64,000 bases of DNA from Pseudomonadota bacterium (lineage in GTDB: Bacteria; Myxococcota_A; UBA796; SXON01). The notes below the pieces were generated by a model, which was not told the origin of the DNA, did not search any database, and saw only the letters and a list, made by a program, of their open reading frames with translations. Made by a program: the position numbers and the translations under genes. Positions within the stretch are counted from its first letter, which is position 1; each line of letters opens with the position of its first letter. Positions 1-64,000 of this stretch are shown here, piece after piece. The stretch spans positions 142,855-206,854 of the forward strand of contig JAUXQH010000095.1 in NCBI GenBank assembly GCA_030685065.1, in the 5' to 3' direction.

Positions 1-1405
1 AGATGAACACGTTGCCGTCGTGCACGAAGCCGAGGTCACCGGTGCGGAGCCAGATGGTGGGGTCCGCGGCGCCGTCCGCCGTCGTGAGCGGGCGGTACAC
101 CTCGGCGGTGGCGGCCTCGTTCTTCCAGTACCCGTCGGTCAACGAGGGGCCTGCAAACACCAGCTCGCCCTCGCGGTCCTCACCGAGGAGGTTGCCCTCG
201 AGGTCGATGACGGCGATGCGGTGCTGGTTGAAGGGCTTGCCGCAGCCCACGAAGGCGAGCGCGAGCGCATCGTCCTCGGGGGTGACCACCTTGCCCTCGC
301 CGCGAAAGGCCTCCGCGTCGAGCAGGAGCACCGGAAGGTCGGCGCCGACGGGCGCGAAGGACATCGCGAGCGTCGCTTCGGCCATGCCGTACGCGGGCAT
401 GGGCACGCCGGGCTTGAGGCCGCAGGCGGCGAAGCGCTCGACGAACTCGAGCATCACGTTCGCGTTGATCGGCTCGGCCCCGCAGCCGATGAGGCGCACC
501 CGGGAAAGGTCCCACGTGGCGAGCTCCTTCTCCGAGGCGCGCTTCGTCGCGAGGGCGAACGCAAAGTTCGGCCCGAAGGACAACGTGCCCTTGTAGTCGT
601 GCATGGTCTGCAGCCAGACGTTCGGCCGCTTCACGAAGGAGAGCGTCGGGATGTACACCACGTCCGTCGCCTTGAAGAGCGGCGTGATGACGAACCCGAT
701 GAGCCCCATGTCGTGGTACAGCGGCAGCCAGCTGATCGCGACGTCGCTCCCGAGCTCGAGGCCCATGCCCTCCGTCGCGATCGCCCAGCAGTTGGCTACG
801 AGCGACCGGTGCGACACCATCACGCCCTTCGGCGCGGAGGTGGAGCCGCTCGTGAACTGGAGGAACGCCAGATCGTCCGGGGTGATGTCCGGCAGCGGCC
901 CTTCGCTCCGCTTGCCCGCGTCGAGCGACTCGACCAACAGCAGGTCCTTGATCGTCGACACCTTGGGAACAACCTGCCACAAAACGGATGACAGGGCCTT
1001 GTCCGTGATGATGAGCCGGGCCCCCGCCACCTCGAGGATGGTCACCGCGCTGTCCGCGTAGGCGTCGAGCTTGCCAAACGAGAGCGGCGGGAACATCGGC
1101 ACGGGGACCAGCCCCGCGAGCAGGGCGCCGAGGAAGGTGATGACGAAGTCCTGCGGCTGCGAGAGCACCATGGCCACGCGATCGCCGCGGGTCAGGCCCT
1201 GGCCGAGCAGCGCGTGCGCCCGCACTTCCGCCGCCTTGTAGAGCGCGGCGTAGGAGAAGAACGTCGGCTTGTTGGCGTTGTCGAGGAAGGTATGTCCGTG
1301 CTTCTCCACGCCGCGGATGCGACGGAGCGCCTCGACGACCGTCGCGGGAGCCTGCGACAAATCGACGGTGACAGGGTGTGTCTGGGACAACATCTGGGAC
1401 GACAT
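1..1405 (-). CDS. AMP-dependent synthetase/ligase (long-chain fatty-acid-CoA ligase / fatty-acyl-AMP ligase-like); partial, C-terminus beyond window start
   Basis: Own translation of the minus frame, which is not in the ORF track. It reads MSSQMLSQTHPVTV...SGSTSAPKGVMVSH...GYWKNEAATAEVYRP...WLRTGDLGF, typical AMP-binding motifs. GGAGGG SD lies 9 nt upstream of the ATG at 1405. The track ORFs 3..596, 20..991 and 180..1481 are shadow frames. Confidence 0.85.
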   Translation of the reverse strand, partial: MSSQMLSQTHPVTVDLSQAPATVVEALRRIRGVEKHGHTFLDNANKPTFFSYAALYKAAEVRAHALLGQGLTRGDRVAMVLSQPQDFVITFLGALLAGLVPVPMFPPLSFGKLDAYADSAVTILEVAGARLIITDKALSSVLWQVVPKVSTIKDLLLVESLDAGKRSEGPLPDITPDDLAFLQFTSGSTSAPKGVMVSHRSLVANCWAIATEGMGLELGSDVAISWLPLYHDMGLIGFVITPLFKATDVVYIPTLSFVKRPNVWLQTMHDYKGTLSFGPNFAFALATKRASEKELATWDLSRVRLIGCGAEPINANVMLEFVERFAACGLKPGVPMPAYGMAEATLAMSFAPVGADLPVLLLDAEAFRGEGKVVTPEDDALALAFVGCGKPFNQHRIAVIDLEGNLLGEDREGELVFAGPSLTDGYWKNEAATAEVYRPLTTADGAADPTIWLRTGDLGFVHDGNVFI

Positions 1406-1518
1406 CGGGGGCACCCTCCGAGGGCCGCACCTCTAGCACAGGGTACCCGGGTCGGCCAAGTGCCTGTTCCGAGATACACAATCAACCCGCCGGTCAGTAT
1501 GGATTACGCACCTGCCGC

Positions 1519-2808
1519 CTACCTGGCGACGCGCTGAAAGCTCCACGCCAGCGCGGGCGGCGTGAGCAGCGTCGTGAGGATCACCATGATGACGACGGCG
1601 GTGAACGTGCCGTCGTCGATGATGCGCTCGCCGGCCACCGTGAGCCCCAGGCCGATGTTCGCGAAGATCAGGCCCACTTCGCCGCGGGGGATCATGCCGA
1701 TTCCGATGGGCAGCTTCCGGATCGACTTGTCCAAGACGCCCAGCATGCAGAGCTGCTTGCCGACGAACGCCGCCACGGTGAGCGCCAGCGCCAGCCCGAG
1801 CACGTCGAGGTGGGCGAAGGTCGCGAGGTCGACGCGAAAGCCCATCACCACGAAGAACACGGGCGCGAGGAAGTTGGAGACGGGGCGGACGAGCTGCTCG
1901 AGCTGGTGCTCTCCCTTGTCCACGAAGGGCTGGTAGTGGGCGCCCTCGAGGATGAGGCCGGCGGCGAACGCCCCGACGATCGGCGCGAGCCCGAACACCC
2001 CCGCGAGCCACGACAGGCAGAAGCAGAACGCGAGGCTGATGCCGAGGAGCACACCGCCACCCCGCATCCGGGCAGCGTTGCGGTAGAGGTAGGGGGTCAA
2101 CAGCACCCCGAGGCCGACGGAGCCACCGAGGAACAGCACCGCCTTGCCGATGATGACCGCGATGGGGCCGAGCTCGGGCGCCACGTCCTGGTTGGCGGCG
2201 GCGATGATGCCGCTCACCGCGGCGAGCGCGACGAGCCCGAGCACGTCGTCGATGACGGCGGCCCCGAGGATGACGCGCGCCTCCTTGCTCTGGCTCTGAC
2301 CGATGTCCCGGAGGACGCGGGCGGTGATGCCGACGCTGGTGGCGGTGAGGGTGGCGCCGAGGAACAGGTGCACGTAGACCGAGTGGGTGGGCAAGAGGAC
2401 GACGCCCACGCCGAAGCCGAGGACGGCCGGCGCGATCACGCCGAGCACCGCGACGGCGAACGCGGATGCGCCCACGCGCGCCATCTGTTGGACCGTCGAC
2501 TCCAGGCCCACCTCGAACAGGAGCACGATCACGCCGAGGTTCGCGAGCGCATCCACGATGGGATCGGTGCCGATGAAGCTGAAGCCGTCGAAGCCGAAGA
2601 GGTGGAGGTTGCCGACGAGCACGCCGCCGACGAGCTCCCCGAGAACGGACGGCTGGCGGAGGCGCTGCGCGAGGTCGGCGCCGACCTTGGCCGCGACGAG
2701 GATGATCGTCAGCGCGAGCAGCGTGGGGCCGAGCGAGTCGTGTCCCTCGCTGGCGTGCGCGATCATGGGAAGGGCGCAGAGGAACAGGGGAAGCAGACGG
2801 AACCGCAC
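1519..2808 (-). CDS. cation:proton antiporter (CPA2 / Na+-H+ exchanger family)
   Basis: 429 aa polytopic membrane protein with the typical Kef/NhaP-like segments (LGELVGGVLVGNL, GLEFDV-like, IPRGEVGLIFA). No Arg-rich junk in the translation. Confidence 0.85.
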   Translation of the reverse strand: MRFRLLPLFLCALPMIAHASEGHDSLGPTLLALTIILVAAKVGADLAQRLRQPSVLGELVGGVLVGNLHLFGFDGFSFIGTDPIVDALANLGVIVLLFEVGLESTVQQMARVGASAFAVAVLGVIAPAVLGFGVGVVLLPTHSVYVHLFLGATLTATSVGITARVLRDIGQSQSKEARVILGAAVIDDVLGLVALAAVSGIIAAANQDVAPELGPIAVIIGKAVLFLGGSVGLGVLLTPYLYRNAARMRGGGVLLGISLAFCFCLSWLAGVFGLAPIVGAFAAGLILEGAHYQPFVDKGEHQLEQLVRPVSNFLAPVFFVVMGFRVDLATFAHLDVLGLALALTVAAFVGKQLCMLGVLDKSIRKLPIGIGMIPRGEVGLIFANIGLGLTVAGERIIDDGTFTAVVIMVILTTLLTPPALAWSFQRVAR

Positions 2809-2871
2809 GGAGCCCTCGGGGACGCCCTGCTAACGCACGAGCTGGGGGTCGGGGGCGTTAGACCGGAGGTC

Positions 2872-3288
2872 ATGCTCCCCTGGTCCGGCCTGCCCGTCAC
2901 CGTCATGTCGTCCCACATCGACATGTTCGGCCACGTCAACCACACGCGGTACCTCGAGTACATGGAGTGGGCGCGCTTCGCCTGGGCCGCGCACCTCGGC
3001 GTGCCGCTCCCCGAGCTGGTGCGCGACGAGGGCATCGGCCCCGCCATCATCCGCGCGGCGCTCTCCTTCCGTCGCGAGTGCCGCCTGGGAGACGAGCTCC
3101 TGGTCACCGTGCGCGTCGTCTCCGCGCGCCGCGGCATCGGGCGGCTTCACCAAGACATCGTCGACCGTCACACCAACGAGCGTGTGTGTGACGCGGAGAT
3201 GGCGTTCGTCATGCTCGATCTCGCCACGCGCAAGGCGGTGCCGCTTCCCGCGTTCTTCCTCGATCAACTGCCCGTCCGCGGCGCTTGA
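2872..3288 (+). CDS. acyl-CoA thioesterase, hotdog fold (YbgC/4HBT family)
   Basis: The real gene is the C-terminal 138 aa of track ORF 1378..3288. It reads MLPWSGLPVTVMSSHIDMFGHVNHTRYLEYMEWAR...; GGAGG lies 3-7 nt upstream of the ATG at 2872. The upstream 1.5 kb of that ORF is antisense to the antiporter and Arg/Glu-rich. Confidence 0.8.
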   Translation: MLPWSGLPVTVMSSHIDMFGHVNHTRYLEYMEWARFAWAAHLGVPLPELVRDEGIGPAIIRAALSFRRECRLGDELLVTVRVVSARRGIGRLHQDIVDRHTNERVCDAEMAFVMLDLATRKAVPLPAFFLDQLPVRGA

Positions 3289-3307
3289 TTCGAACCGAGG
3301 TGTCCAG

Positions 3308-3754
3308 ATGCCCGTTCACGAGCTGTTTCCTTACCTCCGCGTCCGCGGGGCCTCCGAGGCCATCACCTTCTACGCCCGCGCGTTCGGCGCCGTCGAGCTG
3401 TTCCGCCTCACCGAGCCCGGCGGCCGCGTGGGTCACGCCGAGATCACCATCGACGGGCACACCGTCATGATCTCGGACGAGTACCCCGAGTACGGAATCA
3501 ACGGCCCCGCCTCGCTGGGGGGCGTCGCGTCCGACCTGCACCTCCACGTCGACAACGCGGACGAGGCCCTCCAACGCGCGGTCGACGCCGGGGCCACGCT
3601 CGTCCGGCCGGCGACCGACCAGTTCTACGGCGAGCGCTCCGGCCGCGTGCGCGATCCGTTCGGCCACGAGTGGACGATGGGGCACTCGATCGAGACGCTC
3701 ACGCACGAGGAGATGCAGCGGCGGTTCAACGCGCTGTATACGCCGGGCGAATAG
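3308..3754 (+). CDS. VOC/glyoxalase-bleomycin resistance family protein (PhnB-like)
   Basis: MPVHELFPYLRVRGASEAITFYARAFGAVELFRL...HTVMISDEYPEY...DPFGHEWTMGH, a typical PhnB/VOC pattern. GAGGTG lies upstream. Confidence 0.8.
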   Translation: MPVHELFPYLRVRGASEAITFYARAFGAVELFRLTEPGGRVGHAEITIDGHTVMISDEYPEYGINGPASLGGVASDLHLHVDNADEALQRAVDAGATLVRPATDQFYGERSGRVRDPFGHEWTMGHSIETLTHEEMQRRFNALYTPGE

Positions 3755-3760
3755 TACCCA

Positions 3761-4190
3761 TCCTCTCTCGATATTCCTGATTTTCCAGATCCGGCGCCGG
3801 AGGAAGGCAAATCAGGAAGGCAGGAATAGAGGAAGGCAGGAAGCAAGGCAAGAACGCGTAAGGACCGACCCGTCCCGTCCGGCTCCCCCTCCTGCATTTC
3901 TAGCTTCCTGCATTCCTGATTCTCCGGATCCGGATCGTACGCCAAGAGGGCATGCGACCGTCCCCTCCCGTCCCGCTCCCCCTCCTGCATTCCTAGCTTC
4001 CTGCATTCCTGATTCTCCGGATCCGGGATCGGGAGGAAGGCAAATCAGGAAGGCAGGAATAGAGGAAGGCAGGAAGCAAGACAAAAAGACGTCGGACCGT
4101 CCCCTCCCGTCCGCCTCCTCCTCCTGCATTCCTAGCTTCCTGCCTTCCTGATTCTCCGGATCCGGATCCGCAGACGCCCAGGAGCCTCCT
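3761..4190. repeat. complex intergenic repeat element: three direct ~75-bp units plus two inverted ~50-bp partner copies, locally AT-richer
   Basis: Direct units gaccgNcccctcccgtccNNctccNcctcctgcattcctagcttcctgcattcctgattctccggatccgg end near 3934, 4026 and 4166. Inverted partners ccggaggaaggcaaatcaggaaggcaggaatagaggaaggcaggaagcaag sit at ~3797-3850 and ~4030-4083. There are internal TTCCTG / CAGGAA sub-repeats. No credible ORF; the two track ORFs over it are compositional artifacts. Confidence 0.8.
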
Positions 4191-4243
4191 CGCCCCATAC
4201 CGCGATAGATGCCGTTCATGGCCACGAATGACGGTTTCACCCC

Positions 4244-4801
4244 ATGACCGACGACACCCTCCTCCACCGGGAGCTCGCCGCCCGCCAGGCCGACCGCGCC
4301 GTGGTCCGCATCTACCGGGATCGCCTGGGTGACGAGGGGATCCTCGGCCGCGTGGCGCAGTTCTCGGAGGACGTGCTCGTGCTCGCGCGGCTGGACGGCG
4401 AGAGCCGAGACGAGGGGCTGACCGCCTTGCGGATGGACGACATCACTCGCATCGGCTCTGGCACGCGGGAGGCCCAGGCGCACACCGCTCTCGCGACGGA
4501 TCTGCTCTACAACCCGATGGAGGAGGCCTCGCTCACCGACCTCGCCGCCACCCTCTCGGCGCTCGCCCGCCGCTACCCGATCCTCGCCCTCCACACCGAG
4601 CACTACACCCCCGACGAGACCTACATCGGCGTGCCCGGCGTGCCCGACGACGACCACCTCGTGCTCCAGGCCTGGGGCTCGGCCCTGACGCTCGACACGC
4701 ACCAGGTCGTGCTCCTCCACGATCTGATCACCCGCGTCGACGCCGGCGATGCCTACCTCAACTGGCTCGTCCGCGCCCACGCCCTCCAGCGGCAGGGGTA
4801 G
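4244..4801 (+). CDS. hypothetical protein
   Basis: 185 aa with a balanced composition (MTDDTLLHRELAARQADRAVVRIYRDRLGDEGILGRVAQF...). Lies between the repeat element and convergent ech. No recognizable family. Confidence 0.55.
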   Translation: MTDDTLLHRELAARQADRAVVRIYRDRLGDEGILGRVAQFSEDVLVLARLDGESRDEGLTALRMDDITRIGSGTREAQAHTALATDLLYNPMEEASLTDLAATLSALARRYPILALHTEHYTPDETYIGVPGVPDDDHLVLQAWGSALTLDTHQVVLLHDLITRVDAGDAYLNWLVRAHALQRQG

Positions 4802-4885
4802 CGGCCGGAGCAGAGTCAGGGCGAACGGACCGCGCGGACGCGGCCGTCGCGGAGGCGGAGTCGCAGGGCCGGACAGCCCCGAACC

Positions 4886-5587
4886 TCATCCCCGGAGCGC
4901 CGCCCGCTGCGCATACAACACCGCCTCCGCCTGCCGCTCCCGCGCGAGCGCGCCGTCGGACTCTGTCGCGTCGAGCAGCTCCTTCGCGAGCGCGAGCGCC
5001 ACCGGGTCCCGCGTCGCGATCTCGGCGGCCCATGCGAGCGCGTCGGCGCGCGGATCGTCGGCGATCCGGTGCACGATCCCCCAGGCGAGCGCGATCTGCG
5101 CGTCGATCACCCGACCCGCCAGGATCATCTCTTTCGCGCGCGAAGGCCCGGCCAGCCGCGCCAGCCGCGTGGTGCCCCCGGCCGAGGGGAGGATGCCGAG
5201 CTTCGTCTCGGGCAGCGAGAACCGCGCCGCGGGCCCGGCCACGCGAAGGTCACACGCGAGGGCGAGCTCGAAGCCGCCCGCCACCGCCGCGCCCTGCACC
5301 GCCGCGATGGTGACGACGGGAAGCCGGGCGATCGCGGTGAACACGCGCTGGGACCGGAGCTCGAGCGCGTCGAGGGGGGCGGCGTGCTCCATCGCGCCGA
5401 GGTCCGCCCCGCCGCAGAAGGCGCGCTCCCCGGTGGAGCAGATCACGAGGACCCGGTGAGTGGCCGCGAGCTCCTCCGCGGCGACCAGCAGGGCATCGAG
5501 GTGCGCGCGGTCGTATGCGTGGGCGCGATCGGGACGATCCAGCCACAGCTGGCCGACGTCGCCGTGGCGTTCGGTGCGGATCGACAT
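4886..5587 (-). CDS. enoyl-CoA hydratase/isomerase (crotonase family)
   Basis: 233 aa with ...VICSTGERAFCGGADLGAM...AAVQGAAVAGGFELALACDLRVA..., the crotonase oxyanion-hole motifs. Confidence 0.85.
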   Translation of the reverse strand: MSIRTERHGDVGQLWLDRPDRAHAYDRAHLDALLVAAEELAATHRVLVICSTGERAFCGGADLGAMEHAAPLDALELRSQRVFTAIARLPVVTIAAVQGAAVAGGFELALACDLRVAGPAARFSLPETKLGILPSAGGTTRLARLAGPSRAKEMILAGRVIDAQIALAWGIVHRIADDPRADALAWAAEIATRDPVALALAKELLDATESDGALARERQAEAVLYAQRAALRG

Positions 5588-5610
5588 CTCGCCGAGATAA
5601 CCTCCCGGGG

Positions 5611-6321
5611 ATGAAGTTCCGCGTGGTCTGGGACCAGATGGAGGAGTGCCCGTACCTCCCCGGCCAGGTGGCGAGGCTGCCGCTGCGGCTCCCGCCCCGG
5701 CTCCTCACCCCGGAGGAGCTCGACATACGGCTCGAGCTGGGCGAGCGGCGCTCCGGGCGCATGGTCTACCGCACGCAATGCCCCGCCTGCACCGCCTGTG
5801 AGCCCCTGCGCGTGTCGGTGGCGCGGTTCGAGCCGTCGAGCTCCCAGCGCCGCACGTGGCGTCGTAACCGGGCCGACGTTCATGTCGAGGTCGGGGACCC
5901 CGAGCTCTCCGACGAGCGGCTCGCGCTCTACAACCGCCACAAGATGGAGCGCGGCCTCGCCCGCAGCGACGAGCCCCTGGGCGCCGCGGGCTACCGCGCC
6001 TGGCTGGTCGACACGTGCGTCCACTCGAAAGAGCTCCGCTACTACGTGGGGACGCGGCTCATCGGCGTGAGCATCCTCGACATCGGGCGTACGAGCGTGT
6101 CGAGCGTCTACCACTACTTCGATCCTGACGAAGCGCGCCGCTCCCTCGGCGTGTACTCGGTGCTCCGCGAGATCGCGTGGTGCGAGGAGCTCGGCATCGA
6201 GTGGTACTACCTAGGCCTGTACGTGCGGGACTGCGTACACCTCGCCTACAAGGGTGGCTATCACCCGCACCAGCGTCGGATCGCGGGAGAGTGGGCGGAC
6301 GTGATCGGCGAGCCCGAGTAG
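5611..6321 (+). CDS. bpt: arginyl/leucyl-tRNA--protein transferase (Bpt / ATE1-like aspartate/glutamate leucyltransferase)
   Basis: MKFRVVWDQMEECPYLPGQVARLPL...YRTQCPACTAC.PLRV...YNRHKMERG...YYLGLYV...LAYKGGYHPHQ, conserved Bpt motifs. Start chosen at the internal ATG 5611; the upstream 32 codons of the track ORF are Arg-rich. Confidence 0.8.
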   Translation: MKFRVVWDQMEECPYLPGQVARLPLRLPPRLLTPEELDIRLELGERRSGRMVYRTQCPACTACEPLRVSVARFEPSSSQRRTWRRNRADVHVEVGDPELSDERLALYNRHKMERGLARSDEPLGAAGYRAWLVDTCVHSKELRYYVGTRLIGVSILDIGRTSVSSVYHYFDPDEARRSLGVYSVLREIAWCEELGIEWYYLGLYVRDCVHLAYKGGYHPHQRRIAGEWADVIGEPE

Positions 6322-6336
6322 GGCGCCGACCGCGAG

Positions 6337-6903
6337 TCAGCCGCCGTGCCCGGTGTGCTGGAGCACCACCGAATACCCCACGGCCACGCCCTCGCCCGGG
6401 TTCTCGTAGCCGTGGCGTTGGTCGCCGCGAAACACCACGACGTCGCCGGGGCCGAGCTCGAAGCGCGCGCCCCCCACGGTGAGCGCGACGGTGCCGGACT
6501 CGCAGGTGAGGTACTCGCGGGTGCCGGGCGTGTGGGGAATGCCCGCGAACCGGCCGCCCGGGGGCAGCTCGAACCGCTCGATCTCCGTGCCGGGCAGCGG
6601 CTCGGGGAGGAGGCGGCGGACGCGCGCGCTGCCCGGAGTCCGGGTGGGGAGCGCCTCGCGGCGGTAGAGCCGGGCCTCGACCGCGCGCGCGGCCAGCAGC
6701 TCCTCGATCCCGACGCCCAGGGCCTCGGCGGCGGCGGCGAGCACCGCGAGCGTCGGGTTTGCGTCCCCGCTCTCGAGGTGGGTCCAGGTGGCACGCGGCA
6801 GCCCCGCCTTCCGGGCGAGGGCCGTCTGGGAGAGGCCCCGCGCCTCCCGGAGCTGGCGGAGGTTGCCCGCGAGGTGCGTGGAGAGTGGACCAGCCAGCGG
6901 CAT
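6337..6903 (-). CDS. XRE-family HTH transcriptional regulator with C-terminal cupin domain
   Basis: MPLAGPLSTHLAGNLRQLREARGLSQTALARKAGLPRATWTHLESGDANPTL (HTH_XRE) followed by a cupin-like ...TCESGTVALTVGGARFELGPGDVVVF. GGAGGA lies immediately upstream of the ATG. The upstream 180 codons of the track ORF are junk. Confidence 0.8.
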   Translation of the reverse strand: MPLAGPLSTHLAGNLRQLREARGLSQTALARKAGLPRATWTHLESGDANPTLAVLAAAAEALGVGIEELLAARAVEARLYRREALPTRTPGSARVRRLLPEPLPGTEIERFELPPGGRFAGIPHTPGTREYLTCESGTVALTVGGARFELGPGDVVVFRGDQRHGYENPGEGVAVGYSVVLQHTGHGG

Positions 6904-7015
6904 TCCTCCGTGCCCCCCGCTGTAACTTCGCTCGGCGATCGGGCAAGGGATTGGCGGATCGGCGGCCTCGGCGGGCCGGAGGGAGAACACTGGGGGGGCA
7001 ACACGGAGCTCACGA

Positions 7016-7708
7016 ATGTCCCACATCCCCCCCTTTCGAGGCGCCATCATCACCGGCGCCAGCCGCGGCCTCGGCGCCGCCTTCGCCCGCGCGCTCGCCG
7101 CCGACGGCACCCGCGTCCTGCTCGTCGGGCGCCACAAGCCCGCGCTCGACATCGTCGTGGAGCAGATCCGCGCCGCGGGCGGCGAGGCCCACGCCTTCGC
7201 CGCCGACATCGCCGACAAGCACCAGACCCACGCCCTCGCCGCCGCGGCCGAAGCGCAGGTGGGCCCGGTCGACCTGCTCATCCACAACGCCAGCACGCTC
7301 GGGCCCCTGCCGCTCCGCCCGCTCGTCGAGCTCTCCTGCGAGGACCTCGCCGCGGTCCTTGAGACCAACCTCATCGGCCCCTTCCGCCTCACCAAGGTCA
7401 TCGCCGGGAGCATGGCGCTCCGGGGCCGCGGCACCGTGCTCCACATCAGCTCGGACGCCGCGGTGAACGCCTACCCGGGGTGGGGCGCCTACGGGGTCTC
7501 CAAGGCCGCCCAGGACCACCTCGCGCGCAGCTTCGCGGCCGACTTCGGTGAGACCAACGTCCGCTTCCTCTCGGTCGACCCCGGCGAGATGGACACCCGC
7601 ATGCATGACGACGCCATGCCCGGCCTCTCCGACGCCGATCGCGCCGCGCTCGGCCGCCCGGACGAGGTCGCCCGCCGTATCCTCGCCTCGCTCCGGGAGG
7701 CGTCATGA
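7016..7708 (+). CDS. SDR family oxidoreductase
   Basis: IITGASRGLGAAFARALAADG...NAS...YGVSKAA..., the TGxxxGxG and YxxxK SDR motifs. Confidence 0.85.
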   Translation: MSHIPPFRGAIITGASRGLGAAFARALAADGTRVLLVGRHKPALDIVVEQIRAAGGEAHAFAADIADKHQTHALAAAAEAQVGPVDLLIHNASTLGPLPLRPLVELSCEDLAAVLETNLIGPFRLTKVIAGSMALRGRGTVLHISSDAAVNAYPGWGAYGVSKAAQDHLARSFAADFGETNVRFLSVDPGEMDTRMHDDAMPGLSDADRAALGRPDEVARRILASLREAS

Positions 7709-8712
7709 CCGCGCCGCTGCCCTCGCTGGTGGCCGCGAACCGGCCCGGCCTCGCCCGCCGCCTACTCACCTTCCCGGCGTTGGAGCTCCATCCGTTCGGG
7801 GCGCTCCCGCGCCTCCTCGCCCCCGGGGATCTCCTCGTGGTCAACGACGCCGCGACCCTGCCCGCGTCGCTCTCCGGCACCGTCCGCGGCCTTCCCATCG
7901 AGCTGCGCCTCTCGGGCCAGCGGCCGGACGGCGCGTGGGAGACCGTCGCCTTCGGCCGCGGCGACTGGCACGTGGACACCGACCTGCGCGCGCCCCCGCC
8001 CGCGCTGGTCGTGGGCGACAAGGTGGCCCTGGGCGCCCTCACCGCCGTGGTCCTGGAGGTGTCCCACCCGCGACGTCCCGTGGTTGTGCTCGACGCGGGG
8101 GCCGCCGCGTTCTGGCACGCGCTCTACCAATCGGGCCGGCCCGTCCAGTACCGTCACTTGGATGACACGCTCGACGTTTGGGACGTCCAGACGCCCTACG
8201 CCGGGCCGCCCTGGGCGGTCGAGCCCCCGTCCGCCGGGTTGGGGCTCACCATCACGCTGATCGGGGAGCTGCGCGCCCGCGGGATCGAGGTCGTCTCGCT
8301 CACCGAGGCCGCGGGGCTCTCCGCCACGGGCGACCCCGATTTGGACGCGGCGTTGCCATTTCCGGAGCGGTACGCGGTGCCGGCTGCCACGTGGGAGGCG
8401 GTCGAGCGGGCGCGCGCCGGCAAGGTGATCGCGGTCGGCACCAGCGTCGTGCGTGCCCTGGAAACCGTGGCGCGAACCGGCGTCCTCGCGGGGGTCACCG
8501 ATCTCCACCTCTCCGCGGCCAACCCGGTGCGCGTCGTCGGCGGCCTGGTGACCGGCGTCCACGCGCCCGGAACCTCCCACCACGCCCTCTTGGACGCCGT
8601 GCTCGTCGGAAACGGGCTCGACCGCGCGGGCCTCCGGGCGCTCGGGGAGCGCGCCGCGATCCTCGGGCTTCGCGACCACGAGTTCGGCGACGGGGTGCTG
8701 ATGCGGGGGTAG
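7705..8712 (+). CDS. S-adenosylmethionine:tRNA ribosyltransferase-isomerase-like protein (QueA family paralog)
   Basis: LLVVNDAATLPASLSG...TAVVLEV..., QueA-like blocks. The start ATG overlaps the SDR stop (ATGA at 7705-7708). Confidence 0.6.
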   Translation: MTAPLPSLVAANRPGLARRLLTFPALELHPFGALPRLLAPGDLLVVNDAATLPASLSGTVRGLPIELRLSGQRPDGAWETVAFGRGDWHVDTDLRAPPPALVVGDKVALGALTAVVLEVSHPRRPVVVLDAGAAAFWHALYQSGRPVQYRHLDDTLDVWDVQTPYAGPPWAVEPPSAGLGLTITLIGELRARGIEVVSLTEAAGLSATGDPDLDAALPFPERYAVPAATWEAVERARAGKVIAVGTSVVRALETVARTGVLAGVTDLHLSAANPVRVVGGLVTGVHAPGTSHHALLDAVLVGNGLDRAGLRALGERAAILGLRDHEFGDGVLMRG

Positions 8713-8785
8713 CCAATCCGGATTTGGGCGGATGGACCGCGCGGACGCGGCCACCGCGGGGCGGGGTGGCAGGGGCGAGCCCCCC

Positions 8786-9448
8786 TCAGTTCACCGTCTC
8801 GTCCCCCGCCTTCTTCCCGGCGACCTTCTCCTCCCGCGACGCCCGGAGCTCCGCCGACGCCTTGCGGAGGTCCTGGGAGATCTCGTCGAGCTTCGCGACG
8901 GTGTCCTCGCTCGCGAGCAGCTCCCGGAGGCGCTCGGGCAGGCCCTCCACCCCGTCGGTGCCCTCCGGGATCAGGCCCTCCTGGCGCAGCGCCTCCGCCA
9001 CGTCCTTCATGCGCTCCTTGGCCACCTCCGGCTCGTGGACCGTCTCTTGCGCCGCCTGGAGGATGCCCGTGAACGTCGCCTTCAGCGCGGCACCGAGGGC
9101 GGCCGGATCGTCCCGCAGCTGCTCGCGGCCGAGCTTCAGGTTGGCCGCCACGCGCTCCTCGCGCGCCTTGACCGCCTCCGGATGGAGCTTGGGCGGCTGG
9201 GTGAGGGCCTTGGCCACGCCCATCGCGGCGGTGCGCACCTTGTCGGCGAAGCCGAGCAGCACGTCCTGCGCGAGCTTCATGGCCTCGGCCTCGGGGACCT
9301 CGAACACGTCGAGCGCGACGGGATCGACCGTGAGCTTCTTGCCGGTCAGCGACCGCACCACGAAGTCGCCGCTCGGGAGGCTCGCATCGTCCGGGACGTA
9401 GAAGAAGCGCTTGCGGTCTTCCGTCGCGTACAGCGTATGCGTGGGCAT
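8786..9448 (-). CDS. hypothetical protein (conserved, Lys/Glu-rich C-terminus)
   Basis: Real start taken as MPTHTLYATEDRKRFFYVPDDASLPSGDFVV..., with GGAGGG 6 nt upstream. The longer track ORF N-terminus is Arg-rich. No family recognised. Confidence 0.6.
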   Translation of the reverse strand: MPTHTLYATEDRKRFFYVPDDASLPSGDFVVRSLTGKKLTVDPVALDVFEVPEAEAMKLAQDVLLGFADKVRTAAMGVAKALTQPPKLHPEAVKAREERVAANLKLGREQLRDDPAALGAALKATFTGILQAAQETVHEPEVAKERMKDVAEALRQEGLIPEGTDGVEGLPERLRELLASEDTVAKLDEISQDLRKASAELRASREEKVAGKKAGDETVN

Positions 9449-9485
9449 GCGAACCCTCCGCGCCGGATGATAACCTCGCGGCACG

Positions 9486-9860
9486 ATGGATCGACCGCCC
9501 TGCGCCGGCCTGTGGATGACCCCGATGGTCCATGTGGACGGTGACCTCACCACGTGCTGCCTGGACGAGCACCTCGTCAACCGCCTCGGCAACGTGCGGG
9601 ACACCCCGCTGGCCGAGCTCTGGAAGGGGCCCACGGTGCACGCCTGGCGCCTCGCCCACGCCGAGGGGCGCTTCGCGGAGAGCGGGCCCTACTGCATGCG
9701 CTGCAACTGGCGGAGCGCGGGCGAGATGCCCCGAGAAGACGTGCTTGCCTGGCTCGACCAGACAGGCGAGAAGAGTCCTGCGGCCCGTCGGCGCGCGCGA
9801 GCTACCCCCGGTCCCGCCGAGAAGGCTACGCCCACCGCCACTCCAACGAAGGTGAAATGA
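9486..9860 (+). CDS. orphan SPASM/twitch-like Cys-rich ORF (remnant or stand-alone C-terminal domain of a radical SAM enzyme)
   Basis: CAGLWMTPMVHVDGDLTTCCLDEHLVNRLGNVRDTPLAELWKG...GPYCMRCNW aligns at ~40% identity, with 6 of 7 Cys conserved, to the C-terminus of rSAM D (18532..19620: CSCFWKSPVIGWDGTVTTCTRDNRFTNALGNVADMPFSTLWWG...LPVCASCF). Its stop overlaps the ABC ATPase start (ATGA 9857-9860). Confidence 0.5.
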   Translation: MDRPPCAGLWMTPMVHVDGDLTTCCLDEHLVNRLGNVRDTPLAELWKGPTVHAWRLAHAEGRFAESGPYCMRCNWRSAGEMPREDVLAWLDQTGEKSPAARRRARATPGPAEKATPTATPTKVK

Positions 9861-10819
9861 CCCCCGCCATCCGCACGGAGAAGCTCGCCAAAGTCTACCG
9901 CTCGGGCTTCTGGCGCATCCCCTACACCGGCCTGGTCGATCTCGATCTCGAGGTGCCCGAGGGCACGAGCTTCGGCTTCATCGGGCCCAACGGCGCCGGT
10001 AAGACGACGGCCATCAAGACCCTGATGTCGCTCCAAAAGGCCACCGGCGGCCGCGCGTGGATCCACGGCATCGAGGTTCCGAACCCCGAATCCCGCCGTC
10101 GCGTGGGGTTCCTGCCGGAGCGGCCCTACTTCTACGAGCACCTCACCGCGCGGGAATTCCTCGACTTCTACGGCCGCCTCTGCGAGGTGCCGTCGGCGGA
10201 GCGCGCTCGTCGCATCGACAAGCTGCTCGAGCGGGTCGACCTCGGCCGGTTCCGCGACGTTCCGCTCGGAAAGTTCTCGAAGGGCATGCTCCAGCGGGCC
10301 GGGCTCGCCCAGGCGCTGATCGCCGAGCCGGACCTGCTCGTGCTGGACGAGCCGATGAGCGGCCTCGACCCGCTCGGGCGCGTGCTCGTGCGGGACCTGA
10401 TCCTGGAGGAGCGCCGCGCCGGCCGCACCGTCTTCTTCTCCAGCCACGTGCTCACCGACGTGGAGGCCCTCTGTGATCGCGTCGCCATCGTGGTCGGCGG
10501 CAAGCTGCGGGGCCAGGGCACCGTGCAGGAGCTGCTCGGAGAGACCGTCGCCCACGTGGACTGCACGTTCGCCGACGTAGCCGAGCGCCCCGGTGGACTC
10601 GAGGATGGAACCCTCGGGGGCCTCGTCGGTGCCCCGGGCGGGCGCGTCACCCACCGCCTCGACGCGGACCAGGTCGATCGCTGGATCGACGCGGCACGCA
10701 AGGCCGGCGGCACCGTCATCAGCGTCATCCCGGCGCAGCGCACCCTCGAGCACGTGCTGCTCGACGAGGTCGAGCGCGCACGCCCCGTGAACACGAAGCA
10801 CCTGGGGGTGCTCGCATGA
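9857..10819 (+). CDS. ABC transporter ATP-binding protein
   Basis: GFIGPNGAGKTT (Walker A), LSKGMLQRAGLAQAL (signature), LLVLDEPMSGLD (Walker B). AAGGTG SD. The upstream part of track ORF 9554..10819 is Arg-rich junk. Confidence 0.9.
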   Translation: MTPAIRTEKLAKVYRSGFWRIPYTGLVDLDLEVPEGTSFGFIGPNGAGKTTAIKTLMSLQKATGGRAWIHGIEVPNPESRRRVGFLPERPYFYEHLTAREFLDFYGRLCEVPSAERARRIDKLLERVDLGRFRDVPLGKFSKGMLQRAGLAQALIAEPDLLVLDEPMSGLDPLGRVLVRDLILEERRAGRTVFFSSHVLTDVEALCDRVAIVVGGKLRGQGTVQELLGETVAHVDCTFADVAERPGGLEDGTLGGLVGAPGGRVTHRLDADQVDRWIDAARKAGGTVISVIPAQRTLEHVLLDEVERARPVNTKHLGVLA

Positions 10820-11583
10820 ACCAGATCCTCGCCGTCGCGACCAACACCTTCCGCGAAGCGGTTCGCGACAAGGTGCTCCACAGCATCCTGTTCTTCGCGG
10901 TGCTGCTCCTCTGCGTGTCGCTCGTGATGCAGGAGATCACCATCGGAGACCAGGCCAAGGTCGTGCGCGGCGTCGCGCTCGGCGGCATCTCGCTCCTCGG
11001 CGGGCTCATCGCGATCTTCCTCGGGGTCGGCCTCGTGTGGAAGGAGATCGACAAGAAGACGATCTACACCCTCGCGAGCAAGCCCCTCGCGCGCTGGCGG
11101 CTCCTGCTCGGAAAGTACCTCGGCCTCTGGTTCACCCTCGCGGCCGAGGTCGGAATCCTCGCGCTGCTGTACACGGTGATCGTCGGGTCGCAGCAAGGGT
11201 TGCCGTCGGCCGACATCTACCTGTCGATCGCGATGCTGATGATGGAGCTGACGCTGCTCTGCGCGTGGGCCACGCTGTTCTCCACGTTCGCGGCGCCCAC
11301 CACCGCCTCGGCCTACTCGCTGTGCATCTACCTGATCGGCCACTTCACGGACGACCTCGCGCTGTTCGGCCAACGCTCGGACGACCCGACGTTCAAGGCC
11401 CTGTGCGAGGTCCTGTACCGGGTGCTCCCCAACCTCGAGCTCTTCAACATCCGCGCCGAGGCCGTGCACGGCATCGCGGTTCCCGGGGCGGAGATCGCGT
11501 GGGCCCTGGCGTACGGCGGCGGCTATACCGCGGTCGTGCTCGTGCTCGCGATGGTCGTGTTCGAGCGTCGCGACTTCGCGTGA
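10816..11583 (+). CDS. ABC-2 family transporter permease
   Basis: 255 aa with six predicted TM segments. ATGA overlap with the ATPase stop at 10816-10819. Confidence 0.8.
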   Translation: MNQILAVATNTFREAVRDKVLHSILFFAVLLLCVSLVMQEITIGDQAKVVRGVALGGISLLGGLIAIFLGVGLVWKEIDKKTIYTLASKPLARWRLLLGKYLGLWFTLAAEVGILALLYTVIVGSQQGLPSADIYLSIAMLMMELTLLCAWATLFSTFAAPTTASAYSLCIYLIGHFTDDLALFGQRSDDPTFKALCEVLYRVLPNLELFNIRAEAVHGIAVPGAEIAWALAYGGGYTAVVLVLAMVVFERRDFA

Positions 11584-11639
11584 GCACGCCGACTTCGCGT
11601 GAACACTCCGGCAGCAGCGCGGGGACTCGCCCGATCCGG

Positions 11640-12704
11640 ATGGCCGACCTCGCCGCCCGCCACGCGCGGGTCGCGGACGACGTCGAGCGGCGCGTCCTCG
11701 CGGTGCTCCGCTCGGGCCGGTACATCGGCGGCCCGGTCGTCACCGAGGCCGAACGTCGCCTCGCGACCCTCTTCGGCTACGCGCACGGCGTGGGCGTCAA
11801 CAGCGGCACCGACGCCCTGATCTACGCGCTGATGGCCATGGGGATCCAGCCGGGCGACGAGGTGATCGTCCCCGCGGTCACCTTCTTCGCCACGGCCGAG
11901 GCCGTCGGCCGCATCGGCGCCATCCCCGTGGTGGCCGACGTGCGGGACGACCTCCCCCTGCTCGACCCCGGCACGCTCCCCCTGACCGCCCGCACGCGCG
12001 CCGTCATCGCCGTCCACCTGTTCGGCGAGCCCTGCCCGCTCCCCGCGCTGCCGGTGCCGGTCCTCGACGATGTGGCCCAGGCGGCCGGCGCGTCGCCACC
12101 GGCGCGCACCGGATCCGTCGGAGCGGCCAGCTTCTACCCCACCAAGACCCTCGGGGCCGCGGGGGACGGCGGCATCGTGCTCGCCGACGATCCCGCCATC
12201 GCCGACGCCGCGCGCAAGCTCGCCTCCCACGGCATGCCCGCCCCCTACGTGCACGACCGCGTGAACGGCCACTTCGGCGCCAACAGCCGCCTCGACGCGA
12301 TGCAGGCCGCGGTCCTGCTCGGGCACCTCGCCGATCTCGACGCGCGCCTGGCCCGCCGCCGCGCCATCGCCGCGGCCTACGACGCCGGCCTCCCGGAGGA
12401 CGTGCGCCCCCTTCCCCGCGGCCCCGGACACCCCGTACACCACTACGTCGTGCGCACCCCCGGTCGCGACGCACTGGCCGCGGCCCTCGCCGCCGCCGAG
12501 ATCGAGACCGCCGTGTACTACCGCCGCCCGCTCTCGTCCGAGCCCGCGCTGGCTGGCGGACACCCCGCGGGCGCCGTCCCCAACGCGGTGCGCTATTGCG
12601 CGGAGGCCCTCGCCTTGCCGGTGCACGAATGCCTGACGGATGGGGACGTCGACCGCGTCCTCGACACGATACGCCGTGCCCATTCCCGCACTCGAGCTGA
12701 ATGA
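11640..12704 (+). CDS. DegT/DnrJ/EryC1/StrS family PLP-dependent aminotransferase
   Basis: ...GVNSGTDALIYALMAMGI.PGDEVIVPAVTFFATAEAV...SFYPTKTLGAAGDGG..., with the catalytic Lys in the FYPTK context. Real start at ATG 11640; the track ORF upstream of it is junk. Confidence 0.85.
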   Translation: MADLAARHARVADDVERRVLAVLRSGRYIGGPVVTEAERRLATLFGYAHGVGVNSGTDALIYALMAMGIQPGDEVIVPAVTFFATAEAVGRIGAIPVVADVRDDLPLLDPGTLPLTARTRAVIAVHLFGEPCPLPALPVPVLDDVAQAAGASPPARTGSVGAASFYPTKTLGAAGDGGIVLADDPAIADAARKLASHGMPAPYVHDRVNGHFGANSRLDAMQAAVLLGHLADLDARLARRRAIAAAYDAGLPEDVRPLPRGPGHPVHHYVVRTPGRDALAAALAAAEIETAVYYRRPLSSEPALAGGHPAGAVPNAVRYCAEALALPVHECLTDGDVDRVLDTIRRAHSRTRAE

Positions 12705-13555
12705 CTGCTGACCTCGCCTACTGGATCTTCGCCGCCTTCGCGGGCGTGTTCGGGCTGCTCTTCGGCTCGTTCCTCAACGTCTGCGTCGCGCGCATGCCAG
12801 AGGACCGCTCGGTGGTGTGGCCCGGCTCGGCCTGCCCCACGTGTGGCACCGCGATCAAGCCCTACGACAACGTGCCCGTGCTCGCGTGGATGTGGCTCGG
12901 CGGCAAGTGCCGGGCCTGCAAGCAGCCGATCTCGGCGCTCTATCCCACGGTCGAGGCGCTCTTCGGCGTGCTCACCTTCCTGCTCTTCCGCCGTGTCATC
13001 CCCGACCTCGCCTACATCGACACCGCCTACCTCGCGGCCTTCGTCTGGTACGGTTGGTTGTTGTTCGCGCTGGTGGCGCTCACCTTCATCGATCTGCGCC
13101 ACTACATCATCCCCGACGAGTTCAGCATCTACTCGGTGCCCGTCGGCGTCGCGGGTGCAGCCTTGCTCGGTTGGCTCGGGTACACCGGCGCCCCCACGTG
13201 GCAGGGTTCCGTGGTGGGGGCATTGGTGGGGGGCGGATTTCTCGCCGCGGTGATCGGCCTGTATTGGCTGGTGCGGCGGCAGGAAGGCATGGGCATGGGG
13301 GACGTGAAGCTCCTCGCCATGCTCGGCGCCTGGTTTGGTCCCGTCGCGATCTTCCCGATCCTGATGATGGCCTCGATCGCGGGCAGCATCGTCGGGGTCA
13401 CCCTGGCGATCAGCCGCCGATCGGGCCTCCAGCTCGCCCTCCCCTTCGGCCCGTTCCTGGCGCTCGCGGCGGCGATCTGGCTCTACGCCGGGCGGGTGCT
13501 GGAGCCGGCCGTGACCCTGCGGGTCGGCGCGTTGCTGGAGCTCTTCGGGAGCTGA
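12701..13555 (+). CDS. prepilin peptidase (A24 family, PilD/GspO type with N-terminal Cys4 zinc-binding motif)
   Basis: CPTCG...CRAC tetracysteine, polytopic membrane protein, catalytic region IIPDEFSIY...GMGMGDVKLLA. ATGA overlap with the aminotransferase stop at 12701-12704. Confidence 0.85.
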   Translation: MTADLAYWIFAAFAGVFGLLFGSFLNVCVARMPEDRSVVWPGSACPTCGTAIKPYDNVPVLAWMWLGGKCRACKQPISALYPTVEALFGVLTFLLFRRVIPDLAYIDTAYLAAFVWYGWLLFALVALTFIDLRHYIIPDEFSIYSVPVGVAGAALLGWLGYTGAPTWQGSVVGALVGGGFLAAVIGLYWLVRRQEGMGMGDVKLLAMLGAWFGPVAIFPILMMASIAGSIVGVTLAISRRSGLQLALPFGPFLALAAAIWLYAGRVLEPAVTLRVGALLELFGS

Positions 13556-13605
13556 GGGGATCGAGCACCTTCCATCGCGACGCGCTCTGCGAGTAGACTC
13601 GCGAC

Positions 13606-14058
13606 GTGGAACTGCCCAGCGACAGCCAGCTCTTGCTCTACGTGGTCGCGCTCCTGGCGCTGTGGCTCCTCACGCGCGTCCAACGGAGAGAGGTGGTCCG
13701 GCAGCGGCGGCGCGCGCCGATGTCGCACGACGAGCTCGGACGGGTCCTCTTCGAGATCGCGCGCAACCAGGACCTCCAGGGTTGGCGCGGCGTATTCCTG
13801 GCCGGGGCCGAGGTGCAACAGGTTCTTGGTGACGACGCGCGGGGCTATCTGGACGCGCGAAACACGCCCCGTCTCGCCGCGTCCTTGCGCGCGATCGGGC
13901 TCGCGATCCCGCAGGACGCGACCTACCACGCGCTCCATCTGGACGACGCGGAGGACGCCACGATGGAGGTGCGCCTGCCCGACGGAGGCGTGCGCCCCAT
14001 CCCGGTGGGGAAGGTCGCGCGCGTAGGCGGTGTGTGGCGCATGCACACGCCGGCCTGA
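13606..14058 (+). CDS. hypothetical protein (N-terminal TM anchor)
   Basis: GTG start per the track. Protein-like composition; no family recognised. Confidence 0.45.
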   Translation: MELPSDSQLLLYVVALLALWLLTRVQRREVVRQRRRAPMSHDELGRVLFEIARNQDLQGWRGVFLAGAEVQQVLGDDARGYLDARNTPRLAASLRAIGLAIPQDATYHALHLDDAEDATMEVRLPDGGVRPIPVGKVARVGGVWRMHTPA

Positions 14059-14064
14059 GGTCGG

Positions 14065-14433
14065 ATGGGATACCCCCTTTCGGCCCGAGGCCCCCAAATG
14101 TCCGAACGCCCCGATCGCATCTCCGCCGCGCGCGACTATGTCGCCAAGAAGCCAACCGACCGCTTCGGGCTCTACGCGCTCGCGATGGAGCTTCGCAAGC
14201 TGCGCTCGTGGGAGGAGTGCTTCGTCACCTTCGGGGCCCTCCTCGAACACCACCCCGACTACGGCGCGGGTTGGTACCACTACGCGATGGCAAAGAAGGA
14301 GTCGGGCGACCGCGCGGGGTGCGTCGTGGCCCTGAACAAGGGGCTCGGCGCGTGCGCCCGGAGCGGGGACACCAAGACGCGGGCCGAGCTCCAGGGCGTG
14401 CTCGACGAGCTGGAGATGCTCGACGAGGAGTGA
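14065..14433 (+). CDS. hypothetical small protein (TPR-like helical); alternative start ATG 14098 (MSERPD...)
   Basis: ...FGLYALAMELRKLRSWEECFVTFGALLEHHPDYGAGWYHYAMAKKESGD..., a helical-repeat-like pattern. Confidence 0.5.
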   Translation: MGYPLSARGPQMSERPDRISAARDYVAKKPTDRFGLYALAMELRKLRSWEECFVTFGALLEHHPDYGAGWYHYAMAKKESGDRAGCVVALNKGLGACARSGDTKTRAELQGVLDELEMLDEE

Positions 14434-14480
14434 CCGCGGCGCTCACGGACGCCGGCCCCTGATTCCGCCGACGGCTGGCG

Positions 14481-15206
14481 CTACGGATGCTCCCACGCGG
14501 GGCCTGTGTCGCCGCCCTCGTCGAGCACCCCGTCGGCGATGGCGAACACGGCGAGCTGGGTGTAGAGCGTCGTGAGGATGTCGAGGTTGTCGCAGTGCTG
14601 GGCGCGGAACGTGCCCGCGTATTCGGCGGGCGCGAAGTCGAACGTTCCGGTGAGCACGGTGTCCTTGCGCGCGACGTCGACCCACGCCGGCGCGCCGATG
14701 CCGATCTCGTGCTCCTCCTCGAGCACCTCGATGCCGCCGTCGAGCGCGTAGTCGAGACCCGCCCCCTCGGCGACAGCGGCCTCGACCACCTCGTACCAGG
14801 CCCCCGTCGCAACGCGCCCGTCCGTCTGGACGTACTGCGCCATCGCGGCGGTCTCCCACGCGTCCGCGTGCATAGAGTAGCGGCCGAGCCAGTCCTCCTC
14901 GGGCCCGAGCGCGAGCGAGAAGGCGATGGTGATGCCGCCCTCGCGCGAGAGCATGGTCGCCTGCTGGGCGCTCCAGTAGAGCAGATCGGTGTCGGCGGCC
15001 GGCGTCAGGGGGTCGCCGTCGTCGTCCGCGGGCCAGCACGGGAGCGTGGAGTTGGCGAGCAGGACGAAGGCCTGCCGGGCCCCGTAGAGCTCGAGCCACA
15101 GCGCGCTGTCCGGGAGGAAGTACAGCGCCGTGCGGATGGGCTCCGAGCCGTCCGCGGTGGTGAACGTCCCCATGCTGCTGCAGCCGAGCAGCGCCAGCAT
15201 CAACAT
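14481..15206 (-). CDS. lipoprotein, hypothetical (Trp/acidic-rich), last gene of the rSAM B-A operon
   Basis: Starts MLMLALLGCSSMG (signal peptide plus LLGC lipobox). Its ATG overlaps the rSAM A stop by 1 nt (TGATG at 15204-15208). The N-terminal 200 codons of track ORF 14481..15809 are Arg-rich junk. Confidence 0.7.
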   Translation of the reverse strand: MLMLALLGCSSMGTFTTADGSEPIRTALYFLPDSALWLELYGARQAFVLLANSTLPCWPADDDGDPLTPAADTDLLYWSAQQATMLSREGGITIAFSLALGPEEDWLGRYSMHADAWETAAMAQYVQTDGRVATGAWYEVVEAAVAEGAGLDYALDGGIEVLEEEHEIGIGAPAWVDVARKDTVLTGTFDFAPAEYAGTFRAQHCDNLDILTTLYTQLAVFAIADGVLDEGGDTGPAWEHP

Positions 15207-15970
15207 CAGAAGCTCCCGGGCGGGCGGATGGACGGCGAGAGGATCCCCACCTCGTGGCAGGCGCTCGCGTGCAGCGCGTCCGAACGGGCCTGGTCGCCGC
15301 TGTTGAGGCGGCGGAGGTAGATGGCGTCCGCATCGAACGGGGGCCAATCCGCGGTGAGGTTCCAGCGGCGCCCTCCCTTGGGGGCAACCGCATCGAGCAC
15401 CGCGCCCCAATGCCGGACGAAGTCCGATACCTCGTGGCGGTTCTCGTCCTGCACCACGATGGCGAGGTGGGCCACGGGGCGCTCCGCGCCGAGCGCGCTC
15501 CGGATCGCCAGGAACCGCTCGATGTTGCGGTACACGAGCGCGTGCTTGTCGGAGCCCTTCACCTCCGCGTAGGCCTCGGGGCTGAACGCGTCGATGGAGA
15601 AGTGGATGGCGGTGAAGGTGTCCGGCGCGAGGCCGGGGGTCCGCGCGAGGCGGACGAGCCGCGCGGCCCGCTCGGGGGAGAGGATCACCGCGTTGGTGTG
15701 GACCTTGAAGGTCCGGAACAGCGCGTTTCCGGCGTTCGCGGCAAAGGCGTACTCGACGAACGCATCGAAGCGCGGGTGGAGCGTCGGCTCCCCGAGCCAG
15801 TGGGGGCACAGCGCCACGTCACCCATCCCGCGGAGCCCCTGGAGGGAGCGCCGCCAGGTGTCGAACGACATGAAGCGCTTGGGGCCCCCGTGCGCGTCGT
15901 CCCGCATCGACTGGCTGCACATCTTGCAGCGGATGTTGCAGTGGTCGGTCAGCTCGAGGTTCACGTTCAT
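15206..15970 (-). CDS. radical SAM protein A (no SPASM domain; paralog of D)
   Basis: MNVNLELTDHCNIRCKMCSQ has the CxxxCxxC motif. HWLGEPTLHP / HTNA / FSIDA blocks match D (FWLGEPLVHP / HTNATHL / LSLDAA). The start ATG overlaps the rSAM B stop (ATGA at 15967-15970). Confidence 0.85.
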   Translation of the reverse strand: MNVNLELTDHCNIRCKMCSQSMRDDAHGGPKRFMSFDTWRRSLQGLRGMGDVALCPHWLGEPTLHPRFDAFVEYAFAANAGNALFRTFKVHTNAVILSPERAARLVRLARTPGLAPDTFTAIHFSIDAFSPEAYAEVKGSDKHALVYRNIERFLAIRSALGAERPVAHLAIVVQDENRHEVSDFVRHWGAVLDAVAPKGGRRWNLTADWPPFDADAIYLRRLNSGDQARSDALHASACHEVGILSPSIRPPGSF

Positions 15971-17082
15971 GCGCTTGGACTCGGGGCCACGCGGGGCAGC
16001 CGCGCCCGGATCGCGCGCTCGTGCGTGAGGATGTTCTCGGAGCACTCGACGCAGCGCCCGGTGGGGCGGCCCGCGCGCATGCCGGCGCGGATGTCGAGCA
16101 AGGTGGGATCGGCCTCCCAGACGGTGGCGACGGGCGCGTCGGCCACGGAGCCCCCGGTGCCCGCGAGCACGCAGCAGGGCGAGGTGCGGCCGTCGGACTG
16201 GACCACGAGGTAGTGCCACGCCTTGAGGCAGGGGGCGGCGGCGAGGCCCTCGGCGACCGGGGACGGCCCGGCCGGAACGGCGGCTCCCGTAACGACGGCA
16301 GGCGCGCGGGCGCCGCGGCGCAGGGTGTCGGCGCGGCGGAAGGCGGCGAGCGTGGTGACGACCCCGAGCCGGTCGGCCTCGGCGATGGCCTCCTCGACGC
16401 GTGCAGCCAGGCGCGCCTCCTCCGCGGGACCGAGCGCGAGGGCCCGTTGCTCGGGGCGGTAGGCCACGAGGGCGTCGACGTCGACGCGGTAGCAGCCGAG
16501 CGCGGCCGCTAGCCGCACGACGCCGGCCAGCTCGTCGACGTTGCGGTTCGTGAGGACCATGTGGAGGCCGAGGCGGGGAAGCCCGCCCGTGCCCTGATCG
16601 CGGAGCCGGCGCAGGCGACAGAGGGCCGACACGCTCTTCCTGAACGCGCCGGGGCGCCCGCGCAGCGCGTCGTGCGTGGCGGCCTCGGCGCCGTCGATGG
16701 ACACGTGCACCTCGTCCCAGCCGAGCGCCACGAGGCGATCGGTCACCGCGTCGAGCCGCGTGCCGTTCGTGGTGAGGAACCCCTCCATCCCATGCGCTTT
16801 CACGCGCTCGAGGAGGAGCGGCGTGGCGGCCGAGAGCAGCGGCTCACCGCCCCCGAGGATCGCGACGCGGCGCACGCCCATCGCGGCCGCCTCGTCTACG
16901 ATCGCGAGCTGGCGGGCCACGGAGAGCTCGTTCACCGCGGGGCGGTGGCGGTCGGTGGTGTCGCAGAACGCGCAGTCGAGGTTGCACCGGAGGGTGGGGT
17001 ACAGCTCGAGCGTCCACGGGCCGGGGGTTCCGCCCTGGTCACGCGCCTGGATTCGCGCCGCGATCGCGTCGAGCTCGTCCAT
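15967..17082 (-). CDS. radical SAM/SPASM domain protein B (paralog of E)
   Basis: Start placed at MDELDAIAARIQ..., with a GGTGGGG SD-like run upstream. A longer start at ~17154 would collide with the divergent lipoprotein ATG at 17153. YPTLRCNLDCAFCD is CxxxCxxC; GGGEPLL, TTNGTRL and VSIDGAEAATHDALRG match the same blocks in E. The C-terminal Cys-rich SPASM reads CLKAWHYLVVQSDGRTSPCCVL...CVECSENI. Confidence 0.8.
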   Translation of the reverse strand: MDELDAIAARIQARDQGGTPGPWTLELYPTLRCNLDCAFCDTTDRHRPAVNELSVARQLAIVDEAAAMGVRRVAILGGGEPLLSAATPLLLERVKAHGMEGFLTTNGTRLDAVTDRLVALGWDEVHVSIDGAEAATHDALRGRPGAFRKSVSALCRLRRLRDQGTGGLPRLGLHMVLTNRNVDELAGVVRLAAALGCYRVDVDALVAYRPEQRALALGPAEEARLAARVEEAIAEADRLGVVTTLAAFRRADTLRRGARAPAVVTGAAVPAGPSPVAEGLAAAPCLKAWHYLVVQSDGRTSPCCVLAGTGGSVADAPVATVWEADPTLLDIRAGMRAGRPTGRCVECSENILTHERAIRARLPRVAPSPSA

Positions 17083-17152
17083 CGCCCCACCGTACCACCG
17101 CCCGGACCACCCGGGCGTACCGCCGGCCCCGGTTTGGCGGTAGCATTCGGCC
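17083..17152. promoter_or_regulatory. 70-bp divergent intergenic region shared by the rSAM B-A-lipoprotein operon (-) and the lipoprotein/repeat-protein/rSAM D-E operon (+)
   Basis: Inferred from gene geometry only; I could not recognise a -35/-10 motif at this GC content. Confidence 0.3.
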
Positions 17153-17611
17153 ATGCGCTCCTTCCTGCCCGCCGTTTCCCTGCTGGCCCTCTGCTCCACC
17201 ACGCTCCTCGCCTGCACCGGCGTCCCCTCGACCGACGCGGACGACACCGCGGTCACCACCGGCTTCTGCGCGACGCTCGCGGACGGGGGCCTCACCGAGA
17301 CCGAAGCGGAGGGGGGAAACGGCACGAGCGGCATCCTCAGCCTCAGGGTGCTCACGGACGAGTCGGAGGATCCGCGCGACCCGCTCTATGTGGCGTTCAA
17401 GGCGTACACGCTCGAGAACCTCGAATCCGGGGGCGTGAAGACCCTCGGCAAGACCACGGGCGATGGCCTCGTCGAGGAGCTGCTCGGCGCCGGCAGCTGG
17501 ACCTTCAGCGCCGCCTACACGCGCGGCAGCCTCACCTGCCTCGCGCAGATGGAGGCCCTGGTGGAGCCGAACACCACCACCTACGGCTGCCCCGTCATGG
17601 ACTGCCCGTAG
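17153..17611 (+). CDS. lipoprotein, hypothetical
   Basis: MRSFLPAVSLLALCSTTLLAC is a signal peptide plus lipobox. Acidic/Thr/Gly-rich mature part ending in ...TTYGCPVMDCP. Confidence 0.65.
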   Translation: MRSFLPAVSLLALCSTTLLACTGVPSTDADDTAVTTGFCATLADGGLTETEAEGGNGTSGILSLRVLTDESEDPRDPLYVAFKAYTLENLESGGVKTLGKTTGDGLVEELLGAGSWTFSAAYTRGSLTCLAQMEALVEPNTTTYGCPVMDCP

Positions 17612-17715
17612 CCGAACGCCCGCGCGCCGGGCCGAACGCCGCGTGATGGAGCTTCGCTGATCCGTTCGAATGCTCCGACGGGGCTGCGCGTCGTACTGCC
17701 AGACAACGAGCAGTC

Positions 17716-18459
17716 ATGCGCACCCCCCTCCTCGCCCTCCTCGCAGCCCTCCTCCTCGCCCCCTCCGCGGCCAACGCGGGCCACGGACACCACAGCGGCG
17801 TCTACGTCAGCGCCCCGTCCGTCCGCATCGTCATCGACCCCTGGTCCCCCTCCTACGCCCCCGCCTACCGCTCGGGGTACTCCTGGGTTCCCGGGTTCTG
17901 GAGCCACCACGGCGACTGGCAGCCCGGCCACTGGGTGCCCGTCGTGTCGCGCGCCGGCTACGCCTGGGAGCCCGGCTACTGGAACGGCCGCACCTACGTA
18001 GACGGCTACTGGCGCTCCGCGGCGCGCTCCGGGTACGGCTGGCGCACCGGCTACTACTCCCGGGGCGTCTGGGTCCGGGGTGACTGGAGCTACGGCCGCT
18101 CGTCGCACTCCTCGAGTCACTACTCGGGCCACTACTCGGGCCACAAGTCGGGGTACGGCGAGCGCGCCGAGGACGCCCGGGAGCGCACCGAAGACTACCG
18201 CGAGGCGCGGGAGGATCGCTCGGAGCGCCACGAGGACCGCGAGGAGCGCCGCGAAGACCGCGACGACGACCGCGACGACGACCGCGGTGGCCGGTCGGAA
18301 GGCCGCGGCGAGAGCTCCAGTGGCCGCTCCGAGGGCCGCGGCGAGAGCTCCAGTGGCCGCTCCGAAGGCCGCGGCGAGAGCTCCGAGGGCCGCGGCGAGC
18401 GCTCCGAGGGCCGCGGCGAACGCGGCGAGAGCAGCGGCGGCCGCAGCCGCACTCGGTAG
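17716..18459 (+). CDS. secreted low-complexity repeat protein (W/Y-rich GYxWxPGxW repeats, His-Xaa-Ser-like run, acidic RED block, 4x SGRSEGRGESS tandem repeats)
   Basis: Signal peptide MRTPLLALLAALLLAPSAANA. Repeats YSWVPGFWSHHGDWQPGHWVP / GYAWEPGYWNGRTYVDGYW / GYGWRTGYY. Run SHSSSHYSGHYSGHKSGY. Then REDREERREDRDDDRDDDRGGRSEGRGESSSGRSEGRGESS.... Sits directly upstream of rSAM D on the same strand. Confidence 0.65.
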   Translation: MRTPLLALLAALLLAPSAANAGHGHHSGVYVSAPSVRIVIDPWSPSYAPAYRSGYSWVPGFWSHHGDWQPGHWVPVVSRAGYAWEPGYWNGRTYVDGYWRSAARSGYGWRTGYYSRGVWVRGDWSYGRSSHSSSHYSGHYSGHKSGYGERAEDARERTEDYREAREDRSERHEDREERREDRDDDRDDDRGGRSEGRGESSSGRSEGRGESSSGRSEGRGESSEGRGERSEGRGERGESSGGRSRTR

Positions 18460-18531
18460 CGCAGCCGGATCGTAGGGGCCGCCCCCTACGAAGCGACCAG
18501 AACCACCGCATGCCCCGGCTCACGCTGGGGT

Positions 18532-19620
18532 ATGCTCGTTTTTGTGCGCACCTCCGCCGCGTCGCGGGCCAAGAGCTCCATGCAGGGCAGCTACCTGGTC
18601 CTCGAGACCACGAACACGTGCAGCCTCGCGTGCGTGCATTGCTCGGTGTCCGAGGCGGGCCATCCGCACCACGCGCGCACCGGGTTCCTGCCGCTTCCCA
18701 CCGCCGAGGCCGTGTTCGCCGACCTGCGCGCGGTCGGCGCCCGCTTCGACACGCTGATCCTGTTCTGGTTGGGGGAGCCGCTCGTCCACCCGGCGTTCGG
18801 GCCGATCTACCAGGCCGCGCTCCGCACCGCGGCCGCCGGGGTGTTCGGCAAGCTGGAGCTGCACACCAACGCCACCCACCTCACCGCTGACAAGGTGCGC
18901 GTGGCGCTCAACCTCGCGCCGATCCCGCAGGTGTGGCACCTCTCGCTCGACGCCGCCACGCGCCCCACCTACCGCGCCGTGAAGGGGGCCGATCGCTTCG
19001 ACCTGGTCGAGACGAACGTGCGCGGGTTCCTCGACGCGAAGGCCGCGCGCGGCGCCCGGTGGCCGCGGCCGGTGTTCCAATTCATCGTGTCCGAGAACAA
19101 CGCGGCCGAGGTCGCGCCGTTCCGCTCCCGGTGGGAGGCGGCGTGTCGGTCGCGCGGGCTCCCGGTGCGAACCGCGGCGCAGGTCGTGCCCCCGGGGGAG
19201 GACGCCGTGGTGTTCTTCCGCCAGCTCGATTGCCCGACGCCCGCGGAGCAGGCCCGCCAGAACGCCGTGTTCCGCGACACGATGGCGGGGGCGGGGATCG
19301 CCCTCCCGCGAGAGGACCGCTCGCCCACCACCATCGCGGACCAGAACGTGGCCGTGTGCTCGTGCTTCTGGAAGAGCCCCGTCATCGGGTGGGACGGCAC
19401 GGTGACGACGTGCACGCGCGACAATCGCTTCACCAACGCGCTCGGGAACGTGGCGGACATGCCCTTCTCCACGCTGTGGTGGGGCAGCGAGATGGCGGCG
19501 CGGCGGAGCCGGGTGGCCCGGGTCGACTACAGCGGGCTCCCCGTGTGCGCGTCGTGCTTCATCCCGCGCTCCTCCAACTCGACCGACATCACCCCCGCCG
19601 AGATCGAGGCGCACGGATGA
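18532..19620 (+). CDS. radical SAM/SPASM domain protein D (paralog of A); alternative start ATG 18580 (MQGSYLVLETTNTC...)
   Basis: LETTNTCSLACVHCSV is the CxxxCxxC motif. The C-terminal SPASM reads CSCFW...TTCTRDNRF...LPVCASCF. The stop overlaps the E start (ATGA 19617-19620). Confidence 0.85.
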   Translation: MLVFVRTSAASRAKSSMQGSYLVLETTNTCSLACVHCSVSEAGHPHHARTGFLPLPTAEAVFADLRAVGARFDTLILFWLGEPLVHPAFGPIYQAALRTAAAGVFGKLELHTNATHLTADKVRVALNLAPIPQVWHLSLDAATRPTYRAVKGADRFDLVETNVRGFLDAKAARGARWPRPVFQFIVSENNAAEVAPFRSRWEAACRSRGLPVRTAAQVVPPGEDAVVFFRQLDCPTPAEQARQNAVFRDTMAGAGIALPREDRSPTTIADQNVAVCSCFWKSPVIGWDGTVTTCTRDNRFTNALGNVADMPFSTLWWGSEMAARRSRVARVDYSGLPVCASCFIPRSSNSTDITPAEIEAHG

Positions 19621-20627
19621 GCCGCCTCACGCGCGCCGCGGTGACCGCCGTCCTGGGGCAGGCGCGGCTACGCCCCGCGCTGGACAAGCCGGTGCAGGTG
19701 CACCTCTCCGTCACGGACCGCTGCTTCCTCCCGTGCCTGCACTGTGACATCTGGAAGAACGAGACGGTCGACCTTCCCGAGCAGGTGTGGGCCGACACCA
19801 TCGATGGCCTCGCGCAGTGGCTCGGCCCGGCGGCGATGAACTTCGTGGGCGGCGAGCCGCTCCTCCGCAAGGATCTCGAGCGGCTCATGGCGCGGGCGAC
19901 GCGCCTCGGCTTCACCGTCACGTTCAACACCAACGGTTGGTTGTTGACAGAAAAACGAGCGCACGCGCTCGCGGACGCCGGCGTGAGCATCGCCTACGTG
20001 TCGATCGACGGCGCGACCGCCGCCACGGTCGACCACTCGCGTGGCCGCGCCGGCTCGTGGAAGAAGGCCGTCGAAGCCTGTGACTTGCTGGACAAGGTGC
20101 CGAACCCGCGCGTGGTCGTGACTTGTGTGCTCTCCGGTCACAATGCCAGGGAAATCCCCGAGCTGCTCCGTTGGACCAAGGGCCGCGGCTACGAATTGGT
20201 CGTGCAGCCGCTGTACCAGAACTTCGGCGCCAACGCCCACGATCCCGGCTGGTGGCGCCGATCTCCCCTGTGGCCCACCGATCTGGGCGCGATCGACGCC
20301 GCGATCGACGTGTTGGTCGACGAGCGGCGCAACGAGTCCCAGGTGTGCAACCCGGTCGAGCAGCTCGAGGCGTTCAAGGGGTACTTCCGGAACCCCTCCG
20401 TCTACAACGGCGAGGTGTGCAAGGCCGGCCACTCGGACATCGCGTTCGATCCGATGGGCAACGTGCGCTTGTGCTATTTCCTGGAGCCGGTCGGCAACGT
20501 GGCGGACGGGCGCTCACTCCCCAAGGTGTGGAACGCGGTCGCGACGATGCGGCGGCGGCACGAGGTGAACACGTGCACGCGGTCGTGCAACTTGTTGAAC
20601 TGCAACTTCGATCGGGGCGCCGGCTAG
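19617..20627 (+). CDS. radical SAM/SPASM domain protein E (paralog of B)
   Basis: VHLSVTDRCFLPCLHCDIW is CxxxCxxC. FVGGEPLL, NTNGWLL, VSIDGATAATVDHSRG. The C-terminal Cys cluster reads CKAGHSDIAFDPMGNVRLCYF...CTRSCNLLNCNF. The upstream 228 codons of track ORF 18933..20627 are an off-frame extension. Confidence 0.85.
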   Translation: MSRLTRAAVTAVLGQARLRPALDKPVQVHLSVTDRCFLPCLHCDIWKNETVDLPEQVWADTIDGLAQWLGPAAMNFVGGEPLLRKDLERLMARATRLGFTVTFNTNGWLLTEKRAHALADAGVSIAYVSIDGATAATVDHSRGRAGSWKKAVEACDLLDKVPNPRVVVTCVLSGHNAREIPELLRWTKGRGYELVVQPLYQNFGANAHDPGWWRRSPLWPTDLGAIDAAIDVLVDERRNESQVCNPVEQLEAFKGYFRNPSVYNGEVCKAGHSDIAFDPMGNVRLCYFLEPVGNVADGRSLPKVWNAVATMRRRHEVNTCTRSCNLLNCNFDRGAG

Positions 20628-20706
20628 CGCCACAACGGCGGGGAGTCGAGCGGCCGCGCCTCGACAACGCGCGCGTCGGTGGGTAGTCCGCGCGCCGGAG
20701 CTCACC

Positions 20707-21369
20707 ATGTCCAACGCCGCCGCCGCCGATCCCGTCCCCGCCCCCGCCGAAGCAGACGATGGCGGCGCGCGGCGCTTCGAGCTGCTCTCCGGGCTCACGC
20801 TCGCGCTGCTCGCGGCGGTCCTCGCGGTGGTCGATCTCGGCGGTGGCGCCGCCGGCGACGACGAGATCATCGGCACGAACGAGAAGTCCTCGCTCTACCA
20901 GTGGTACCAGAGCAAGAGCATCAAGCAGGCGATCGTCGAGCAGCAACAGGGCCTGCTCACGGCGCTCCTCGACGCGGGCGCGGTGGCCCCCGGCGGCATC
21001 GACGCGGTTCGCGCCCAGATCGCCGCCGCGGATGAGGACGTGAAGCGCTACGACGCCGAGAAGCGCGAGCTGCTCCGCGGGTCCGAGGCGGTGGGGCCCG
21101 CGGGCCAGGTGATGGAGGTGGGCGGCGAGAAAGGCAAGATCGTCGGCACCGAGGTGTGGGAGGTCACCCTCGCCACGCTCGGGGAGGCGGGCCAGAAGTT
21201 CGACCTCTCGACGTTGTGGCTCCAGCTCTCCCTGGTGCTCGGCGCCGTGAGCCTGGTGCTGCACGCCCCGCGGCTCAAGATGGCGTTCTACGCCGCGATG
21301 GCGCTCGGCGGCGTCATCGGGACGGCGTACGGCGTGATGGCGTTCCAGGTGATGATGTCGTTGGGGTAG
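20707..21369 (+). CDS. DUF4337-like membrane protein
   Basis: ...NEKSSLYQWYQSKSIKQAIVEQQQG...AQIAAADEDVKRYDAEK... followed by two C-terminal TM helices, the pattern I recall for DUF4337. Confidence 0.6.
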   Translation: MSNAAAADPVPAPAEADDGGARRFELLSGLTLALLAAVLAVVDLGGGAAGDDEIIGTNEKSSLYQWYQSKSIKQAIVEQQQGLLTALLDAGAVAPGGIDAVRAQIAAADEDVKRYDAEKRELLRGSEAVGPAGQVMEVGGEKGKIVGTEVWEVTLATLGEAGQKFDLSTLWLQLSLVLGAVSLVLHAPRLKMAFYAAMALGGVIGTAYGVMAFQVMMSLG

Positions 21370-21388
21370 CCAGCGCGCGCGTGCGCTA

Positions 21389-22804
21389 TCACCCCACCCC
21401 GAACGCCCCGAGCACCCACGGCCCCGTGATCGCGAGCAGCGCGCAGCCGCCGATCAACAACACGAAGCCGGGAAGGGCGAGATCCTGGGCGCGCGCCCCC
21501 GCGCCCACCGCCATCGCGTTGGGCGGCGTGCTCACCACGAACGGCATCCCGAAGGACGCCGCGAGCGCCACGAGCACGGGCGCGGTCGGGATGTCGGGGA
21601 CCACCGCGATCGCGAGCGGCACGAGCAAGGCGGCGGTGCCGGTGTTGCTCATGATCGACGACAGCACCGCGCTCGCGAAGAGCAGTGCCCCGAGTCGGAA
21701 CCCGGACGGCTGATCGGGGCTCGCCAGCGTGGCCGCGAGCGGGGTCAGGAGGTTCGTGGCCTCCACCAGCCGCCCGAGGCCGATCCCACCGGCGATGAGG
21801 AGGAGCGTCGACCAGTCGACCTGGCGCAAGCGCTCCGCCGGCACCAGCGCGCTCCCGAACAACACCGCCGCGAGCGCGAGGGACACGAGGGGCGCGTCCA
21901 CCCCATGGAGCGGCTCGGCGAGCCACGCGAGGATCGCCGCCGCGGCGACGACGCCGACGAGCACCGGGCGTTGCGTCGGGGCGCCGTCGGCGGGGGGGAG
22001 CGGCGGCGGGAGCGCCTCGGTGACGACCTCCGAACCGACGCGGTGCACCACGAGGAGGAGCACCACCGCGAACGCGAGCGAGGCCGCCACGAGGGGGACC
22101 GCGAACGCCATCCACGACACGAAGGGGATCGGCACGTCCATCGACGCGATGGCGATGGCGTTCGGGCCGCTGCCGATCGGCGTCGCCATGCCCCCCAGAT
22201 TGGCGCCCAGCGCCACGGCGACCAGCACCGCGCGGCGGAGCCGACCGTCCTCCGGGCAGAGCGGCCGTACGCACGCGAACATCAACGCCGCCGCGGCGAT
22301 GTTCGACATCCACATCGACAGGAACGCGGTCGTGGTGGCGAGCCCCGCGATCAGGCGGCGGGGCCTTCCCCGCGTGTACCGAACCGCCGCTCCGGCCAAC
22401 GCCTGGTCGATCCCGTGCACGCGCGCGGCCTCGCCGAGCACGAACCCCCCGAAGAACAGGGCCAGCACGGGGTCAGCCATCCACCCCAGCACGACGCGCG
22501 GCTCGAACGCCGGCAGGGCCAGGGGGACGGCCACGAGCAGCAGGAGCGTGGGGACGAAGCCCGGCACGACCTCGCCGAGCCACAACGCGAGGCAGAGGCT
22601 GGCGACGATGCCCGCCCGCGCCGCCGTGGGATCGGCAAACGCGGCCAGGCTCGCGCCGGCGCCCACCGCCGCAGCCACGAGGGTGAGCCCCCACCGGAGC
22701 GCGGACGGTCGCGACGCAGCCGACGACAAGGGCGCGGGGGACACGGGCGCGGGCGGGTTCGGCGCGGGCGGCCTGGCCGCGGGGGGCGTGGGTGCGAGGG
22801 GCAT
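21389..22804 (-). CDS. anion permease / DASS (SLC13) or ArsB/NhaD-superfamily transporter
   Basis: 471 aa with at least 12 TM helices and the duplicated ...MSNTGTAALL.PLA / ...MWMSNIAAAALM hairpin motifs typical of the ArsB/DASS family. Confidence 0.75.
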   Translation of the reverse strand: MPLAPTPPAARPPAPNPPAPVSPAPLSSAASRPSALRWGLTLVAAAVGAGASLAAFADPTAARAGIVASLCLALWLGEVVPGFVPTLLLLVAVPLALPAFEPRVVLGWMADPVLALFFGGFVLGEAARVHGIDQALAGAAVRYTRGRPRRLIAGLATTTAFLSMWMSNIAAAALMFACVRPLCPEDGRLRRAVLVAVALGANLGGMATPIGSGPNAIAIASMDVPIPFVSWMAFAVPLVAASLAFAVVLLLVVHRVGSEVVTEALPPPLPPADGAPTQRPVLVGVVAAAAILAWLAEPLHGVDAPLVSLALAAVLFGSALVPAERLRQVDWSTLLLIAGGIGLGRLVEATNLLTPLAATLASPDQPSGFRLGALLFASAVLSSIMSNTGTAALLVPLAIAVVPDIPTAPVLVALAASFGMPFVVSTPPNAMAVGAGARAQDLALPGFVLLIGGCALLAITGPWVLGAFGVG

Positions 22805-22832
22805 GGGTGCGCGGGCTGGTTAGCCCGTCCGG

Positions 22833-23567
22833 ATGAAGCCGCCTGCCTCGAAGCCTCCGACCCGCCCCGATCCGAGCCCTGCCGACCCGAGCGGCGGCGA
22901 CTGGACCGTCCACCTGCTCCAGCTCGCCGCGCGGGACAACCTCGGGCAGGCCGGGAAGGGGCGGCTGCTCGATCTGCCGGCGCTCGCCCAGGCGTGGACC
23001 TGCGCGACGGGTGCGTGCACCCCTGGCCGGCGCGCGCCGAACGCGCGGTCGTGCTGCGCGGATCTCGAGCTCGCGCCGACGGCGCCGGAGCGCGCGGCGA
23101 TCGACGCGGCGTTGCCGGAGATCGCCGCGTTCCTCGCCCCGCGCGATCCTCGCTGGGCGGAGGGCGCCCCCGCGATCTACGAGGGGGACGCTGTCCGGCG
23201 GCCGGGAAAAGCCGGCGACCGACGCTGCGTGTTCGCGGGCATGGGCCCCGACGGCCTGTACTGCGGGCTCCACGCGCTCGAGGACGCCTCGGGGCGCGCT
23301 CGCGGCGCGCTCAAGCCCTTGGCCTGCCGCCTCTTTCCGCTCGTGCTCGTCGAGGTCGACGAGCGGACCACGCTCCTCTCCGCCATCCATCGCAACACCG
23401 CGCGGCTCGCCGGGTCCCGGCCGGCGCGCGCTTTTCCGTGCATCGGGGCGGCGGGCGCACCCACGATCGCGGAGAGCTGCGCGGACACGATCACGGCGCT
23501 CTGGGGAGCCCGGGCGGCGAAGAACGCGCAGGCGGCGGTGGCGGGGTGGAGGGAGCGGGCGGAGTGA
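22833..23567 (+). CDS. YkgJ-family zinc/iron-chelating Cys-cluster domain protein (PF03692-like)
   Basis: CATGAC...CCADLE...CVFAGMGPDGLYCGLHALED...KPLACRLFPLVL...CIGAA...ESCADTI, the YkgJ/FliB-type Cys pattern including the CRxFP motif. A decayed copy lies at 26508-26810. Confidence 0.65.
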   Translation: MKPPASKPPTRPDPSPADPSGGDWTVHLLQLAARDNLGQAGKGRLLDLPALAQAWTCATGACTPGRRAPNARSCCADLELAPTAPERAAIDAALPEIAAFLAPRDPRWAEGAPAIYEGDAVRRPGKAGDRRCVFAGMGPDGLYCGLHALEDASGRARGALKPLACRLFPLVLVEVDERTTLLSAIHRNTARLAGSRPARAFPCIGAAGAPTIAESCADTITALWGARAAKNAQAAVAGWRERAE

Positions 23568-23647
23568 GGGGGACGCCGGAGTTGGGGCCGCGCCGTGGCA
23601 TCCCGAGGGTGCTGAACGTCGACTTGCGCGTCCGGTAGGCGTGATCC

Positions 23648-24445
23648 CTACAACGCCCCCTCGTACCGAAGCGTCCGCAGCCGCTCCGTCGCGCCGGCCG
23701 CGACGAGAAACGCCGCGAGGGACGGGTTCGCCTCGGCGCGCACCTCGACGTGAGCGAGATCCGCGCGGCGGAACGGGCGGAGGGCCCGCAACAACGCGCC
23801 CGCGAGCGCCGGGGTCGCGACTTCGAACGGCGTGATGCCGGGCACGTCGGGATCGAGGATGCCGGCGCCGACGAAGCGCTCCCCGTCGCGGAGCACGCGC
23901 GCGGTGCGCCCCGGCCGCGCCCGCGCGTCCGTGAGGGTTCCGGCGAGCACGCCGGTGTCGGCCTCGGCGCGGGAATCCTCGTCGGGGGCGCACGTCCCGG
24001 CGATCACGCCGGGCGGCCCCTCCGGGAGCGCGTCGATCCGCGCCCAGTCGGCGAAGTGCAGGAAGACGGACTCGAAGATCGGCTTCATCCCGACGGAGGC
24101 GTAGAGGCGCAGCGCGGCCACGTTGTCCGGCCGCACGTTGAGGCACCACCGGGAGAGCCCGCGGCCCCGGAAGCTCTCGCCGGCGGCGAGGACCAGCGCC
24201 CGCCCAACCCCACGGCCCCGCGCCCCCGGCGCCGCGACGAGGTGCCGGATGTAGCCCACCTGCGCGAGGGGCTGGCCGTAGAGGTACCCCACGGCCGCGC
24301 CCTCCTCGTCCGCGATCAGCGTCGTCGCCACCATCTCGGCGAGCCAGCGGGCCTCCGACGGCGGCGCGTGCTCGGCGGTGAGCTCGGGGAAGAGCCGGGC
24401 GAAGTCGGGGTAGTCGGTCGGGAGGGCGGCGCGGACACGGAGCAT
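23648..24445 (-). CDS. GNAT family N-acetyltransferase
   Basis: ...IRHLVAAPGARGRGVGRALVLAAGESFRGRGLSRWCLNVRPDNVAALRLYASVGMKP..., the acetyl-CoA binding motif A. Confidence 0.8.
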   Translation of the reverse strand: MLRVRAALPTDYPDFARLFPELTAEHAPPSEARWLAEMVATTLIADEEGAAVGYLYGQPLAQVGYIRHLVAAPGARGRGVGRALVLAAGESFRGRGLSRWCLNVRPDNVAALRLYASVGMKPIFESVFLHFADWARIDALPEGPPGVIAGTCAPDEDSRAEADTGVLAGTLTDARARPGRTARVLRDGERFVGAGILDPDVPGITPFEVATPALAGALLRALRPFRRADLAHVEVRAEANPSLAAFLVAAGATERLRTLRYEGAL

Positions 24446-24485
24446 GCGCCGATGTACCTCGACCTTCGGCCTCCCGCCGACGATG

Positions 24486-24640
24486 TCACTCCAGGAGGAA
24501 CGGCTTCAGCACCACGTCGAGGCCGTCAACCTCGACGCGCCACGCCCGACCGCCGGCGACCACGTCGGGCCGGCCGATCTCCGCGAGGCAAAGGTCCTCG
24601 GAGACGGCCAGGTGGTCGTCGTCGTAGGCGTAGGCGCCCC
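24486..24640 (-). pseudogene. orphan duplicated 3' fragment (last ~50 codons) of the lipoprotein gene 29348..30730
   Basis: The encoded ...GAYAYDDDHLAVSEDLCLAEIGRPDVVAGGRAWRVEVDGLDVVLKPFLLE* matches the C-terminus ...GAYAYDDDHLAVSVDLCLAETGRPAVVAGGRAWRVETDGADVVLTPFLLE*. About 85% nt identity over ~155 bp. The upstream part of the track ORF is junk. Confidence 0.75.
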
Positions 24641-24960
24641 TTGCTGCGATCGAGGCCAGATTGCGGCGGAGGGGCGCCGGGCGACCGGGGCGGAGCGCGC
24701 TGTCACGCCGGCTCTGGCGACGCCACCGCGCCGCCAGAGCGCGGACGCGGCCCTTCGGCCGGTCGTCATCATGGGAGGCGTTCCATAGCCAGGATACGCA
24801 CCGACAGACGCCGATACGCACGCCGATCGCGCTTTGAGCGAGTAGCTCCTTGATACGACGCCAGAGCCGGAGGATCGATGGAACTCACCTCAAGGTCAGC
24901 CGACTCGCCCATCACCACGCTCTACATCACTGGCGGTACCTGGTGGGACGGAGAAGCGTC

Positions 24961-26514
24961 ATGGTAATCCTTGTTTGGGCGCTCGTTCTCGGCTGCACCG
25001 GCGGCCCGAAGCCGTCCGACTCCAGTGCGGAAGCGGACACGGACACGGACACGGACACGGACGCGGACACGGACACGGATGGCGACTCCGATTCGGATAC
25101 AGACACCGACACCGATGCGGACACCGACGCGGATTCAGACACGGACACGGAGCCGACGCCCGACGCCGACAGCGATGGGTACGACGCGATCGAAGCGGGG
25201 GGCGACGATTGTGATGACGACAATGCATTCACCTACCCAGGCGCGGTCGAGTACTGCGACACGGTAGACCAGGACTGTGACGGTGAGCCCTTGGGGATCG
25301 GGCAGTGCGCCACACTCATTCCCGCGGGCGCTGGGGGGACGCTCCTCATAGACACCCCCGTGTTCAACGCCCTCGTGGGCCTCGTGGGGGACCTCACCGG
25401 CGATGGTATTGACGACGTGCTGCGGACGCGCCCGGACCAGGGGGATGTGCTCATTTACGCGGGGGGGCCAATCGATGCGCCGTTCGGCGAGGAATTGGAA
25501 GGCGTGTGGCATCGCGTCGTCGAAAACGCCACCTTGGGGGGCGTACTCCGAGGCGGTGACATCAACGGCGATGGCTGGGAAGATTTGCTCACCCTGAGTT
25601 CTTGGGGTGAGGGCGCACAGGCGTTGTACGGGCCCTTCGAGGGCGGCGGCGCCACCTCGTCGATGTATGGGGATGGTGTCGCGTGGGCCGATGGTTTCAA
25701 CGTCTCGAGCCCCGTGTTCTCGGGCGTGGACACTGATGGCGATGGGCGGGCTGACATGGCCACCATCGAAAACGTGTTCAAGGTCGAGACCGATGTCGCG
25801 TTTCAGGTGTATCTTGGCGGGGAGCACGAGACACCTTGCACGCTACTGGAAAGCCGAGGTGGTTTGGCGGCGACCCCCATAGGAGACGGGGATGGCGACG
25901 GCTTTCCTGAGACCGCGTGGCAGGCCAGCGCGCTGTGGATTAGCTCGGGGGCGCATTTTCGCGAGGGTTGCGAAGGCGATCTCGAGAGTCACTCCATGGG
26001 CTGGCGGGACGGCGGCGTCGTGGCCATTCCCGCAGCACGCCTCGGCGATTGGACTGGTGACGGAGTGGAAGAATGGGTGCTCACCCTACCAGGGGTAGGG
26101 GATGAGGGCGAGGAAGGCCTATGGGTGCTGTCCGCCGACGTTGCCGTTTCCGGAGCCTTCTCGACGGACGACGCCTTAGGGAGCTGGATCCTCCCACCCT
26201 CCTATTCGGGCTTCGACCGCCCGCATGCGCTCGACCTCGATGGCGACGGTGTAAACGAGCTCATCTTCGGCGGAGAGTACGGCTACGACGTCATCCGTGG
26301 GGGCACGCCGCTCTCGATCGCGGCCGACCTTCCCGCCAACCGCCTTAGCTACGATGGGGACTCGATTTGTGGCTTCACCCCGTGCGAAGGCGACTTCAAT
26401 GGAGATGGGTTTGACGACCTCGCCGTCGTCGAATGGGCCACCGACTTCGAGAACACCCACGTCTGGATCATCCCCGGCTTCGATGTGCCCTGGGATGACG
26501 TGAGCCGGTGGTAG
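24961..26514 (+). CDS. lipoprotein with Asp-Thr tandem repeats, a MopE-like Cys-rich putative metal-binding motif and FG-GAP/VCBS-like repeats
   Basis: MVILVWALVLGCTGG is the signal peptide plus lipobox. (DT)n repeats are encoded by gacacggac x many. CDDDNAFTYPGAVEYCDTVDQDCDG is the MopE-like motif. There are 4 DxNGDGxxD FG-GAP-like loops. The track start at 24850 is junk; I chose ATG 24961. Confidence 0.75.
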   Translation: MVILVWALVLGCTGGPKPSDSSAEADTDTDTDTDADTDTDGDSDSDTDTDTDADTDADSDTDTEPTPDADSDGYDAIEAGGDDCDDDNAFTYPGAVEYCDTVDQDCDGEPLGIGQCATLIPAGAGGTLLIDTPVFNALVGLVGDLTGDGIDDVLRTRPDQGDVLIYAGGPIDAPFGEELEGVWHRVVENATLGGVLRGGDINGDGWEDLLTLSSWGEGAQALYGPFEGGGATSSMYGDGVAWADGFNVSSPVFSGVDTDGDGRADMATIENVFKVETDVAFQVYLGGEHETPCTLLESRGGLAATPIGDGDGDGFPETAWQASALWISSGAHFREGCEGDLESHSMGWRDGGVVAIPAARLGDWTGDGVEEWVLTLPGVGDEGEEGLWVLSADVAVSGAFSTDDALGSWILPPSYSGFDRPHALDLDGDGVNELIFGGEYGYDVIRGGTPLSIAADLPANRLSYDGDSICGFTPCEGDFNGDGFDDLAVVEWATDFENTHVWIIPGFDVPWDDVSRW

Positions 26515-29351
26515 GCCGGGCTCCGGGCGGAATCATCGTCGGGCGTTCGATTTCTTCCGGCTGGACCGTCCACCTGCTCCAGCTCGCCGCGCGCGACACC
26601 CTCGGGCAGGCCGGAAAGGGGCGTCTGCTCGATCTTCCGGCGCCTGCCGAGGGGGACGCTGTGCGGCGGCCGGGAAAGGCCGGCGGGCGCGCCCACCATC
26701 GCGGAGAGCTGCGCGGACACGATCACGGCGCTCTGGGGAGCCCGGGCGGCGAAGAACGCAAAGGCGGCCGTCGCAGGGTTGCGGGAGCGGGCGGCGTGAG
26801 GGGGTAGGCGCCGTCCGCTGGTCAGGCCCGCCGGACGCCGACGACGCGGTGGACGATCACCGGGCGGTGGTGAGGCGGCCCCAGTGCCGGAAGCCGGAGT
26901 TGGGGCCGCGCAGGGGCATCCGGAGGGATCCAAACGTCGACTTGCGCGTCCGGTAGGCGTGTTCCCTCCAACGCCCCCTCGTACCGAGCGCCGGCCGACA
27001 TACCTCGACGTGCGCACACGTGCGGCCACCCCCCAGAGCACCGCCAGGAACGCCAACCCGGGCGCCGTTCCGGGCGACATCGGGCCGTTCGCGCAACCGC
27101 ATCGCGGCCCCGGCGCCGGACCTCCGACCGCATCGCCGGCGCTCCATCCGAGCGGGGTCGAGGCCTCCGTGCCGCGCGCGGCGTCGAGGTACACGCCGTC
27201 CCCCGAGCGGACGCGCAGCTCGACGAGGTGCGGCCCGTCCGCGAGGCCCTCGACCGTCGCGAGCACCCCTCCGATCGGCATCGCGGCGGCGGCGGTCGAG
27301 CCCATCGCGACGCCGTCCACGAGCAGCTCGAGATCGGCGACCCCGTCGATGGCGCCGAGCAGCTCGACGCGGGTCCCGCGCAGCCACACGGTCGCGACGG
27401 TACCCATCGGGAGCGCGTGCACGGTTCCCAAGAAAGCGCCCTCGCGGTACAGGTCTTCCGAGGGTGGATCGTAGGCGACGAACGCGCTGTAGTGCGACTG
27501 ATCGTCCGCCTGCTGGACGCCCATCCAGCGGGTGACCGTGCCGTCGGCGTCGACGCGAAAAGCGCCCGCGGGCGTCATCGCGACGATCTCGGGGTGGGCG
27601 GCAAAGTCCGGGTGGGTGGCGACGGCCTCGATCTGTCCCGGCAGCTCGGCCCCAAGATCGACCCACGTCGCGCCCTGGTCGTCGCTGCGGAGGAGGCGCT
27701 GCGCCCGCGTCGCGACGACGATGGTGCCGTCGCTCGCGATGACGACGCGGCGAGCGCCCGTGTCGGCGGCGTGGGTCCACTCGCCCGCGACGCCGACGTC
27801 GATCCCGCCCGGTCCGACGGCGACGAGCAGGCTCCCCGCGATCGCCACGTCGTCGATGGCGTCCATCTCGTGCACCGCGGTGAAGTCCTCGCCGTCCTCC
27901 GAGACGTAGACGGCCTCGGGCGTCGTGTCGTCCTTGTCGCCGGTGATCGCCGCCACGCGGCCCCCGTCGTCGGCCATCCCGCGGACCACGTGGTCCCCGA
28001 TCACCGCGAGCCCGTCGACCGCGTGCCAGGACGCCCCGCCGTCGTCACTGCGCAGGGTGTCGCCGGGGGCCCCGTCGGCGCGCTGGACCGGGAAGAGCCA
28101 GACGCGGCCGTTCGGTCCCGCCTCCAGATCGTGCGCGGGCCCGAAGTCGCCGGCGAGGTCGACCCACGTCGCGCCGGCGTCGTCCGAACGTTTCGGCACG
28201 CGGTTCACGAGCGCGTAGGCGGGCACGAGGCCGACGGCGTCGACCGGCACGGAGATGGCCTGGGCGCCGGGCTTGTCCAGGCCGACACCGGGGCAGTCCC
28301 AGCGCGCGCCCCCCTCGAAGGCCCGCTCGATCCCGCAGCCGTAGGCGGCGACCAGCGCCAGGCCGTCCTCCGCGAAGTCCCGCGAGAACGCGACGCCGCG
28401 CGGGTAGTCCGCGCCCTTGAGCGGCTGCTTGAACCACGCGCCGCCCACGAGCGCCGCCGCGCCGTCGTAGGTGCCGACCACGATGTGATCCCCGCCCACG
28501 GCGAGCGCGGTGAAGGCCTCGTCGAGCTCGGTGAAGTCGTAGTAGTCGTCGTCCTCGAGGTCATCTCGCCACACAAGATCGATCGGCGCGGCATCGGCGG
28601 TCCAGGTCGCGCAGGCGTCGACGGAGACGGCGGGGCCGACATCGGCATGCGCGAGCACGAGCGAGGCGCCGTCCGTCGCGAGGCGGACGATGTTCGGATG
28701 GGCGCGGTTGGCCTCCCGGAGCGGGCTCTCCCCACACGCGATCCACGCCTCGGCGACGAGGCGGAGCACGTCCCCCTCGTCGGTGCCGACGTAGACATTG
28801 GCCTCGTCGAGCGTGGCCGAGCGCGCGCCGGGTGGCGCCGCCACGACGGACCAGTCGCCGCCTCGCGTGTAGGCGACCTCCCCGTCGAGGAGGGCCACCA
28901 CGCCGCCGGCTCCGGCGTGGAGGCTCACCACGGCGGACGGGAGCAACTGCTCGGCCACCCCATCGTGATTCATCGTCCACACGCCGTCGGCACCGCCGAT
29001 GTACAGGCGGTCGCCGCCGGCCACCGCGGTCGGCTCGAACGGGAGCGGCACCGGATCCCACGCCGCCCCTTCGCCGTCGGCGCTCCACCACGCCCGCATG
29101 TCGCCGATCAGCACCACGCCGCCGTCGTCGAGCGTGACCGCGGCGGTGAGCGCGTCCTCGAGGCACTCGCCCGCGCTCCCGACCCAGGTGCGGCCGGCGT
29201 CATCGGAGCGGTACAGGTCGCTCACGTCGTCATGGTCGGCGACCAGCCACCACGGCCGCAACGGATCGAGGGCCGGGGCGGGCGCGATGGCGGTCACGAC
29301 GTCGTGAGGGACGTGTGCGTGGGCCGGAGACAGGGCGAGGGCGAGGATCAT
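26349..29351 (-). CDS. BNR/Asp-box repeat protein with MYXO-CTERM-like C-terminal sorting motif. The probable functional end is ~27003; the ORF lacks a stop there and reads through 218 junk codons to 26349.
   Basis: Start MILALALSPAHAHV..., whose ATG overlaps the upstream lipoprotein stop (ATGA 29348-29351). Repeated SxDxGxTW Asp-boxes (YRSDDAGRTWV, RSDDAGATWVDL, RSDDGGASWHAV, RSDDQGATWVDL). Tail ...GPRCGCANGPMSPGTAPGLAFLAVLWGVAARVRTSR is a MYXO-CTERM pattern. The N-terminal 399 codons of track ORF 26349..30548 are junk in a different frame from the real lipoprotein gene. Confidence 0.7.
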   Translation of the reverse strand: MILALALSPAHAHVPHDVVTAIAPAPALDPLRPWWLVADHDDVSDLYRSDDAGRTWVGSAGECLEDALTAAVTLDDGGVVLIGDMRAWWSADGEGAAWDPVPLPFEPTAVAGGDRLYIGGADGVWTMNHDGVAEQLLPSAVVSLHAGAGGVVALLDGEVAYTRGGDWSVVAAPPGARSATLDEANVYVGTDEGDVLRLVAEAWIACGESPLREANRAHPNIVRLATDGASLVLAHADVGPAVSVDACATWTADAAPIDLVWRDDLEDDDYYDFTELDEAFTALAVGGDHIVVGTYDGAAALVGGAWFKQPLKGADYPRGVAFSRDFAEDGLALVAAYGCGIERAFEGGARWDCPGVGLDKPGAQAISVPVDAVGLVPAYALVNRVPKRSDDAGATWVDLAGDFGPAHDLEAGPNGRVWLFPVQRADGAPGDTLRSDDGGASWHAVDGLAVIGDHVVRGMADDGGRVAAITGDKDDTTPEAVYVSEDGEDFTAVHEMDAIDDVAIAGSLLVAVGPGGIDVGVAGEWTHAADTGARRVVIASDGTIVVATRAQRLLRSDDQGATWVDLGAELPGQIEAVATHPDFAAHPEIVAMTPAGAFRVDADGTVTRWMGVQQADDQSHYSAFVAYDPPSEDLYREGAFLGTVHALPMGTVATVWLRGTRVELLGAIDGVADLELLVDGVAMGSTAAAAMPIGGVLATVEGLADGPHLVELRVRSGDGVYLDAARGTEASTPLGWSAGDAVGGPAPGPRCGCANGPMSPGTAPGLAFLAVLWGVAARVRTSRYVGRRSVRGGVGGNTPTGRASRRLDPSGCPCAAPTPASGTGAASPPPGDRPPRRRRPAGLTSGRRLPPHAARSRNPATAAFAFFAARAPQSAVIVSAQLSAMVGAPAGLSRPPHSVPLGRRRKIEQTPLSGLPEGVARGELEQVDGPAGRNRTPDDDSARSPAYHRLTSSQGTSKPGMIQTWVFSKSVAHSTTARSSNPSPLKSPSHGVKPQIESPS
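26508..26810 (+). pseudogene. decayed paralog of the YkgJ-like gene 22833..23567 with two internal deletions and a frameshift
   Basis: ~85% nt identity in blocks (ggctggaccgtccacctgctccagctcgccgcgcg...; gagggggacgctgtgcggcggccgggaaa...; cgcccaccatcgcggagagctgcgcggacacgatcacggcgctctggggagcccgggcggcgaagaacgc...). The duplicated downstream tail continues to ~26990. The Cys-bearing core is deleted. Confidence 0.75.
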
Positions 29352-30730
29352 TCCAGGAGGAACGGCGTCAGCACCACGTCCGCGCCGTCCGTCTCGACGC
29401 GCCACGCACGACCGCCCGCGACCACGGCGGGACGTCCGGTCTCCGCGAGGCAAAGGTCGACGGAGACGGCGAGGTGGTCGTCGTCGTAGGCGTAGGCCCC
29501 AAACAGGTCGCCGGCGCCGTAGAGCGTCCCGACGAGGCGGCCGTCGGCGGTGGCTCCGGCCGGGGCGAGCTGGATCCCACGCGTGAGCGGCGTCCACTCG
29601 GCGTCCGCGGCTGACCAGCGGGCGAGCACCGGGTCTCCGACGGTGATGGTGACGCCCCCGTCCCCCGCGATCGTGACCTCGGAGTAGGCGAGTACGAACC
29701 CGCCGGGCACCGGCACGATCGCGCCGGGAAGGACCTCCAGCGGCGCCACCACGGCGGGCAGCGCGATCTCGGTGACGACGCCCGTCTCGAGATCCGCGGC
29801 CTCGATCGCAGTGCCTCCATAAAACGGCGAGGGCGCGAGGTAGAGCGCGCCCTCGGAGACGGCGCCGACGCTCTGGAAGAGGGACTGGGGCGCGGCGAGG
29901 AGCGGGGTCACGACGCGCGTGGCCGGGTCGATGACGTGGAAGGAGGTCTCGCCGCTCTCCCAGGCGTACGCCCGGACCACCGCGGCATCGGCGCCGCCGC
30001 TCAAGGCCAGGTTTCCCGCGAGCGCAAACACGTCCGTCGCGACCCCGGCCTCCAGATCGACGTAGAGGACGCGCTCCTCGTGGGGGCCCGTGTCCGCGGC
30101 GAGGTGGAGCAGGAGCCCGTCCCCGAGCGGCGCCTGGCCGCGCACGTAGCCCCCGGCGACCAGGCCTGTGAGCCGAATGGGCGCGCCGACGGACACCACG
30201 AGCGGCCCATCGACCCGCCCCTCCGCCGCGACCGGGAAGACGAGCTCGGCCATGAACTGGTCCTCCTCGGACAGCGGCGACACCCCACAGGCGGCCACCA
30301 CCTGCTCGTGCCAGGCGAAGTCGGGGTACGTGCAGCCGCACGCAGCCGCGAACCCGCCCTCCCCGAAGAGCTCCGTGCCCTGCGCGTCGAGGCCCTCCCG
30401 AAGGTCGAGGGCCAGGCACAGGTGGCCTCTCAGGTTCTTCGACTGGAACATCACATCGGGATCGATCTCGATGACCCAGTCGGGCCCGCCGTGGACGAGG
30501 GAGCCCGCGGGGTTTGCCTCCGCCACCGACTCCACCCGGTCGATACACACCCGACCGGGCCCGGTGGCGGCGACGAACGCCTCGTACGTGGCCTCCAGGT
30601 CCGTCAGCACGCCCGGCTCGAGCACCCCGCCTTCATCGAGAAAGGTGGTGCCGGTGTACCCGACGCACGGATCACAACCGGCGGCGACGGCCGGGAGCGA
30701 GACGACGAGCAGGAGGGGAAGAGGGCGCAT
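29348..30730 (-). CDS. lipoprotein, hypothetical (Cys-rich N-terminal region)
   Basis: MRPLPLLLVVSLPAVAAGCDPCVGY is a signal peptide plus lipobox. 460 aa, protein-like composition. Its 3' end is duplicated at 24486-24640. Confidence 0.75.
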   Translation of the reverse strand: MRPLPLLLVVSLPAVAAGCDPCVGYTGTTFLDEGGVLEPGVLTDLEATYEAFVAATGPGRVCIDRVESVAEANPAGSLVHGGPDWVIEIDPDVMFQSKNLRGHLCLALDLREGLDAQGTELFGEGGFAAACGCTYPDFAWHEQVVAACGVSPLSEEDQFMAELVFPVAAEGRVDGPLVVSVGAPIRLTGLVAGGYVRGQAPLGDGLLLHLAADTGPHEERVLYVDLEAGVATDVFALAGNLALSGGADAAVVRAYAWESGETSFHVIDPATRVVTPLLAAPQSLFQSVGAVSEGALYLAPSPFYGGTAIEAADLETGVVTEIALPAVVAPLEVLPGAIVPVPGGFVLAYSEVTIAGDGGVTITVGDPVLARWSAADAEWTPLTRGIQLAPAGATADGRLVGTLYGAGDLFGAYAYDDDHLAVSVDLCLAETGRPAVVAGGRAWRVETDGADVVLTPFLLE

Positions 30731-31042
30731 GAACGGGAGTGTAGCGCCTGATGAGGACGGGCGTGTCGAGAACCGCCCCGGCCGGTACGACGATTTGCAT
30801 ACCGCATGCCAACACCCCTACGATCCCGATCCCGTCGACGTCCACACGACACACCCCATCGAACGACCCATCTCCCGATGCATCCGCCATGCCAAGTCCT
30901 GCCACCGAAATCCATCCGATTTCTCTTGCGCGGGGTGGCAGGCCGACCTATCTCAAGGCCGCCCGGACCCCCGCCATCCCACCAATCCCACCCCGGCATA
31001 CGGGGCCGGGCTGGCCTCTCCCTTCCGGTCACTCGCACGACA

Positions 31043-32959
31043 ATGGACATCGTCCTCTACGCGCTCGCCTCCCTCGTCGGAACGACCGCGCTCGCCTTCG
31101 TCACCGGCACCATCCGGTACATTCCCAACCGCCGCGCCGGCGTGGTGGAGAAGCTCTGGAGCGCCAACGGCTCCGTTCAGAGCGGGTTCATCGCCCAGAA
31201 TGGCGAGGCCGGCTACCAACCCGACGTGCTCCGCGGTGGGTGGCACGCGTTCCCGCCGCTCCAATACCGCGTCCACAGCATTCCGCTCGTCACCATCGCC
31301 CAGGGCCAGATCGGCTACGTGTTCGCGCGTGACGGCGCGGCCCTCCCCGCCACCCAGACGCTCGCGTCCAATGCCACCGCGTGGGACTTCGAGGACGCGC
31401 GCGGTTTTCTCACCAAGGGCGGTCAGCGCGGCCCGCAGCGCCGCCTGTTGCGTGAGGGTACCTACGCCGTCAACCTCGCCCAGTTCGCCATCTTCTCGCC
31501 CGAGGCGACCTACGCCATCCGCCTCGAGAGCGCGGACGACTCCTCGTTCAAGCGCATGGCCGATCTGATCGCGGCGCGTGACGGCTTCGCCCCGGTCGTG
31601 CTCCGCGGGGGCGAGGACCGCGTGGGCATCGTGACCGTACACGACGGCCGCCCCCTCCCCCAGGGCGAGCTCATCGCGCCCGCCGTGGTGCCCCACGACA
31701 ACTTTCAGGACGCGGACTCCTTCGTGACCGCGGGCGGCTACCGCGGCCGCCAGCTCCCCGCCGTGGTCGAGGGAACCTGGTACATCAATCGCCTGTTCGC
31801 CACGGTCGAGCTCATCCCGAAGACCGTCGTCGAGGTCGGCACCGTCGGCGTCGTCGTGTCGTACACGGGGTCGGTGGGCGCGGACGTGTCGGGGGACGAC
31901 TACAAGCACGGTGAGTTGGTCGCCAACGGCGGGCGCGGTGTGTGGCAGGACCCCCTGCTGCCCGGAAAGTACGCCTTCAACACCTGCGCGGGAAAGGTGG
32001 TGGCGGTCCCCACGACCAACTTCATCCTCAAGTGGAACCGTCACGAGGTGGGCGCGCACCGCTATGACGAAAACCTCGCCGAGATCACGCTGATCACGCG
32101 GGACGCGTTCGAGCCCTCCCTGCCCCTCGCCATCGTCGTGCACATCGGCTACCGCGAGGCCGCGTTGGTCGTGCAGCGGTTCGGTGACATCAAGCGCCTC
32201 GTCGAACAGACGCTCGACCCCATGGTGGCCGCCTACTTCAAGAACATCGGCCAGACGCGCACGCTGATCCAACTGATCCATGACCGCAGCGAGATCCAGA
32301 TCCAGGCGGGCGAGGCCATGCGTGAAAAGTTCGCGCACTACAACCTCGTGTTGGAAGAGGTGCTCATCGGCACGCCCGGCTCGGCCCAGGCGGATGGCCC
32401 CATCGAGCGCATGCTGACGCAGATCCGCTCGCGCCAGATCGCGGACGAGCAGGTCGAGACCTACGGCCGCCAGGAGCGCGCGGCGGTCAAGGAGCGCGAG
32501 CTCCGCGAGGCCGAGGCGCGCGCCCACCAACAGACCGCGCTCACCCAGTCGGAGATCGACATCGTCATCCAGGGCAACGAGGGCCGCGCCGCCTACGAGC
32601 GCGCCGTTCAGGAGGCCGCGCGCATCCGCACGCTCGCCTCCGCCGACGCAGAGAAGGCCGCCCGCATCGGTGTCGCCCAGGCCCTCGCGGCCGAGGAGCT
32701 CGTGCGCGCCTACGGCGGGCCCCACTTCCACGTCACCCAGCAGGTCATGACCCGCTTCGCCGAGGCGATCGAGAAGTCCGGCGTCGTGATCGTGCCCCGG
32801 GTGTCCGTCGGCGCGGGCACGGGCACGGCGCTCGACGCCTTGCTCGCGACCCTCCTCGAGACTCGCGGCGGCGATCCCTCCATCGCGACGACCGAACGCT
32901 CGCCCGAGGCCGAGGCGCTGCGGACGGCCTTGCGGGAGAGCCTGGTGGGGCCGGTGTAG
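31043..32959 (+). CDS. flotillin-family SPFH/band-7 domain protein (YqiK-like)
   Basis: MDIVLYALASLVGTTALAFVTG TM anchor, SPFH core, and a long Ala/Glu-rich coiled coil (ERELREAEARAHQQTALTQSEID...RAAYERAVQEAARIRTLASADAEKAARIG). The upstream 79 codons of the track ORF are Arg/Pro-rich junk. Confidence 0.8.
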   Translation: MDIVLYALASLVGTTALAFVTGTIRYIPNRRAGVVEKLWSANGSVQSGFIAQNGEAGYQPDVLRGGWHAFPPLQYRVHSIPLVTIAQGQIGYVFARDGAALPATQTLASNATAWDFEDARGFLTKGGQRGPQRRLLREGTYAVNLAQFAIFSPEATYAIRLESADDSSFKRMADLIAARDGFAPVVLRGGEDRVGIVTVHDGRPLPQGELIAPAVVPHDNFQDADSFVTAGGYRGRQLPAVVEGTWYINRLFATVELIPKTVVEVGTVGVVVSYTGSVGADVSGDDYKHGELVANGGRGVWQDPLLPGKYAFNTCAGKVVAVPTTNFILKWNRHEVGAHRYDENLAEITLITRDAFEPSLPLAIVVHIGYREAALVVQRFGDIKRLVEQTLDPMVAAYFKNIGQTRTLIQLIHDRSEIQIQAGEAMREKFAHYNLVLEEVLIGTPGSAQADGPIERMLTQIRSRQIADEQVETYGRQERAAVKERELREAEARAHQQTALTQSEIDIVIQGNEGRAAYERAVQEAARIRTLASADAEKAARIGVAQALAAEELVRAYGGPHFHVTQQVMTRFAEAIEKSGVVIVPRVSVGAGTGTALDALLATLLETRGGDPSIATTERSPEAEALRTALRESLVGPV

Positions 32960-32975
32960 AGCCGACTCGGGCTCT

Positions 32976-34430
32976 TCAAACCACCCGGCCGAGCTGCTCG
33001 AGCCCGGCCCGGTGCGCCCGCTTCTGGAACATCCGGTAGACCGGGAGCCCGAGCAGCGCGAGCGGGTGCATCGGCAGCATGCGCGAGCGCAGCTCGATCC
33101 GGAGGCGGCCGTCGTGACGGGAGAGCGTTGCCCGCCACGCCCCGGCGCCGTAGTGCGCGGTGGTCGTGACGTAGCCGAAGGCGGCGTGTTCGGCGTCGGC
33201 CTCGGCTACGTTCACCTCGGTGGTGGCGGGAAAGCCGACGGCGGGAAAGCCGGGGAACAGGCGCACGAGCAGCACCATCCCCACCCGATCGCCGAGCCGC
33301 GCGCGCCGTCCCTCCTCCTTGAAAGCGGCGGCGCAGACCATCACGTCCGGCGGGTAGAAGTGGTAGCGCAGCAGCGCGTCGGACAGCGCCTCGAAGCGGC
33401 CCGGGGCGTCGGGACCGGCATCAACCACGCGCGTGTCCACGAACAGGGCGCGGGCCTCCTCGATGTCGCGCGTGGGAGCGACGAGGTTGGCGCACGGAGC
33501 CGGCGCCGGCACCCCGTCGAAGGAGGCGTAGCGGAGGGCGACCAGCCCGAGGACGGTCATCGCCACGGCGTTTCCGATCCCGTGCCATCGCAACATGTCG
33601 CCGAAGTCGAGCGCGGGCGCGCCCGCCGCGAGCGTGCCGGAGAACACCAGGCCCATCGCGACGGACGCGGCGAGGACGATCGCGGCCACCCGTGCGACCG
33701 TGCGCGCGGGTTCGGGGAGGCCGGCGAGCCGTGGGAGGCTCGCGAGCGACCACGCCAGCACCGAGAGGGCGAGCAGCCCGATCGCCGCCACCTCGAGGGG
33801 GGACGGCACTGCGGGGGTGCTCCGGGCCGCGAAGAACACGCCGATCAGCGGCGGCGCGAAGGTGACGCCCCAGAGCGGCACCTCCGCGGCCAGGCCTCGC
33901 CGGGCCAAGGCCGCGAGCGCGACGGGGAGCAGGCCGAAGGTGAAGTGGAAGTGCGTGACGGTGAGCGTGGCGAGCGGCTCGGCGAACCCGGCGAACGTGC
34001 CATCGTAGCGGGAGGTGGTGAGCGCGATCGCGGCGACCACGGGCCCGGCTGCCCCCGCGGCCTCGGCCCACACCCACGCACGCCTGCTGTCGAAGGCCGA
34101 GCCGCTCAAGAACCGGATGACCCCGTGGAGGAGGTGCGCCAGCGCCACCAGGATCCAGGCGGCGCCGAGCCCCGCGGCGAGCGGGCCGCGAGGCAGGAGC
34201 AGCGACGCACATGCGACGGACCCGAACACCGCCGCCAGGGCGCGCAGCCACGTCGGCACCGACCGGTCGAGGTGGACGAGCAGGGGAAACGCCACGAGCA
34301 CCGCGTAGGCGGCGGAGAGCCCGTAGCCGTCGACGCGCCCGGAAGCCGCCAGGGCGGCCCACGCGAGCGCGGGGAGGAGCTGGGTCCAGGAAGAGGGCAC
34401 GCGGCATGGTAGCGCGGTGCGCGTCGGCAT
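32976..34430 (-). CDS. hypothetical polytopic membrane protein with C-terminal soluble domain
   Basis: Start placed at MPTRTALPCRVPSSW.... Nine or more hydrophobic helices; C-terminal ...RYHFYPPDVMVCAAAFKEEGRRARLGDRVGMVLLVRLFPGF.... The upstream track-ORF residues are junk. The start position is uncertain. Confidence 0.5.
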   Translation of the reverse strand: MPTRTALPCRVPSSWTQLLPALAWAALAASGRVDGYGLSAAYAVLVAFPLLVHLDRSVPTWLRALAAVFGSVACASLLLPRGPLAAGLGAAWILVALAHLLHGVIRFLSGSAFDSRRAWVWAEAAGAAGPVVAAIALTTSRYDGTFAGFAEPLATLTVTHFHFTFGLLPVALAALARRGLAAEVPLWGVTFAPPLIGVFFAARSTPAVPSPLEVAAIGLLALSVLAWSLASLPRLAGLPEPARTVARVAAIVLAASVAMGLVFSGTLAAGAPALDFGDMLRWHGIGNAVAMTVLGLVALRYASFDGVPAPAPCANLVAPTRDIEEARALFVDTRVVDAGPDAPGRFEALSDALLRYHFYPPDVMVCAAAFKEEGRRARLGDRVGMVLLVRLFPGFPAVGFPATTEVNVAEADAEHAAFGYVTTTAHYGAGAWRATLSRHDGRLRIELRSRMLPMHPLALLGLPVYRMFQKRAHRAGLEQLGRVV

Positions 34431-34457
34431 CGCCCAATCGGTTACCTCCGGACCCCG

Positions 34458-34994
34458 ATGATCCTCCCCCCGCGCACGCTCGCGATCCGCCTCTTCTTCT
34501 GGACGGCGCTGCTCGCGTACGCGATGTGGATCATGCGCGGGAAGGGCGGCGAAGAGGAAGACAACGCCGCGGAGGACCCGGCGGAGGCACCGCCCGCGCT
34601 GGCGGCCCCCGATCGCCGGGTTCCGCTCCCGCGCCCGGGACCGCCACCCACCGCTGCGCCCGGCGGCGCCCAGGCACCCGAGGTGGTCGACATCGAGGCC
34701 GCCGTCGCCGCCATGGACGCCGCGGCAACCGCCTTGGCCGCGTGCGGAGCCGAGGGCAAGCTCAGCGTGCGGCTCGACGCCAACGGGCTCTCCGAGGCCT
34801 GGATCCTGCCCGCCGGGCCCCTGTCCGAGGCCAGGCCCCTCGCCGAGGCCATGGCCCTCTCCGAGGCCACCCTCCGTTGCGCCTCCGAGGCCGCGTGGGC
34901 GCCGCCGTGGCCCCGGGCGGCTCAGGGATTCGAGATGGAGGTCGGGATCGTGGGCCCACACGCCCCTGTCACGGGCGCTGGCAGGGTGAAGTAG
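34458..34994 (+). CDS. hypothetical protein (single N-terminal TM, Ala/Pro-rich)
   Basis: Plausible composition, but its start is only 27 bp from the divergent start at 34430 and its 3' end overlaps the convergent kinase by 73 bp. Confidence 0.35.
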   Translation: MILPPRTLAIRLFFWTALLAYAMWIMRGKGGEEEDNAAEDPAEAPPALAAPDRRVPLPRPGPPPTAAPGGAQAPEVVDIEAAVAAMDAAATALAACGAEGKLSVRLDANGLSEAWILPAGPLSEARPLAEAMALSEATLRCASEAAWAPPWPRAAQGFEMEVGIVGPHAPVTGAGRVK

Positions 34995-37363
34995 ACGGTC
35001 GCGCCGCGCTCCACCGCGCCGGTGGCCCACACGCGCCCTCCGTGACGGCCGATGATCCGGTGGGTGGTCGCGAGGCCGATCCCGGTGCCGGGAAACTCGG
35101 CCGGCCGGTGCAGGCGCTCGAAGGGACGGAACAACTTCCTGGCGTAGCTGGGGTCGAAGCCGGCTCCGTCATCGCGCACGAAGTACACGGTCTCGCCCTC
35201 CAGCCGGGTCCGCCCGACCTCGATGCGCGCGGCGGGGTGCCCGCTCGTGAACTTCCATGCGTTGTCGAGCAGGTTCTGCATGACGATCCGGAGCAGGCCC
35301 GGATCTCCGCACACGATCAGGTCGGGCTCGACCGAGAGCGTGACCACGCGCGCAGGCGCCGCCTCACGCAGCTCCTCGGCGACCACACCCACGATCTGCC
35401 CGAGATCCACGTCCTCGTGGCGTACCTCGGCCCGGCTCGCGCGGGACAGCGTGAGGAGGTCGTCGATGAGGTCACCCATACGGCTCGCCGCCACTCGGAT
35501 GCGGGAGAGGTAATCCGCCGCGTCGGGGGTGAGCCCGGACCCGAGCTCCTCCTCCAAGGCCTTGCCAAACCCGTTGATGGCACGCAGCGGCCCGCGCAAA
35601 TCATGCGCGATGGAATAGCCGAACGACTCCATGTGCTCGAACGCGACCGCCAGCTCGGCCGTTCGCTGGGCGACCCGTTGCTCGAGCTCCGCGTTGGCCC
35701 GCTCGACGGCGAGCTGCGCCTCGCGCCGCTCGGTCACGTCCGCGATGGCGCCGATGACACGCTGCGGACGCCCGCCCGGCCCGTAGCGCAGGCAGGCGTT
35801 GTCCAGGACATGTGCGTAGCTGCCGTCCAGCCGCCTGAAGCGATACTCCGCCTCCCAGGTGGACGCACGGGCCTCCAACGCGGCGTCCAGACTCCCGAGC
35901 ACCCGCGGACGGTCGTCGGGATGAATGCGCTCCCTCCACCCCTCCAGGCACTCCGCCGTACCAAAAGACTGCCGCCACCGATCGTTGCGCCACACCTTCC
36001 CCGTGACCATGTCCGCGTCGTAGATGGCGTCGTGTGTGGCGGCCACCACGAGCCTCAAGCGCTCCTCGCTCCGGTGCAACGCGTCCTCGGCTCGCGTACG
36101 CTCGGTGATGTCCGTGGACATGCCACACACGGCATACGGCCGGCCCTGGTCCCCCATGAGGGGAAACCGGACCGTGACGTAGATCCGAGGGCCCGCTGAC
36201 GTCGGGATTGTGTCCTCGGTGGTACGCGCCTGGCCGGTCCGCAGGATCTCCTGGTACGCGTCCTCGGCCTGCTGCGCGCGGCCGGGCCACAGTTGCCGGG
36301 CGGTCATTCCGACCAGCTCCTTGCGGGGCCTGCCCGCGATCCGCTCGAACGCGCGGTTGACGAAAAGATACCGGCCGTCCGGGCGCACCGCGAAGATGAC
36401 AGCGCTCGCGTTGTCGATCACGTCCTGCCTCTGCTGGTCACCGCGGCGGCGCTCCGCCAGCGCCGCGGACAGGGCCAGGGAAGAGAAGGTCGCGGACGAG
36501 AGATAGGCCTGGAGGGCGAGCAACCGATCCATCGGCGAGCCCCCCAGCTCCGCGAACATGCCACGGCCCCGGGTGGTGTGGTACGCCGCGAGGACGTTGA
36601 GGATCGCCGCGGCGGCCGTGGCCCCCCGGAGCTCGTACCTCACCGCCGCCCACAACATGAGCGGGAAAACCAGCACGCCGGGGATGCTGCGTAGCTCCGT
36701 CCCCATGGGCCGACCCCCGAAAAGCGCCTGAGCGGCCAGCGCGATGGCCCCCAGGAGCAGCCCGCCCAGGAGCACCTCCAACGGGCGAATCTTCGTCCGG
36801 CCGCTCCCGAGCCACACCAGCAGCACCGGCGCCACGACGAGCACGCCCAGCGCGTCCCCGAACCACCAGGCGCTCCAGCTCGTCCGCCACGAGGGCGCGT
36901 CCAGCCACCACACGGCCGCCGTGGCGGCCATCGCGGCGCCGACACACGGCGACAGCACGACGCCCACCCCTACGAGCGCCACCAGGTCCTTCACACTACC
37001 CAGTCGGAAGGGCGCTCCCCGAACCCGTCGGAGGAGGCTCGCGGAGAGGAGCGGCTCCCCACTGGCCGCCACCGCCCAAGCCAGACACACGGGCAACGGG
37101 AGCCCCTGGGCGAAGACGCCGACCAGCTCGCCCACGAAGATCGCCGACACATAGGCGGGCCACGTGCGCACGTCGTCCAGGAGCAACACGGCGAGGCACA
37201 GCCCCGCCGAGGGCCAGAACACCCCGATGCCCACCAGGGGAGGGAAGGCGAACAGGTAGCCCACCTGTGTCATCGCCATGAACACGAGGAAGAACGCAAG
37301 CGCTCGTAGCGCCACGAACCCATGGCGCAAAGGCGGCGCAGCGTTCGGAAACGCCTCCTTCAT
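34922..37363 (-). CDS. sensor histidine kinase (MASE1 membrane domain - two PAS domains - HisKA - HATPase_c)
   Basis: N-terminal ~300 aa hydrophobic MASE1-like region. PAS blocks (...AVIFAVRPDGRYLFVNRAFERIAGRPRKELVGM...; ...AIYDADMVTGKVWRNDRW...). H-box FGYSIAHDLRGPLRAI. N/G boxes LLDNAWKF...GTGIGLA. Confidence 0.85.
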   Translation of the reverse strand: MKEAFPNAAPPLRHGFVALRALAFFLVFMAMTQVGYLFAFPPLVGIGVFWPSAGLCLAVLLLDDVRTWPAYVSAIFVGELVGVFAQGLPLPVCLAWAVAASGEPLLSASLLRRVRGAPFRLGSVKDLVALVGVGVVLSPCVGAAMAATAAVWWLDAPSWRTSWSAWWFGDALGVLVVAPVLLVWLGSGRTKIRPLEVLLGGLLLGAIALAAQALFGGRPMGTELRSIPGVLVFPLMLWAAVRYELRGATAAAAILNVLAAYHTTRGRGMFAELGGSPMDRLLALQAYLSSATFSSLALSAALAERRRGDQQRQDVIDNASAVIFAVRPDGRYLFVNRAFERIAGRPRKELVGMTARQLWPGRAQQAEDAYQEILRTGQARTTEDTIPTSAGPRIYVTVRFPLMGDQGRPYAVCGMSTDITERTRAEDALHRSEERLRLVVAATHDAIYDADMVTGKVWRNDRWRQSFGTAECLEGWRERIHPDDRPRVLGSLDAALEARASTWEAEYRFRRLDGSYAHVLDNACLRYGPGGRPQRVIGAIADVTERREAQLAVERANAELEQRVAQRTAELAVAFEHMESFGYSIAHDLRGPLRAINGFGKALEEELGSGLTPDAADYLSRIRVAASRMGDLIDDLLTLSRASRAEVRHEDVDLGQIVGVVAEELREAAPARVVTLSVEPDLIVCGDPGLLRIVMQNLLDNAWKFTSGHPAARIEVGRTRLEGETVYFVRDDGAGFDPSYARKLFRPFERLHRPAEFPGTGIGLATTHRIIGRHGGRVWATGAVERGATVYFTLPAPVTGACGPTIPTSISNP

Positions 37364-37506
37364 CGTTACGCAACACTGTCAGTCCGGGCCGGACCCATAG
37401 GCCGAAGCTAGGCGCAGGAGCGGCTCACGACGCGCCCTCCCCGCATCGACGGATCCGTTTTACAGGATGTGTCACCGTCGCGGCGAGATCTCGCTCTGGC
37501 GGCGCC

Positions 37507-38910
37507 TCACTCACACGCCACGAGCAGCGCATTCTCGGGGTCGTCCGACCAGTCGTTCGCGCGCACCCAGTTACACACCTGCGTGCGCAGCACCCCAGCC
37601 ACCTCTGGCCGGGTGTCGGCCAGGTTGGTGAGCTCCGAAGGGTCGTCCGGCAGGTGGTACAGCTCCTCGGGGGCGCCGGGGAACGGGAGCTCCCCGTCAT
37701 AGTGCTTGCACTTGCTGTACCCGGCCTTCGGGTCCAGGATGTATTTCCAGTTGCCGAGGATCACCCCTGCTGTCTCCGAACCACGCTCGAAGAACGCGGG
37801 GTGTTGCGGCTCGATGCAGCCGCGCACGTTCGAAAGGAGGGACCTCCCCTCGCCCGGGCCGCCGAACGGGAGCCCGGCAACCTCGAGCAGGGTGGGGACC
37901 AGGTCGACGGAGGGCACCCAATTCGCAAGCACCTCGCCGGCAGGCAAACGCCCAGGCGCGCGCAACCCGAAGGTCGAGGCCATGACACCGTTGTAGGGCG
38001 AACATCCGTGAAAGAAATAGCCCGAGCGCCGCGCGAGCTCGTCGCCATGGTCGAACGCGATGACGATCACCGCGTCCTCCAGGCGGCCTGCGGCCGAGAG
38101 CGCGGCGAGCAAGGCGGCGACGTGCTCGTCGGTCTGGCGGAGCTGGCTCGCGTAGATGGCTTCGACGTGGCGTCGGTCGTCGTCCCCATACGGCGTGTCC
38201 CCACGCGACACCGCCAACAGCTCGGCCTCCGTCGGATCCTGCAACGCCCCCTCGTAGGTGTCCGGATGGAATTCCGCGTACCAGGGATCGCGCCGATCAT
38301 ACGGGTCGTGGGGGTCCATGAAGTGGACCCAACCGAAGAACGGCTCGTCCGTCGGCAGCGCCGCGATGGCCTCGGCGGCCTCCGTCGCGAGCCGGGCGTC
38401 GCCCACGTCCTGCTGCGTGCCGGGCACCTCGTCGTCGGATTGGCAGCTCCGGTGCTGCACCGCGGGATCCCCGTCGAGCAGGAAGCACATGTTGGCCAAC
38501 CAACCGTACGTGGTGTACCCAGCCGCGCCGAAGCGTTGGTAGAGCGTCTCCACCCCCGCGGCGATGCCCGCCCCGCCCGCCTCGGGGGGCTCGTTGTCCC
38601 GCACGCGGTGTGTCACCGGATAGGCGCCGGTCACCATCGTCGCCATCGACACGGCGGAGAGCCCCCGTGGCACGAGCACGTTGTCCAGCCGTACCCCCTC
38701 CGCGAACAGGGCGTCGATCGTGGGGGTGGTGTCCCACTCCGGGTGATGGACGCCGAGAAAATCGCGGTTCACCGTGTCCACGCTGATGAGGAGCACCGTG
38801 TGCGGGGGGCCGTCGGCCGTCACCGCGCCGGGGTTCTCCGGGCACGTGGCGCCCGGCTCGTCGGTCACGGCCGGGCCGGTGCAAGCGGCGAGGAGGAGCA
38901 GGAGCATCAC
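37507..38910 (-). CDS. sulfatase-like (alkaline-phosphatase superfamily) lipoprotein lacking the C/S-x-P-x-R formylglycine motif
   Basis: MMLLLLLAACTGP lipobox. LLISVDTVNRDF...; FFGWVHFMDPHDPY...; AFDHGDE...; the position of the usual CxPxR reads SAVSMATMVTG. Confidence 0.7.
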   Translation of the reverse strand: MMLLLLLAACTGPAVTDEPGATCPENPGAVTADGPPHTVLLISVDTVNRDFLGVHHPEWDTTPTIDALFAEGVRLDNVLVPRGLSAVSMATMVTGAYPVTHRVRDNEPPEAGGAGIAAGVETLYQRFGAAGYTTYGWLANMCFLLDGDPAVQHRSCQSDDEVPGTQQDVGDARLATEAAEAIAALPTDEPFFGWVHFMDPHDPYDRRDPWYAEFHPDTYEGALQDPTEAELLAVSRGDTPYGDDDRRHVEAIYASQLRQTDEHVAALLAALSAAGRLEDAVIVIAFDHGDELARRSGYFFHGCSPYNGVMASTFGLRAPGRLPAGEVLANWVPSVDLVPTLLEVAGLPFGGPGEGRSLLSNVRGCIEPQHPAFFERGSETAGVILGNWKYILDPKAGYSKCKHYDGELPFPGAPEELYHLPDDPSELTNLADTRPEVAGVLRTQVCNWVRANDWSDDPENALLVACE

Positions 38911-38971
38911 CGGAGAGCCTAGCCCAGGACGCGCGCGAAGGGGCGCGCGATCCGCCGCATCGATGGCCCGG

Positions 38972-40414
38972 TCAGAACCGGACCCGCCCCCCCACGCTCA
39001 CCATCGGGCCGTACAACTCCACGGGCTCCTGGTCCGCGTTGCCCCGCACCGACGCATAGCCGGCCCCGACACGGAGCCCGACGCTGCCCCGGTCGCCGTT
39101 GCCGCGCAGCCAGGAGCTAACGCCGCCTTCCACCCAGGTGGCGCCGGCGCGACCGGTGCCCCAGTCCACGAAGAGGTCCGTGCGGTCGCCGGTCGGGATC
39201 GCGAGCTCCATCGCGATCCCGCCGAACACGAACCCCTCCCCCTCGCTCACGGCGTAGGCGCCCTCGGTCTTGGTGGTCTCGTCCCAGGTGTACTCGACCC
39301 GGTAGGTCGGCGTGAGCAGCAGGGTGTTGCGGACGCCGACGCGCAGCCCGTCGCGCGCGCCGAGGCGGGCCTCCTGTACGAACGCGAAGGCGCGGTCGAC
39401 GTGGGGCACCGACACCTCGGGGGCGTCGGGGCCGGTCGGCAAGCCGCTGACGCCGGGGTCGCTGTCGAGCATCGACCAGCCGGCGCCCAGGCCTACCGAG
39501 AAGTAGCGGCTGTCGAAGCCGGCGGTGCCGAGCGCGGCGACGGTGAACGGGCTCCCCTCGCGGCTCCACCCCAGCCCGACCGGCGCGAGGCGGGCCTGCA
39601 CGTACCAGGGGGCGCGGAACACCCACGTCACCCAGAGCTCGTCCACCGTCGCGACGCCGACGGTCTGCAGGGCGAGGAGGGGGCGGATCACCAGCCCCAT
39701 CTCACGAAGCTCCCCGAGCCGCTCCGGCGCCACCGGGTAGACGTAGGCGCCGCGGTGCGGCTCGAGCCGATCCCCCACGTCCACCCGCCCGCCCCGTGCG
39801 AGGTCGACCAGGGCGCGGTGATCCTCGGTGAGGCGGACCCGCCCCGCCGCGACCACCCGCTCGACCGGGCGGCGCTCCATCCCGCGCATGTCGAGCGCCG
39901 GCACCACCCGCGTCTCGGCGCCGAGGAAGCGCACCTCGTCGCCCACGGCGAGCCCGTCGAGCGCGCCACGGTCGACCACCGCGACGCCGTTCCCCACCGT
40001 GAGCACCCGCGCGGGAGGCGCGGGCGCCGCCATCGGGGCCGAGCTCGGCGCGGGCTCCGGCGGCGTGCCCTCCGCGCCGGCCACCTCGGTCACCGGCACG
40101 GCGCGCGTCTCTCGCAGCTCGACCCACAACCGCCCGTCCGCCACGAACAGGCCCTCGGCCCCCGGCACCTCCCTCGTCGTGAGGAGCGCGGGCGGAGACA
40201 TCTCCCACGTCTCCAGCGCCCCCTCGGCGGTGAGCACGTACAGACGACCGCCCGCCTCCTGCGCCGCGCGCGGGGCGCGCGGGTACGTGGCGACCACCGC
40301 GCCATCCACCCGCACCTCTCCCCCGCTCAGGGTCACCTCCGCCGCCACCGCCGCCGCGATCCAGAGCCACATGGCGCCTCCGCCAGCAACGTAGGACCGA
40401 CGCATCGACCCCAA
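38972..40414 (-). CDS. hypothetical outer-membrane/secreted protein (signal peptide, C-terminal aromatic residue)
   Basis: MRRSYVAGGGAMWLWIAAAVAAEV signal. Gly/Val-rich beta-like C-terminal half ending ...MVSVGGRVRF (terminal Phe). Confidence 0.55.
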   Translation of the reverse strand: MGSMRRSYVAGGGAMWLWIAAAVAAEVTLSGGEVRVDGAVVATYPRAPRAAQEAGGRLYVLTAEGALETWEMSPPALLTTREVPGAEGLFVADGRLWVELRETRAVPVTEVAGAEGTPPEPAPSSAPMAAPAPPARVLTVGNGVAVVDRGALDGLAVGDEVRFLGAETRVVPALDMRGMERRPVERVVAAGRVRLTEDHRALVDLARGGRVDVGDRLEPHRGAYVYPVAPERLGELREMGLVIRPLLALQTVGVATVDELWVTWVFRAPWYVQARLAPVGLGWSREGSPFTVAALGTAGFDSRYFSVGLGAGWSMLDSDPGVSGLPTGPDAPEVSVPHVDRAFAFVQEARLGARDGLRVGVRNTLLLTPTYRVEYTWDETTKTEGAYAVSEGEGFVFGGIAMELAIPTGDRTDLFVDWGTGRAGATWVEGGVSSWLRGNGDRGSVGLRVGAGYASVRGNADQEPVELYGPMVSVGGRVRF

Positions 40415-40453
40415 GCGTTGGCTCCGGCGCGGATCAGCGGACGGATCCGGGCG

Positions 40454-40879
40454 TCAGCCTCCGGCCCGCTCCTTCGCGATCGCGGCGTCCACCCGCAGCT
40501 TGAGCGCCTCCAGATCCTCGCGCGCCGCGCCCTGCCCCGTGACGAACGGCGCGCCGCTCGTCTCCAACACCAGCCGGCTCCCGTCGATCCGCACCGCCCG
40601 GACCTGCTTCCACTCGACGCGGGAGCGCGCGGGCCCGATGAGCAGGTTCCGCAGCAGCCGCTCGTCCTCGACGACGAGCTTGCTGGAGATGACCCGGATG
40701 CGGCGGGTGCCGTACTGGTTGACGAGGACGATCAGGCCGACGACCGCGAGCCCCACCGCCGGGACGTAGTACGCGAGGTACGCGAGCGCCGCGGCGCCGC
40801 AGCCCAGCGCGATCCCGACCCCGACGGAAACGGGGTTCATCGGGAGGGGGCAGGAGATCCCGTCGTGGGTGATCGGCAT
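40454..40879 (-). CDS. hypothetical membrane protein (two TM helices plus bacterial PH-like domain); likely start MNPVSV at ~40840
   Basis: ...VGVGIALGCGAAALAYLAYYVPAVGLAVVGLIVLV... then RIRVISSKLVVEDERLL...EWKQVRAVRI, a bPH_2-like pattern. Confidence 0.5.
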   Translation of the reverse strand: MPITHDGISCPLPMNPVSVGVGIALGCGAAALAYLAYYVPAVGLAVVGLIVLVNQYGTRRIRVISSKLVVEDERLLRNLLIGPARSRVEWKQVRAVRIDGSRLVLETSGAPFVTGQGAAREDLEALKLRVDAAIAKERAGG

Positions 40880-40931
40880 GGCGACGCGCTATCCGATCGG
40901 GCGGCGGGGCGCCCGGAGCTCTACGTCGTCC

Positions 40932-41864
40932 TCAGACCTGCACCTTCACGATCCGCTTGATCATCCAGCCGCCGATGATCTGGAGCGTCAGCATCACGAA
41001 GATGAAGATCCATCCCAGCCACGTGGTCCAGAGCCGGGAGATGAGCTGGGGGTCCATCACCCACAGGATCCCGGCGAGCACGAACGGCATGAACACGATG
41101 ATCACGCCCTGCGCGATGCCCTGGGCGGTGAGGCTCTGGATGCGGCCCTGCACCTTCTTCCGCTCGCGGATGGTCTGGGCGACGGTGTCGAAGGTCTCCG
41201 ACAAGTTGCCGCCGGACTGCCGGAGGATGTTGATGCTCGTCACGATGATCTGGATGTCCTCGGTGCCGATGCGCTTCTCGAGGGCGAGCAGGGCGTCCTC
41301 GAGCGGCACGCCGAGGCGCTGCTCGTTGAGCATGAGCCCGAACTCCTGCGAGATCGGATCGGGCAGCTCCTCGCGCACCATGTCCATCGCCTGGAGCAGC
41401 GAGAGGCCGGACTTCAGGCCGTTCGACATGAACGCGAGCGCGTCCAGCAGCTGATCCTCGAAGCGGGCGACCCGGTTCTCCCACATCGTCTCGACCACGT
41501 AGCGGGGCAGTCGGTAGCCGACGGGCAGGCCGAAGGGGCCGATCACCAGCACGCCGATGACCATGACCCGGATGATGTGGTAGCCCCAGGGCTCGTACGG
41601 GATGCCGGTGGTGAGGAGCCAACCCGCGCTGCCGAACACCAGTACGGACCCGACGATCGAGGCGATGCACCAGCTCGCCGGGATCTGGAGGAACATGCGG
41701 TCGAACATGCCCTGCATCCACCGGACGTAGCCGTTGGTGGCGTTGTCGAAGCGGTCTCCGAACCAGGGCGCGGCGAACCACCCCACCATGAGCCACGCGG
41801 CGACCCCGGCGCCCGCGAACACGAGGCGAAAGGCGGTGAGGAGGTCCCAGATCTGCGGGAGCAT
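40932..41864 (-). CDS. Flp pilus assembly platform protein TadB/TadC-like (type II secretion system F family), single copy
   Basis: Real gene is the C-terminal 310 aa of track ORF 40932..44765, starting MLPQIWDLLTAF.... A T2SSF domain (...LKSGLSLLQAMDMVREELPDPISQEFGLMLNE...). The ATG overlaps the CpaE-CpaF stop by 1 nt (TGATG). Confidence 0.75.
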   Translation of the reverse strand: MLPQIWDLLTAFRLVFAGAGVAAWLMVGWFAAPWFGDRFDNATNGYVRWMQGMFDRMFLQIPASWCIASIVGSVLVFGSAGWLLTTGIPYEPWGYHIIRVMVIGVLVIGPFGLPVGYRLPRYVVETMWENRVARFEDQLLDALAFMSNGLKSGLSLLQAMDMVREELPDPISQEFGLMLNEQRLGVPLEDALLALEKRIGTEDIQIIVTSINILRQSGGNLSETFDTVAQTIRERKKVQGRIQSLTAQGIAQGVIIVFMPFVLAGILWVMDPQLISRLWTTWLGWIFIFVMLTLQIIGGWMIKRIVKVQV

Positions 41865-44098
41865 CAGGCGCGACCGCGCGGGATCGGCGCGTGCGAGGGC
41901 CCGGACGCACCCGAGGCGACGGCGCCCGGCCCCATCGGGGGCGCGGCGAAGATGCCACGGGGCAGCTCGATGCCGAGCGCGTCGAGCTTGCTCACGAACT
42001 TGGGGATGAACCCGGTCGCCATGTGCTGGCCGAGCACCTTGCGGTTCGAGTCGAGGCCCGTCTGCCTGAAGCTGTAGATCTCCTGGAGCGTGATGGTGTT
42101 GGCCTCCATGCCGGTCACCTCGGCCACGGAGATGACCTTGCGCGAGCCGTCCGACATGCGCGTGGTCTGCACCAGGATGTGCACGGCGCTCGCGATCTGC
42201 TCGCGGATGGCGCGGCTCGGCAGGTCGAGGCCGGCGAACATGACGAGCGTCTCGAGGCGGGAGATCGCGTCCCGCGGGGAGTTGGAGTGCACGGTCGTCA
42301 GCGAGCCGTCGTGACCGGTGTTCATCGCCTGGAGCATGTCGAGCGCCTCGGCGCCGCGGCACTCCCCGACCACGATGCGGTCGGGGCGCATGCGCAGGCA
42401 GTTCTTGACCAGGTCGCGGATCTTGACCTCGCCGATGCCCTCGATGTTCGGCGGGCGCGACTCCATGCGCACCACGTGGGGCTGCTTGAGCTGGAGCTCG
42501 GCGGCGTCCTCGACGGTGACGATGCGCTCGTCCTCCGGGATGAAGCTCGACAACACGTTGAGGAGCGTCGTCTTTCCGGAGCCCGTGCCGCCCGAGATGA
42601 GGATGTTGAGCCGCGCCTCCACACACGCGCGCAACAGGTCGGCGAGCTCGGGGGTGAACGCCCCGAAGCGCACCAGGTCGGCGACCTTGAAGGGCTCCTT
42701 CGCGAACTTTCGGATGGTGATCGCGGGGCCGTCGATCGCGAGCGGCGGGATGATCGCGTTCACGCGGCTGCCGTCCGGGAGGCGCGCGTCGACCATCGGC
42801 GACTTCTCGTCGATGCGGCGGCCGAGCGGCTGGACGATGCGCTCGATGACGGCGAGCAGCTGCTGATCGTCGGTGAACGAGAGGTTGGTCTTCTGGAGCT
42901 TGCCGCTGATCTCGACGAACACGTTGTCGCGCCCGTTGACCATGACTTCCGTCACGCGGTCGTCCGCGAGCAGATCCTCGAGGGGGCCGAGCCCGAGGGC
43001 CTCGTCGAGGACCTCCTTCACGATGCGCTTGCGGTCGGCGCGATCGGTGATGGTGCCGCCCTCCTCGTCGAGCACGCGCGAGATCGCGACCTCGGCGCGC
43101 TCGCGCAGGACCTTGTCGCGATCCTGGTTGTTCGCGAGTTCGCGATCCAGGCGCTTCAGATCCAACACTTCGACCAGGCGCTTGTGGATGAGCATCTTCA
43201 CGCCCGTGCGCGCGTCGATCTCGCCCTTGCGCGAGCCGCCGCGCCCGCCGCGGGACTTCATCCAGCCGGCGACCTCCTTCGCCTTGTCGTCGGCGATGAC
43301 CTGCCGACGCGCGTCGGTGACGCCCACGTCCTGGGGCCGCGCGAGCTGGCCGAGCTGATCGAGCACGCCCTTCTCCACGAGCTGGCGCGCGAGCTCGTCG
43401 TAGTGGCGCGTCAGCTTCTCGCGGGGGGCGTCGAGCACGAACGGCGTGCCGCGCGCCGCGTGCGTGGCGGTGAGCGTGTCGTCCTTCGGGAGCGTCACGA
43501 GCACCGGGCGGCCGAGGCGCCCCAACACGAGTTCCTTGGTGATCGGCCCGGCGGCGTCGAGGCGGTTGACGATGACCTTCACGAGCTGCTGCGGGAACTG
43601 GAGCTGCTGGAGCTGGTCGATCATCCGCCGGGTCGACTGGATGACGTTGAAGTCGGGCGTCGTGACCAGGAAGATGCCGCTCGACTTCTCCATCGCGGCC
43701 ACGCCGAACGGATCGACCCCCGCGCCGCAGTCCACCACGATGTAGTTGGCGAGCGGCAGGCAGAGCTCGAGCATCCGCTTCACGGCCTCGAGCGGCACCT
43801 TGTCGGCGGCGTCGGGAGAGGGGGCGATGGGCAGGAGGCCGAGCCCGGCGGGGTGGGCCGCGATGTAGGGCCCCACCGTTTCGGAGGTGAGCTGCTCGAG
43901 GTAGGGCGCGAAGTCGGCGATCGTCCGCACCTCGGTCAGGCCGAGGAGCGCGGCGCCATCGCCCGCGCCGGCGCGGTCGAGCTCGATCAGGAGCACGCGC
44001 TCCCGTGTCTCCTTGACGAAGGACAACGCGAGGTTGACCGCGAACGTCGTCTTGCCGACGCCGTCCCGTGCTCCGCCGACCGCGACCACGCGTGCCAT
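41864..44098 (-). CDS. fused CpaE/TadZ-like ParA/MinD-family ATPase (N-terminal ~270 aa) and CpaF/TadA secretion ATPase (C-terminal ~470 aa)
   Basis: N-terminus MARVVAVGGARDGVGKTTFAVNLALS (deviant Walker A). C-terminus ...ILISGGTGSGKTTLLNVL..., ...IVVGECRGAEALDMLQAMNTGHDGSLTTVHSNSP.. (T2SSE/VirB11 Walker A/B, His box). A single uninterrupted 744-aa frame. Confidence 0.8.
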   Translation of the reverse strand: MARVVAVGGARDGVGKTTFAVNLALSFVKETRERVLLIELDRAGAGDGAALLGLTEVRTIADFAPYLEQLTSETVGPYIAAHPAGLGLLPIAPSPDAADKVPLEAVKRMLELCLPLANYIVVDCGAGVDPFGVAAMEKSSGIFLVTTPDFNVIQSTRRMIDQLQQLQFPQQLVKVIVNRLDAAGPITKELVLGRLGRPVLVTLPKDDTLTATHAARGTPFVLDAPREKLTRHYDELARQLVEKGVLDQLGQLARPQDVGVTDARRQVIADDKAKEVAGWMKSRGGRGGSRKGEIDARTGVKMLIHKRLVEVLDLKRLDRELANNQDRDKVLRERAEVAISRVLDEEGGTITDRADRKRIVKEVLDEALGLGPLEDLLADDRVTEVMVNGRDNVFVEISGKLQKTNLSFTDDQQLLAVIERIVQPLGRRIDEKSPMVDARLPDGSRVNAIIPPLAIDGPAITIRKFAKEPFKVADLVRFGAFTPELADLLRACVEARLNILISGGTGSGKTTLLNVLSSFIPEDERIVTVEDAAELQLKQPHVVRMESRPPNIEGIGEVKIRDLVKNCLRMRPDRIVVGECRGAEALDMLQAMNTGHDGSLTTVHSNSPRDAISRLETLVMFAGLDLPSRAIREQIASAVHILVQTTRMSDGSRKVISVAEVTGMEANTITLQEIYSFRQTGLDSNRKVLGQHMATGFIPKFVSKLDALGIELPRGIFAAPPMGPGAVASGASGPSHAPIPRGRA

Positions 44099-45607
44099 CT
44101 ACTGCCGAACCTCGAGGAGGTTGAACTTCTCCTGGATCTCGCGGTTCGCGGTCGAGGACGACTCGTGGATCTGCGGGGTGATGAACACCAGGAACTGCTG
44201 CTTCTGCTTCTTGTAGTCCTTGGCGTTGTAGAAGCTGAACAGCCCCGCGGACTGGGCCGCGCTGTTCTCCGGGAGCCGGTTGTAGTCCACCCGGTCGCTC
44301 ACGCGCTGCAGGCCGCCGATGACGATGCTCTCGCCGGCGCGGGCGTATTGGGAGGTGGTGATGTCGGACTGGTCGATCGCGGGGTAGCCGTTGGTCCCGA
44401 CCTCGCCGAGCGAGGACACCTCGACCTTGATGTTCAGATCGACCTCGGAGCCCTGGGCGTACGGGGTCACGTCGAGGGTGATGCCCACCTCCTCGAAGAT
44501 GATGGTCTGCGTGCCGTTCTCGATGAAGACGAAGGGGATGCGCTGGCCCGAGAAGATGTGCGCGGTGTCGCCGCTCTTCACCGACACGGTGGGGTTCTCG
44601 AGGACGCGCGCGTAGCCGCTGCGCCGCGCCCGCTCGAGCCGGGGCAGGAGCGAGGTGATCGTGGCGGAGGCGGTGCCCTCGGCGGCCGACGCATCGAAGA
44701 AGTCGTGCAGGAAGTTGAACTGCACGCCGCCGTCGACCGCGAGCGGACTCCACTCCACGCCCCACGAGGTCACTAGCGACTTGGTCAGCTCGACGAAGTG
44801 CACGTTCATCACGATGGTCTCGGCGCGGCCGGGGATGCGGTCGACCTCGCGCACCTCCAGGACATTGACGACGTCGGGGTAGTAGGCCCGCGCGATCGCC
44901 TCGGCGCGCTTGCTCGCCATCTCCGAGTGCACGATGCCCTCGAGCATGATCTTCTTGCCGACGAGCCGTACGTTCACGCCGGGGGTGCCGATCTCCTTCT
45001 GGATCAGCGACGCGAGCAGGCGCTGGGCGATGGGCGAGAGGGTCACCATCGACTCGATGAGCGGCTCGCGCTCGTCGAGGTCCTGGACGCGCTCCAGCTC
45101 GTCATCCAGGCTCACCTCACCCTGGATGTACACGCGATCGTTCATGATCTTGAACGAGAGCCCCTCGATGTCGTCGAGGAGCGCCTGGACGTTCTTCATG
45201 ACCTTCGCGAGGTTGGCTGGGATGACGGTGATCTCGATCTCGTCGACCCGGGCGCCGCGCGTGTTGTAGAGGATGAGGTTGGTCGTGCCGACTTCGCGTC
45301 CGGCGACCAGGATCTGGCGGGCCTCGCGCAGCGGCACCACCTTCGCGATCTCGGCGGAGCCGACCGACACGTCCCCGAAGCTGTACGGGATGTCGATCGC
45401 CTGCTGCGTGTTGACGACGATGACCTGGTCGGGCACCTCTTCGGCCGCGTACGTGCCGGGCACGACCTGCGGCACCGCGAGCACCAGCGGCGCGAGGAGC
45501 GCGAGCGAGACGGCGGCGCGGGTGACCCAGGCGCGCACGAGGAGCGGCGCGGGGCGCACCGGGGCGCTCACAGCGCGGCCCATGCGGGGAATCACAGCGC
45601 GGCCCAT
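44099..45607 (-). CDS. Flp/Tad pilus secretin (CpaC/RcpA family)
   Basis: N-terminal signal (VSLALLAPLVLA), BON-like N-domains, C-terminal secretin domain (...VLENPTVSVKSGDTAHIFSGQRIPF...GITLDVTP...SIVIGGLQ...). Start at ATG 45607 (GGGGTGG upstream) or 45583. The N-terminal 260 codons of track ORF 44099..46384 are junk. Confidence 0.8.
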   Translation of the reverse strand: MGRAVIPRMGRAVSAPVRPAPLLVRAWVTRAAVSLALLAPLVLAVPQVVPGTYAAEEVPDQVIVVNTQQAIDIPYSFGDVSVGSAEIAKVVPLREARQILVAGREVGTTNLILYNTRGARVDEIEITVIPANLAKVMKNVQALLDDIEGLSFKIMNDRVYIQGEVSLDDELERVQDLDEREPLIESMVTLSPIAQRLLASLIQKEIGTPGVNVRLVGKKIMLEGIVHSEMASKRAEAIARAYYPDVVNVLEVREVDRIPGRAETIVMNVHFVELTKSLVTSWGVEWSPLAVDGGVQFNFLHDFFDASAAEGTASATITSLLPRLERARRSGYARVLENPTVSVKSGDTAHIFSGQRIPFVFIENGTQTIIFEEVGITLDVTPYAQGSEVDLNIKVEVSSLGEVGTNGYPAIDQSDITTSQYARAGESIVIGGLQRVSDRVDYNRLPENSAAQSAGLFSFYNAKDYKKQKQQFLVFITPQIHESSSTANREIQEKFNLLEVRQ

Positions 45608-45615
45608 GCGGGGAA

Positions 45616-46446
45616 TCAAAAGCCACCCCCTTCGATGACGCGGTAGCGGGGCCCGGAGCGATACCGGACCTGCTGGACCAGGCCGAGGGTCGAGGCGACG
45701 GTGGCGTGGTCGAGCGCGACCGGCTCGGGCATCTCCCACAACGAGCGGAGGCTGATCGTGAGGTCCCCGATCTGCTGGGCGAGCACCAGCTTCTGGGCCT
45801 CCGAGGGGCGCACGCCCACCGTGATGGTGGCGCTGTTGCCGAGCAGCTCCGAGGGGGATGGCTCCTTCTGGACCATCGGCTGGCCCTCGGGGGGCATGGT
45901 CACCACGTCCCGCGTCGTGATGCGGCCGATGTCGTCGACCACCGAGAGCACCCACACGTCCTGCATGACGGTGACGGTGCGCACGTCCGACTTCTCTCCG
46001 GTGCCGAAGTCGAAGGTGCCGAGGATGTCGACGTGGTTGCCGGGGCGGATGTGCCCGCCGACCGCGTTGAACACCGACACGTCGAGCGAGATGGCGCGCA
46101 GGCCCTTCGGCACGTAGAGCGCCAGCCCCGCCTCGTCGGCGGTCACGAGCTTGGTCGCGACGATCTGCTCCCCCGTGAGGATGGGGACGGCGCTGATCTG
46201 ATCGCGGATCAGCTCGGTCGACGTGAGCGCCTTGGGCTGTTGCCAGCGGCGCGGCACCTCCACGAGCTCCACCATGGTCTCGTCGAGCCGCACGTTGTCG
46301 AGGATGTCGCGCTTGGCCACGAGGGTCATCATCGGAGCGGTCTCGTAGAGGAGGTCCTGCTCGCGCTGGTGCACGTAGCGGCACTGCGCGAAGGTCGCGA
46401 CGAGCGCGACCACCAGGGCGAACAGGAACGCGCGGGGGTTCTTCAA
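45616..46446 (-). CDS. Flp pilus assembly protein CpaB/RcpC (SAF domain)
   Basis: N-terminal TM MKNPRAFLFALVVALVATFAQ, then a CpaB-like SAF/beta domain. The stop lies 8 bp from the secretin start. Confidence 0.75.
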   Translation of the reverse strand: MKNPRAFLFALVVALVATFAQCRYVHQREQDLLYETAPMMTLVAKRDILDNVRLDETMVELVEVPRRWQQPKALTSTELIRDQISAVPILTGEQIVATKLVTADEAGLALYVPKGLRAISLDVSVFNAVGGHIRPGNHVDILGTFDFGTGEKSDVRTVTVMQDVWVLSVVDDIGRITTRDVVTMPPEGQPMVQKEPSPSELLGNSATITVGVRPSEAQKLVLAQQIGDLTISLRSLWEMPEPVALDHATVASTLGLVQQVRYRSGPRYRVIEGGGF

Positions 46447-46522
46447 ACGGGCCTCGACGGGACAGAGAGGGCGAGTCTACGACATCTCGAGCGTGTGCGC
46501 TGCGAGCCTGTCGCGCGCCGTG

Positions 46523-46711
46523 CTACCGCTTGTCCCCGCTGCCATTGGCCGCGCCCGCGCCCACCAGCGTGCTCGCGTCGCTTCCGAGGTTGTCCATGCC
46601 CTCCGAGAAGCCCGGGATGAACGCGTAGGCCGCCACCGCGAGCCCCACGACGGCGACGCTGATCAAGAGGAAATACTCGGTGGTGGCCTGGCCACGGCGA
46701 CGACGGGTCAT
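46523..46711 (-). CDS. Flp-family type IVb pilin (Flp1)
   Basis: 62 aa: MTRRRRGQATTEYFLLISVAVVGLAVAAYAFIPG..., the G/xxxxEY Flp processing motif plus hydrophobic helix. Real gene is only the last 62 codons of track ORF 46523..47143. The ATG overlaps the CpaA stop (ATGA 46708-46711). Confidence 0.8.
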   Translation of the reverse strand: MTRRRRGQATTEYFLLISVAVVGLAVAAYAFIPGFSEGMDNLGSDASTLVGAGAANGSGDKR

Positions 46712-47199
46712 GGAGCTCCCCAGAGATTCGGCCAGGGTTGAAAGCGGGCGGCGATCACGCCGGCGGAGATGACGAGGGCGAAGATCATCTTCGTCGTGAC
46801 TTCGCGTTCGCCCTTGACCCAGAAGCGCCACACGTTGCCGAGGCGCCCCTTGGCGATGAGCACGATCAGCGCGACCGGGAAGTTGATGATCAGGCCCAGC
46901 AGGATGGCACGCACGATGGTCTCGGGCCCGACGAGCGCGCCCGCGGCCATCACCAGCTTCACGTCGCCGGGGTGGTAGGCGCCGCCGAACTTCCAGAGCA
47001 CGACGCCCACCGCGAAGGCCACGAGGAGGCCGAGCGCGCCATCGTAGAAGTGAGGGGCGAACAACGGCGCCATCAGGACGCCCGTGACCATCACCGGGAA
47101 CGTCAGCACGTTCTTGATCTTGCCGGTCGTCCAGTCGGTCCACATGGCGCCGAGGAGCAAGGCCAGGAGGACCGCATCGGGGGGGCCGAGGGGAGCCAT
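46708..47199 (-). CDS. Flp prepilin peptidase CpaA/TadV (short A24 peptidase, no zinc-finger)
   Basis: 163 aa: ...LGAMWTDWTTGKIKN...AYHPGDVKLVMAAGALVG..., conserved Asp motifs, 4-5 TM helices. Confidence 0.75.
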   Translation of the reverse strand: MAPLGPPDAVLLALLLGAMWTDWTTGKIKNVLTFPVMVTGVLMAPLFAPHFYDGALGLLVAFAVGVVLWKFGGAYHPGDVKLVMAAGALVGPETIVRAILLGLIINFPVALIVLIAKGRLGNVWRFWVKGEREVTTKMIFALVISAGVIAARFQPWPNLWGAP

Positions 47200-47361
47200 T
47201 CAGGGGTAGGGCAGCTGCACGGTGGTGCGGACGTTGTGGAACACGTCCTTCACGCCGTCGCCGAACGCGATGAAGCCGGCCGCGAGGCCGACCACGATCA
47301 CCGAGATGCCGAGCACGTACTCGACGAGGGATTGTCCGCGACGGGACCGACGGTCGTTCAT
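47200..47361 (-). CDS. Flp-family pilin (Flp2); absent from the ORF track
   Basis: Own translation: MNDRRSRRGQSLVEYVLGISVIVVGLAAGFIAFGDGVKDVFHNVRTTVQLPYP*. It has the GQSLVEY motif. Its stop directly abuts the CpaA start (47199). Its ATG overlaps the Flp3 stop (ATGA 47358-47361). Confidence 0.75.
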   Translation of the reverse strand: MNDRRSRRGQSLVEYVLGISVIVVGLAAGFIAFGDGVKDVFHNVRTTVQLPYP

Positions 47362-47513
47362 GGCATCTCCACGCGCGCGGCGACCCAGCCGGCGATCGTT
47401 CCCACCAGGGCTTCGAACGCGTCGTGCCAGACGTACCCGGCCAGCACCAGCGCGAACAGGATGCCGGTGACCCCGAGCATGGGCTCCACGGTGGACTGGC
47501 CGCGCAGGCTCAC
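47358..47513 (-). CDS. Flp-like pilin (Flp3), GTG start; variant motif GQSTVEP instead of ...EY
   Basis: In-frame V(M)SLRGQSTVEPMLGVTGILFALVLAGYVWHDAFEALVGTIAGWVAARVEMP*, the C-terminal part of track ORF 47358..47630. The start is uncertain: GTG 47513, or further upstream. Confidence 0.5.
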   Translation of the reverse strand: MSLRGQSTVEPMLGVTGILFALVLAGYVWHDAFEALVGTIAGWVAARVEMP

Positions 47514-47688
47514 GGGGACACGATCAGCATGAAGACCACAGCAAGAGATGTACCACGGCGCCCGACGAACCGGCGAGCGTGGCGCGGCCGGGATCGCAGG
47601 GGCCCCGCCGCGCTGGGAGCGGGGCCACACCGCGTCGCTGGGGCGCGCGGATCCCGGCGGCGCTGGGGCGGGGGAGTCGCAGCGCCGA

Positions 47689-48306
47689 CTATTCCCTGAG
47701 CCGGGCGGTGATCATCCCCATGTCCTCCGGCACGAGCGAGTGCATCACCGCGTCGAGAGGCTCGTCGTAGATGCGGAGGCGGTTGCGGAGCACGCCCTCC
47801 CGGAGCGCGCCGAGCTTGTCGGCGACGCGCAGGCTGGCCGAATTGGAGGGGACGACGAGGATCTCGAGGCGCTGCAAGCGGAGGGACTTGAACCCGAAGA
47901 TGGCGGCGCTGCGCGCGGCCGTGGTCGCGACGCCTCGATCCGACGCGGAGCTGCGCACCCAATAGCCGAGGTTTGCCGTCCGATGTAGGTCGTTCCGCAT
48001 GTTCAGGCCCACCCCGCCGAGGAGGTGATCGTCCGTGTCGACGATGGCGAACTCGTGCTTGGTGCAGGCGTCGAACGAACCCCGGGTGTCCTCGATCCAG
48101 GACTGCGCCTCGTCGAGGGAGTAGTCGGGGTGGGCCCACGGCATGAAGGGCGCGAGGTCGGGGATCGACTCCCGGACCGCCTCCACGAACTCGGCGGCAT
48201 CGTCCTCGCGGAAGGGGCGGATGCCGATCCCGCCGCTCCACAGCGGAAACGCCGGATCATCCACCATAGGTGTAGCGCGTGGCGATCCCGTAGAAGTACC
48301 CGGCAT
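47689..48306 (-). CDS. GNAT family N-acetyltransferase (RimJ/RimL-like)
   Basis: ...FAIVDTDDHLLGGVGLNMRNDLHRTANLGYWVRSSASDRGVATTAARSAAIFGF..., GNAT motif A. Confidence 0.75.
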   Translation of the reverse strand: MPGTSTGSPRATPMVDDPAFPLWSGGIGIRPFREDDAAEFVEAVRESIPDLAPFMPWAHPDYSLDEAQSWIEDTRGSFDACTKHEFAIVDTDDHLLGGVGLNMRNDLHRTANLGYWVRSSASDRGVATTAARSAAIFGFKSLRLQRLEILVVPSNSASLRVADKLGALREGVLRNRLRIYDEPLDAVMHSLVPEDMGMITARLRE

Positions 48307-49411
48307 AGTCGGTCTCGATCCGGAAGAAGTCAGCCGCGTAGCCCGATTCGTCCACGATGCGGTACACCGTCGGGAAAATCCCGCTCACGTTCGCGGTCAC
48401 GTAGAAGTCGCCGCTGTCCCCGTCGATGGCCACCTGGTACGGCGACCAGGTGTCGTCCGCCCAGCCCTCGACCAGGGCCCAGTCCCCCGCGTCCAGATCG
48501 AAGCGGTAGATGCCCATCGCCCCGGTGGTCGCGTCGGTGCCCTGCGTGTACCACCCGCCCCCGTCGCGATGCGTTCCCGACGAGGTCTGGAGCGTGGGGC
48601 TCTCGTAGTCGCCCTTGCGATGCACCACGAGCCCGCCCTCGGCGGTCCACGTGCCGAAGCCGCCGAAGTAGTCGAACAGCCCGACCTCCCCCGTCGCGGG
48701 GTCGACCGCGGCCGACACCCCGGTGAATTCGTGCGCGGCGGGGTCCTCGAAGTCCACGACCCAGCTCGCGAGCTCGGTGATCGTGCCGTCGGGGGCCACG
48801 CCCACCAGCGAGCCCACCGTGGTCGCGAGCACGATCCCGTCGAGCCCGAACCCGTCCGGCATCGTCGCGATGCCCCACACGCCGTACTCGTAGACCTCGG
48901 CGTCGGAGAAGTCCCCGATGTCGGTGCAGGTCCCATCGGAATCGACCATCGACACCGCCGCGCCGTTGTTGCTGATCACCCAGCCGTCTCCGTAGTGATC
49001 GAGCCAGCTCGGCCCGCAGCCGTTCGAGAGGTTCACGGTGTCGTCGTCGCGCCCGATCGTGTCGAGCACGATGATGGAGCCGGCGCCGTCATCATCCACG
49101 CGCCCGACGCTGAAGCCCGACCACTCCTCGTCGGTGCGCCCGTCGCAGTCGTTGTCCTTGCCGTCCCCGTCGTCCTCTTCTCGCGCGGGGGAGACGCGGA
49201 CGTCGGCGTCGTCGCAGTCTCCCTCCTCGGGGGTGAACCCGTCGTCGTCGAGATCCCCGTCGGTGTCGGCGGTGTCGATGGGGGTGGTGTCCGTGTCCGA
49301 GTCGTCGGTGTCCACCGGCTCGTCGGTGTCGGGCTTCTGAAAACCGGTGTCGAGCGCTGAGCAGCCGCCACCGCCGAGAGAGAGGATGACCACGAGGAGG
49401 GCGAATCGCAT
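48257..49411 (-). CDS. lipoprotein with Asp-Thr repeats and MopE-like Cys-rich motif (paralog family of 24961..26514)
   Basis: MRFALLVVILSLGGGGCS lipobox. DTDDSDTDTTPIDTADTDGD. CDDADVRVSPAREEDDGDGKDNDCDG. Confidence 0.75.
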   Translation of the reverse strand: MRFALLVVILSLGGGGCSALDTGFQKPDTDEPVDTDDSDTDTTPIDTADTDGDLDDDGFTPEEGDCDDADVRVSPAREEDDGDGKDNDCDGRTDEEWSGFSVGRVDDDGAGSIIVLDTIGRDDDTVNLSNGCGPSWLDHYGDGWVISNNGAAVSMVDSDGTCTDIGDFSDAEVYEYGVWGIATMPDGFGLDGIVLATTVGSLVGVAPDGTITELASWVVDFEDPAAHEFTGVSAAVDPATGEVGLFDYFGGFGTWTAEGGLVVHRKGDYESPTLQTSSGTHRDGGGWYTQGTDATTGAMGIYRFDLDAGDWALVEGWADDTWSPYQVAIDGDSGDFYVTANVSGIFPTVYRIVDESGYAADFFRIETDYAGYFYGIATRYTYGG

Positions 49412-49472
49412 CGCTGCATCTTAGCGGACGCTTACACTCAGGTCGCGCGGCGTACGGCCCGAGTGGTACGGC

Positions 49473-50498
49473 ATGCTCAGCCTCCTCTTCGCCGCCGCCC
49501 TCGCCGGGACCCCCACCCAGCTCTCCACGCCCGCGGTCTCCGTGACCACGGTCGAGGTCGAGGTCGATCCGTGGGCTCCGCCGCCGCCCCCTCCGCTTCA
49601 GCTCCCGGAGGACGGCTCTCGGCCCACCTGGGCCTCGCTCCCTCCCAACCCGCGCGGCCAGACGGACTTCACCGCCTACACCCTCGACTGGGGAGAGGTT
49701 CGCGTCGGCATCGGGAGCGTCGGCATCGCCCTCTTCCCCGGCGTCCAGCTCTCCACCCAGCCGCTCCTGGACGCGGTGCGGATGCCGAACGTGGCCTTGA
49801 AGATGGACCTCCTCCAGCTCGGCGACCGCTTCGACGGCGCCGTGAACGGCTCGCTCGGCCACATGCGGACGGACACGCTCAACGCGCTCTACGTCACCGC
49901 CGGCGGCACCGCGTCGGTCATCGTCACCCCCGCGTGGTCCCTGCACGGCGGCGCCCAGTGGACCTACGCCGCCGCGATCGGCGAGCCCGACCTGGCCGCC
50001 ACCGCCGAGGTCGTGGAGCCCCTGGTCGGGAACCTGCCCTCCGACGCGAGCCTCCAATACCTGTCCGAGCGGCTCGCGTACGAGGTCCGCATCGAGGCCG
50101 TCACGCTTCGCGCGGCCACGGACTTCCGGATCAATCGTCGCGACAGCATCATCCTGCAGGGCCAGGCCGTGCTCTGGGCATGGACCCGCTACCCGAACTA
50201 CGCCGAGCGCTTCGTGTCCGAGGAGTCCGGCTTCGTGCCGATCACGGACACCTACACCGCGAGCCTCGCGTGGCAATTCTCCTGGCGAAACGTCGACCTC
50301 CGGGTAGGGGGCGGCATCTCGTCGGTGCCGGGCGCGTGGCTGCTGAACACGGTCGATCTCGCGTGGCGCTTCGGCGGAAAGACGCGCGGGCACCAGGCGA
50401 AGCGGCTGCAGGCGTGGCGCGGCAGCAACAAGGTGGCGGCGGCGACGCGCCCCGAGGACGTCGCGACGGCGAAGCTGCTCTCCACCCCGAGCACCTGA
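49473..50498 (+). CDS. hypothetical secreted/outer-membrane protein
   Basis: Signal MLSLLFAAALAGTPTQ. Composition is beta-rich (W/Y/T) and ends ...AWRFGG before a basic tail. No family recognised. Confidence 0.55.
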   Translation: MLSLLFAAALAGTPTQLSTPAVSVTTVEVEVDPWAPPPPPPLQLPEDGSRPTWASLPPNPRGQTDFTAYTLDWGEVRVGIGSVGIALFPGVQLSTQPLLDAVRMPNVALKMDLLQLGDRFDGAVNGSLGHMRTDTLNALYVTAGGTASVIVTPAWSLHGGAQWTYAAAIGEPDLAATAEVVEPLVGNLPSDASLQYLSERLAYEVRIEAVTLRAATDFRINRRDSIILQGQAVLWAWTRYPNYAERFVSEESGFVPITDTYTASLAWQFSWRNVDLRVGGGISSVPGAWLLNTVDLAWRFGGKTRGHQAKRLQAWRGSNKVAAATRPEDVATAKLLSTPST

Positions 50499-50530
50499 AC
50501 ATCCGTACGCATCCCGGTTAAGCGCGCGCG

Positions 50531-52543
50531 ATGCCTCCCTTCCGCCTCGCCACCGACATGAAGCCCGCCGGTGATCAGCCCACGGCCATCGCCCAGCTCG
50601 TCGCCGGCCTCAACGGCAACCAGATGCACCAGGTGCTCCTCGGCGCGACCGGCACCGGAAAGACCTTCACCATCGCCAATGTCATCCAGGCCTACCAACG
50701 CCCGACGCTGATCATGGCGCACAACAAGACCCTCGCCGCGCAGCTCTTCGGCGAGATGAAGCAGCTGTTCCCGGACAACGCGGTCGAGTACTTCGTCAGC
50801 TACTTCGACTACTTTCAGCCCGAGGCCTACGTCCCCTCCTCCGACACCTACATCGAGAAGGACAGCCTCATCAACGAGCACATCGACAAGCTGCGCCACA
50901 GCGCCACGCGGTCGTTGCTCGAGCGGACGGACGTGATCATCGTCGCGTCCGTGTCTTGCATCTACGGCCTCGGCTCGCCCGAAGCCTACGACGGCATGGT
51001 CATCCCCATCGAGGTGGGGGACACCATCCCGCGGCGCACGCTGCTCTCCCGGCTGGTCGAGCTCCAATACCAACGGAACGAGCAGGATCTCCACCGTGGC
51101 ACGTTCCGCGCGCGGGGGGACGTGATCGAGATCGTGCCCGCCCACGAGAGCGAGAAGGCCTACCGCATCGAGCTGTTCGGGGACGAGGTCGAGGCCCTCT
51201 CCGAGATCGATCCCCTCCGCGGCGTCAAGCTCACCAAGCTCGACAAGATCTGCATCTACCCGGCGAGCCACTACGTCACGCCCAAGGAGAAGATGCAGCG
51301 CGCGATCGACTCGATCCGCACGGAGCTCCAGGAGCGCCTGGAGGACCTACGCGGCAAGGGCCTGCTCCTCGAGGCCCAGCGGCTCGAGCAGCGCACGGTC
51401 TTCGATCTGGAGATGATCGAGCAGCTCGGCTTCTGCAACGGCATCGAGAACTACAGCCGTCACCTGACGCAGCGGCCCCAGGGGCTGCCGCCCCCGACGC
51501 TCCTCGAGTACTTCCGCGGCGACTGGCTGCTGGTCATCGACGAGAGCCACGCGACGATCCCGCAGATCGGCAGCATGTACAAGGGTGATCGCGCGCGCAA
51601 GGAAACGCTCGTCAAGTACGGCTTCCGGCTGCCGAGCGCGCTGGACAACCGGCCGCTGATGTTCGAGGAATTCAACGAGCACATCCGCCAGGCCATCTAC
51701 GTCTCGGCCACGCCCTCGAAGTACGAGCTCGAAAAGGCGATGGGCATCGTGGCGGAGCAGGTCATCCGCCCCACCGGCCTGCTCGACCCGATCATCGAGG
51801 TGCGGCCCGCCTCGTCGCAGGTGGACGATCTGCTCGGCGAGCTCCGGGAGACCGTCGCGAAGGGCCACCGCGTGCTGGTCACGACGCTCACCAAGCGCAT
51901 GGCGCAGGAGCTCACGGACTACTACCAGGAGCTCGGGCTGCGGGTGAAGTACCTGCACTCCGACATCGACACGCTCGAGCGCATGCAGATCCTCCGGGAG
52001 CTGCGCCTCGGCGAATTCGACATCCTCGTCGGCATCAACCTGTTGCGCGAGGGGCTCGACCTGCCCGAGGTCGCGCTCGTCGCCGTGCTCGACGCGGACA
52101 AGGAGGGCTTCCTCCGCAGCGGCACGTCGCTCATCCAGACCATCGGGCGCGCCGCCCGCAACGTCGAGGGGCGCGTGATCCTGTACGCGGACAGGGTCAC
52201 CGACAGCATGGAGCTCGCGATGGGCGAGACCAGCCGGCGCCGCGTGAAGCAGATGGCCTACAACGACGAGCACGGCATCACGCCGATGACCATCATCAAG
52301 AACATGGACAGCCCGCTCGCCGCGCTGCTCGACGCCGACTACGTCAAGGTCCCGAAGAACGCCAAGGAGCTCGCGACGCTTCCGGGCGTCAGCATCGAGG
52401 CCATCCCGGGGCAGATCCGGCGGTTGCGCGCGGAGATGAAGACGGCCGCGTCCCAGCTCGAGTTCGAGCGCGCGGCCGAGCTGCGCGATCGCGTCCGCAA
52501 GCTCGAGGAGATGGCGCTGCAGATGGGCGAGATCGGAGGGTAG
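50531..52543 (+). CDS. uvrB: excinuclease ABC subunit B
   Basis: Unambiguous UvrB: [20 protein letters not shown], beta-hairpin region, helicase motifs DESH, VSATPS, and the C-terminal UVR domain ([15 protein letters not shown]). Confidence 0.97.
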
Positions 52544-52571
52544 GAGCCCGTAGTGCATACACTACGGGCTC
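52544..52571. terminator. perfect 12-bp stem / 4-nt loop hairpin between convergent uvrB and the MYXO-CTERM protein gene (bidirectional intrinsic terminator candidate, no U-tract)
   Basis: GAGCCCGTAGTG-cata-CACTACGGGCTC starts immediately after the uvrB TAG stop. Confidence 0.5.
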
Positions 52572-52578
52572 GTAGGCG

Positions 52579-53607
52579 CTAGGCGGACGGCGAGACGCGC
52601 CGACGCCGACCCGCAAACCCCGCGGCGAGGACGATCCCCGCCAGGCCCCAGGCGCCCGCGCCCGAGGAGCAGCCGCAGCCTCCACCCTCGACGGTAAACC
52701 CGCCCTCGAGCGTGTCCGAGGCGCCGCTCGGCGTGTTCACGAGCACGTCGTGGGTTCCGGCGGAGAGCGAGCTGGGGGACGTGCCGGAGAGGGCGGTGTC
52801 GCCGGAGAGCTGCACGTTGGAGACGGCGAGCCCCCCGATGAACACGGTGGAGCCCGCCTCGAAGCCCTCGCCGAGGATGGCGATGCTGACGGCCTCGCCT
52901 TCCTTCGCCGTGGAGGGCGTCACGGACGCGATCGAGACCGGACCGTCGTCCGTGTCGTCCGTGTCGTCCCCCCCATCCGTGTCGCCACCGGTGTCGTCAC
53001 CCCCGCTGCCCGACCCCTCGCCCGCAGCCGCCCGGATGATCCAGCTACCGGCCACGAACCCCGACAACGGGAGGACCTCGCTCCCGTAGTAGAGCCAGTT
53101 GCCGGCGCTCGGCGACGAGGTGTCGATCACGATGCCGGACGTGTCGCGCTCGCTCGTGCGGGGCCAGGAGTAGCCGGTCTCCGGGTCGGGCGTGCACACC
53201 CACACCGCGACGCGGCCGGACGTGTAGTCGAGCGCGTAGAGGCCGTTGGCCTCATCCACGAGCGGCAACTCGAGGATGTACTCGGACGAGATGTTCACGT
53301 AGAAGGCTTCGGGGCCCCACTCCATGTGGGACGACGAGGGGTCCTCCCCGTCCGCGAGGATCTGGAGTGACACCTCGGTCAACGTCTCCGTGCCGTCCTG
53401 GTTGCCGGTGTTGCTGCCCAGGTAGACGTACACAAAATCGATCGCCAGCGGCAGATCCGCCGCGTCGGCCGTCAGGACGGTGACGGCACACTCGGGGTAC
53501 TCGAGCCACGCGACCTGGTCGGAGGAGTCATAGGTATCGGCGGTGTTGGTGTCGTTCCGCAACACCACCTGCGTCGCCAGGGCGACACTTACGGGAAAGA
53601 GCAGCAT
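52579..53607 (-). CDS. secreted protein with C-terminal MYXO-CTERM sorting domain
   Basis: N-terminal signal MLLFPVSVALATQV. Ser/Gly/Asp/Thr-rich linker. C-terminus GGGCGCSSGAGAWGLAGIVLAAGFAGRRRRVSPSA shows GCGC + hydrophobic helix + RRRR. Confidence 0.8.
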   Translation of the reverse strand: MLLFPVSVALATQVVLRNDTNTADTYDSSDQVAWLEYPECAVTVLTADAADLPLAIDFVYVYLGSNTGNQDGTETLTEVSLQILADGEDPSSSHMEWGPEAFYVNISSEYILELPLVDEANGLYALDYTSGRVAVWVCTPDPETGYSWPRTSERDTSGIVIDTSSPSAGNWLYYGSEVLPLSGFVAGSWIIRAAAGEGSGSGGDDTGGDTDGGDDTDDTDDGPVSIASVTPSTAKEGEAVSIAILGEGFEAGSTVFIGGLAVSNVQLSGDTALSGTSPSSLSAGTHDVLVNTPSGASDTLEGGFTVEGGGCGCSSGAGAWGLAGIVLAAGFAGRRRRVSPSA

Positions 53608-53660
53608 GAGCGCCTCCGAAAGGGGAGGCTACCACGCCTCCGCCTGCTCAGTCCGCCTGC

Positions 53661-54359
53661 TCAGTCCGCCCGCTTCCCGTCCCCGCAGAGCACCCGCACG
53701 TGGAGGTGGTCCTGGTGATGCGGCGCGTGCCGCAGGATGCCGGTGTGCTCCCAGACGGCGCGGGTGCCCTCGACCGGAAAGATCCGCGCAGCCTCCGCTT
53801 CGGTGAGGAGGCCCGCAGACTGCACGTAGGCGTGCAGGCGGTCGATGTGCTTGCGGTCGAGCAGGATGAAGTGTACGTTCCCCGTGGACAACATCGTGCT
53901 GATGAGGGTCCACGTGGCCTCGACGTCGAGCTCGGAGGGGGCGAGCTGGGTGAAGCCGCGGCTGTGCTGCCAGCCATCCTTCCGGTAGATCCCCACGTCC
54001 GCGTCGATCCCGCCGCGGTGCGAGAGGTGGCCGGCGAGGTAGCCGCCGTTCCGCGACGAGATGTCACCCACCACGAAGGGAGAAGCCTGGGGGAGCAGCC
54101 AGCTCATGTGGCGCCCCGCCTCGACCAGCAGGTCGACCATGGTTGCGGAGCCCCAGGAGCCGTTGGGCTGGGCCCGTACGTAGAAGAGCGGGAGGTCGGG
54201 GAGCAACACCCCGTCCTCGAGGTACTGATCGGAACAAGCGCTGCTTGCGCCGGTGTCATCGTTGACGGCCACCATTTCGGTCGCGAGCAGCTCCCCCTCG
54301 AGGGTGGGACCATACTCCGCGGCGAACGCCGTCATTGTGACGAACCAAGCCAAGGTCAA
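53661..54359 (-). CDS. penicillin-insensitive murein endopeptidase-like (MepA / peptidase M74-like)
   Basis: ...GDISSRNGGYLAGHLSHRGGIDADVGIY...HFILLDRKHIDRLHAY...HQDHLHVRV..., His/Asp metal-ligand pattern of MepA. Confidence 0.65.
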   Translation of the reverse strand: MTLAWFVTMTAFAAEYGPTLEGELLATEMVAVNDDTGASSACSDQYLEDGVLLPDLPLFYVRAQPNGSWGSATMVDLLVEAGRHMSWLLPQASPFVVGDISSRNGGYLAGHLSHRGGIDADVGIYRKDGWQHSRGFTQLAPSELDVEATWTLISTMLSTGNVHFILLDRKHIDRLHAYVQSAGLLTEAEAARIFPVEGTRAVWEHTGILRHAPHHQDHLHVRVLCGDGKRAD

Positions 54360-54495
54360 ATACTCATCCTCCGCACGTCTACTCTCGCTGGGAGCGCGAC
54401 CTTAGCAACGGGCCTCCCCGATGGGAAGCGACCCGCGCAAGAAATTACGCACCCCTGCGTAGCGCCGTTCGCCTAGAAACCCGCTGGGCTCGGCC

Positions 54496-55713
54496 TCAGC
54501 GCAGGTTTGCTCTTGACGCGTCTTTTGATGTCCTCGCCCTCACAGACTCGTCAGAATCGGAGGGAATCGGTAGAGGGGTGGAGCTTGGATGCGGCGATGC
54601 CGCGGGAAGCGTCGTAAGTTCAGTGCAATTATTACACGTGGCGAGCCTCTCCAGCGCCGGGATCAGGCGCGACGCTTCGACCGCACCCCACCACCGCTCG
54701 AGCACGAGCGTGCGCCCTTCCCTCCGCGCCTCGATCCGCCCTACGAGCGCGCCATCCGCGAGGATCGGGCAGACGTAGTAGCCCCAGGTGCGTTCGGACG
54801 CGGGCTTGTAGATCTCCCAGATGTAGTCGAAGTCGAAGGCCTCGCGCACCAGCGCGCGGTCCCACACGAGCGCGTCGAGCGGCCCGAGAATGCGCACCGC
54901 GCCGTCGTCCGGGGGCGGCGGGGGCGGGTCGGGCAGCAGCAGGTAGGGCCGGCGGCCCACGCGCACCTCGAGCAGGCGCCCCTCCGCGAGCAGGCGCTCC
55001 ACGGTGCCGTCGACGCGGGTCTCGGCCAGCATCGACCAGGTGGGGCCGCCAGCGCGCGCCAGCAGGCCCGCCGAGCGCACCCGTGCGAGCAGCATCGACT
55101 CGCCGAAGTCCCCCTCCGCGGTGGCCGTGGCCCAGGGCCCCAGCGCGGCCTCCGGTGAGGCGTACAGCCGCCTGCCGCGCGCGTCCCGCCCGCTCGCCAC
55201 GACCTCGCACCGGGTCCACAACACCTCGACGGCCAGCGCCGCGAGGCTGGTGGTGCCCTTCCAGCCGCTCCAGTCCATCGCCTCGGTCTGGCCGCGGGGC
55301 GTGAGCTCCTGGGCGCTCACGGGGCCGCGCGCGTGGACCTCGGCACGCACGTCGTCCAGCAGCGAAGCCGGGATGCGCTTCATGCGGTCGGAGTGACGCC
55401 ACCAGGGGGTCTCCACGGCGCGGCCCCGGTAGTGCGCGAAGTAGCGCCCGTGCAGGAGGCAGCGCTCCTTGGCGAAGTGCTCGAAGCTGGAGCCCCGCGC
55501 GTGGCGGTACAGGTCGCCCCGCCCGAGCCCCTCCACTCGCGCGAACGCGACGAGGTCCGCGTTGGTGCCCACACGATCGATCGGGTCGATCTGGATGGCG
55601 CCGACACGATCCAGGAGCGCGCGCACGCCCTCGCCGCCCGCGCCGAGGGACTCACCGAGGGCGGCGGCGCCGAGCAGCACGCGCCGCGCTTCGGCGGGAG
55701 AGAGGGAATGCAT
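54496..55713 (-). CDS. winged-helix DNA-binding domain protein (YcaQ/AlkZ-like crosslink-repair glycosylase family)
   Basis: ...FAKERCLLHGRYFAHYRG...WSGWKGTTS...ALVWDRALVREAFDFDYIWEIYKP...WGYYVCPIL.DGALVGRIEARRE, conserved YcaQ blocks. The last ~45 codons are low-complexity, so the true stop is uncertain. Confidence 0.65.
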   Translation of the reverse strand: MHSLSPAEARRVLLGAAALGESLGAGGEGVRALLDRVGAIQIDPIDRVGTNADLVAFARVEGLGRGDLYRHARGSSFEHFAKERCLLHGRYFAHYRGRAVETPWWRHSDRMKRIPASLLDDVRAEVHARGPVSAQELTPRGQTEAMDWSGWKGTTSLAALAVEVLWTRCEVVASGRDARGRRLYASPEAALGPWATATAEGDFGESMLLARVRSAGLLARAGGPTWSMLAETRVDGTVERLLAEGRLLEVRVGRRPYLLLPDPPPPPPDDGAVRILGPLDALVWDRALVREAFDFDYIWEIYKPASERTWGYYVCPILADGALVGRIEARREGRTLVLERWWGAVEASRLIPALERLATCNNCTELTTLPAASPHPSSTPLPIPSDSDESVRARTSKDASRANLR

Positions 55714-55778
55714 CGGGACGGACTAACTCCCCGCTCCGGCGAACCGAAGCGGGGCTCGTTGCGATCGAAGCGCGGGCT

Positions 55779-58700
55779 CTACGCCCGGTCTTCGTCCGCC
55801 GCGACGACCTCGACCGGAGCGGCGTCCTCGGGGGAGGCGTCGACCGGATCCGCGTCGACCGGCCCCACGTCCGCGAGCGGCGGGACCACGACCACGTCGT
55901 CGTCACCACCGGACTCGCCGCCGGCCTCGGCGTCCATCAGCAGGTCCGGCTCGATCGCTTCGGCCGCCTCGACGCCCTCGGCGGCGTCCACGCCGTCCAA
56001 GCCCGCCTCGGCACCCTCGGATCCTTCCGCGCCGGCCTCGGCGCCTTCCGCACCCTCGGCACCCCCGCGACCGCCACGACGGCGGCGGCGCTGGGTGGTC
56101 TTGCCCGGCTCGCGGCGCGCACCACCGACCGGCGGCGCGATCACCGCGGTGCCTTCGGCGGCCTTGATGACCTCCGAGTACGCGCCGCTCTCGATGAGCG
56201 TGCGGACGCGGGCCACGGCGTCGTCATAGCGGGGGCGCGCCGAGCTGTCCTTCGGGGAGCGCTCGACGGCGCGCTGGTACTCCGGCAGCGCCGCGAAGAG
56301 CTGGCCCTGGGCCTCGGCGAGCTCGCCGCGCACGAAGAACGCCTCGTGCGACGCGGGCTCGAGGCGCACGGCCTTCTCGAGAAGGGTCGCCGCTTCGGCC
56401 CAGGCCTGGCGGCGGATCGCGATCCGGGCCCGCAGGACGAGGGGGAGCGAGGCCTTCTCGTCGAGCTTCTGGGCCTTCTTCAGCGCCCAGTCGGCCCGCT
56501 CGAGGTCGCCATTGCGGGCGAGCACGAGCCGCGCCAGGTAGACGTGGGCGAGCATGTTCTTCGCGTCCGCCGCGATCGCGGCGGAGAGCAGATCGTCCGC
56601 CTGCTTGGCCCGCTCCTCGTCTTCGCCGCCGCGCTCCACCAGCAGCGCGCCGAGGCGCGCCATGTGCAGCGCATTGTCGGGATCGAGCCGGCGGGCCTCC
56701 CCGAGGGCGGCCTCCGCGAGGTCGAAGTGGCTCGCGCCCTGGCGCAGGTAGATCTCGCCGAGGAGCCCGTAGGTGTCGGGCATCATCGGCTCGAGGTCCA
56801 TCGCCTCCTTGAGCACGGTCACCGCGTCTTCCGCGCGGTTCTGGTCGAGGTAGATGCCCGCGAGGCGGCGCTTGAGGCGCGCATTCTCCGGGAACACCGC
56901 GGCGCCGCGCTCGAGCGCGCCCGCCGCGCGACCGCGGCCGGAGGTGCCCTTGAGCTGGTGCCAGCTGGCCTCGGTGTGGAACGCCTCGGGGGTGGGCCCG
57001 AGGGCCTGCGCGGTGGCGTAGACCTCTTGAATCGGCTCGACGGGGGCCTTGAGGCCGACCATGAGCTCGGCCTTGAGGAGCTGGAGCTCGGTGTTCGCCG
57101 GGTCCTGCTTGAGCACCTCGACGAGGCGCTGCTCGGCGAGGTCGGGGCGAGCCTTCTTCGAGCGGATCAGGCCGCGCACGGACTCGAGCACCGGATCGTT
57201 GTCCGGGTACGGGATCCGCATGCGGTTGCGCACACGATGCGCCTCGAAGAGCAGCCGGTTGCCCTCTTGGGCGAGGGCGAGCTTCTGCATGCCCTCGGCC
57301 TTGGTGGCGCGGCCCAGGTAGTGGTCACCCAGCGCCTCGAGCAGGCGGAAGTCGCTCGTTTCGCGGTGGCCGAGCACGCTGTTTACGAGGGGGTGGACGT
57401 GCCAGGTGCGCTCGCCGACGGCGTCGGGGAGCTGGTCGAGCAGGCCACGCGCCTGGAGCGCGAGGCGCACGTTGCGCGTGACCTCGACGATCTCGGCGTC
57501 CGCCGAGGTGTAGGGCATGCGGAAGTGCGCGAGCATCCCGAGGGCGATGCGCTCCTCCTCGGTGAGGTGCTCGACCGCCTTCTGGATGCGGCGGCGGATG
57601 GGCTCGACATCCCCGATGGTGTCCATCTGGAAGAAGCTCTTCTTGGCGAGGAGCTCCTCCCGATCCGGGGCTTCACGCACGGCGATGGCGAACATGCGCG
57701 CCGCCATCGGGTGGCCGTGGATGCGGTTCTGGATGTCGCCGAAGTGATCGCGCGGGAAGTCCTCGACGCGGTACGCGTCGAAGATCTCGTGCAGCTCGCG
57801 ACCCTTGAGCCCGGCGAGCTCGAGCGCGCCGAGCGTGAGGCCCTCGCCTTCGCGGTAGAAGCGCGGGCGAATGGTCGACAGGAACACGATGCGGGCGCCG
57901 CCCTCGGCGAGCAGCAACGCGCGGAGGAGCAGCTCGAAGCGGCCCTCGCGGTGGAACGTGCCGTCGCGACGGAGCACATGCTCGAGGCGATCGATGACCA
58001 TGACGCGGTCGGCCATGACCGGGTTCGCGAGCACGGCCACGGCGATCTGGGCGAGCTCGACCGGCGCGGGCCGATTGTTGGGATCCTTCAGCGCGTCGAC
58101 CAGGCGCATGTCGCCCGCGAGCTGGCCGGCCATCGCGATGCGGGCGTACAGGCTGTCTGCCTCGGAGCCCCAGCCGACGTGGAAGTCGGGCAGCCGCGTG
58201 TAGGCCGAGCCCACGAGGGCCTGCTCCAGCAGCCAGCGCTTGCCGACGCCCATGGGGCCGGAAACGACGATGGGGCCGCCCTTGCCGAGCAGCTCGCCGA
58301 GCGCGGCGAGCTCCTCTTCGCGGCCGACGAACACCGCGCGCGGGGCGCCGCCGGTCTTCTTCTTCGGCTCTTCCGCCACGGCCGCGGCCACGGTGGCCAC
58401 CGGCGCGGGCACGGGCAGCGTGAAGAGAAGCTCCTTGGAGCGCTTCTTCTCGTGTTCGAACTTCAGCAGCCGGAGCGGCGTGGGAAGCAGGAACGGGTTG
58501 AACGCGCGCGCGGCCACCACGAGCCGGGGCTTGTGGGGCGCGGCCGCGATGATGGCCGCCAACGCGTTCAGCGCGGCGCCGTCGGCGGAGTCGGCCTCGA
58601 ACAGCACGATGACGCCGCTGTCCCGGCCGATCGCCGGAGCGAGGGCCTCGGCGGAGAGCGCGACGGCGGGGGCGGGGATGTCGGTGCCGAGCACGATGGC

Positions 58701-58814
58701 AGGAATTGCGGCACGACGACGCAGCTCGCCGAGTGCCTCGGGGTCCGAGAGCGCACGCGCTCCGAACACGAGCACGCAACGGCCTTCCTGGATGGCTACT
58801 TCAACGCGGTTCAT
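55779..58814 (-). CDS. STAND-type AAA+ ATPase fused to TPR repeats, with acidic Gly/Ala/Glu-rich C-terminal tail
   Basis: Start MNRVEVAIQEGRCVLVFG, with GGGAGAAAGG SD upstream; the upstream 56 codons of the track ORF are junk. Walker A VVSGPMGVGKRWLL. Multiple TPR helices (...AEDAVTVLKEAMDLEPMMPDTYGLLGEIYLRQG...). Tail AEGAEGAEAGAEGSEGAEAG. Confidence 0.75.
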   Translation of the reverse strand: MNRVEVAIQEGRCVLVFGARALSDPEALGELRRRAAIPAIVLGTDIPAPAVALSAEALAPAIGRDSGVIVLFEADSADGAALNALAAIIAAAPHKPRLVVAARAFNPFLLPTPLRLLKFEHEKKRSKELLFTLPVPAPVATVAAAVAEEPKKKTGGAPRAVFVGREEELAALGELLGKGGPIVVSGPMGVGKRWLLEQALVGSAYTRLPDFHVGWGSEADSLYARIAMAGQLAGDMRLVDALKDPNNRPAPVELAQIAVAVLANPVMADRVMVIDRLEHVLRRDGTFHREGRFELLLRALLLAEGGARIVFLSTIRPRFYREGEGLTLGALELAGLKGRELHEIFDAYRVEDFPRDHFGDIQNRIHGHPMAARMFAIAVREAPDREELLAKKSFFQMDTIGDVEPIRRRIQKAVEHLTEEERIALGMLAHFRMPYTSADAEIVEVTRNVRLALQARGLLDQLPDAVGERTWHVHPLVNSVLGHRETSDFRLLEALGDHYLGRATKAEGMQKLALAQEGNRLLFEAHRVRNRMRIPYPDNDPVLESVRGLIRSKKARPDLAEQRLVEVLKQDPANTELQLLKAELMVGLKAPVEPIQEVYATAQALGPTPEAFHTEASWHQLKGTSGRGRAAGALERGAAVFPENARLKRRLAGIYLDQNRAEDAVTVLKEAMDLEPMMPDTYGLLGEIYLRQGASHFDLAEAALGEARRLDPDNALHMARLGALLVERGGEDEERAKQADDLLSAAIAADAKNMLAHVYLARLVLARNGDLERADWALKKAQKLDEKASLPLVLRARIAIRRQAWAEAATLLEKAVRLEPASHEAFFVRGELAEAQGQLFAALPEYQRAVERSPKDSSARPRYDDAVARVRTLIESGAYSEVIKAAEGTAVIAPPVGGARREPGKTTQRRRRRGGRGGAEGAEGAEAGAEGSEGAEAGLDGVDAAEGVEAAEAIEPDLLMDAEAGGESGGDDDVVVVPPLADVGPVDADPVDASPEDAAPVEVVAADEDRA

Positions 58815-58905
58815 ATCGACCTTTCTCCCGCTCAATCCGTCAGGGGCGCGCGCTCTAACGCAGTCTGGCCGAAGGATCGACCCGTGAACGCGCATCATTC
58901 GAGGT

Positions 58906-59580
58906 TCAGGCAGCCGGAGGGGGCTCCGCCGGGTACCCCGGAAACTCCATTCCGGCGATGCGCCCTGTAGTCCGGGCGACATGCGCGAGCCGCAACAAAT
59001 GCAGGTCCCACGGGGAATCGCCGATGGCGAACACCGGGCGGCGGCCGAAGTGCACCCACGTCGCGCGCACCTTTCCTTCCGCGCAGCTCACGATGCCGTC
59101 GACACGGTCACCCAGGATCCCGTTCCGTTCGATCAGGCGCACGCCGCGCACGTGGCGAATGCCGAGCCGGGGCGCGACCGCCTCGCCGAGCACCTCGGCG
59201 CTGCCGGTGAGGATCCATACGCGGTGGCGCCGGCCGATCGCCGCGGCGAGCTCGCAGATCGCCGCGTTCGGCGTCACGTCCCCCGCGGCGAAGGCCTCGT
59301 CGACCAGGGTTTCCACCGCCGCACGATCCAGGCCCGCCAGCGCCACGGCCGCCGCCACGCACTGGCTCACCGGATCGAGCTTTTCGTAAACCGCCCACGG
59401 ATCTTCGGTGCCGAGCCAGGCAGTCGCGGCCGCCGGGAGGGGACCGCGTGCGATCTGGCGGCGGAGCGTGGCCTCGCCGATGTCGTGGTGGATCAGGGTG
59501 CCGTCGAGGTCGAACAGCGCCTCGCCGGGAGGAAGCGCGTCGAGGGCGGCGAGGATGCCATTCATGTCGGAGAAGCTCAT
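58906..59580 (-). CDS. HAD-superfamily hydrolase
   Basis: Motif I LFDLDGTLIHHD. Motif III/IV ...GRRPVFAIGDSPWDLHLL.... The ATG overlaps the upstream gene stop (ATGA 59577-59580). Confidence 0.7.
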   Translation of the reverse strand: MSFSDMNGILAALDALPPGEALFDLDGTLIHHDIGEATLRRQIARGPLPAAATAWLGTEDPWAVYEKLDPVSQCVAAAVALAGLDRAAVETLVDEAFAAGDVTPNAAICELAAAIGRRHRVWILTGSAEVLGEAVAPRLGIRHVRGVRLIERNGILGDRVDGIVSCAEGKVRATWVHFGRRPVFAIGDSPWDLHLLRLAHVARTTGRIAGMEFPGYPAEPPPAA

Positions 59581-60587
59581 GACGACGAAAATTGCTCCAA
59601 TAGGCGTTCGACCTCGAGGTGGGCGGCGGCCTCCGCTTCGGCTTCGAGCCCGGCCTCCTCGAGGTGGGTGATCTCTTCCGCGAGGTGGCTCACGGCGCTG
59701 TCCACGACGGCGGGATCGACGCGCCCGGCCAGGTCGTCCAGGCCGCGCACGGCTGCGGCGACCTCTTCGAGCAGCTGGGCGGGCCCGCCGTCGATGGCGA
59801 GATCCTCGGGCTCGGTGTCGACGACCGCGAGCGCCGCGAAGTGGTCTCCCACGAACGTCAGGTTGTCCGCGAGCTTGTCCATCCTCGCCGCCAGCATGGA
59901 GTAGGCCGACCGGGCGGCCTTGCGCTCGTCCTCGATCTCCTGGTGGTGGCGCGCCTCGAGCTCGGCGGAGATGGGCGGGAGCGGGACCACGTCGTCCAGA
60001 TCGCGCGCGCGCTCCAGCACGATGTCCCGGTAGAACAGGATCGCGGACGCCGCGGAGTGGTAGGCGGCCGTGGCTCCGGCGAGGGCGCCCTTGCGCGCGG
60101 TGGGATCCGGTAGCTTGCCGAGCAACGGGCGCCGACGCGCCGTGATGGCGATGTGCACCCGCAGAAGCAGCACGGCGCGGGTCTTCCAGACCAGGCCCAT
60201 CACCCGCCGCATGCTCTCCGCGCGGCGATCGAGCATGACCACGTCCGCCTCGTACTTCCGGGCGAGGTCGTCGCGGTCCCCCTTCGCGCGGACTCCGTCG
60301 CGACGGGCGGCCAGGAGCTGCAGCTGCTGCTGGACGGCGCGATGGCGCTCGATGAGGCGGTCCTGCAGCTCCGCGAGGCGCCGGGGGTAGGCCAACAGAT
60401 CGGCGCCCTCCTCCGGGACGGGCAGGGGCGGCAGGTTCGTGCGCACCCCGAGCAGCGGCACCCGGCGGATGCCGGGCAACCGCCGAACGCGATGCCCCAC
60501 CCAGCCGGCCAGGTAGCCGCTGCTGAACGCGGCCGCGCCCAGGAGGATCGCCAGGAGGACGAGGGCGATCCCGATCGCCAGGGTCAT
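59577..60587 (-). CDS. hypothetical protein (N-terminal TM, helical/coiled-coil)
   Basis: MTLAIGIALVLLAILLGAAAF TM; the rest is charged and helical. Translationally coupled to the HAD gene. Confidence 0.5.
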   Translation of the reverse strand: MTLAIGIALVLLAILLGAAAFSSGYLAGWVGHRVRRLPGIRRVPLLGVRTNLPPLPVPEEGADLLAYPRRLAELQDRLIERHRAVQQQLQLLAARRDGVRAKGDRDDLARKYEADVVMLDRRAESMRRVMGLVWKTRAVLLLRVHIAITARRRPLLGKLPDPTARKGALAGATAAYHSAASAILFYRDIVLERARDLDDVVPLPPISAELEARHHQEIEDERKAARSAYSMLAARMDKLADNLTFVGDHFAALAVVDTEPEDLAIDGGPAQLLEEVAAAVRGLDDLAGRVDPAVVDSAVSHLAEEITHLEEAGLEAEAEAAAHLEVERLLEQFSSS

Positions 60588-60596
60588 GGGGTCACG

Positions 60597-61211
60597 CTAA
60601 CCGATCACCGGGGCGAGCCCCCGGCGAAACAGCGCTGTCACCTCGCCGGGCACACTCTCCGGGTCGATCCTCGCATCTCCCGCCAACCAGCCCTCCACCA
60701 GGCGCTCCACCCCGCCCACGATGGCCAGGGCGACCGCGTGGGGAGCGTGGGGGCGGAGAACCCCGTGGGCCACCGCGTCTTCCAGGATGTCCTCCGTGTG
60801 GGCGACGATGGACGCCGCGCAGGCGCGCACCGCTTCCCCGGCGGGACCGGGGCTCCGCGACTCCGCGAAGTACAGGCGCACCTCGTCCGCGCGCTCCGCG
60901 AGGAGCGCCGCGAGCTGGAAGCCGAGCACCGCGTACACCGGGAAGGTGCTCTCGGCGTCCGGACACGCCGCGAGGTCACGGCGCGCCGTCGTGAGGACCG
61001 CGCCCACCGGCGCAACGAAGCCGTCGATCAAGGCCACGAAGAGCGCCTCCTTGTCACGAAAGTACAGGTAGAACGTGCCCCGCGCCACCCCCGCATCGGC
61101 CGCGATGCGCTCCACGCTCGCCGCCGACCACCCCTCCTGGAGGAAGGCGTGAAGGCCCGCCGCCAGGAGGCGCTCGCGCTTGTCCGCCTTGTTCTGTTCG
61201 CGCCTTCCCAT
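60597..61211 (-). CDS. TetR/AcrR family transcriptional regulator
   Basis: KRERLLAAGLHAFLQEGWSAASVERIAADAGVARGTFYLYFRDKEALF, the TetR_N HTH. Divergent from the hydroxylase gene. Confidence 0.85.
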   Translation of the reverse strand: MGRREQNKADKRERLLAAGLHAFLQEGWSAASVERIAADAGVARGTFYLYFRDKEALFVALIDGFVAPVGAVLTTARRDLAACPDAESTFPVYAVLGFQLAALLAERADEVRLYFAESRSPGPAGEAVRACAASIVAHTEDILEDAVAHGVLRPHAPHAVALAIVGGVERLVEGWLAGDARIDPESVPGEVTALFRRGLAPVIG

Positions 61212-61315
61212 GGCGCGCCTTCTATCGCGCCGAAAAAGATGACGATGGTGTCAGATCTGTTTATGACCTTGTTTATGACACACTCGTCATTCTTTCGGTC
61301 GGCATTCAATCCGCC

Positions 61316-61894
61316 GTGGTTCGGCGGCACGCGGAGCACCCCATGATCGGCTTGATCGGCATCCCCCTGGGCCTGCTCACCTGCAACGCAGCCGAGTGGC
61401 TGATCCACAAGTACGTGCTGCACGGGCTCGGTCGTGACCGAGCGAGCTTCTGGAACTTCCACCTGGACGAGCACCACGTCGCTGCCCTACGTACACGCGG
61501 CCGGGATCCCGCCTACGAACAATCGCCGTTCCAGTGGAATGCGCAGGGCCGCGAGCTCCTCGGGCTCGTCCTCCTCTCCGTGCCGGTCGCCGCGCTCTTC
61601 CCCGTCGCGCCCATCTTCGCGGGCACGCTCGTGTATGGCGGAATCAACTACTACCGCTGCCACCGCCGCTCGCACCTCGATCCCGCCTGGGCGAGGGAGA
61701 AGCTCCCCTGGCATTACGACCACCACATGGGCCCCGATCAGGAGGCGAACTGGTGCGTCACCCGCCCCTGGTGCGATCAGCTGATGGGAACCCGCCGTCC
61801 CTACGCGGGAACGGACGCCGAGGCGAGCAAGGATGCCCGGCGCGAACGCATCCGTGAGGCGCGGCAAGCGGTAAACGCCGGTTCCGGATCTTGA
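61316..61894 (+). CDS. fatty acid hydroxylase / sterol desaturase-family membrane protein (His-box di-iron enzyme); alternative start ATG 61343
   Basis: Three His boxes: HKYVLHG, HLDEHH, HYDHHMG. Confidence 0.7.
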   Translation: MVRRHAEHPMIGLIGIPLGLLTCNAAEWLIHKYVLHGLGRDRASFWNFHLDEHHVAALRTRGRDPAYEQSPFQWNAQGRELLGLVLLSVPVAALFPVAPIFAGTLVYGGINYYRCHRRSHLDPAWAREKLPWHYDHHMGPDQEANWCVTRPWCDQLMGTRRPYAGTDAEASKDARRERIREARQAVNAGSGS

Positions 61895-61916
61895 CGGGCG
61901 CGGGGGAAACGTCTAG

Positions 61917-62846
61917 ATGGGCCGGCCGATCGAGGTCCTCATGTCCCGTTTCCTCCTCCCCCTCCTCGTGATCCTGACCGCCTGCGAGCCGCCGCCGCCG
62001 CCCATCCCCGGCGAGGTCGAGCGCGTCGGTGAGGTTCTTCAGATCGTCAACGGACAGAACGTGACGCAGGGCATGGTCGACGCCACCCTCGCGCAGCTGC
62101 CCGCCAACGTGCGCGACCAGGTGATCGCCAAGGGCCAGCTCGCCCAGGTCAAGGACCAGGTCGTCATCGGCGAGCTCCTCTACCAAGAGGCGATCAAGCA
62201 GAAGCTGCACGAGAAGCCCGAGACCAAGCAGAGCCTCGCGCTGTCCGCCCGCAACGCGCTCGCGAACGCCCTGCTCGAGGACGTCGTCAAGCAGCGCACG
62301 ACCGACGAGGCCGTGAAGACCTGGTACAACGACCACCTCGTCCAGTTCGCCAAGCCCCAGGTCAAGGCGCGCCACATCCTCGTGGCCGACAAGGCCGAGG
62401 CCGACAAGCTCCTCGCCGACGTCAAGGGCGGGGCCGACTTCTCCAAGATCGCCGCGGAGAAGAGCACGGACAAGGGCTCTGCCAAGGAAGGCGGGGATCT
62501 GGGCTGGTTCGAGCGCGGCCGCATGGTGCCCGAGTTCGCGGACGCCGCGTTCGCCGGTGAAAAGGGCGCCGTCGTGGGCCCGATCGCCAGCAAGTACGGG
62601 TTCCACATCATCTCGATCGACGACAAGCGCGAGGCCATCCCCGTCGAGGAGGTGGCCGACAAGATCAAGTCGCAGCTCCGCAACGACGTGGTCGAAGCCT
62701 ACATCGAAGAGATCAAGAAGGGCGCCACGATGACCACGCCGACCGCCCCCGCGGCCGGTGGCGCGACCGTGTCCCCGGCGGCCGTGCAGACGGACGCCGC
62801 GCCCGGTGCAGCGCCCGCTACGCCCCCCGCCCCCGCTCCCCACTAG
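61917..62846 (+). CDS. parvulin-type peptidyl-prolyl cis-trans isomerase lipoprotein (PrsA/SurA-like)
   Basis: LLPLLVILTAC lipobox. PpiC domain KARHILV...KSTDKGSAKEGGDLGWFERGRMVPEFADAAF...KYGFHII. Pro/Ala-rich tail. Confidence 0.8.
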   Translation: MGRPIEVLMSRFLLPLLVILTACEPPPPPIPGEVERVGEVLQIVNGQNVTQGMVDATLAQLPANVRDQVIAKGQLAQVKDQVVIGELLYQEAIKQKLHEKPETKQSLALSARNALANALLEDVVKQRTTDEAVKTWYNDHLVQFAKPQVKARHILVADKAEADKLLADVKGGADFSKIAAEKSTDKGSAKEGGDLGWFERGRMVPEFADAAFAGEKGAVVGPIASKYGFHIISIDDKREAIPVEEVADKIKSQLRNDVVEAYIEEIKKGATMTTPTAPAAGGATVSPAAVQTDAAPGAAPATPPAPAPH

Positions 62847-62852
62847 GTCGGC

Positions 62853-63638
62853 GTGCCCGCGCCCTGGATCCTCGTGCTCGGCGTCTCCTCGGGCTTCGGG
62901 GCCGCCGCGGCGCGGGCCTTCGCGGCCGAAGGGTACGACGTGGCCGGCGTGCACCTGGATCGCCGCGCGGGCCAGGTGCACGCGGACTCCCTCGCGGACG
63001 AGCTCCGCGGGATGGGGCGCCAGGCCCTGTTCCTCAACGTGAACGCCGCGGATGACGTGCGGCGCGCCGAGGCCATGGCCACGTTCGCCGGTGCCATCCC
63101 CACGGGTGGCCTCCGCGTGTTCCTCCACTCGCTCGCGTTCGGGACGCTCAAGGCCTTCGTTCCGTCCGAGGGAGAGGGCAAGGGCGCCACCCGCAAGCAG
63201 ATCGAGATGACGGTCGACGTGATGGGCCACTCGCTCGTCTATTGGTCCCAGGACCTGGTCGGCGCGGGCCTGTTCAGCGACAACGCCCGCATCTTCGCGA
63301 TGACGTCGAGCGGCTCGCACATGGCGTGGCCGGGTTACGGGCCGGTCAGCGCGGCGAAGGCTGCGTTGGAAGCCCACATTCGCCAGCTCGCCATCGAGCT
63401 CGCCCCGCGCGGGATCACCGCCAACAGCATCCTGGCCGGGGTCACCCAGACCGCCGCGCTCGACAAGATCCCGGGCGCGGACAAGCTCATCGAGAAGGCG
63501 CTCGGGCGCAACCCGCATCGGCGTCTGACGACGCCCGAGGACGTCGCGACATGCCTCGTCGATCTGGCCCGGCCGGGCACGCGCTGGATGAACGGAAACG
63601 TGATCCGCGTCGATGGCGGCGAGGACTGCTCGGGGTAG
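62853..63638 (+). CDS. SDR-family oxidoreductase (enoyl-ACP reductase-like)
   Basis: ILVLGVSSGFGAAAARAFAAEG; ...YGPVSAAKAALEAHIRQLA..., Y-x3-K. Confidence 0.75.
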   Translation: MPAPWILVLGVSSGFGAAAARAFAAEGYDVAGVHLDRRAGQVHADSLADELRGMGRQALFLNVNAADDVRRAEAMATFAGAIPTGGLRVFLHSLAFGTLKAFVPSEGEGKGATRKQIEMTVDVMGHSLVYWSQDLVGAGLFSDNARIFAMTSSGSHMAWPGYGPVSAAKAALEAHIRQLAIELAPRGITANSILAGVTQTAALDKIPGADKLIEKALGRNPHRRLTTPEDVATCLVDLARPGTRWMNGNVIRVDGGEDCSG

Positions 63639-63647
63639 TCGCGTGGG

Positions 63648-64000
63648 TGGCGCTGGCCGCCTGCTCGGCGCCGGACGGAGCGGCGAAGGACGACTCGGGC
63701 GTCGAGGACACCGCTCCCGTTGACACCGACGTCGACGACACCGACGTCGAGGACACCGACGTCGAGGACACCGACGTCAGGGACACCGACGACACGAGTG
63801 ACGGTCCCTCGGGACTGGACCAGGTGCTCTCCGATCTGGGCGCCGACCGCGACGCGACGCTGCTCGCCATCTCGGGCGGGGCCGGGTGGCCCGCAGAGGT
63901 CGATGGCGGCTACCTCTTCGTCACCACCGAGCCCGGCGCGTGGTCGCTCGCGGGGGACTTCGAGGGGTGGTCCGGCCTGCCGATGACGCAGGAGAGCGGC
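63648..64000 (+). CDS. partial Asp-Thr-repeat protein (paralog family of 24961 and 48257 lipoproteins); start uncertain, continues beyond window
   Basis: The SDR frame continues straight after its TAG stop: (V)AWVALAACSAPDGAAKDDSGVEDTAPVDTDVDDTDVEDTDVEDTDVRDTDD.... A lipobox-like ALAAC is present, but there is no room for a normal signal peptide after the stop. Track ORF 63720..63986 is an off-frame reading of the same repeat DNA. Confidence 0.4.

Follow-up and report, generated by a model that had tools for sequence, protein, structure and literature searches.

Two separate genes of the window (the whole stretch of 64,000 nucleotides analysed here) probably encode the two halves of a naturally split radical SAM enzyme: a protein consisting of the core domain, called here rSAM A, and a small protein, called here mini, which would act in trans as the auxiliary-cluster domain of A. 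What is new in this observation, and well supported by the comparison of sequences and gene orders, is that a radical SAM enzyme of the twitch kind would have its auxiliary-cluster domain as a separate and conserved polypeptide. No stand-alone or split SPASM or twitch protein was described in the literature that we searched, nor did we find any published case of an auxiliary Fe-S cluster domain that is separately encoded.

The genes and residues considered in this work are collected in table 1. The small ORF at 9486-9860 was confirmed in the sequence as the initial annotation had it, including the ATGA overlap with the following gene at 9857-9860. Because of an in-frame TAA at 9471-9473, translation can begin no earlier than 9486, and this ATG must be the real start because the RPPC segment following it is conserved across the family. 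For the same reason we rejected the start at Met14 chosen by the gene caller (P0001, 111 aa), considering that the segment RPPCAGLW with Cys6 is conserved family-wide. Residues 1-94 form the folded domain, while residues 95-124 constitute a poorly conserved tail of low confidence. The G+C content of the window is 71%, and mini as a whole has a GC3 of 0.84, with values of 0.93-1.0 in windows of 90 nt within its core, which is coding-like and similar to that of the flanking genes.

Table 1. Genes, intergenic elements and predicted cluster ligands around the small ORF and the local radical SAM genes
Feature	Position	Strand	Basis
Divergent gene, 220 aa, ATG at 9448	8786..9448	-	No Pfam or NCBIfam match
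Divergent intergenic spacer, 37 nt	9449..9485		Window aligned with six relatives
mini, 124 aa, predicted protein of one stand-alone twitch domain, the truncated form of SPASM	9486..9860	+	ATG 9486 to TGA 9858-9860
Cys6 codon, predicted ligand	9501..9503	+	In every alignment row with a called N-terminus reaching there; aligns with first BtrN twitch Cys
Cys24-Cys25 codons; Cys24 predicted to be the post-hairpin ligand	9555..9560	+	CC invariant in family alignment; Cys24 aligns with BtrN Cys and D C294
Cys70-x2-Cys73 codons, third and fourth predicted ligands	9693..9704	+	Invariant in family alignment; aligned to CxxC of BtrN and D
ATGA stop/start overlap, mini and ABC ATPase	9857..9860	+	Sequence
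ABC transporter ATPase, DrrA/GldA-like	9857..10819	+	Pfam ABC_tran; NCBIfam DrrA subfamily below cut-off
ABC-2 type permease	10816..11583	+	Pfam ABC2_membrane_2
DegT/DnrJ/EryC1-type PLP-dependent aminotransferase, nucleotide-sugar type	11580..12704	+	Pfam DegT, 263 bits
A24 prepilin-type peptidase	12701..13555	+	Pfam A24_N_bact and Peptidase_A24
rSAM A, radical SAM core only, 254 aa; proposed partner of mini	15206..15970	-	Pfam Radical_SAM only, no SPASM match
rSAM B, radical SAM plus SPASM	15967..17355	-	Pfam; immediately upstream of A, 4-nt overlap
rSAM D, core-plus-twitch fused paralogue of A+mini, 362 aa	18532..19620	+	Pfam Radical_SAM and SPASM; BLAST colinearity
rSAM E, radical SAM plus weak SPASM	19617..20627	+	Pfam, NCBIfam; directly downstream of D, 4-nt overlap

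The domain identity of mini can be deduced from complementary lines of analysis. Residues 6-74 match the Pfam model of SPASM, PF13186, from end to end (positions 1-67 of 67; E = 1.4e-10), with a score of 41.8 bits that exceeds the gathering threshold of 21.5 and places the protein within the SPASM/twitch superfamily; in agreement with the initial annotation, Pfam finds no radical SAM core in the ORF. The full seven-cysteine motif of SPASM domains, CX9-15GX4C-gap-CX2CX5CX3C-gap-C, is not present in mini, which lacks its CX5CX3C...C half, and no member of the family alignment has any cysteine after C73. The match to TIGR04085 reaches 17.5 bits, under the cut-off of 27, and the best NCBIfam match, that to NF033640 (N_Twi_rSAM; 27.2 bits vs a cut-off of 170), covers the twitch part only, residues 6-76 being aligned to model positions 5-72. 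When the profile of the mini family was compared with all PDB sequences, the sole match was BtrN (4M7S/4M7T; E = 1e-5), and in the HMM alignment four of the five cysteines of mini, namely C6, C24, C70 and C73 but not C25, fall on the four twitch cysteines of BtrN. Twitch domains are the truncated form of SPASM that binds one auxiliary cluster (PMC9012708, PMC6231123); in BtrN, the four twitch cysteines fully ligate a [4Fe-4S] cluster, one preceding the β-hairpin, one following it and two lying after helix α2' (PMC6231123). Mini has its cysteines laid out in this way, on either side of the hairpin and as a CxxC after helix α2', and the β-hairpin plus α-helical fold of SPASM/twitch domains is found in the monomer model computed by AlphaFold2 with the family alignment (pLDDT 85.4, pTM 0.77), in which disorder is restricted to the last ~30 residues. 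The enzymes named with this model, CteB, PqqE, EpeE, SkfB, ChlB, SuiB and DesII, are all SPASM or twitch enzymes. Given the four aligned ligand positions and the lack of a second cysteine cluster, mini is classed by its sequence as a free-standing twitch domain, the one-cluster form of SPASM. The earlier description as SPASM-like thus stands with regard to the full-model Pfam match, and needs to be narrowed to twitch insofar as there are ligands for one cluster only.

Four radical SAM genes are present in the same region of the window, arranged in two adjacent pairs, B-A on the minus strand and D-E on the plus strand. In BLASTP against a database of these four proteins, mini aligns with residues 276-342 of D (28 identities out of 69, or 41%; E = 3e-12), in line with the identity of ~40% previously reported, and this similarity is far above chance. 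The number of cysteines in register had instead been overestimated as six out of seven: mini has five, four of which pair with those of D (C6-C276, C24-C294, C70-C339 and C73-C342), while C25 lies opposite T295 and C278 of D lies opposite G8. As in mini, the CX5CX3C...C half of the SPASM motif is absent from D. A second alignment was obtained with the SPASM region of the protein encoded at 15967-17355, B (34% identity over 59 aa); the conserved part of B spans only ~370 aa and consequently its true start is probably downstream of 17355. Among the four radical SAM proteins, A is the only one without an auxiliary domain, B, D and E all having SPASM or twitch regions. The view of A as a paralogue of D that lacks SPASM proved correct, for the two proteins share 29% identity over 247 aa (E = 1e-24) and A matches Radical_SAM only. 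Since residues 5-246 of A correspond to residues 24-259 of D, and residues 6-73 of mini to residues 276-342 of D, A plus mini is colinear with D. Moreover, the 120 best-scoring relatives of A, which are those listed, all have a length of 243-258 aa and the Radical_SAM domain only, from which it follows that the loss of the auxiliary domain is family-wide and stable. The AlphaFold2 model of A (pLDDT 88) has the ordinary barrel of radical SAM proteins and a brief flexible tail, the last residues of which are ...GSF. An ORF of 316 aa at 14443-15393 on the minus strand was discarded as a wrong-frame artefact, the real gene there encoding a lipoprotein at ~14481-15197 on the same strand.

Single-chain homologues of A plus mini were retrieved, outside the clade of the window, by searching 1.84 billion representatives exhaustively with an HMM. 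In P0136 (374 aa), residues 7-249 match A with ~35-36% identity and 178 bits, vs 121 bits for the full-length match to D, and residues 268-338 match mini with 44% identity and 87 bits, vs only 49 bits for the match between mini and D. The same pattern was found in P0142 (565 aa) and in the fragment P0137; taking P0136 and P0142 together, the A part has ~35% identity and 178-185 bits, the full-length match to D has 104-121 bits and the C-terminal part has 42-44% identity and 77-87 bits with mini. Both chains, with which A plus mini is colinear, therefore match A and mini best, ahead of D, and since it is the same fused proteins that match either half best, both halves would share one history. 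The closest fused relatives of mini are consequently of the A type and not of the D type, in contrast with the D-type origin that had been proposed for it.

The one-to-one relation to which this common pattern points also bears on another possibility, namely that mini is a shared or exchangeable auxiliary subunit docking on several local cores, A and also B, D or E, so as to tune or gate them. The presence of four radical SAM genes nearby, in the pairs B-A and D-E, would fit such a role, as would two architectures found elsewhere, the tandem double-unit fusions P0132, P0134 and P0140 and the proteins P0127 and P0129, which carry twitch domains on both sides of the core, that is an extra N-terminal one besides that at the C-terminus. 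However, B, D and E each have a SPASM or twitch region of their own, and we thus consider this explanation very unlikely. The position of the twitch domain is variable also in P0221 and P0192, in which it precedes an A/D-type core and there is none at the C-terminus. In an organism with 27% GC, a split pair has arisen independently, with a core of 248 aa and a twitch protein of 113 aa joined by an ATGA overlap, next to the fused P0136; furthermore, 39 of the 149 best representatives are not longer than 170 aa, many of them being clearly complete. Judging from this variety of chains, the covalent link between core and twitch is dispensable in this enzyme clade.

The family of mini is well conserved. 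Searching 5.8 billion proteins produced 132 matches, counted as clusters at 90% identity; the best 120 of these are 79-163 aa long, have SPASM as their sole Pfam domain and are 54-100% identical to mini, the few that are named being called "SPASM domain-containing protein [Myxococcota bacterium]". The alignment of 33 homologues retains the motif RPPCAGLWxTPMVxVxGDLTTCCLDE...GN...W...WR...SGPxCxxCNWxSAG, with C24, C25, C70 and C73 invariant and C6 present in every row having an N-terminus that reaches it. When one genome per species was scanned, relatives of mini were found as intact ORFs of 80-160 aa in 113 genomes, all of which are metagenome-assembled and labelled Myxococcota or Deltaproteobacteria, or else are evidently mislabelled bins. 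Many of these genomes have isolate names suggesting that the samples came from lakes, rivers or the sea. The dN/dS of mini, calculated for the window against eight relatives, is 0.09-0.27 (NG86 method of Nei and Gojobori); the corresponding values for neighbouring genes are 0.19-0.26 for the ABC ATPase, 0.15-0.23 for the permease, 0.11-0.32 for the A24 peptidase and 0.20-0.38 for A. Hence, the purifying selection acting on mini is indistinguishable from that acting on the neighbouring genes.

These results effectively refute the idea, put forward in the initial annotation, that mini is what decay has left of a third gene of the D type, or a pseudogene fragment of it, after a rearrangement. The idea was based on the absence of a core domain and on the closeness of the start to the divergent gene at 9448, with a gap that we confirm to be of 37 nt (9449-9485), and the low-complexity C-terminal tail could be added in its favour. 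Against it stand the intact ORF in so many species, the low dN/dS, the constant cysteines, the coding-like GC3 and the confident fold predicted for the monomer; relaxed selection, patchy conservation and disruption of the frame, which characterize remnants, were all absent. Nor did any fragment of a core turn up directly upstream of mini in the loci of relatives that are arranged as in the window. A remnant is therefore hardly credible, having been contradicted by the conservation of the family and by its selection at the level of the neighbours.

The genomic context of mini was studied in 86 related loci, which were typed by phmmer using the proteins of the window as queries. Seventy loci, of type 1, have the same order as in the window: mini, ABC ATPase, ABC-2 permease, DegT and A24 peptidase. 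The stop of mini and the start of the ATPase have a 4-nt overlap in 26 of these 70 loci, and in 37 of them the distance between the two is between -8 and +9 nt. Thirteen loci, of type 2, have instead the order B, A, mini, with the ABC, DegT and A24 genes located a few kb downstream; here the distance between the stop of A and the start of mini is -1 to +2 nt in 11 loci (e.g., TTCTGATG) and 22 nt in the other two. The remaining three of the 86 end at a contig edge. A and mini are never found in one ORF among the 86 loci, and the pair formed by B and then A is conserved in relatives. Of the 41 loci with full flanks, 26 have A at no more than 10 kb from mini and 15 have it unlinked; the one assembly that was checked directly (L021, GCA_020632795.1) has mini on JACKEV010000007 and the B-A pair on JACKEV010000010.

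The link of mini with the exporter and peptidase operon, which had been noted previously, is thus real and conserved in most loci, and it could suggest that mini is an independent small Fe-S protein of twitch descent, serving as a soluble electron carrier or redox sensor for the ABC/DegT/A24 module or for several radical SAM proteins, and not as a subunit dedicated to A. Within the clade of the window, it is with the ABC operon that mini is transcriptionally linked, and not with A; mini lies directly upstream of the ABC ATPase in the 70 loci mentioned above, usually with stop and start overlapping as ATGA or GTGA. In the 15 loci where it is unlinked, A is at a distance of over 10 kb, so that some other partner would be possible. 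Stand-alone twitch proteins recur in other lineages too, and PapB shows intermolecular electron transfer through auxiliary clusters (PMC10470005). Yet with this function A would be missing a domain present in every one of its fused homologues, and in the sister clade it is A that mini abuts, several kb away from the ABC genes. In addition, no fusion with ABC domains was found among the high-scoring matches checked with Pfam, in which the partners are radical SAM cores, some having B12-binding domains (P0135, P0139 and P0171), and one relative, P0183, is fused to GT4 and CBM11 domains. To the eye, the branch lengths in the neighbor-joining (NJ) tree and the conserved positions look similar in the clades with relocated and adjacent mini. 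On balance, we deem an independent function unlikely.

Regarding the other elements of the operon, the possibility that mini is a fused or frameshifted N-terminus of the ABC ATPase was rejected, since no such fusion occurs among the long matches checked with Pfam and the ATPase has its own start, preceded by a Shine-Dalgarno-like AAGGTG at 9849-9854. The DegT gene starts at GTG 11580 or at ATG 11640. The spacer before mini contains the invariant GATGATAACCT at 9466-9476 and also CCCTCC, the complement of the Shine-Dalgarno sequence of the divergent gene; no consensus sigma-70 promoter was found, and a scan of 9200-9950 for promoters and terminators found nothing. The divergent gene is present in the closest relatives only (L007-L012, L015, L034 and L051) and probably is not part of the radical SAM and exporter system.

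In evolutionary terms, the different arrangements can be ordered using the NJ tree of concatenated A and mini which, rooted on the fused P0136 and P0142, separates types 1 and 2 as reciprocal sister clades with similar branch lengths. The most parsimonious history would be that a single-chain enzyme, having core plus twitch, was present in the ancestor of this Myxococcota clade and underwent one fission in the linker between the two domains. Type 2 loci would keep the resulting order B, A, mini, while in the type 1 clade, to which the window belongs, mini would have been relocated to the head of the operon for the ABC exporter, DegT and A24 peptidase. The other reading of the initial annotation, that of a stand-alone Fe-S mini-protein or a split arrangement with A, has gained support from the colinearity with D, the single-chain homologues, the abutment of A and mini in the sister clade and the uniform lack of the domain in the A family.

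How could such a split enzyme work? The domain of mini, of ~95 residues, is predicted to bind one [4Fe-4S] cluster via Cys6, Cys24, Cys70 and Cys73, and may dock non-covalently on the partial TIM barrel of A. In this way it would supply the auxiliary cluster of A, either accepting the electron from the substrate radical or positioning the substrate; in BtrN, SuiB and PqqE, the auxiliary cluster is believed to be the acceptor of that electron (PMC9012708). One could also envisage mini as a dissociable subunit, separately regulated, that gates the assembly of the A holoenzyme or else serves several radical SAM cores of the locus. Under gating, mini, placed at the head of the exporter operon and translationally coupled to the ABC ATPase, would through its supply control how active A holoenzyme is assembled, so that radical chemistry would be confined to times at which the export machinery is produced; gating or service to multiple cores would represent a novel way for a radical SAM enzyme to be controlled, via a trans-acting Fe-S domain. 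We judge this quite unlikely, and retain the proposal of a split enzyme in which mini is the auxiliary-cluster domain of A.

As to the substrate of this split enzyme, the gene context points weakly to the chemistry of sugars or glycans, in particular amino sugars. The fused homologues sit among GT2 and GT4 glycosyltransferases and a Wzm/Wzt exporter, the relative P0183 carries GT4 and CBM11 domains, and the gene set of type 2 loci includes a NAD-dependent epimerase/dehydratase, another DegT and a hexapeptide transferase. The best NCBIfam matches of the DegT protein of the window are PseC, ArnB, LegC and DesI, all nucleotide-sugar aminotransferases and all below cut-off. From these glycan-type contexts and DegT matches comes a reasonable guess of a pathway in which a BtrN-style oxidation of an alcohol would be followed by transamination by DegT and then export by the ABC-2 transporter. 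With low confidence, we thus propose that the holoenzyme formed by A and mini acts on a sugar-like or glycan substrate, which would be aminated by the co-operonic DegT and exported by the ABC-2 transporter. Searching the literature for radical SAM proteins of this kind in polysaccharide loci returned nothing relevant.

The system of mini and A is of moderate interest for radical SAM enzymology and useful for annotation. There are ~165,000 radical SAM enzymes with SPASM or twitch extensions, in which the role of the auxiliary clusters is largely unsettled (PMC9012708, PMC10470005), and the separate handling of the auxiliary cluster in BtrN currently needs special tricks (PMC10337720). A well-folded auxiliary-cluster polypeptide of ~100 aa, separate from the core, would demonstrate that the two parts need not be covalently linked, and in a split system the auxiliary cluster could be expressed, isotopically labelled and mutated apart from the SAM cluster. 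The splitting of A and mini would also explain why there is a family of "truncated" radical SAM proteins of 250 aa and why there are "orphan" SPASM proteins, which annotators should then read as pairs. More generally, four radical SAM genes, an aminotransferase and an ABC exporter form a conserved and uncharacterised locus of uncultured aquatic Myxococcota, which probably is concerned with an aminated glycoconjugate.

Among the known systems closest to mini, BtrN (PDB 4M7T/4M7S), the 2-deoxy-scyllo-inosamine dehydrogenase of butirosin, is the sole solved protein retrieved by sequence. Both have ligands for a single auxiliary cluster, their cysteines being spaced in nearly the same way (C-x17/18-C-x~44-C-x2-C), and BtrN too works beside an aminotransferase of the DegT family, in the biosynthesis of 2-deoxystreptamine. 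However, in BtrN the twitch domain and the core belong to a single chain, of which twitch forms the C-terminal part, while mini is a separate gene product; the core of its partner A has no specific similarity to that of BtrN, and an aminocyclitol substrate is without support here. With the SPASM domains of anSME, PqqE, CteB and SuiB (PF13186/TIGR04085), mini shares the end-to-end match to Pfam SPASM, but these full domains have the seven-cysteine motif and two clusters, whereas mini lacks both the CX5CX3C...C half and a fused core. The proteins of NF033640 resemble the mini family in showing that twitch domains can be placed elsewhere than after the core, as in the permuted relatives P0221 and P0192, yet they combine their N-terminal twitch with a radical SAM core that mini does not have. 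Finally, there are precedents for a module that some systems encode within one chain and others as a gene of its own, conserved along with its partner: the RiPP recognition element, which is free in PqqD and fused in other maturases, and F0 synthase, which is formed by CofG plus CofH or by the fused FbiC. In those cases the module is a peptide-binding domain or one of two complete radical SAM cores, whereas here the module that would have split off is the auxiliary Fe-S cluster domain, a part of the architecture of the active site.

The short spacer separating the mini gene, which encodes the stand-alone twitch-domain protein, from the gene that diverges from it is retained in six relatives, and within it the 11-mer GATGATAACCT is invariant, lying 9 nt 5' of the mini ATG. 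The same spacer contains CCCTCC, which on the opposite strand forms the divergent gene's Shine-Dalgarno sequence, and no Shine-Dalgarno sequence was found in these 37 nt ahead of the ATG of mini itself. A possible role for the 11-mer is that of a -10-like element, which would give mini a near-leaderless mRNA. In some type 1 loci, those in which mini precedes the ABC ATPase gene as in the window, a homologue of arginyl/leucyl-tRNA protein transferases (ATE_N/ATE_C) is encoded immediately 5' of mini, on the same strand and only 3 nt away, as in the related locus L001. Hence, mini is not invariably the first gene of its operon.

Features of the window and of related loci (L-numbers) considered here
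Feature	Sequence	Positions	Strand	Remark
Divergent intergenic spacer, 37 nt	window	9449-9485		conserved in six relatives
Invariant 11-mer	window	9466-9476
ATE_N/ATE_C gene	L001	9290-9997	as mini
Small gene	window	13606-14058
Small gene, TPR-like	window	14065-14433
Large secreted protein gene	L001	14197-16452
Large secreted protein gene	L005	13966-16194
Large secreted protein gene	L087	12623-14671
Lipoprotein gene, ~238 aa	window	14481-15197	-	lipobox MLMLALLGCSS
ORF, 316 aa	window	14443-15393	-	wrong-frame artefact
rSAM B	window	15967-17355	-	mechanical ORF, 462 aa, GTG start
Lipoprotein-like secreted protein, 152 aa	window	17153-17611	+	between B-A and D-E pairs
Secreted protein, 247 aa	window	17716-18459	+	between B-A and D-E pairs
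Split pair and fused P0136	L089	2-792 and 1812-2936
Post-mini region, type 2	L003/L004	10459-18359

Between the A24 peptidase gene and that of the bare-core enzyme rSAM A, many relatives carry a secreted protein of 680-750 aa with matches to HYDIN/VesB-type Ig, MopE copper-binding and FG-GAP sequences, which in the window is replaced by two small genes. Immediately 3' of rSAM A lies the lipoprotein gene, and genes of 215-226 aa occupy the equivalent position after A in L005 and L087; the 316-aa ORF, in a different frame from the lipoprotein gene, is Arg/Gly/Pro-rich and was rejected. As for rSAM B, conservation in relatives, whose proteins are 363-372 aa long, is limited to about the last 370 aa, and the first ~90 residues of the ORF are probably not translated. 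The 152-aa protein is kept between the two rSAM pairs in many loci, and its 247-aa neighbor combines a His/Tyr/Trp-rich N-terminal half with RSEGRGESS-type repeats; these two proteins could be rSAM substrates or accessory factors.

Further afield, L089, from a metagenomic organism of 27% GC, has a 248-aa core and a 113-aa twitch protein, their genes joined by an ATGA overlap, adjoining the fused core-plus-twitch paralogue P0136 (374 aa) and followed by a GT2 glycosyltransferase gene: The same split thus arose, or is maintained, outside Myxococcota. In the large multidomain relatives P0135, P0139, P0171, P0124, and P0183, a mini-like twitch is fused to B12-binding rSAM domains, to a C-terminal segment ending '...GITIYxKAL...MPIIIEL' that P0124 and P0135 have in common, or to CBM11 plus GT4 glycosyltransferase domains. 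In the sister clade (type 2, gene order B, A, mini), mini is followed in L003 and L004 by genes for a PilZ protein, an NAD-dependent epimerase/dehydratase, a DegT protein, a hexapeptide acyltransferase, an ABC ATPase, an ABC-2 permease, a 219-aa protein, a second DegT, and the A24 peptidase, which together look like the classic set for the synthesis of N-acylated amino-deoxy sugars.

Follow-up and report, generated by a model that had tools for sequence, protein, structure and literature searches.

Four radical SAM enzymes, a stand-alone SPASM-type gene and an ABC-2 exporter operon in a conserved cluster of an uncultured Myxococcota-type lineage

Related systems

The SPASM enzymes anSME, which acts on sulfatases, and QhpD, which acts on QhpC, modify exported proteins without an RRE domain. 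The locus described here, with four radical SAM (rSAM) genes termed A, B, D and E, likewise places cytoplasmic SPASM/twitch rSAM enzymes beside genes for exported proteins and lacks an RRE. A leader peptidase and an ABC exporter also belong to the Qhp system, whereas the present cluster has an ABC-2-type exporter. The scores with QhpD (TIGR03906) are 15.3 bits for A and 24.0 bits for D against a cut-off of 453, and the neighbours are lipoproteins with ordinary lipoboxes and no sulfatase motif.

In the 2-deoxystreptamine branch of butirosin, the twitch rSAM dehydrogenase BtrN is combined with the DegT-family aminotransferase BtrS. The similarity of the present enzymes to BtrN is negligible (13 bits). 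The cluster has no aminocyclitol genes, contains four paired rSAMs, an ABC-2 exporter and lipoproteins, and its chemistry is only predicted. Two tandem rSAM genes are also a feature of the His-Xaa-Ser system, and one neighbour here (rep) carries a few His-x-Ser units. However, rep is a non-conserved protein and no HxsA. In the rSAM family NF033640 a twitch region is N-terminal; the small protein sSPASM matches this region (27 bits), and A and D weakly match the core. The domain is a free-standing gene in this cluster, and the scores fall under the family cut-off of 170.

The MXAN_5782-5779 genes of Myxococcus xanthus encode, in order, the accessory factor PilG, the ATPase PilH, the permease PilI and PilD (PMC3546991, PMC3924187, PMC6060248). 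A small accessory protein, an ABC ATPase, an ABC-2-type permease and a prepilin peptidase follow one another here too, a likeness of gene order. A DegT gene is inserted in this series, there is no adjacent pilA, and a link to rSAM enzymes is not described for M. xanthus. Within the PilGHI ABC system of myxobacteria, PilG is an accessory factor that has long lacked an explanation.

Gene organization

The window, the whole stretch of 64,000 nucleotides analysed, contains four rSAM genes around two lipoprotein genes, one pair (B->A) being encoded on the minus strand and the other (D->E) on the plus strand. The genes are as follows:

14065-14433, plus strand: small TPR-like protein, convergent with lipoC; weak Pfam TPR_14 match
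14481-15206, minus strand: lipoC, lipoprotein of 241 aa, coupled to A
15206-15970, minus strand: rSAM A, 254 aa; Pfam Radical_SAM only
15967-17082, minus strand: rSAM B, 371 aa; radical SAM and SPASM-type domain
17153-17611, plus strand: lipoN, small lipoprotein of 152 aa, divergent from B
17716-18459, plus strand: rep, secreted W/Y-rich repeat protein of 247 aa with a charged tail
18532-19620, plus strand: rSAM D, 362 aa; radical SAM and twitch-type domain
19617-20627, plus strand: rSAM E, 336 aa; radical SAM and SPASM-like Cys-rich C-terminus

B and A are joined by an ATGA overlap (15967-15970), A and lipoC by a TGATG overlap (15204-15208), and D and E by a second ATGA overlap (19617-19620). 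A gap of 70 bp separates the divergent B and lipoN. These positions, overlaps and the gap, together with the sequence motifs quoted in a preliminary description of this DNA, were all confirmed. Gene calling carried out independently on a Logan contig from this organism returned identical lengths for B, A, lipoC and lipoN.

A conserved 12-bp hairpin with a U-run is located at 18508-18545 on the plus strand, overlapping the start codon of D (ATG, 18532-18534). The stem and T-run are invariant in loci L004 and L005, where the loop and flanks differ, and the hairpin matched no Rfam family. As this terminator-like structure covers the start of D, a single unbroken lipoN-rep-D-E transcript is not assured.

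The radical SAM enzymes

The Pfam Radical_SAM domain (PF04055) is found above gathering in A, B, D and E. The cysteines of the CX3CX2C motif (C11/15/18 in A, C33/37/40 in B, C30/34/37 in D and C36/40/43 in E) are conserved across the families. SPASM (PF13186) is above gathering in B, D and sSPASM and slightly under it in E (18.9 vs 21.5 bits), in which five C-terminal Cys are conserved. No SPASM domain was found in the Pfam search of A, and the A homologues listed all measure 243-258 aa. The auxiliary cysteines of B are C285, C303, C304, C344 and C347. D contains exactly four conserved auxiliary Cys (C276, C294, C339 and C342), and we take their x17/x44/x2 spacing to be close to that of the BtrN twitch cluster. 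The features of the SPASM/twitch subgroup are present: a CX3CX2C core, a Cys-rich auxiliary domain (for A only in trans) and fold similarity to solved members.

A and D share 29% identity across 247 aa (E 2e-25), and their family HMMs cross-score at 122-133 bits, compared with 53-59 bits for the best curated-family match of either. They are, as judged by these scores, specific paralogues. B and E share 30% identity across 285 aa (E 6e-15) with cross scores of 56-85 bits, which do not rise above those of B with AhbD (96) or E with GeoRSP (90). B and E are homologous but not demonstrably the closest relatives of one another. Of the two paralogous pairs proposed earlier, A/D stands as a specific pair, whereas the similarity of B to E is generic. 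The gene order is also swapped, a B-type gene preceding an A-type gene in B->A and an A-type gene (D) preceding a B-type gene (E) in D->E. The proposal that a two-enzyme module was duplicated as a unit is therefore not upheld.

Distribution and conservation

Relatives of A are encoded by 168 species in the genome collection. All 80 genomes retrieved are MAGs, mostly labelled Myxococcota or Deltaproteobacteria. The host lineage is uncultured and of Myxococcota type, and is widespread in freshwater and marine settings. In 62 of 69 loci B directly precedes A, and the coupling of D->E is retained, in agreement with the earlier view of each pair as a coupled unit. The adjacency of the two pairs is not obligate, however, as only 32 of 58 loci have D/E at a distance of 10 kb or less from B/A. 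The recurrence of the same layout with tight junctions in many MAG species speaks against a chance arrangement.

The two lipoprotein genes recur beside the enzymes, as had been suggested. In at least 47 of 78 loci A is followed by lipoC; approximately one third of loci lack this gene or have a large lipoprotein in its place. lipoN is found near B in approximately 30 of 58 loci, with a homologue also upstream of D/E in locus L084. Its signal is canonical (LLAC), and four post-lipobox Cys are conserved in all 36 homologues, which share FC, GG, LGxGxW and CxxxxC towards the C-terminus. lipoN has no match in Pfam, NCBIfam or PDB. Median conservation is 57-65% for the enzymes vs 30-43% for the lipoproteins. 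Homologues of the TPR-like gene (50-86% identity) adjoin lipoC in approximately 19 loci.

The rep gene was detected in only 16 of 58 loci, its position elsewhere being taken by an 85-aa protein, a 1002-aa histidine kinase or no gene. The protein holds only three HxSG units, contains HYSGHYSGHKSG, and matched no NCBIfam or Pfam model at E<=0.01. It is a variable insert, not a core component, and the rSAM pairs are not always accompanied by a His/Trp-rich secreted repeat protein.

The stand-alone SPASM gene and its exporter operon

A gene for a stand-alone SPASM domain heads a translationally coupled operon at the following positions; neither was mentioned in the preliminary description:

9486-9860, plus strand: sSPASM, stand-alone SPASM/twitch Fe-S domain of 124 aa; Pfam SPASM 41.8 bits
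9857-10819, plus strand: ABC transporter ATPase (ABCa), DrrA/GldA-like; Pfam ABC_tran, NCBIfam DrrA subfamily 193 bits, sub-cut-off
10816-11583, plus strand: ABC-2 type permease (ABCp); Pfam ABC2_membrane_2, 69.5 bits
11640-12704, plus strand: DegT/DnrJ/EryC1-family sugar aminotransferase; Pfam 265 bits
12701-13555, plus strand: prepilin (A24) peptidase, PilD-like; Pfam A24_N_bact and Peptidase_A24

The ATPase start overlaps the sSPASM stop (ATGA), the permease gene overlaps the ATPase gene by 4 bp, and the peptidase gene overlaps the DegT stop by 4 bp. The best NCBIfam matches of the DegT protein are PseC (155 bits) and ArnB (123 bits), all under cut-off.

sSPASM is 41% identical to residues 276-342 of D, whereas A aligns with D residues 24-259. 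Fused A+sSPASM proteins occur elsewhere (P0287, P0298 and P0318), and relatives carry the SPASM domain at the N-terminus, the C-terminus or both ends, or are double rSAM fusions. The cysteines C6, C24, C25, C70 and C73 are conserved across the stand-alone sequences of the loci. sSPASM is read here as the detached C-terminal auxiliary domain of A. The two genes lie 5.3 kb apart in the window and within 10 kb of one another in 34 of 61 loci, and the operon directly follows B-A-lipoC on the same strand in six. Across the 61 wide loci, the permease is found in 33, DegT in 27 and the prepilin peptidase in 31. Where present, DegT always sits between permease and peptidase; it is absent from some operons (e.g., L065, L067 and L071).

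Comparison with curated families

No gene of the cluster reaches any curated NCBIfam cut-off, which excludes Hxs, PQQ, alternative heme, NirJ and QhpD. The best curated matches are AhbD for B (96.2 bits, cut-off 500) and GeoRSP rSAM for E (89.6 bits, cut-off 400). For the other alternative heme and d1 models, B scores 88.6 bits with NirJ (cut-off 515) and 65.8 with AhbC (650), and E scores 73.8, 71.4 and 73.1 bits with AhbD, NirJ and AhbC, under the same cut-offs. PqqE gives 61.7 bits for B and 75.4 for E against 381, with PqqA and PqqD not detected among the neighbouring genes.

HxsC (TIGR03977) scores 15.9 bits with A (cut-off 267.9) and HxsC4 scores 47.9 bits with B (cut-off 500), while HxsB (TIGR03978) is absent from the full match lists of A and D and the best 25 of B and E. 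The His-Xaa-Ser system was rejected on these scores and on the few HxSG units and rarity of rep, leaving the suggested likeness to the twin-rSAM HxsB/HxsC system unsupported. In the four enzymes the CX3CX2C motif begins between residues 11 and 36, and the 10-35 residues ahead of it leave no room for an RRE (PqqD-like) domain in any of them. No conserved short precursor gene accompanies the pairs in the loci compared, the gene in the lipoN-D interval being variable or absent. Lacking both, the cluster was also rejected as a RiPP rSAM maturase system, contrary to the RiPP-like SPASM reading first offered. The anti-phage viperin-like pVip of PADLOC shows generic rSAM-core similarity only (17-56 bits, none for D), and this identity was discarded.

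Neither pair falls within a well-known cofactor pathway, and a literature search found no paper describing this multi-rSAM system. The initial view of an undescribed system is thereby supported, and the conserved cluster appears to match no described pathway.

Proposed function

The reading that we tentatively prefer starts from the observed gene content, coupling and conservation, the split of the auxiliary domain of A and the exclusion of known families. It holds that a conserved, lineage-specific envelope pathway may use paired cytoplasmic twitch/SPASM rSAMs to tailor a small, probably sugar-based substrate for export. From these we infer what kind of substrate is used, which chemistry takes place, that the product is exported and what the lipoproteins do. 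The enzymes would work as two pairs, B with A and the detached sSPASM, and D with E. The DegT aminotransferase could plausibly aminate a keto group produced when an rSAM acts as a dehydrogenase, following the logic of BtrN/BtrS. Transport of the product over the inner membrane would fall to the ABC-2 exporter whose genes accompany sSPASM. In the periplasm or at the outer membrane, lipoN and lipoC may take over the product or handle it.

The functional evidence is guilt by association throughout. The partner domain of A leads an exporter operon, which argues for tailoring and export. ABC-2 transporters resembling DrrA, GldA and NodI are known chiefly as small-molecule and glycoconjugate exporters, the DrrA/GldA assignment of this ATPase resting on below-cut-off matches. 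Among solved structures, several of those closest in sequence to B and E are sugar-modifying twitch enzymes (BlsE, DesII, AbmM and SpeY), and BlsE and DesII are also among the top fold matches of D. Remote A/D-type family members are fused to GT4 glycosyltransferases (P0343 and P0374) or to CBM11/CIA30 domains (P0367). Both observations speak for the proposed pathway, as do the BtrN-like Cys spacing of D, the absence of an RRE and a conserved precursor peptide, and the better conservation of the enzymes than of lipoproteins that include the often missing or replaced lipoC. A fused B/E-type and D-type protein (P0334) and several double-rSAM fusions suggest that such pairs act together.

Against the sugar reading, SkfB, SuiB and anSME, which modify peptides or proteins, match equally well in fold and sequence. 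DegT is missing from some operons and could be ordinary synteny, and the cluster has no conserved sugar-nucleotide dehydratase, glycosyltransferase or flippase. TPR is the commonest non-rSAM fusion partner (five proteins of 30 relatives scanned), and together with the TPR gene beside lipoC this points to a protein substrate instead. The tight coupling of A to lipoC is left unexplained.

Alternative readings

That coupling is in keeping with the main rival, which we consider rather unlikely, in which the rSAM pairs would modify one or both of lipoC and lipoN while these are still cytoplasmic, ahead of Sec/Lol export, e.g., by thioether cross-links or residue oxidation. The divergence of lipoN from B, the adjacency of lipoC or lipoN kept in roughly one half to two thirds of loci, the lipoN homologue with D/E in L084 and the precedent of anSME and QhpD also fit such a maturation, and the TPR fusions and neighbouring TPR gene could recruit a protein substrate. 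The four invariant lipoN Cys, including the C-terminal CxxxxC, also count in its favour, but are more simply explained as two disulfides. The lipoproteins diverge far more quickly than the enzymes; about one third of loci lack lipoC or carry a replacement for it, while lipoN is undetected in about half and rep in most. The QhpD and anSME family scores are far under cut-off, and protein translocation is not known for ABC-2 exporters.

A link to pili is improbable. The sSPASM-ABC-ABC2-(DegT)-PilD operon would then be the counterpart of M. xanthus pilG-pilH-pilI-pilD, and the rSAM product would serve pilin export, modification or assembly, e.g., as a pilin glycan. DegT-family enzymes participate in pilin glycan synthesis in other bacteria, the PilD-like gene is translationally coupled to the operon, and a Tad-type pilus locus lies at 41.8-46.5 kb of the window. 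The gene order equals that of MXAN_5782-5779, as compared from papers and not from sequences. However, no type IV pilin-like N-terminus was found in ORFs of >=50 aa scanned in the window and 83 loci, and no paper linking PilG to SPASM was found. In a more specific form, which we regard as quite doubtful, sSPASM would be the counterpart of PilG, PilG-type proteins would be detached rSAM Fe-S domains, and the cargo of the exporter would be an amino sugar or glycoconjugate tailored by the rSAM enzymes and required for assembling pili or the envelope.

A known cofactor or RiPP pathway (AhbC/D, NirJ, PqqE, mycofactocin, HxsB/C or a SPASM RiPP maturase acting on rep with its HYSGHYSGHKSG) is highly improbable and effectively refuted by the curated-family HMM scores, since the weak generic similarity of B and E to AhbD, NirJ, PqqE and MftC (60-96 bits) is in every case 4- to 15-fold under cut-off, rep is not conserved, an RRE is lacking, and PqqA/D, MftA/B, HxsA/D and siroheme-branch genes were not seen among the annotated cluster neighbours.

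Significance

The finding is of value as a clearly delimited set of genes from which biochemistry can start, its function being only proposed. If the enzymes do work in pairs and a separate polypeptide provides an auxiliary Fe-S domain, this would be a new arrangement among twitch/SPASM enzymes; an rSAM enzyme served by such a domain in trans would also be an architecture new to the superfamily. The link between an rSAM domain, an ABC-2 exporter and a prepilin peptidase offers a concrete hypothesis for the cargo of such 'accessory' ABC systems. In an uncultured Myxococcota-type lineage, the cluster points to a conserved pathway that is probably related to the envelope.

Organization of the cluster

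The window has a G+C content of approximately 71% and comes from a metagenome-assembled genome (MAG) labelled 'Pseudomonadota bacterium' at NCBI (locus tags Q8P18_). Four radical SAM (rSAM) enzymes, A, B, D and E, are encoded in two coupled pairs on opposite strands beside two lipoproteins (lipoC and lipoN) and a secreted repeat protein (rep). The gene positions and junctions of the preliminary description are exact.

Genes of the cluster and its flank (window coordinates)
14481-15206, minus strand: lipoC, lipoprotein
15206-15970, minus strand: rSAM A, 254 aa
15967-17082, minus strand: rSAM B, 371 aa
17153-17611, plus strand: lipoN, lipoprotein, 152 aa
17716-18459, plus strand: rep, secreted W/Y-rich repeat protein
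18532-19620, plus strand: rSAM D, 362 aa
19617-20627, plus strand: rSAM E, 336 aa
20707-21369, plus strand: DUF4337 protein, 3′ of E
21389-22804, minus strand: 471-aa ORF, likely a membrane transporter (judged by eye)

The B/A and D/E overlaps are ATGA, the A/lipoC overlap is TGATG, and B and lipoN are separated by 70 bp. A Logan contig from this organism, with its genes called independently, yielded the same lengths for B, A, lipoC and lipoN. A start for B at 17154 was dismissed because both the homologues and this independent call begin at the equivalent of 17082. The start of lipoC is fixed by the conserved C-terminus of A (GSF, stop, then ATG). In the clade of the window, the lipobox Cys of lipoC is preceded by a signal peptide of just 8 residues, which lacks a charged n-region. 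A longer signal overlapping A was rejected: no in-frame start codons lie upstream, and distant lipoC homologues carry canonical signals of 13-19 aa. The 'NST' of lipoC was also dismissed as an N-glycosylation sequon, as its third position is not always S/T.

Two hairpins lie 3′ of the rep stop codon (18470-18545, plus strand); no Rfam family was found in the window, hairpins included. The second (18508-18545) has 12 bp followed by the U-run UCGUUUUUGU, and the start codon of D lies inside it. In two relatives (L004 and L005) the stem and U-run are unchanged, although the loop and flanks differ. A start for D at 18580, preceded by a plain terminator, was dismissed, since indels in both relatives leave the ATG at 18532 in frame. 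The second hairpin could terminate or attenuate transcription from lipoN-rep; alternatively, it could occlude the start codon of D. Either effect would mean that a single simple operon of the plus-strand genes cannot be taken for granted.

Family assignment

All four enzymes match Pfam Radical_SAM. The Pfam SPASM model is matched above the gathering threshold by B and D, just below it by E and not by A. The best NCBIfam models are AhbD for B (96 bits, cut-off 500) and the GeoRSP rSAM for E (90 bits, cut-off 400), and the top scores of A and D, to tungsten-enzyme and 'Geo-metal' maturase models, are only 53-59 bits. Scores were 15.9 bits for HxsC (cut-off 267.9), 62-75 bits for PqqE (cut-off 381) and 15-24 bits for QhpD (cut-off 453). 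No curated NCBIfam cut-off was approached by the cluster enzymes, so no strong match places them in a known cofactor pathway, in agreement with the preliminary description.

Across all cluster proteins, NCBIfam, Pfam and PADLOC gave superfamily-level matches only, that of PADLOC being generic viperin-core similarity; lipoC, lipoN and rep matched no family. A sequence search of the PDB returned only generic twitch/SPASM enzymes for B and E, matches only at E > 0.1 for A, and nothing meaningful for D or lipoN. A literature search on rSAM/SPASM proteins with Myxococcota, lipoproteins or PilG found nothing relevant. There is no room in A, B, D or E for an RRE, the PqqD-like peptide-recognition domain. 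The known cofactor, Hxs and RiPP pathways are effectively excluded. Sulfatases require a formylglycine-generating maturase, and a sulfatase-family protein is encoded approximately 17 kb from the rSAM genes (37507-38994, minus strand). None of the four enzymes, however, scores as an anSME.

Relationships among the enzymes

A and D share 29% identity over 247 aa (BLASTP, E = 2e-25) with family-HMM cross scores of 122-133 bits, and are specific paralogues; their paralogy had been proposed. B and E are also homologous (30% identity, E = 6e-15), but the paralogy claimed for them is not shown to be specific, their cross scores of 56-85 bits being no higher than those that either reaches with unrelated curated SPASM families. 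The order is also swapped, B-type preceding A-type in one pair and A-type (D) preceding B-type (E) in the other. As the B/E similarity is generic and the order differs, the proposal that a two-enzyme module was duplicated as a unit is unsupported.

The conserved auxiliary Cys of D number exactly four (C276, C294, C339 and C342). B and E each have five conserved Cys in the C-terminal domain, with one more conserved Cys upstream. Among 30 large relatives (at least 494 aa), the non-rSAM fusion partners were TPR (five), B12-binding (three), GT4 glycosyltransferase (two), methyltransferase (one) and CBM11/CIA30 (one). Double rSAM fusions also exist, one of B/E-type with D-type (P0334), which supports the idea that such rSAM pairs may act together. 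The domain order of the family is unusually plastic: relatives of 530-590 aa have their rSAM core between a SPASM-like domain at the N-terminus and a second SPASM domain at the C-terminus, and fusions to B12-binding rSAM modules occur in others (P0263, P0265, P0273, P0290 and P0297).

A detached Fe-S domain and its operon

A stand-alone gene, sSPASM, encodes a complete SPASM/twitch domain (Pfam, 41.8 bits) at the head of a further operon.

Genes of the sSPASM operon (window coordinates)
9486-9860, plus strand: sSPASM, 124 aa
9857-10819: ABC ATPase, ATGA overlap with sSPASM
10816-11583: ABC-2 permease, overlapping the ABC ATPase gene
11640-12704: DegT-family aminotransferase, after the permease
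12701-13555: prepilin peptidase, overlapping the DegT gene

The sSPASM protein shows 41% identity to residues 276-342 of D, and A aligns to D residues 24-259; by alignment, therefore, A plus sSPASM would equal one D-like enzyme, with five conserved auxiliary Cys. An A-type core (222-250 bits against the A family HMM) is fused to an sSPASM-type domain in P0287, P0298 and P0318, from Candidatus Wallbacteria, Muiribacteriota and others. The automatic call of 111 aa for sSPASM is too short, as the N-terminal RPPCAGLW motif and five Cys are shared by the stand-alone sequences of the loci. In a set of 1.8 billion representative proteins, its nearest relatives are likewise stand-alone (88-137 aa), and none of their cluster names was informative. 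About half of the wide loci have the operon within 10 kb of A, and in six it comes after B-A-lipoC as a continuation on the same strand.

Conservation across genomes

At 58% identity or more, A and D each have homologues in hundreds of protein clusters, which come exclusively from metagenomes and MAGs and often occur on the same contigs. With one genome scanned per species, A relatives turned up in 168 species. All of the 80 retrieved are MAGs, chiefly from lake, river and sea, and many are labelled Myxococcota or Deltaproteobacteria, UBA796 included. Many lake MAGs with the cluster (L006, L007, L010, L017, L036-L038 and others) are titled 'Klebsiella pneumoniae' or 'Enterobacterales', presumably submitter placeholders.

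Window proteins were mapped onto the loci, with iterated profiles for the fast-evolving ones, and counted against the loci with room for each feature. B is immediately upstream of A in 62/69 loci, most commonly with a 4-nt overlap, and lipoC directly follows A in at least 47/78. Where lipoC is absent, a large lipoprotein of another kind often takes this place. D/E lie within 10 kb of B/A in 32/58 loci; in one MAG the pairs are on separate contigs (L006 and L086). lipoN was detected in 30/58. The rep gene is not a conserved partner of the pairs, occurring in just 16/58; elsewhere its position is empty or is taken by a 1002-aa histidine kinase or an 85-aa protein. Median identity to the window is 57-65% for the enzymes and sSPASM and 30-43% for the lipoproteins.

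The rep protein begins with a His-rich stretch (GHGHH), carries W/Y repeats of the GYxWxPGxW type and has a highly charged tail containing GRSEGRGESSS units in tandem; similar proteins are restricted to closer relatives, such as L084. Conservation of the DUF4337 gene beside E is limited to one or two loci. Near the cluster, large lipoproteins recur that combine D/T-rich linkers with MopE-type metal-binding motifs and FG-GAP repeats (24850-26514 on the plus strand of the window; L001, 4174-6357; L076, 10857-13115); where a locus lacks lipoC, these are the lipoproteins found immediately after A.

Possible function

The favoured reading, a tentative one, is that the cluster would encode a pathway for the tailoring and export of a small molecule, probably a sugar or glycoconjugate. 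It is favoured because the operon with the Fe-S domain of A also encodes a sugar aminotransferase and an ABC-2 exporter, relatives carry GT4 and CBM fusions, neither an RRE nor a precursor peptide is present, and conservation of the lipoproteins is weak and incomplete. This last point counts against the main rival, that the enzymes mature the co-encoded lipoproteins, which is possible if rather doubtful; in its favour are the coupling of A to lipoC, the associations with TPR and the presence of four conserved Cys in lipoN.

A link to pili is improbable, and would fit with either tailoring and export or lipoprotein maturation. The M. xanthus order is pilG-pilH-pilI-pilD (PMC3546991, PMC3924187, PMC6060248), and the sSPASM operon resembles it, the two being likened by published gene order alone; however, no type IV pilin-like N-terminus was found in the window or the scanned loci. 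Tad/Flp-type pilus genes are present elsewhere on the minus strand of the window (41864-46473), including a ParA-fused CpaF-like ATPase (41864-44095) and RcpC/CpaB (45616-46473). In L086, a similar ATPase and a T2SSF protein are encoded downstream of D/E, at a distance of a few kb. The cluster itself is real, conserved and undescribed.

Follow-up and report, generated by a model that had tools for sequence, protein, structure and literature searches.

A compact Tad/Flp pilus locus with a fused TadZA motor protein in an uncultured deltaproteobacterium-like organism

Introduction

Canonical Tad/Cpa pilus loci are exemplified by flp-tadV-rcpCAB-tadZABCDEFG of Aggregatibacter actinomycetemcomitans and pilA-cpaA-H of Caulobacter crescentus, in which TadZ and TadA are separate proteins and two platform proteins, TadB and TadC, are encoded. 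A departure from this scheme was described for Bdellovibrio bacteriovorus in a preprint of July 2026, in which a hybrid 'TadZA' protein without receiver domain is encoded next to tadB, with tadC elsewhere, and in which TadZA was shown to bind RomR (bioRxiv 10.64898/2026.07.08.737194). Another Tad-derived machine, the Kil apparatus of Myxococcus xanthus for contact-dependent prey killing, has a single ATPase, KilF, with an extra N-terminal domain (PMC8460266; PMC12075869).

Here we describe an eight-gene Tad/Flp operon on the minus strand of a 64 kb stretch of DNA (the window), at positions 40932-47513, as delineated by domain searches and direct sequence reading. The host is an uncultured deltaproteobacterium-like organism. 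The myxobacterial background assumed in an earlier sequence-only reading is soft: the organism's relatives are labeled Myxococcota, Myxococcales or Deltaproteobacteria, but the NCBI label of the source MAG is 'Pseudomonadota bacterium', and the top 120 UvrB matches, each with at least 68% identity and most listed without a source name, include no named cultured species. The fused motor has already been reported in Bdellovibrio, and the locus belongs, as a compact variant, to the Tad systems of the TadZA type. We consider it quite likely that it represents a 'TadZA-TadB' subtype of Tad/Flp (type IVc) pilus loci, organized as a self-contained, translationally coupled operon with a probable sigma-54 promoter.

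Results

The gene order on the minus strand is Flp3, Flp2, TadV/CpaA, Flp1, RcpC/CpaB, RcpA/CpaC, a 744-aa protein and TadB. The Tad/Flp identity and this order had been proposed from the sequence, and all eight genes were found where they had been placed, with domain matches in agreement for the five larger ones. The proposed tight coupling of the genes was likewise confirmed at each junction overlap that had been named: ATGA overlaps are present at 47358-47361 (Flp3/Flp2) and 46708-46711 (TadV/Flp1), Flp2 and TadV directly abut at 47199/47200, and the 744-aa gene and tadB share a TGATG at 41862-41866; the secretin and 744-aa genes join by a TAG-ATG abutment at 44099/44098. The eight-gene order is kept in nine related loci with unrelated flanks and TadZA identities of 59-94% (L001, L002/3, L005, L044, L085, L086, L087 and the P0009 locus). 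Directly upstream of the cassette, the window shares with L001 and L002/3 a gene for a lipoprotein with a MopE motif, and in L002 this gene overlaps the Flp3 start.

The 744-aa protein TadZA (41864-44098, minus strand) has Pfam matches to a CbiA/ParA-type domain (residues 3-210) and T2SSE (368-647). Its TadZ-like domain (43349..44098, residues 1-250) has a ParA/MinD fold that is predicted by AlphaFold with pLDDT values of 91-97, carries the Walker A sequence GARDGVGKT, and has no receiver domain. The best fold match is the ParA-family ATPase 3ea0 of Chlorobium tepidum (TM 0.90-0.92, rmsd 2.0 Å), which also ranks best in a PDB sequence search, with 1e-17 versus 3e-10 for MinD. Like the window domain, 3ea0 is a ParA-like domain without receiver domain, but it stands alone rather than being fused to a motor, and its TadZ-type Walker A, KGGDGGS, lacks the P-loop lysine, whereas the window protein keeps GK[T] and has Arg-Asp in place of Lys-Gly. 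As MinD has Lys-Gly at this position, an ATPase activity of the TadZ domain is uncertain. The nearest non-fused relatives are about 400 aa long, and all four that were scanned show the receiver plus ParA architecture of CpaE/TadZ. The earlier assignment of a 'CpaE' half thus holds for the ParA/MinD-like part, whereas the receiver-like domain with which canonical CpaE/TadZ begins is missing. A basic linker of low model confidence follows (43214..43348, residues 251-295, pLDDT 55-78), in which alignments reveal a conserved K-x-RG(S/G)K motif. The remainder of the gene, including the stop codon (41864..43213), encodes the TadA/CpaF motor (residues 296-718) and a disordered tail (719-744) that ends with PRGRA. 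The motor part matches C. crescentus CpaF (8rjf/9e24) with 1e-129 and 47% identity in the fold alignment, and our alignments show no variation in the Walker A sequence GGTGSGKTT, the Walker B region or the His box. More than 100 homologue clusters are full-length with the fusion intact. Of the 84 fetched loci in which TadZA has a match, 62 carry it in fused form, and these cover at least six phyla. The TadZ-TadA fusion is therefore genuine and widespread; its description as atypical is correct relative to the Aggregatibacter and Caulobacter models only, as it is common elsewhere and known as 'TadZA' in B. bacteriovorus.

The platform protein (40932..41864, minus strand, 310 aa) has one Pfam T2SSF domain (5e-20, residues 143-267) and is of the TadB type: the canonical first platform gene (TadB position) is matched with 1e-38 to 5e-50, but the second one (TadC position) with just 2e-4 to 4e-7 (L076, L079, L080, L082). 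A second T2SSF gene was not found in the 64 kb window, nor were TadC, TadE/F/G-type minor pilins, the TadD pilotin or RcpB, and the machine may hence be incomplete without genes elsewhere. The single TadB/C homolog had been regarded as unusual, which is true in comparison with Aggregatibacter and Caulobacter, but exactly one T2SSF gene within +/-8 kb is the rule in 47 fused loci of Bdellovibrionota and the Myxococcota-like clade of the window, whereas fused loci of other phyla retain an adjacent TadB plus TadC pair. Since tadC of B. bacteriovorus is encoded elsewhere, the statement may hold for the locus rather than for the genome.

In the products of all three small ORFs, a hydrophobic helix comes after a G|Q-x-x-x-E motif. 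They appear to be coding, given their GC3 of 0.89-0.92 (Flp3 0.92, Flp2 0.91) in a genome of about 70% GC, the calling of the 51-, 53- and 62-aa products in a separate assembly by an independent gene caller, and the orthologues in related loci. Pfam and NCBIfam Flp models gave no match above threshold for the three proteins, only sub-threshold 'Class III signal peptide' matches, and a 100% identical Flp1 copy in an NCBI MAG is annotated as 'hypothetical protein'. Flp1 (46523..46711, minus strand, 62 aa, RRRG|QATTEY) has a Gly/Ser-rich tail with the last residues GDKR, is kept in the clade loci, and is a paralogue of Flp2 (phmmer 2e-6). Flp2 (47200..47361, minus strand, 53 aa, RRG|QSLVEY) is kept in eight loci with an invariant C-terminal P-[YF]-P, and its codons differ from those of L001 by 13 synonymous and 8 non-synonymous changes. 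In both genes, synonymous change exceeds non-synonymous change and the motifs are conserved; by these sequence criteria both Flp1 and Flp2 qualify robustly as pilins of the Flp type. Flp3 (47358..47513, minus strand, 51 aa, GTG start), with the leader MSLRG followed by QSTVEP and the helix, shows 8 synonymous and 15 amino-acid-changing codon differences to L001. Its motif reads GQSTVEP in L001, GQSSLEP in L002 and GQSSVEG in L005, it is lost in the L085 orthologue, and L044, L086 and L087 lack the gene or have another in its place. As judged from its sequence, Flp3 is only pilin-like and fast-evolving, and of the three tandem Flp pilins that had been proposed, two stand as such; conservation in orthologous loci was found for Flp2 and in part for Flp3.

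The TadV/CpaA-type prepilin peptidase (46708..47199, minus strand, 163 aa; Pfam Peptidase_A24, 5.9e-11) is a short form without methyltransferase domain that is present in all clade loci. Its translation contains Asp22 (TDW...IKN) and Asp79 (PGDVKL), which we take to be the two catalytic positions of the family. The location of the peptidase gene between pilin genes is unusual against the Aggregatibacter and Caulobacter models, as had been pointed out, but it is not unique, being the same in distant relatives. RcpC/CpaB (45616..46446, minus strand, 276 aa), the periplasmic alignment protein, matches Pfam RcpC (8.7e-21) and NCBIfam TIGR03177 pilus_cpaB (1.7e-38; 132 bits at a cut-off of 71 bits). 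The RcpA/CpaC secretin (44099..45538, minus strand) contains T2SS-T3SS_pil_N, BON and Secretin domains and matches RcpA (8odn) and PilQ in the PDB with about 1e-11; its GTG start at 45538 was chosen from homology with L001, and an ATG at 45607, as called on the Logan contig, is the alternative. A perfect 24-nt tandem duplication of 2.1 copies (45568..45618) spans the rcpC stop codon and yields two alternative ATG starts for rcpA; it is not present in L001, where the rcpC-rcpA gap is 2 nt.

A sigma-54-type -24/-12 promoter-like element, TGGTACATCTCTTGCT, lies at 47540..47555 on the minus strand, separated by 26 nt from the start codon of Flp3 downstream. The pattern TGGYAC-N5-TTGCW occurs once in the 64 kb window, with 0.05 matches expected by chance. 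In L001, L044, L086 and L087, TGG-N8-TTGCW precedes the first pilin gene by 40-55 nt and is unique on the same strand of each locus (9.5-18 kb long), at a background frequency of 0.05 per kb, so that five loci share the element. It is absent at the matching position in L002, L005 and L085, and no sigma-54 activator with a GAFTGA motif was found in the window. This conserved putative promoter element ahead of the first pilin gene is new here, and the operon is probably transcribed from it.

Discussion

The locus shares with canonical Tad/Cpa systems the order pilin, peptidase, RcpC, secretin, TadZ, TadA and TadB, the G/XXXXEY prepilins with a short A24 peptidase, and the CpaF-type motor. It differs by the fusion of a receiver-less TadZ to TadA, the one platform gene, the lack of TadD, TadE, TadF, TadG and RcpB, the peptidase between pilin genes, and prepilins with leaders of merely 4-9 residues and always Gln as mature residue 1. 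Tad locus 1 of B. bacteriovorus is closer, as there too one polypeptide joins TadA, through a flexible linker, to a ParA/MinD-like TadZ that lacks the atypical receiver domain, with tadB directly downstream, no adjacent tadC, and rcpC and rcpA directly upstream, the latter position being the one that we see in MAG loci of related Bdellovibrionota. The TadZA proteins of Bdellovibrionota are homologous to the window TadZA over their full length, with 42-51% identity. However, B. bacteriovorus uses PilD whereas the window locus has its own TadV, the window locus has no TadE/F/G-type minor pilins and one RcpC only, its Walker A is GARDGVGKT instead of the Bdellovibrionota-type GGKGGVGKS, and the C-terminal PRGR tail and the putative sigma-54-type promoter set it apart. 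In a neighbour-joining tree, the window and B. bacteriovorus clades are not clear sisters.

Neighbouring but distinct genes for TadZ-like and TadA proteins are indeed seen in Chloroflexota, Dormibacterota and related loci, and an assembly or sequencing error that joined such genes would produce an artificial 744-aa protein. We regard this as practically negligible: the Logan assembly of SRR13727519 is identical to window positions 42484-48272 without any stop or frameshift between the CpaE and CpaF parts, the more than 100 clusters of full-length homologues come from many studies, the linker residues are conserved, and the B. bacteriovorus fusion protein was studied by experiment (bioRxiv 10.64898/2026.07.08.737194). 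The artefact reading is thus refuted and the fusion stands. It had also been suggested that the locus may be a variant of Kil. Both are Tad-derived with several Flp-sized pilins, which here recall KilP and the 59-aa adapters KilK and KilO, with a short prepilin peptidase, and with a single ATPase that has an extra domain at its N-terminus (PMC8460266; PMC12075869); TadG, RcpB and TadD are missing in both (PMC8460266), B. bacteriovorus Tad has been placed among 'Kil-like' systems restricted to predatory lineages (Seef et al. 2021, PMC8460266), the TadZA homologues at 42-51% identity are overwhelmingly from Bdellovibrionota, and relatives of the organism carry Myxococcota labels. Yet every Kil-defining feature that was tested failed. 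The extra N-terminal domain is FHA in KilF, as judged from its published description, and ParA/TadZ here, with no FHA match; FHA-domain proteins were found neither in L001 +/-8 kb nor among 30 scanned window ORFs; one platform gene in one cassette contrasts with two platform proteins in two separate clusters; none of the window genes scanned encodes large pilins of the KilL/M/N type, and no counterpart of the four dispersed tip-pilin clusters of Kil is seen; and the secretin has pil_N and BON domains in contrast to the short Kil secretin without N-terminal domains. As the fusion family moreover has members in Acidobacteriota, Elusimicrobia, Endomicrobia and Eremiobacterota, groups not known to be predatory, a Kil variant is improbable, and nothing in the locus links it to the prey-killing machine of Myxococcus in particular.

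A more serious alternative, which we consider quite possible, is that the cassette is not self-sufficient and that its minimal appearance reflects gene dispersal, with TadC and TadE/F/G-type pilins encoded in other parts of the genome. The B. bacteriovorus genes tadC and tadG, together with additional tad genes, lie apart from tadZA-tadB (bioRxiv 10.64898/2026.07.08.737194), the tip-pilin clusters of Kil are likewise dispersed, and priming of assembly generally needs minor pilins (PMC8460266; PMC12075869); the single T2SSF gene in the 47 loci, as opposed to the pairs in other phyla, fits as well. The 64 kb window, however, holds neither a second T2SSF gene nor a large pilin-like gene, the intact eight-gene unit moves between unrelated contexts as expected of a functional module, and TadC is wholly absent from some actinobacterial Tad systems (Denise et al. 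2019). Because distant relatives have TadE/F-like genes within the locus, the fact that these are missing here points to loss more than to dispersal. A short pseudopilus of a T2SS-like secretion device has been raised as a possibility for Kil (Seef et al. 2021, PMC8460266). A device of this kind, for instance for the upstream lipoprotein, would agree with the position of the lipoprotein gene, but we judge it very unlikely for this locus, as L005, L044 and L085-L087 are without the lipoprotein, no candidate substrate is conserved alongside the cassette, and all components are Tad-type, with no T2SS-specific parts (GspL/M/C) seen.

In the self-contained Tad/Flp machine that we favor, the short TadV aspartyl peptidase would cut the very short basic leaders after Gly and expose Gln+1 and Glu+5 on Flp1 and Flp2, giving mature forms of 44-55 aa. 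A TadA hexamer docked on the TadB platform would pull pilins from the inner membrane and polymerize them, with RcpC keeping the machine in line across the periplasm and RcpA, the secretin, as the outer-membrane channel. As regards the identity of the major pilin, we infer that Flp3, which as in pseudopilins has a residue other than Tyr after Glu+5, most likely acts as a minor, priming or adapter subunit, or else is degenerating. The TadZ domain, covalently tethered to each TadA subunit by the flexible basic linker, may position or scaffold the motor, for which it would probably bind to a polar hub encoded separately, comparable to RomR-TadZA in B. bacteriovorus. Prey contact is a conceivable though unsupported role; for the organism, the pilus may serve in adhesion or surface contact.

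Results

The minus strand of the window carries eight tightly packed genes at 40932-47513, and their identification as a Tad/Flp pilus locus in the sequence-only reading was correct, as prepilins with the motif, TadV, RcpC, a secretin and a CpaF-type motor are all present. From upstream to downstream, the genes encode the putative pilins Flp3 (47358-47513; 51 aa, GTG start) and Flp2 (47200-47361; 53 aa), a short A24 prepilin peptidase of the TadV/CpaA type (46708-47199; 163 aa; Peptidase_A24, 5.9e-11), whose Asp22 and Asp79 we take to lie within the peptidase's two conserved motifs, a third putative pilin, Flp1 (46523-46711; 62 aa), RcpC/CpaB (45616-46446; TIGR03177 with 132 bits at a cut-off of 71, and Pfam RcpC), the RcpA/CpaC secretin (44099-45538, or 44099-45607 with the alternative start; Pfam T2SS-T3SS_pil_N, BON, and Secretin), a 744-aa fusion termed TadZA (41864-44098), in which a TadZ-like ParA/MinD domain is joined via a linker to a TadA/CpaF ATPase, and a platform protein of 310 aa that contains a single T2SSF domain (40932-41864). 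The junctions that had been described were read in the sequence as ATGA at 47358-61 and 46708-11, direct abutment at 47199/47200, and TGATG at 41862-66, and there is a further TAG-ATG abutment at 44099/44098, between the secretin and TadZA genes. The eight-gene order is kept, with unrelated flanking genes, in further loci of the clade formed by the window and its close relatives. With their TadZA identities relative to the window given in brackets, these are L001 from a MAG labelled Myxococcota (94%), the P0009 locus (83%), L002/L003 (75%), L005 and L085 (68%), L086 (62%), L087 (60%), and L044 (59%), where L numbers denote loci fetched for a TadZA match and P numbers homologous proteins or their loci. 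The operon's sole sizeable gap, 76 nt between Flp1 and rcpC, was considered as the site of an attenuator or terminator, and this candidate was rejected, as the gap folds no more stably than shuffled sequence (z = 0.01) and its conservation is weak; a search for known RNA families and riboswitches in 40000-50600 gave nothing meaningful. A perfect 24-nt tandem duplication at 45568-45618 contains the rcpC stop codon and makes two in-frame ATGs before the secretin signal peptide. It is absent from L001, where the rcpC-rcpA spacing is 2 nt.

The TadZA fusion is genuine. In Logan, an independent assembly of public sequencing runs, the assembly of SRR13727519 equals window positions 42484-48272 with zero mismatches, junction included. 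No stop or frameshift separates the CpaE and CpaF parts, and among the 84 fetched loci that match TadZA, 62 contain one uninterrupted two-domain ORF. Together with the more than 100 clusters of full-length fusion homologues (49-94% identity), this rules out an artefact. In the structural model, residues 1-250 adopt a ParA/MinD fold with confidence (pLDDT 91-97), residues 251-295 form a basic linker of low model confidence, and residues 296-718 constitute the CpaF/TadA part, which matches the Caulobacter CpaF structures 8rjf, 8rkd, and 9e24 at 1e-129 by sequence and CpaF with 47% identity by fold (Foldseek, E 7e-34). The tail (residues 719-744, window 41867-41944) is disordered and ends in PRGRA. 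This PRGR[A/R/P] end is kept across the clade and missing in Bdellovibrionota-type fusions. The exact 744-aa sequence had no record in our look-up. Many MAGs of Bdellovibrionota carry the fusion, as does the window's clade, and it was further detected in Acidobacteriota, Elusimicrobia, Endomicrobia, Eremiobacterota, and others. Since it spans at least six phyla and most of the fetched loci, it is not a peculiarity of predators. In Chloroflexota and Dormibacterota relatives, the TadZ-like and TadA genes are adjoining yet separate. A neighbour-joining tree of the TadA domains, which addressed a sister relationship of the window's clade to Bdellovibrionota and a single origin of the fusion, showed fused and unfused forms intermixed, with deep branches that lack resolution. 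A single homologue, the 1017-aa P0100 from one contig, unites all three parts, TadZ domain, TadA, and TadB platform, in one ORF. As tadZA and tadB normally overlap by 1-4 nt, this triple fusion could result from a one-base assembly error, or it could be a genuine additional fusion.

The N-terminal part had been called CpaE/TadZ-like, and this holds for its ParA-like domain only. When residues 1-300 were searched against 1.8 billion representative proteins, the own fusion family came first, followed by many proteins of about 400 aa that matched at their residues 140-385, and all four scanned relatives of this kind (402-409 aa) contain a response-regulator receiver domain followed by a ParA-like domain, which is the CpaE/TadZ architecture. 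The nearest scanned unfused relatives thus agree with the assignment, but the receiver domain is absent from the window's TadZA, which begins at the Walker A motif. The best solved structure for this domain, by sequence as well as by fold, is 3ea0 (1e-17, TM 0.90-0.92), a ParA-family protein without receiver domain and with the TadZ-type Walker A KGGDGGS; MinD ranks behind it (3e-10, TM about 0.85). The Walker A of the clade is GARDGVGKT (residues 7-17, window 44050-44080), in which the P-loop lysine is retained and Arg-Asp replaces the Lys-Gly of MinD, and this raises the question of whether the TadZ domain still hydrolyses ATP. The distant fusions of the Bdellovibrionota type have GGKGGVGKS.

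The platform protein is, as judged from sequence comparisons, of the TadB type: it matches the first platform gene product of the canonical loci L076, L079, L080, and L082 at 1e-38 to 5e-50, and the second one of the same loci merely at 2e-4 to 4e-7. We counted platform genes within 8 kb on either side of each locus with an HMM built from TadB- and TadC-type sequences together. Exactly one T2SSF gene was found in 47 fused loci, which comprise every fused locus from Bdellovibrionota or of the Myxococcota-like kind that no contig end truncates; an adjoining platform pair occurs in nine fused loci of other phyla and in most unfused loci. The earlier statement that there is only one TadB/C homologue is therefore accurate for the 64-kb window, which contains no second T2SSF gene, but it leaves room for further platform proteins in the cell. 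Searches by sequence detected no solved-structure relatives of TadB or RcpC.

As to the three pilins that had been proposed, Flp1 and Flp2 are well supported and Flp3 is less secure. A different gene caller, applied to an independent assembly, predicted the same 51-, 53-, and 62-aa products, and the GC3 of the three small ORFs is 0.89-0.92 in a genome of about 70% GC. Flp1 (RRRG↓QATTEY) and Flp2 (RRG↓QSLVEY) continue with about 20 hydrophobic residues, and their motif is kept in eight loci. They are mutually recognisable paralogues (2e-6). The basic leader, Gln+1, and Glu+5 do not vary over 16 sequences, and the two families differ in their fixed C-termini, GD[KMV]R in Flp1 and P[YF]P in Flp2. 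Conservation of the small ORFs across the clade loci was found for Flp2 but not consistently for Flp3. For the latter, the window and L001 share the motif GQSTVEP, L002 has GQSSLEP, and L005 has GQSSVEG, always without the Tyr; in L085 the motif's Gly and Glu are gone, in L044 and L086 a Flp1-like paralogue holds the Flp3 position, and in L087 no Flp3 was found. Relative to L001, synonymous and amino acid-changing codon differences number 17 and 11 in Flp1, 13 and 8 in Flp2, and 8 and 15 in Flp3. TadE/F-like proteins of distant relatives also have a residue other than Tyr after Glu+5. From this similarity, the variable or lost motif, and the faster change, we read Flp3 as a probable minor, priming, or adapter subunit, or as a decaying one.

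The curated Flp models (Pfam Flp_Fap PF04964 and Flp1_like) did not match Flp1-3 of the window even at E<=10, and the only hits were sub-cut-off matches of Flp1 (E=0.049) and Flp3 (E=0.22) to 'Class III signal peptide'; the Flp from L004, a distant relative, did give weak matches to Flp_Fap and Flp1_like. The assignment of Flp1-3 is thus based on motif, size, context, and conservation rather than on curated models. In the source NCBI MAG, Flp1 is annotated only as 'hypothetical protein'. Profile matches of the pilin-like proteins encoded beside fused TadZA are weak and confined to the archaeal 'Class III signal peptide' model, and most of these proteins, in the window's clade all of them, have Gln directly after the cleavage Gly. 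In model Flp pilins, the first residue after the cleavage Gly is Ala or Val. Examination for pilin motifs detected no larger TadE/F/G-like pilins in the window or in L001, L002, L005, and L044, and Pfam scans of 30 window ORFs gave no TadE/F/G, TadD pilotin, or RcpB families. The Bdellovibrionota, Acidobacteriota, and Elusimicrobia relatives have TadE/F/G-like pilins inside the locus, and there, too, the peptidase gene lies amid pilin genes.

TGGTACATCTCTTGCT at 47540-47555 (minus strand), which precedes the Flp3 start codon by 26 nt, fits the sigma-54 -24/-12 consensus (GG-N10-GC), and it is the sole match in the window, with 0.05 expected by chance. TGG-N8-TTGCW recurs at L001:4594, L044:4569, L086:4419, and L087:4845, in each case 40-55 nt ahead of the first pilin gene and as the single same-strand match in the locus, at a background of 0.05 per kb. 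In L002, L005, and L085, the element is missing and another gene abuts the first pilin gene. The scan for sigma-70 promoters gave no sites, and no sigma-54 activator with a GAFTGA motif is encoded in the 64-kb window. We infer that the element may well work as a promoter.

The surroundings are not Tad-related: at higher window coordinates, there are genes for a GNAT acetyltransferase, a lipoprotein with a MopE motif, and UvrB, and at lower coordinates, genes for a 141-aa membrane protein, a 480-aa protein without assignment, a sulfatase, and a MASE1-PAS histidine kinase. Two neighbours were considered as parts of the system and dismissed. The 141-aa membrane protein (40454-40879) is conserved in L001 only, and the upstream MopE-like lipoprotein recurs in the closest loci alone (L001, L002/3). 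The latter, a predicted lipoprotein of 384 aa, is encoded just upstream of the cassette (48257-49411, minus strand; L001:2752-3906; L002:3482-4600) and has an LGGGGC lipobox and an acidic MopE-like metal-binding motif, with no other Pfam match; the L002 copy overlaps the Flp3 start with its stop codon. The place of the window's lipoprotein and GNAT genes is occupied in L005 (3139-4278) and L085 (3292-4383) by genes for a PilT-like retraction ATPase and a ThiS-like protein, directly upstream of the pilins, and in L086 and L087, a divergent Ser/Thr protein kinase gene lies upstream of the pilin genes. A 232-aa protein (53661-54359, minus strand), encoded about 6 kb away from the cassette, has a partial match to Peptidase_M74, a murein endopeptidase family, and is probably unrelated. 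The window lies in a 315,205-bp contig of an NCBI MAG from an uncultured organism (locus tags Q8P18_), for which taxonomic labels conflict: NCBI lists the MAG as 'Pseudomonadota bacterium', whereas relatives are labelled Myxococcota, Myxococcales, or Deltaproteobacteria. No named cultured species was among the best 120 UvrB matches, which all have at least 68% identity and mostly come without a source name.

Discussion

The locus belongs to a TadZA-TadB subtype of Tad systems that has already been described in Bdellovibrio. For B. bacteriovorus, an 'atypical TadZA hybrid protein' was reported in which a ParA/MinD-like TadZ, lacking the atypical receiver domain, is joined to TadA; it is encoded in a tadZA-tadB operon with tadC at another locus, its TadZ part with the linker binds the polar hub RomR, and prey invasion depends on this polar machine (bioRxiv 10.64898/2026.07.08.737194, July 2026). 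In a full-text literature search, no earlier use of 'TadZA' for a fusion protein was among the matches listed. By this published description, the window's locus shares with the B. bacteriovorus system the receiver-less TadZ, linker, and TadA in one polypeptide, and the position of tadB directly after tadZA, here with the TGATG overlap and with no adjoining tadC. It differs in having its own TadV, as B. bacteriovorus has a shared PilD and no TadV in its tad loci, and in having none of the TadE/F/G minor pilins that are present there. Compared with canonical Tad loci, it lacks the receiver domain of TadZ, has one platform gene instead of tadB and tadC, and no TadE/TadF, TadG, TadD, or RcpB was found in the window. 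Within the TadZA-TadB subtype, the locus represents a compact variant with its own peptidase, Flp-sized pilins only, and a conserved sigma-54-type element. This element, present in five loci including the window, is new here and gives a concrete, testable handle on regulation.

The sequence-only reading had further proposed that the locus could be a variant of Kil, the Tad-like apparatus of Myxococcus xanthus for contact-dependent prey killing, and this link is not supported. The Kil ATPase, KilF, bears an FHA domain at its N-terminus, and the system further has several FHA accessory proteins, the two platform proteins KilG and KilH, genes in two clusters, a short secretin without N-terminal domains, and the major pilin KilP, the adapters KilK/KilO, and dispersed KilL/M/N tip complexes (Seef 2021 PMC8460266; Herrou 2025 PMC12075869). 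Unlike this published description, the window's ATPase has a ParA-like N-terminus without FHA match, the window has a single contiguous cassette with one T2SSF gene, and its secretin carries N-terminal pil_N and BON domains. No FHA families were found within 8 kb on either side of L001 or in the 30 window ORFs, and the window encodes no larger pilins like KilL/M/N, so that none of the testable Kil-defining features (FHA, two platforms, split clusters, short secretin) was found in the locus. By the published description, the three Flp-sized proteins could correspond to the major pilin and the adapters. The other indications of a link are indirect: Seef et al. (PMC8460266) class the Bdellovibrio Tad system with the Kil-like systems, and the window's TadZA is 42-51% identical to Bdellovibrionota homologues. 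The fusion family, however, also occurs in phyla without known predators. As a separate observation, a gene for an RHS-repeat/YD-shell protein directly follows tadB in the low-GC relative L004 (11080-12819, on a 2.98-Mb contig, 50% TadZA identity). RHS proteins usually bear toxin domains, and this gene would therefore fit a contact-dependent role in that lineage.

Whether the cassette suffices is the point that could raise its interest. In the furthest-reaching interpretation, it would encode a minimal diderm Tad machine with a homomeric TadB, in a genome without TadC and without minor pilins of the TadE/F/G type, in which Flp1 or Flp2 would form the fibre, the non-canonical Flp3 would act as primer or adapter, and the motor itself would contain the ATPase domain for its positioning. 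We consider this unlikely as a whole. One platform gene per locus does not establish one platform protein per cell, as the tadC of B. bacteriovorus is encoded elsewhere; on the other side, actinobacterial Tad systems that lost TadC have been reported (Denise et al. 2019), and a machine with TadB only thus has a precedent.

Nothing in these data overturns the current understanding of Tad systems. The 6.6-kb cassette of eight genes, which seems to include all parts between its promoter and the platform gene, would lend itself as a minimal system to the rebuilding of Tad pili in a foreign host. Such work could help to show how a covalently joined TadZ couples positioning to the motor, whether TadB can work without TadC, and whether Flp-sized subunits can replace pseudopilins.
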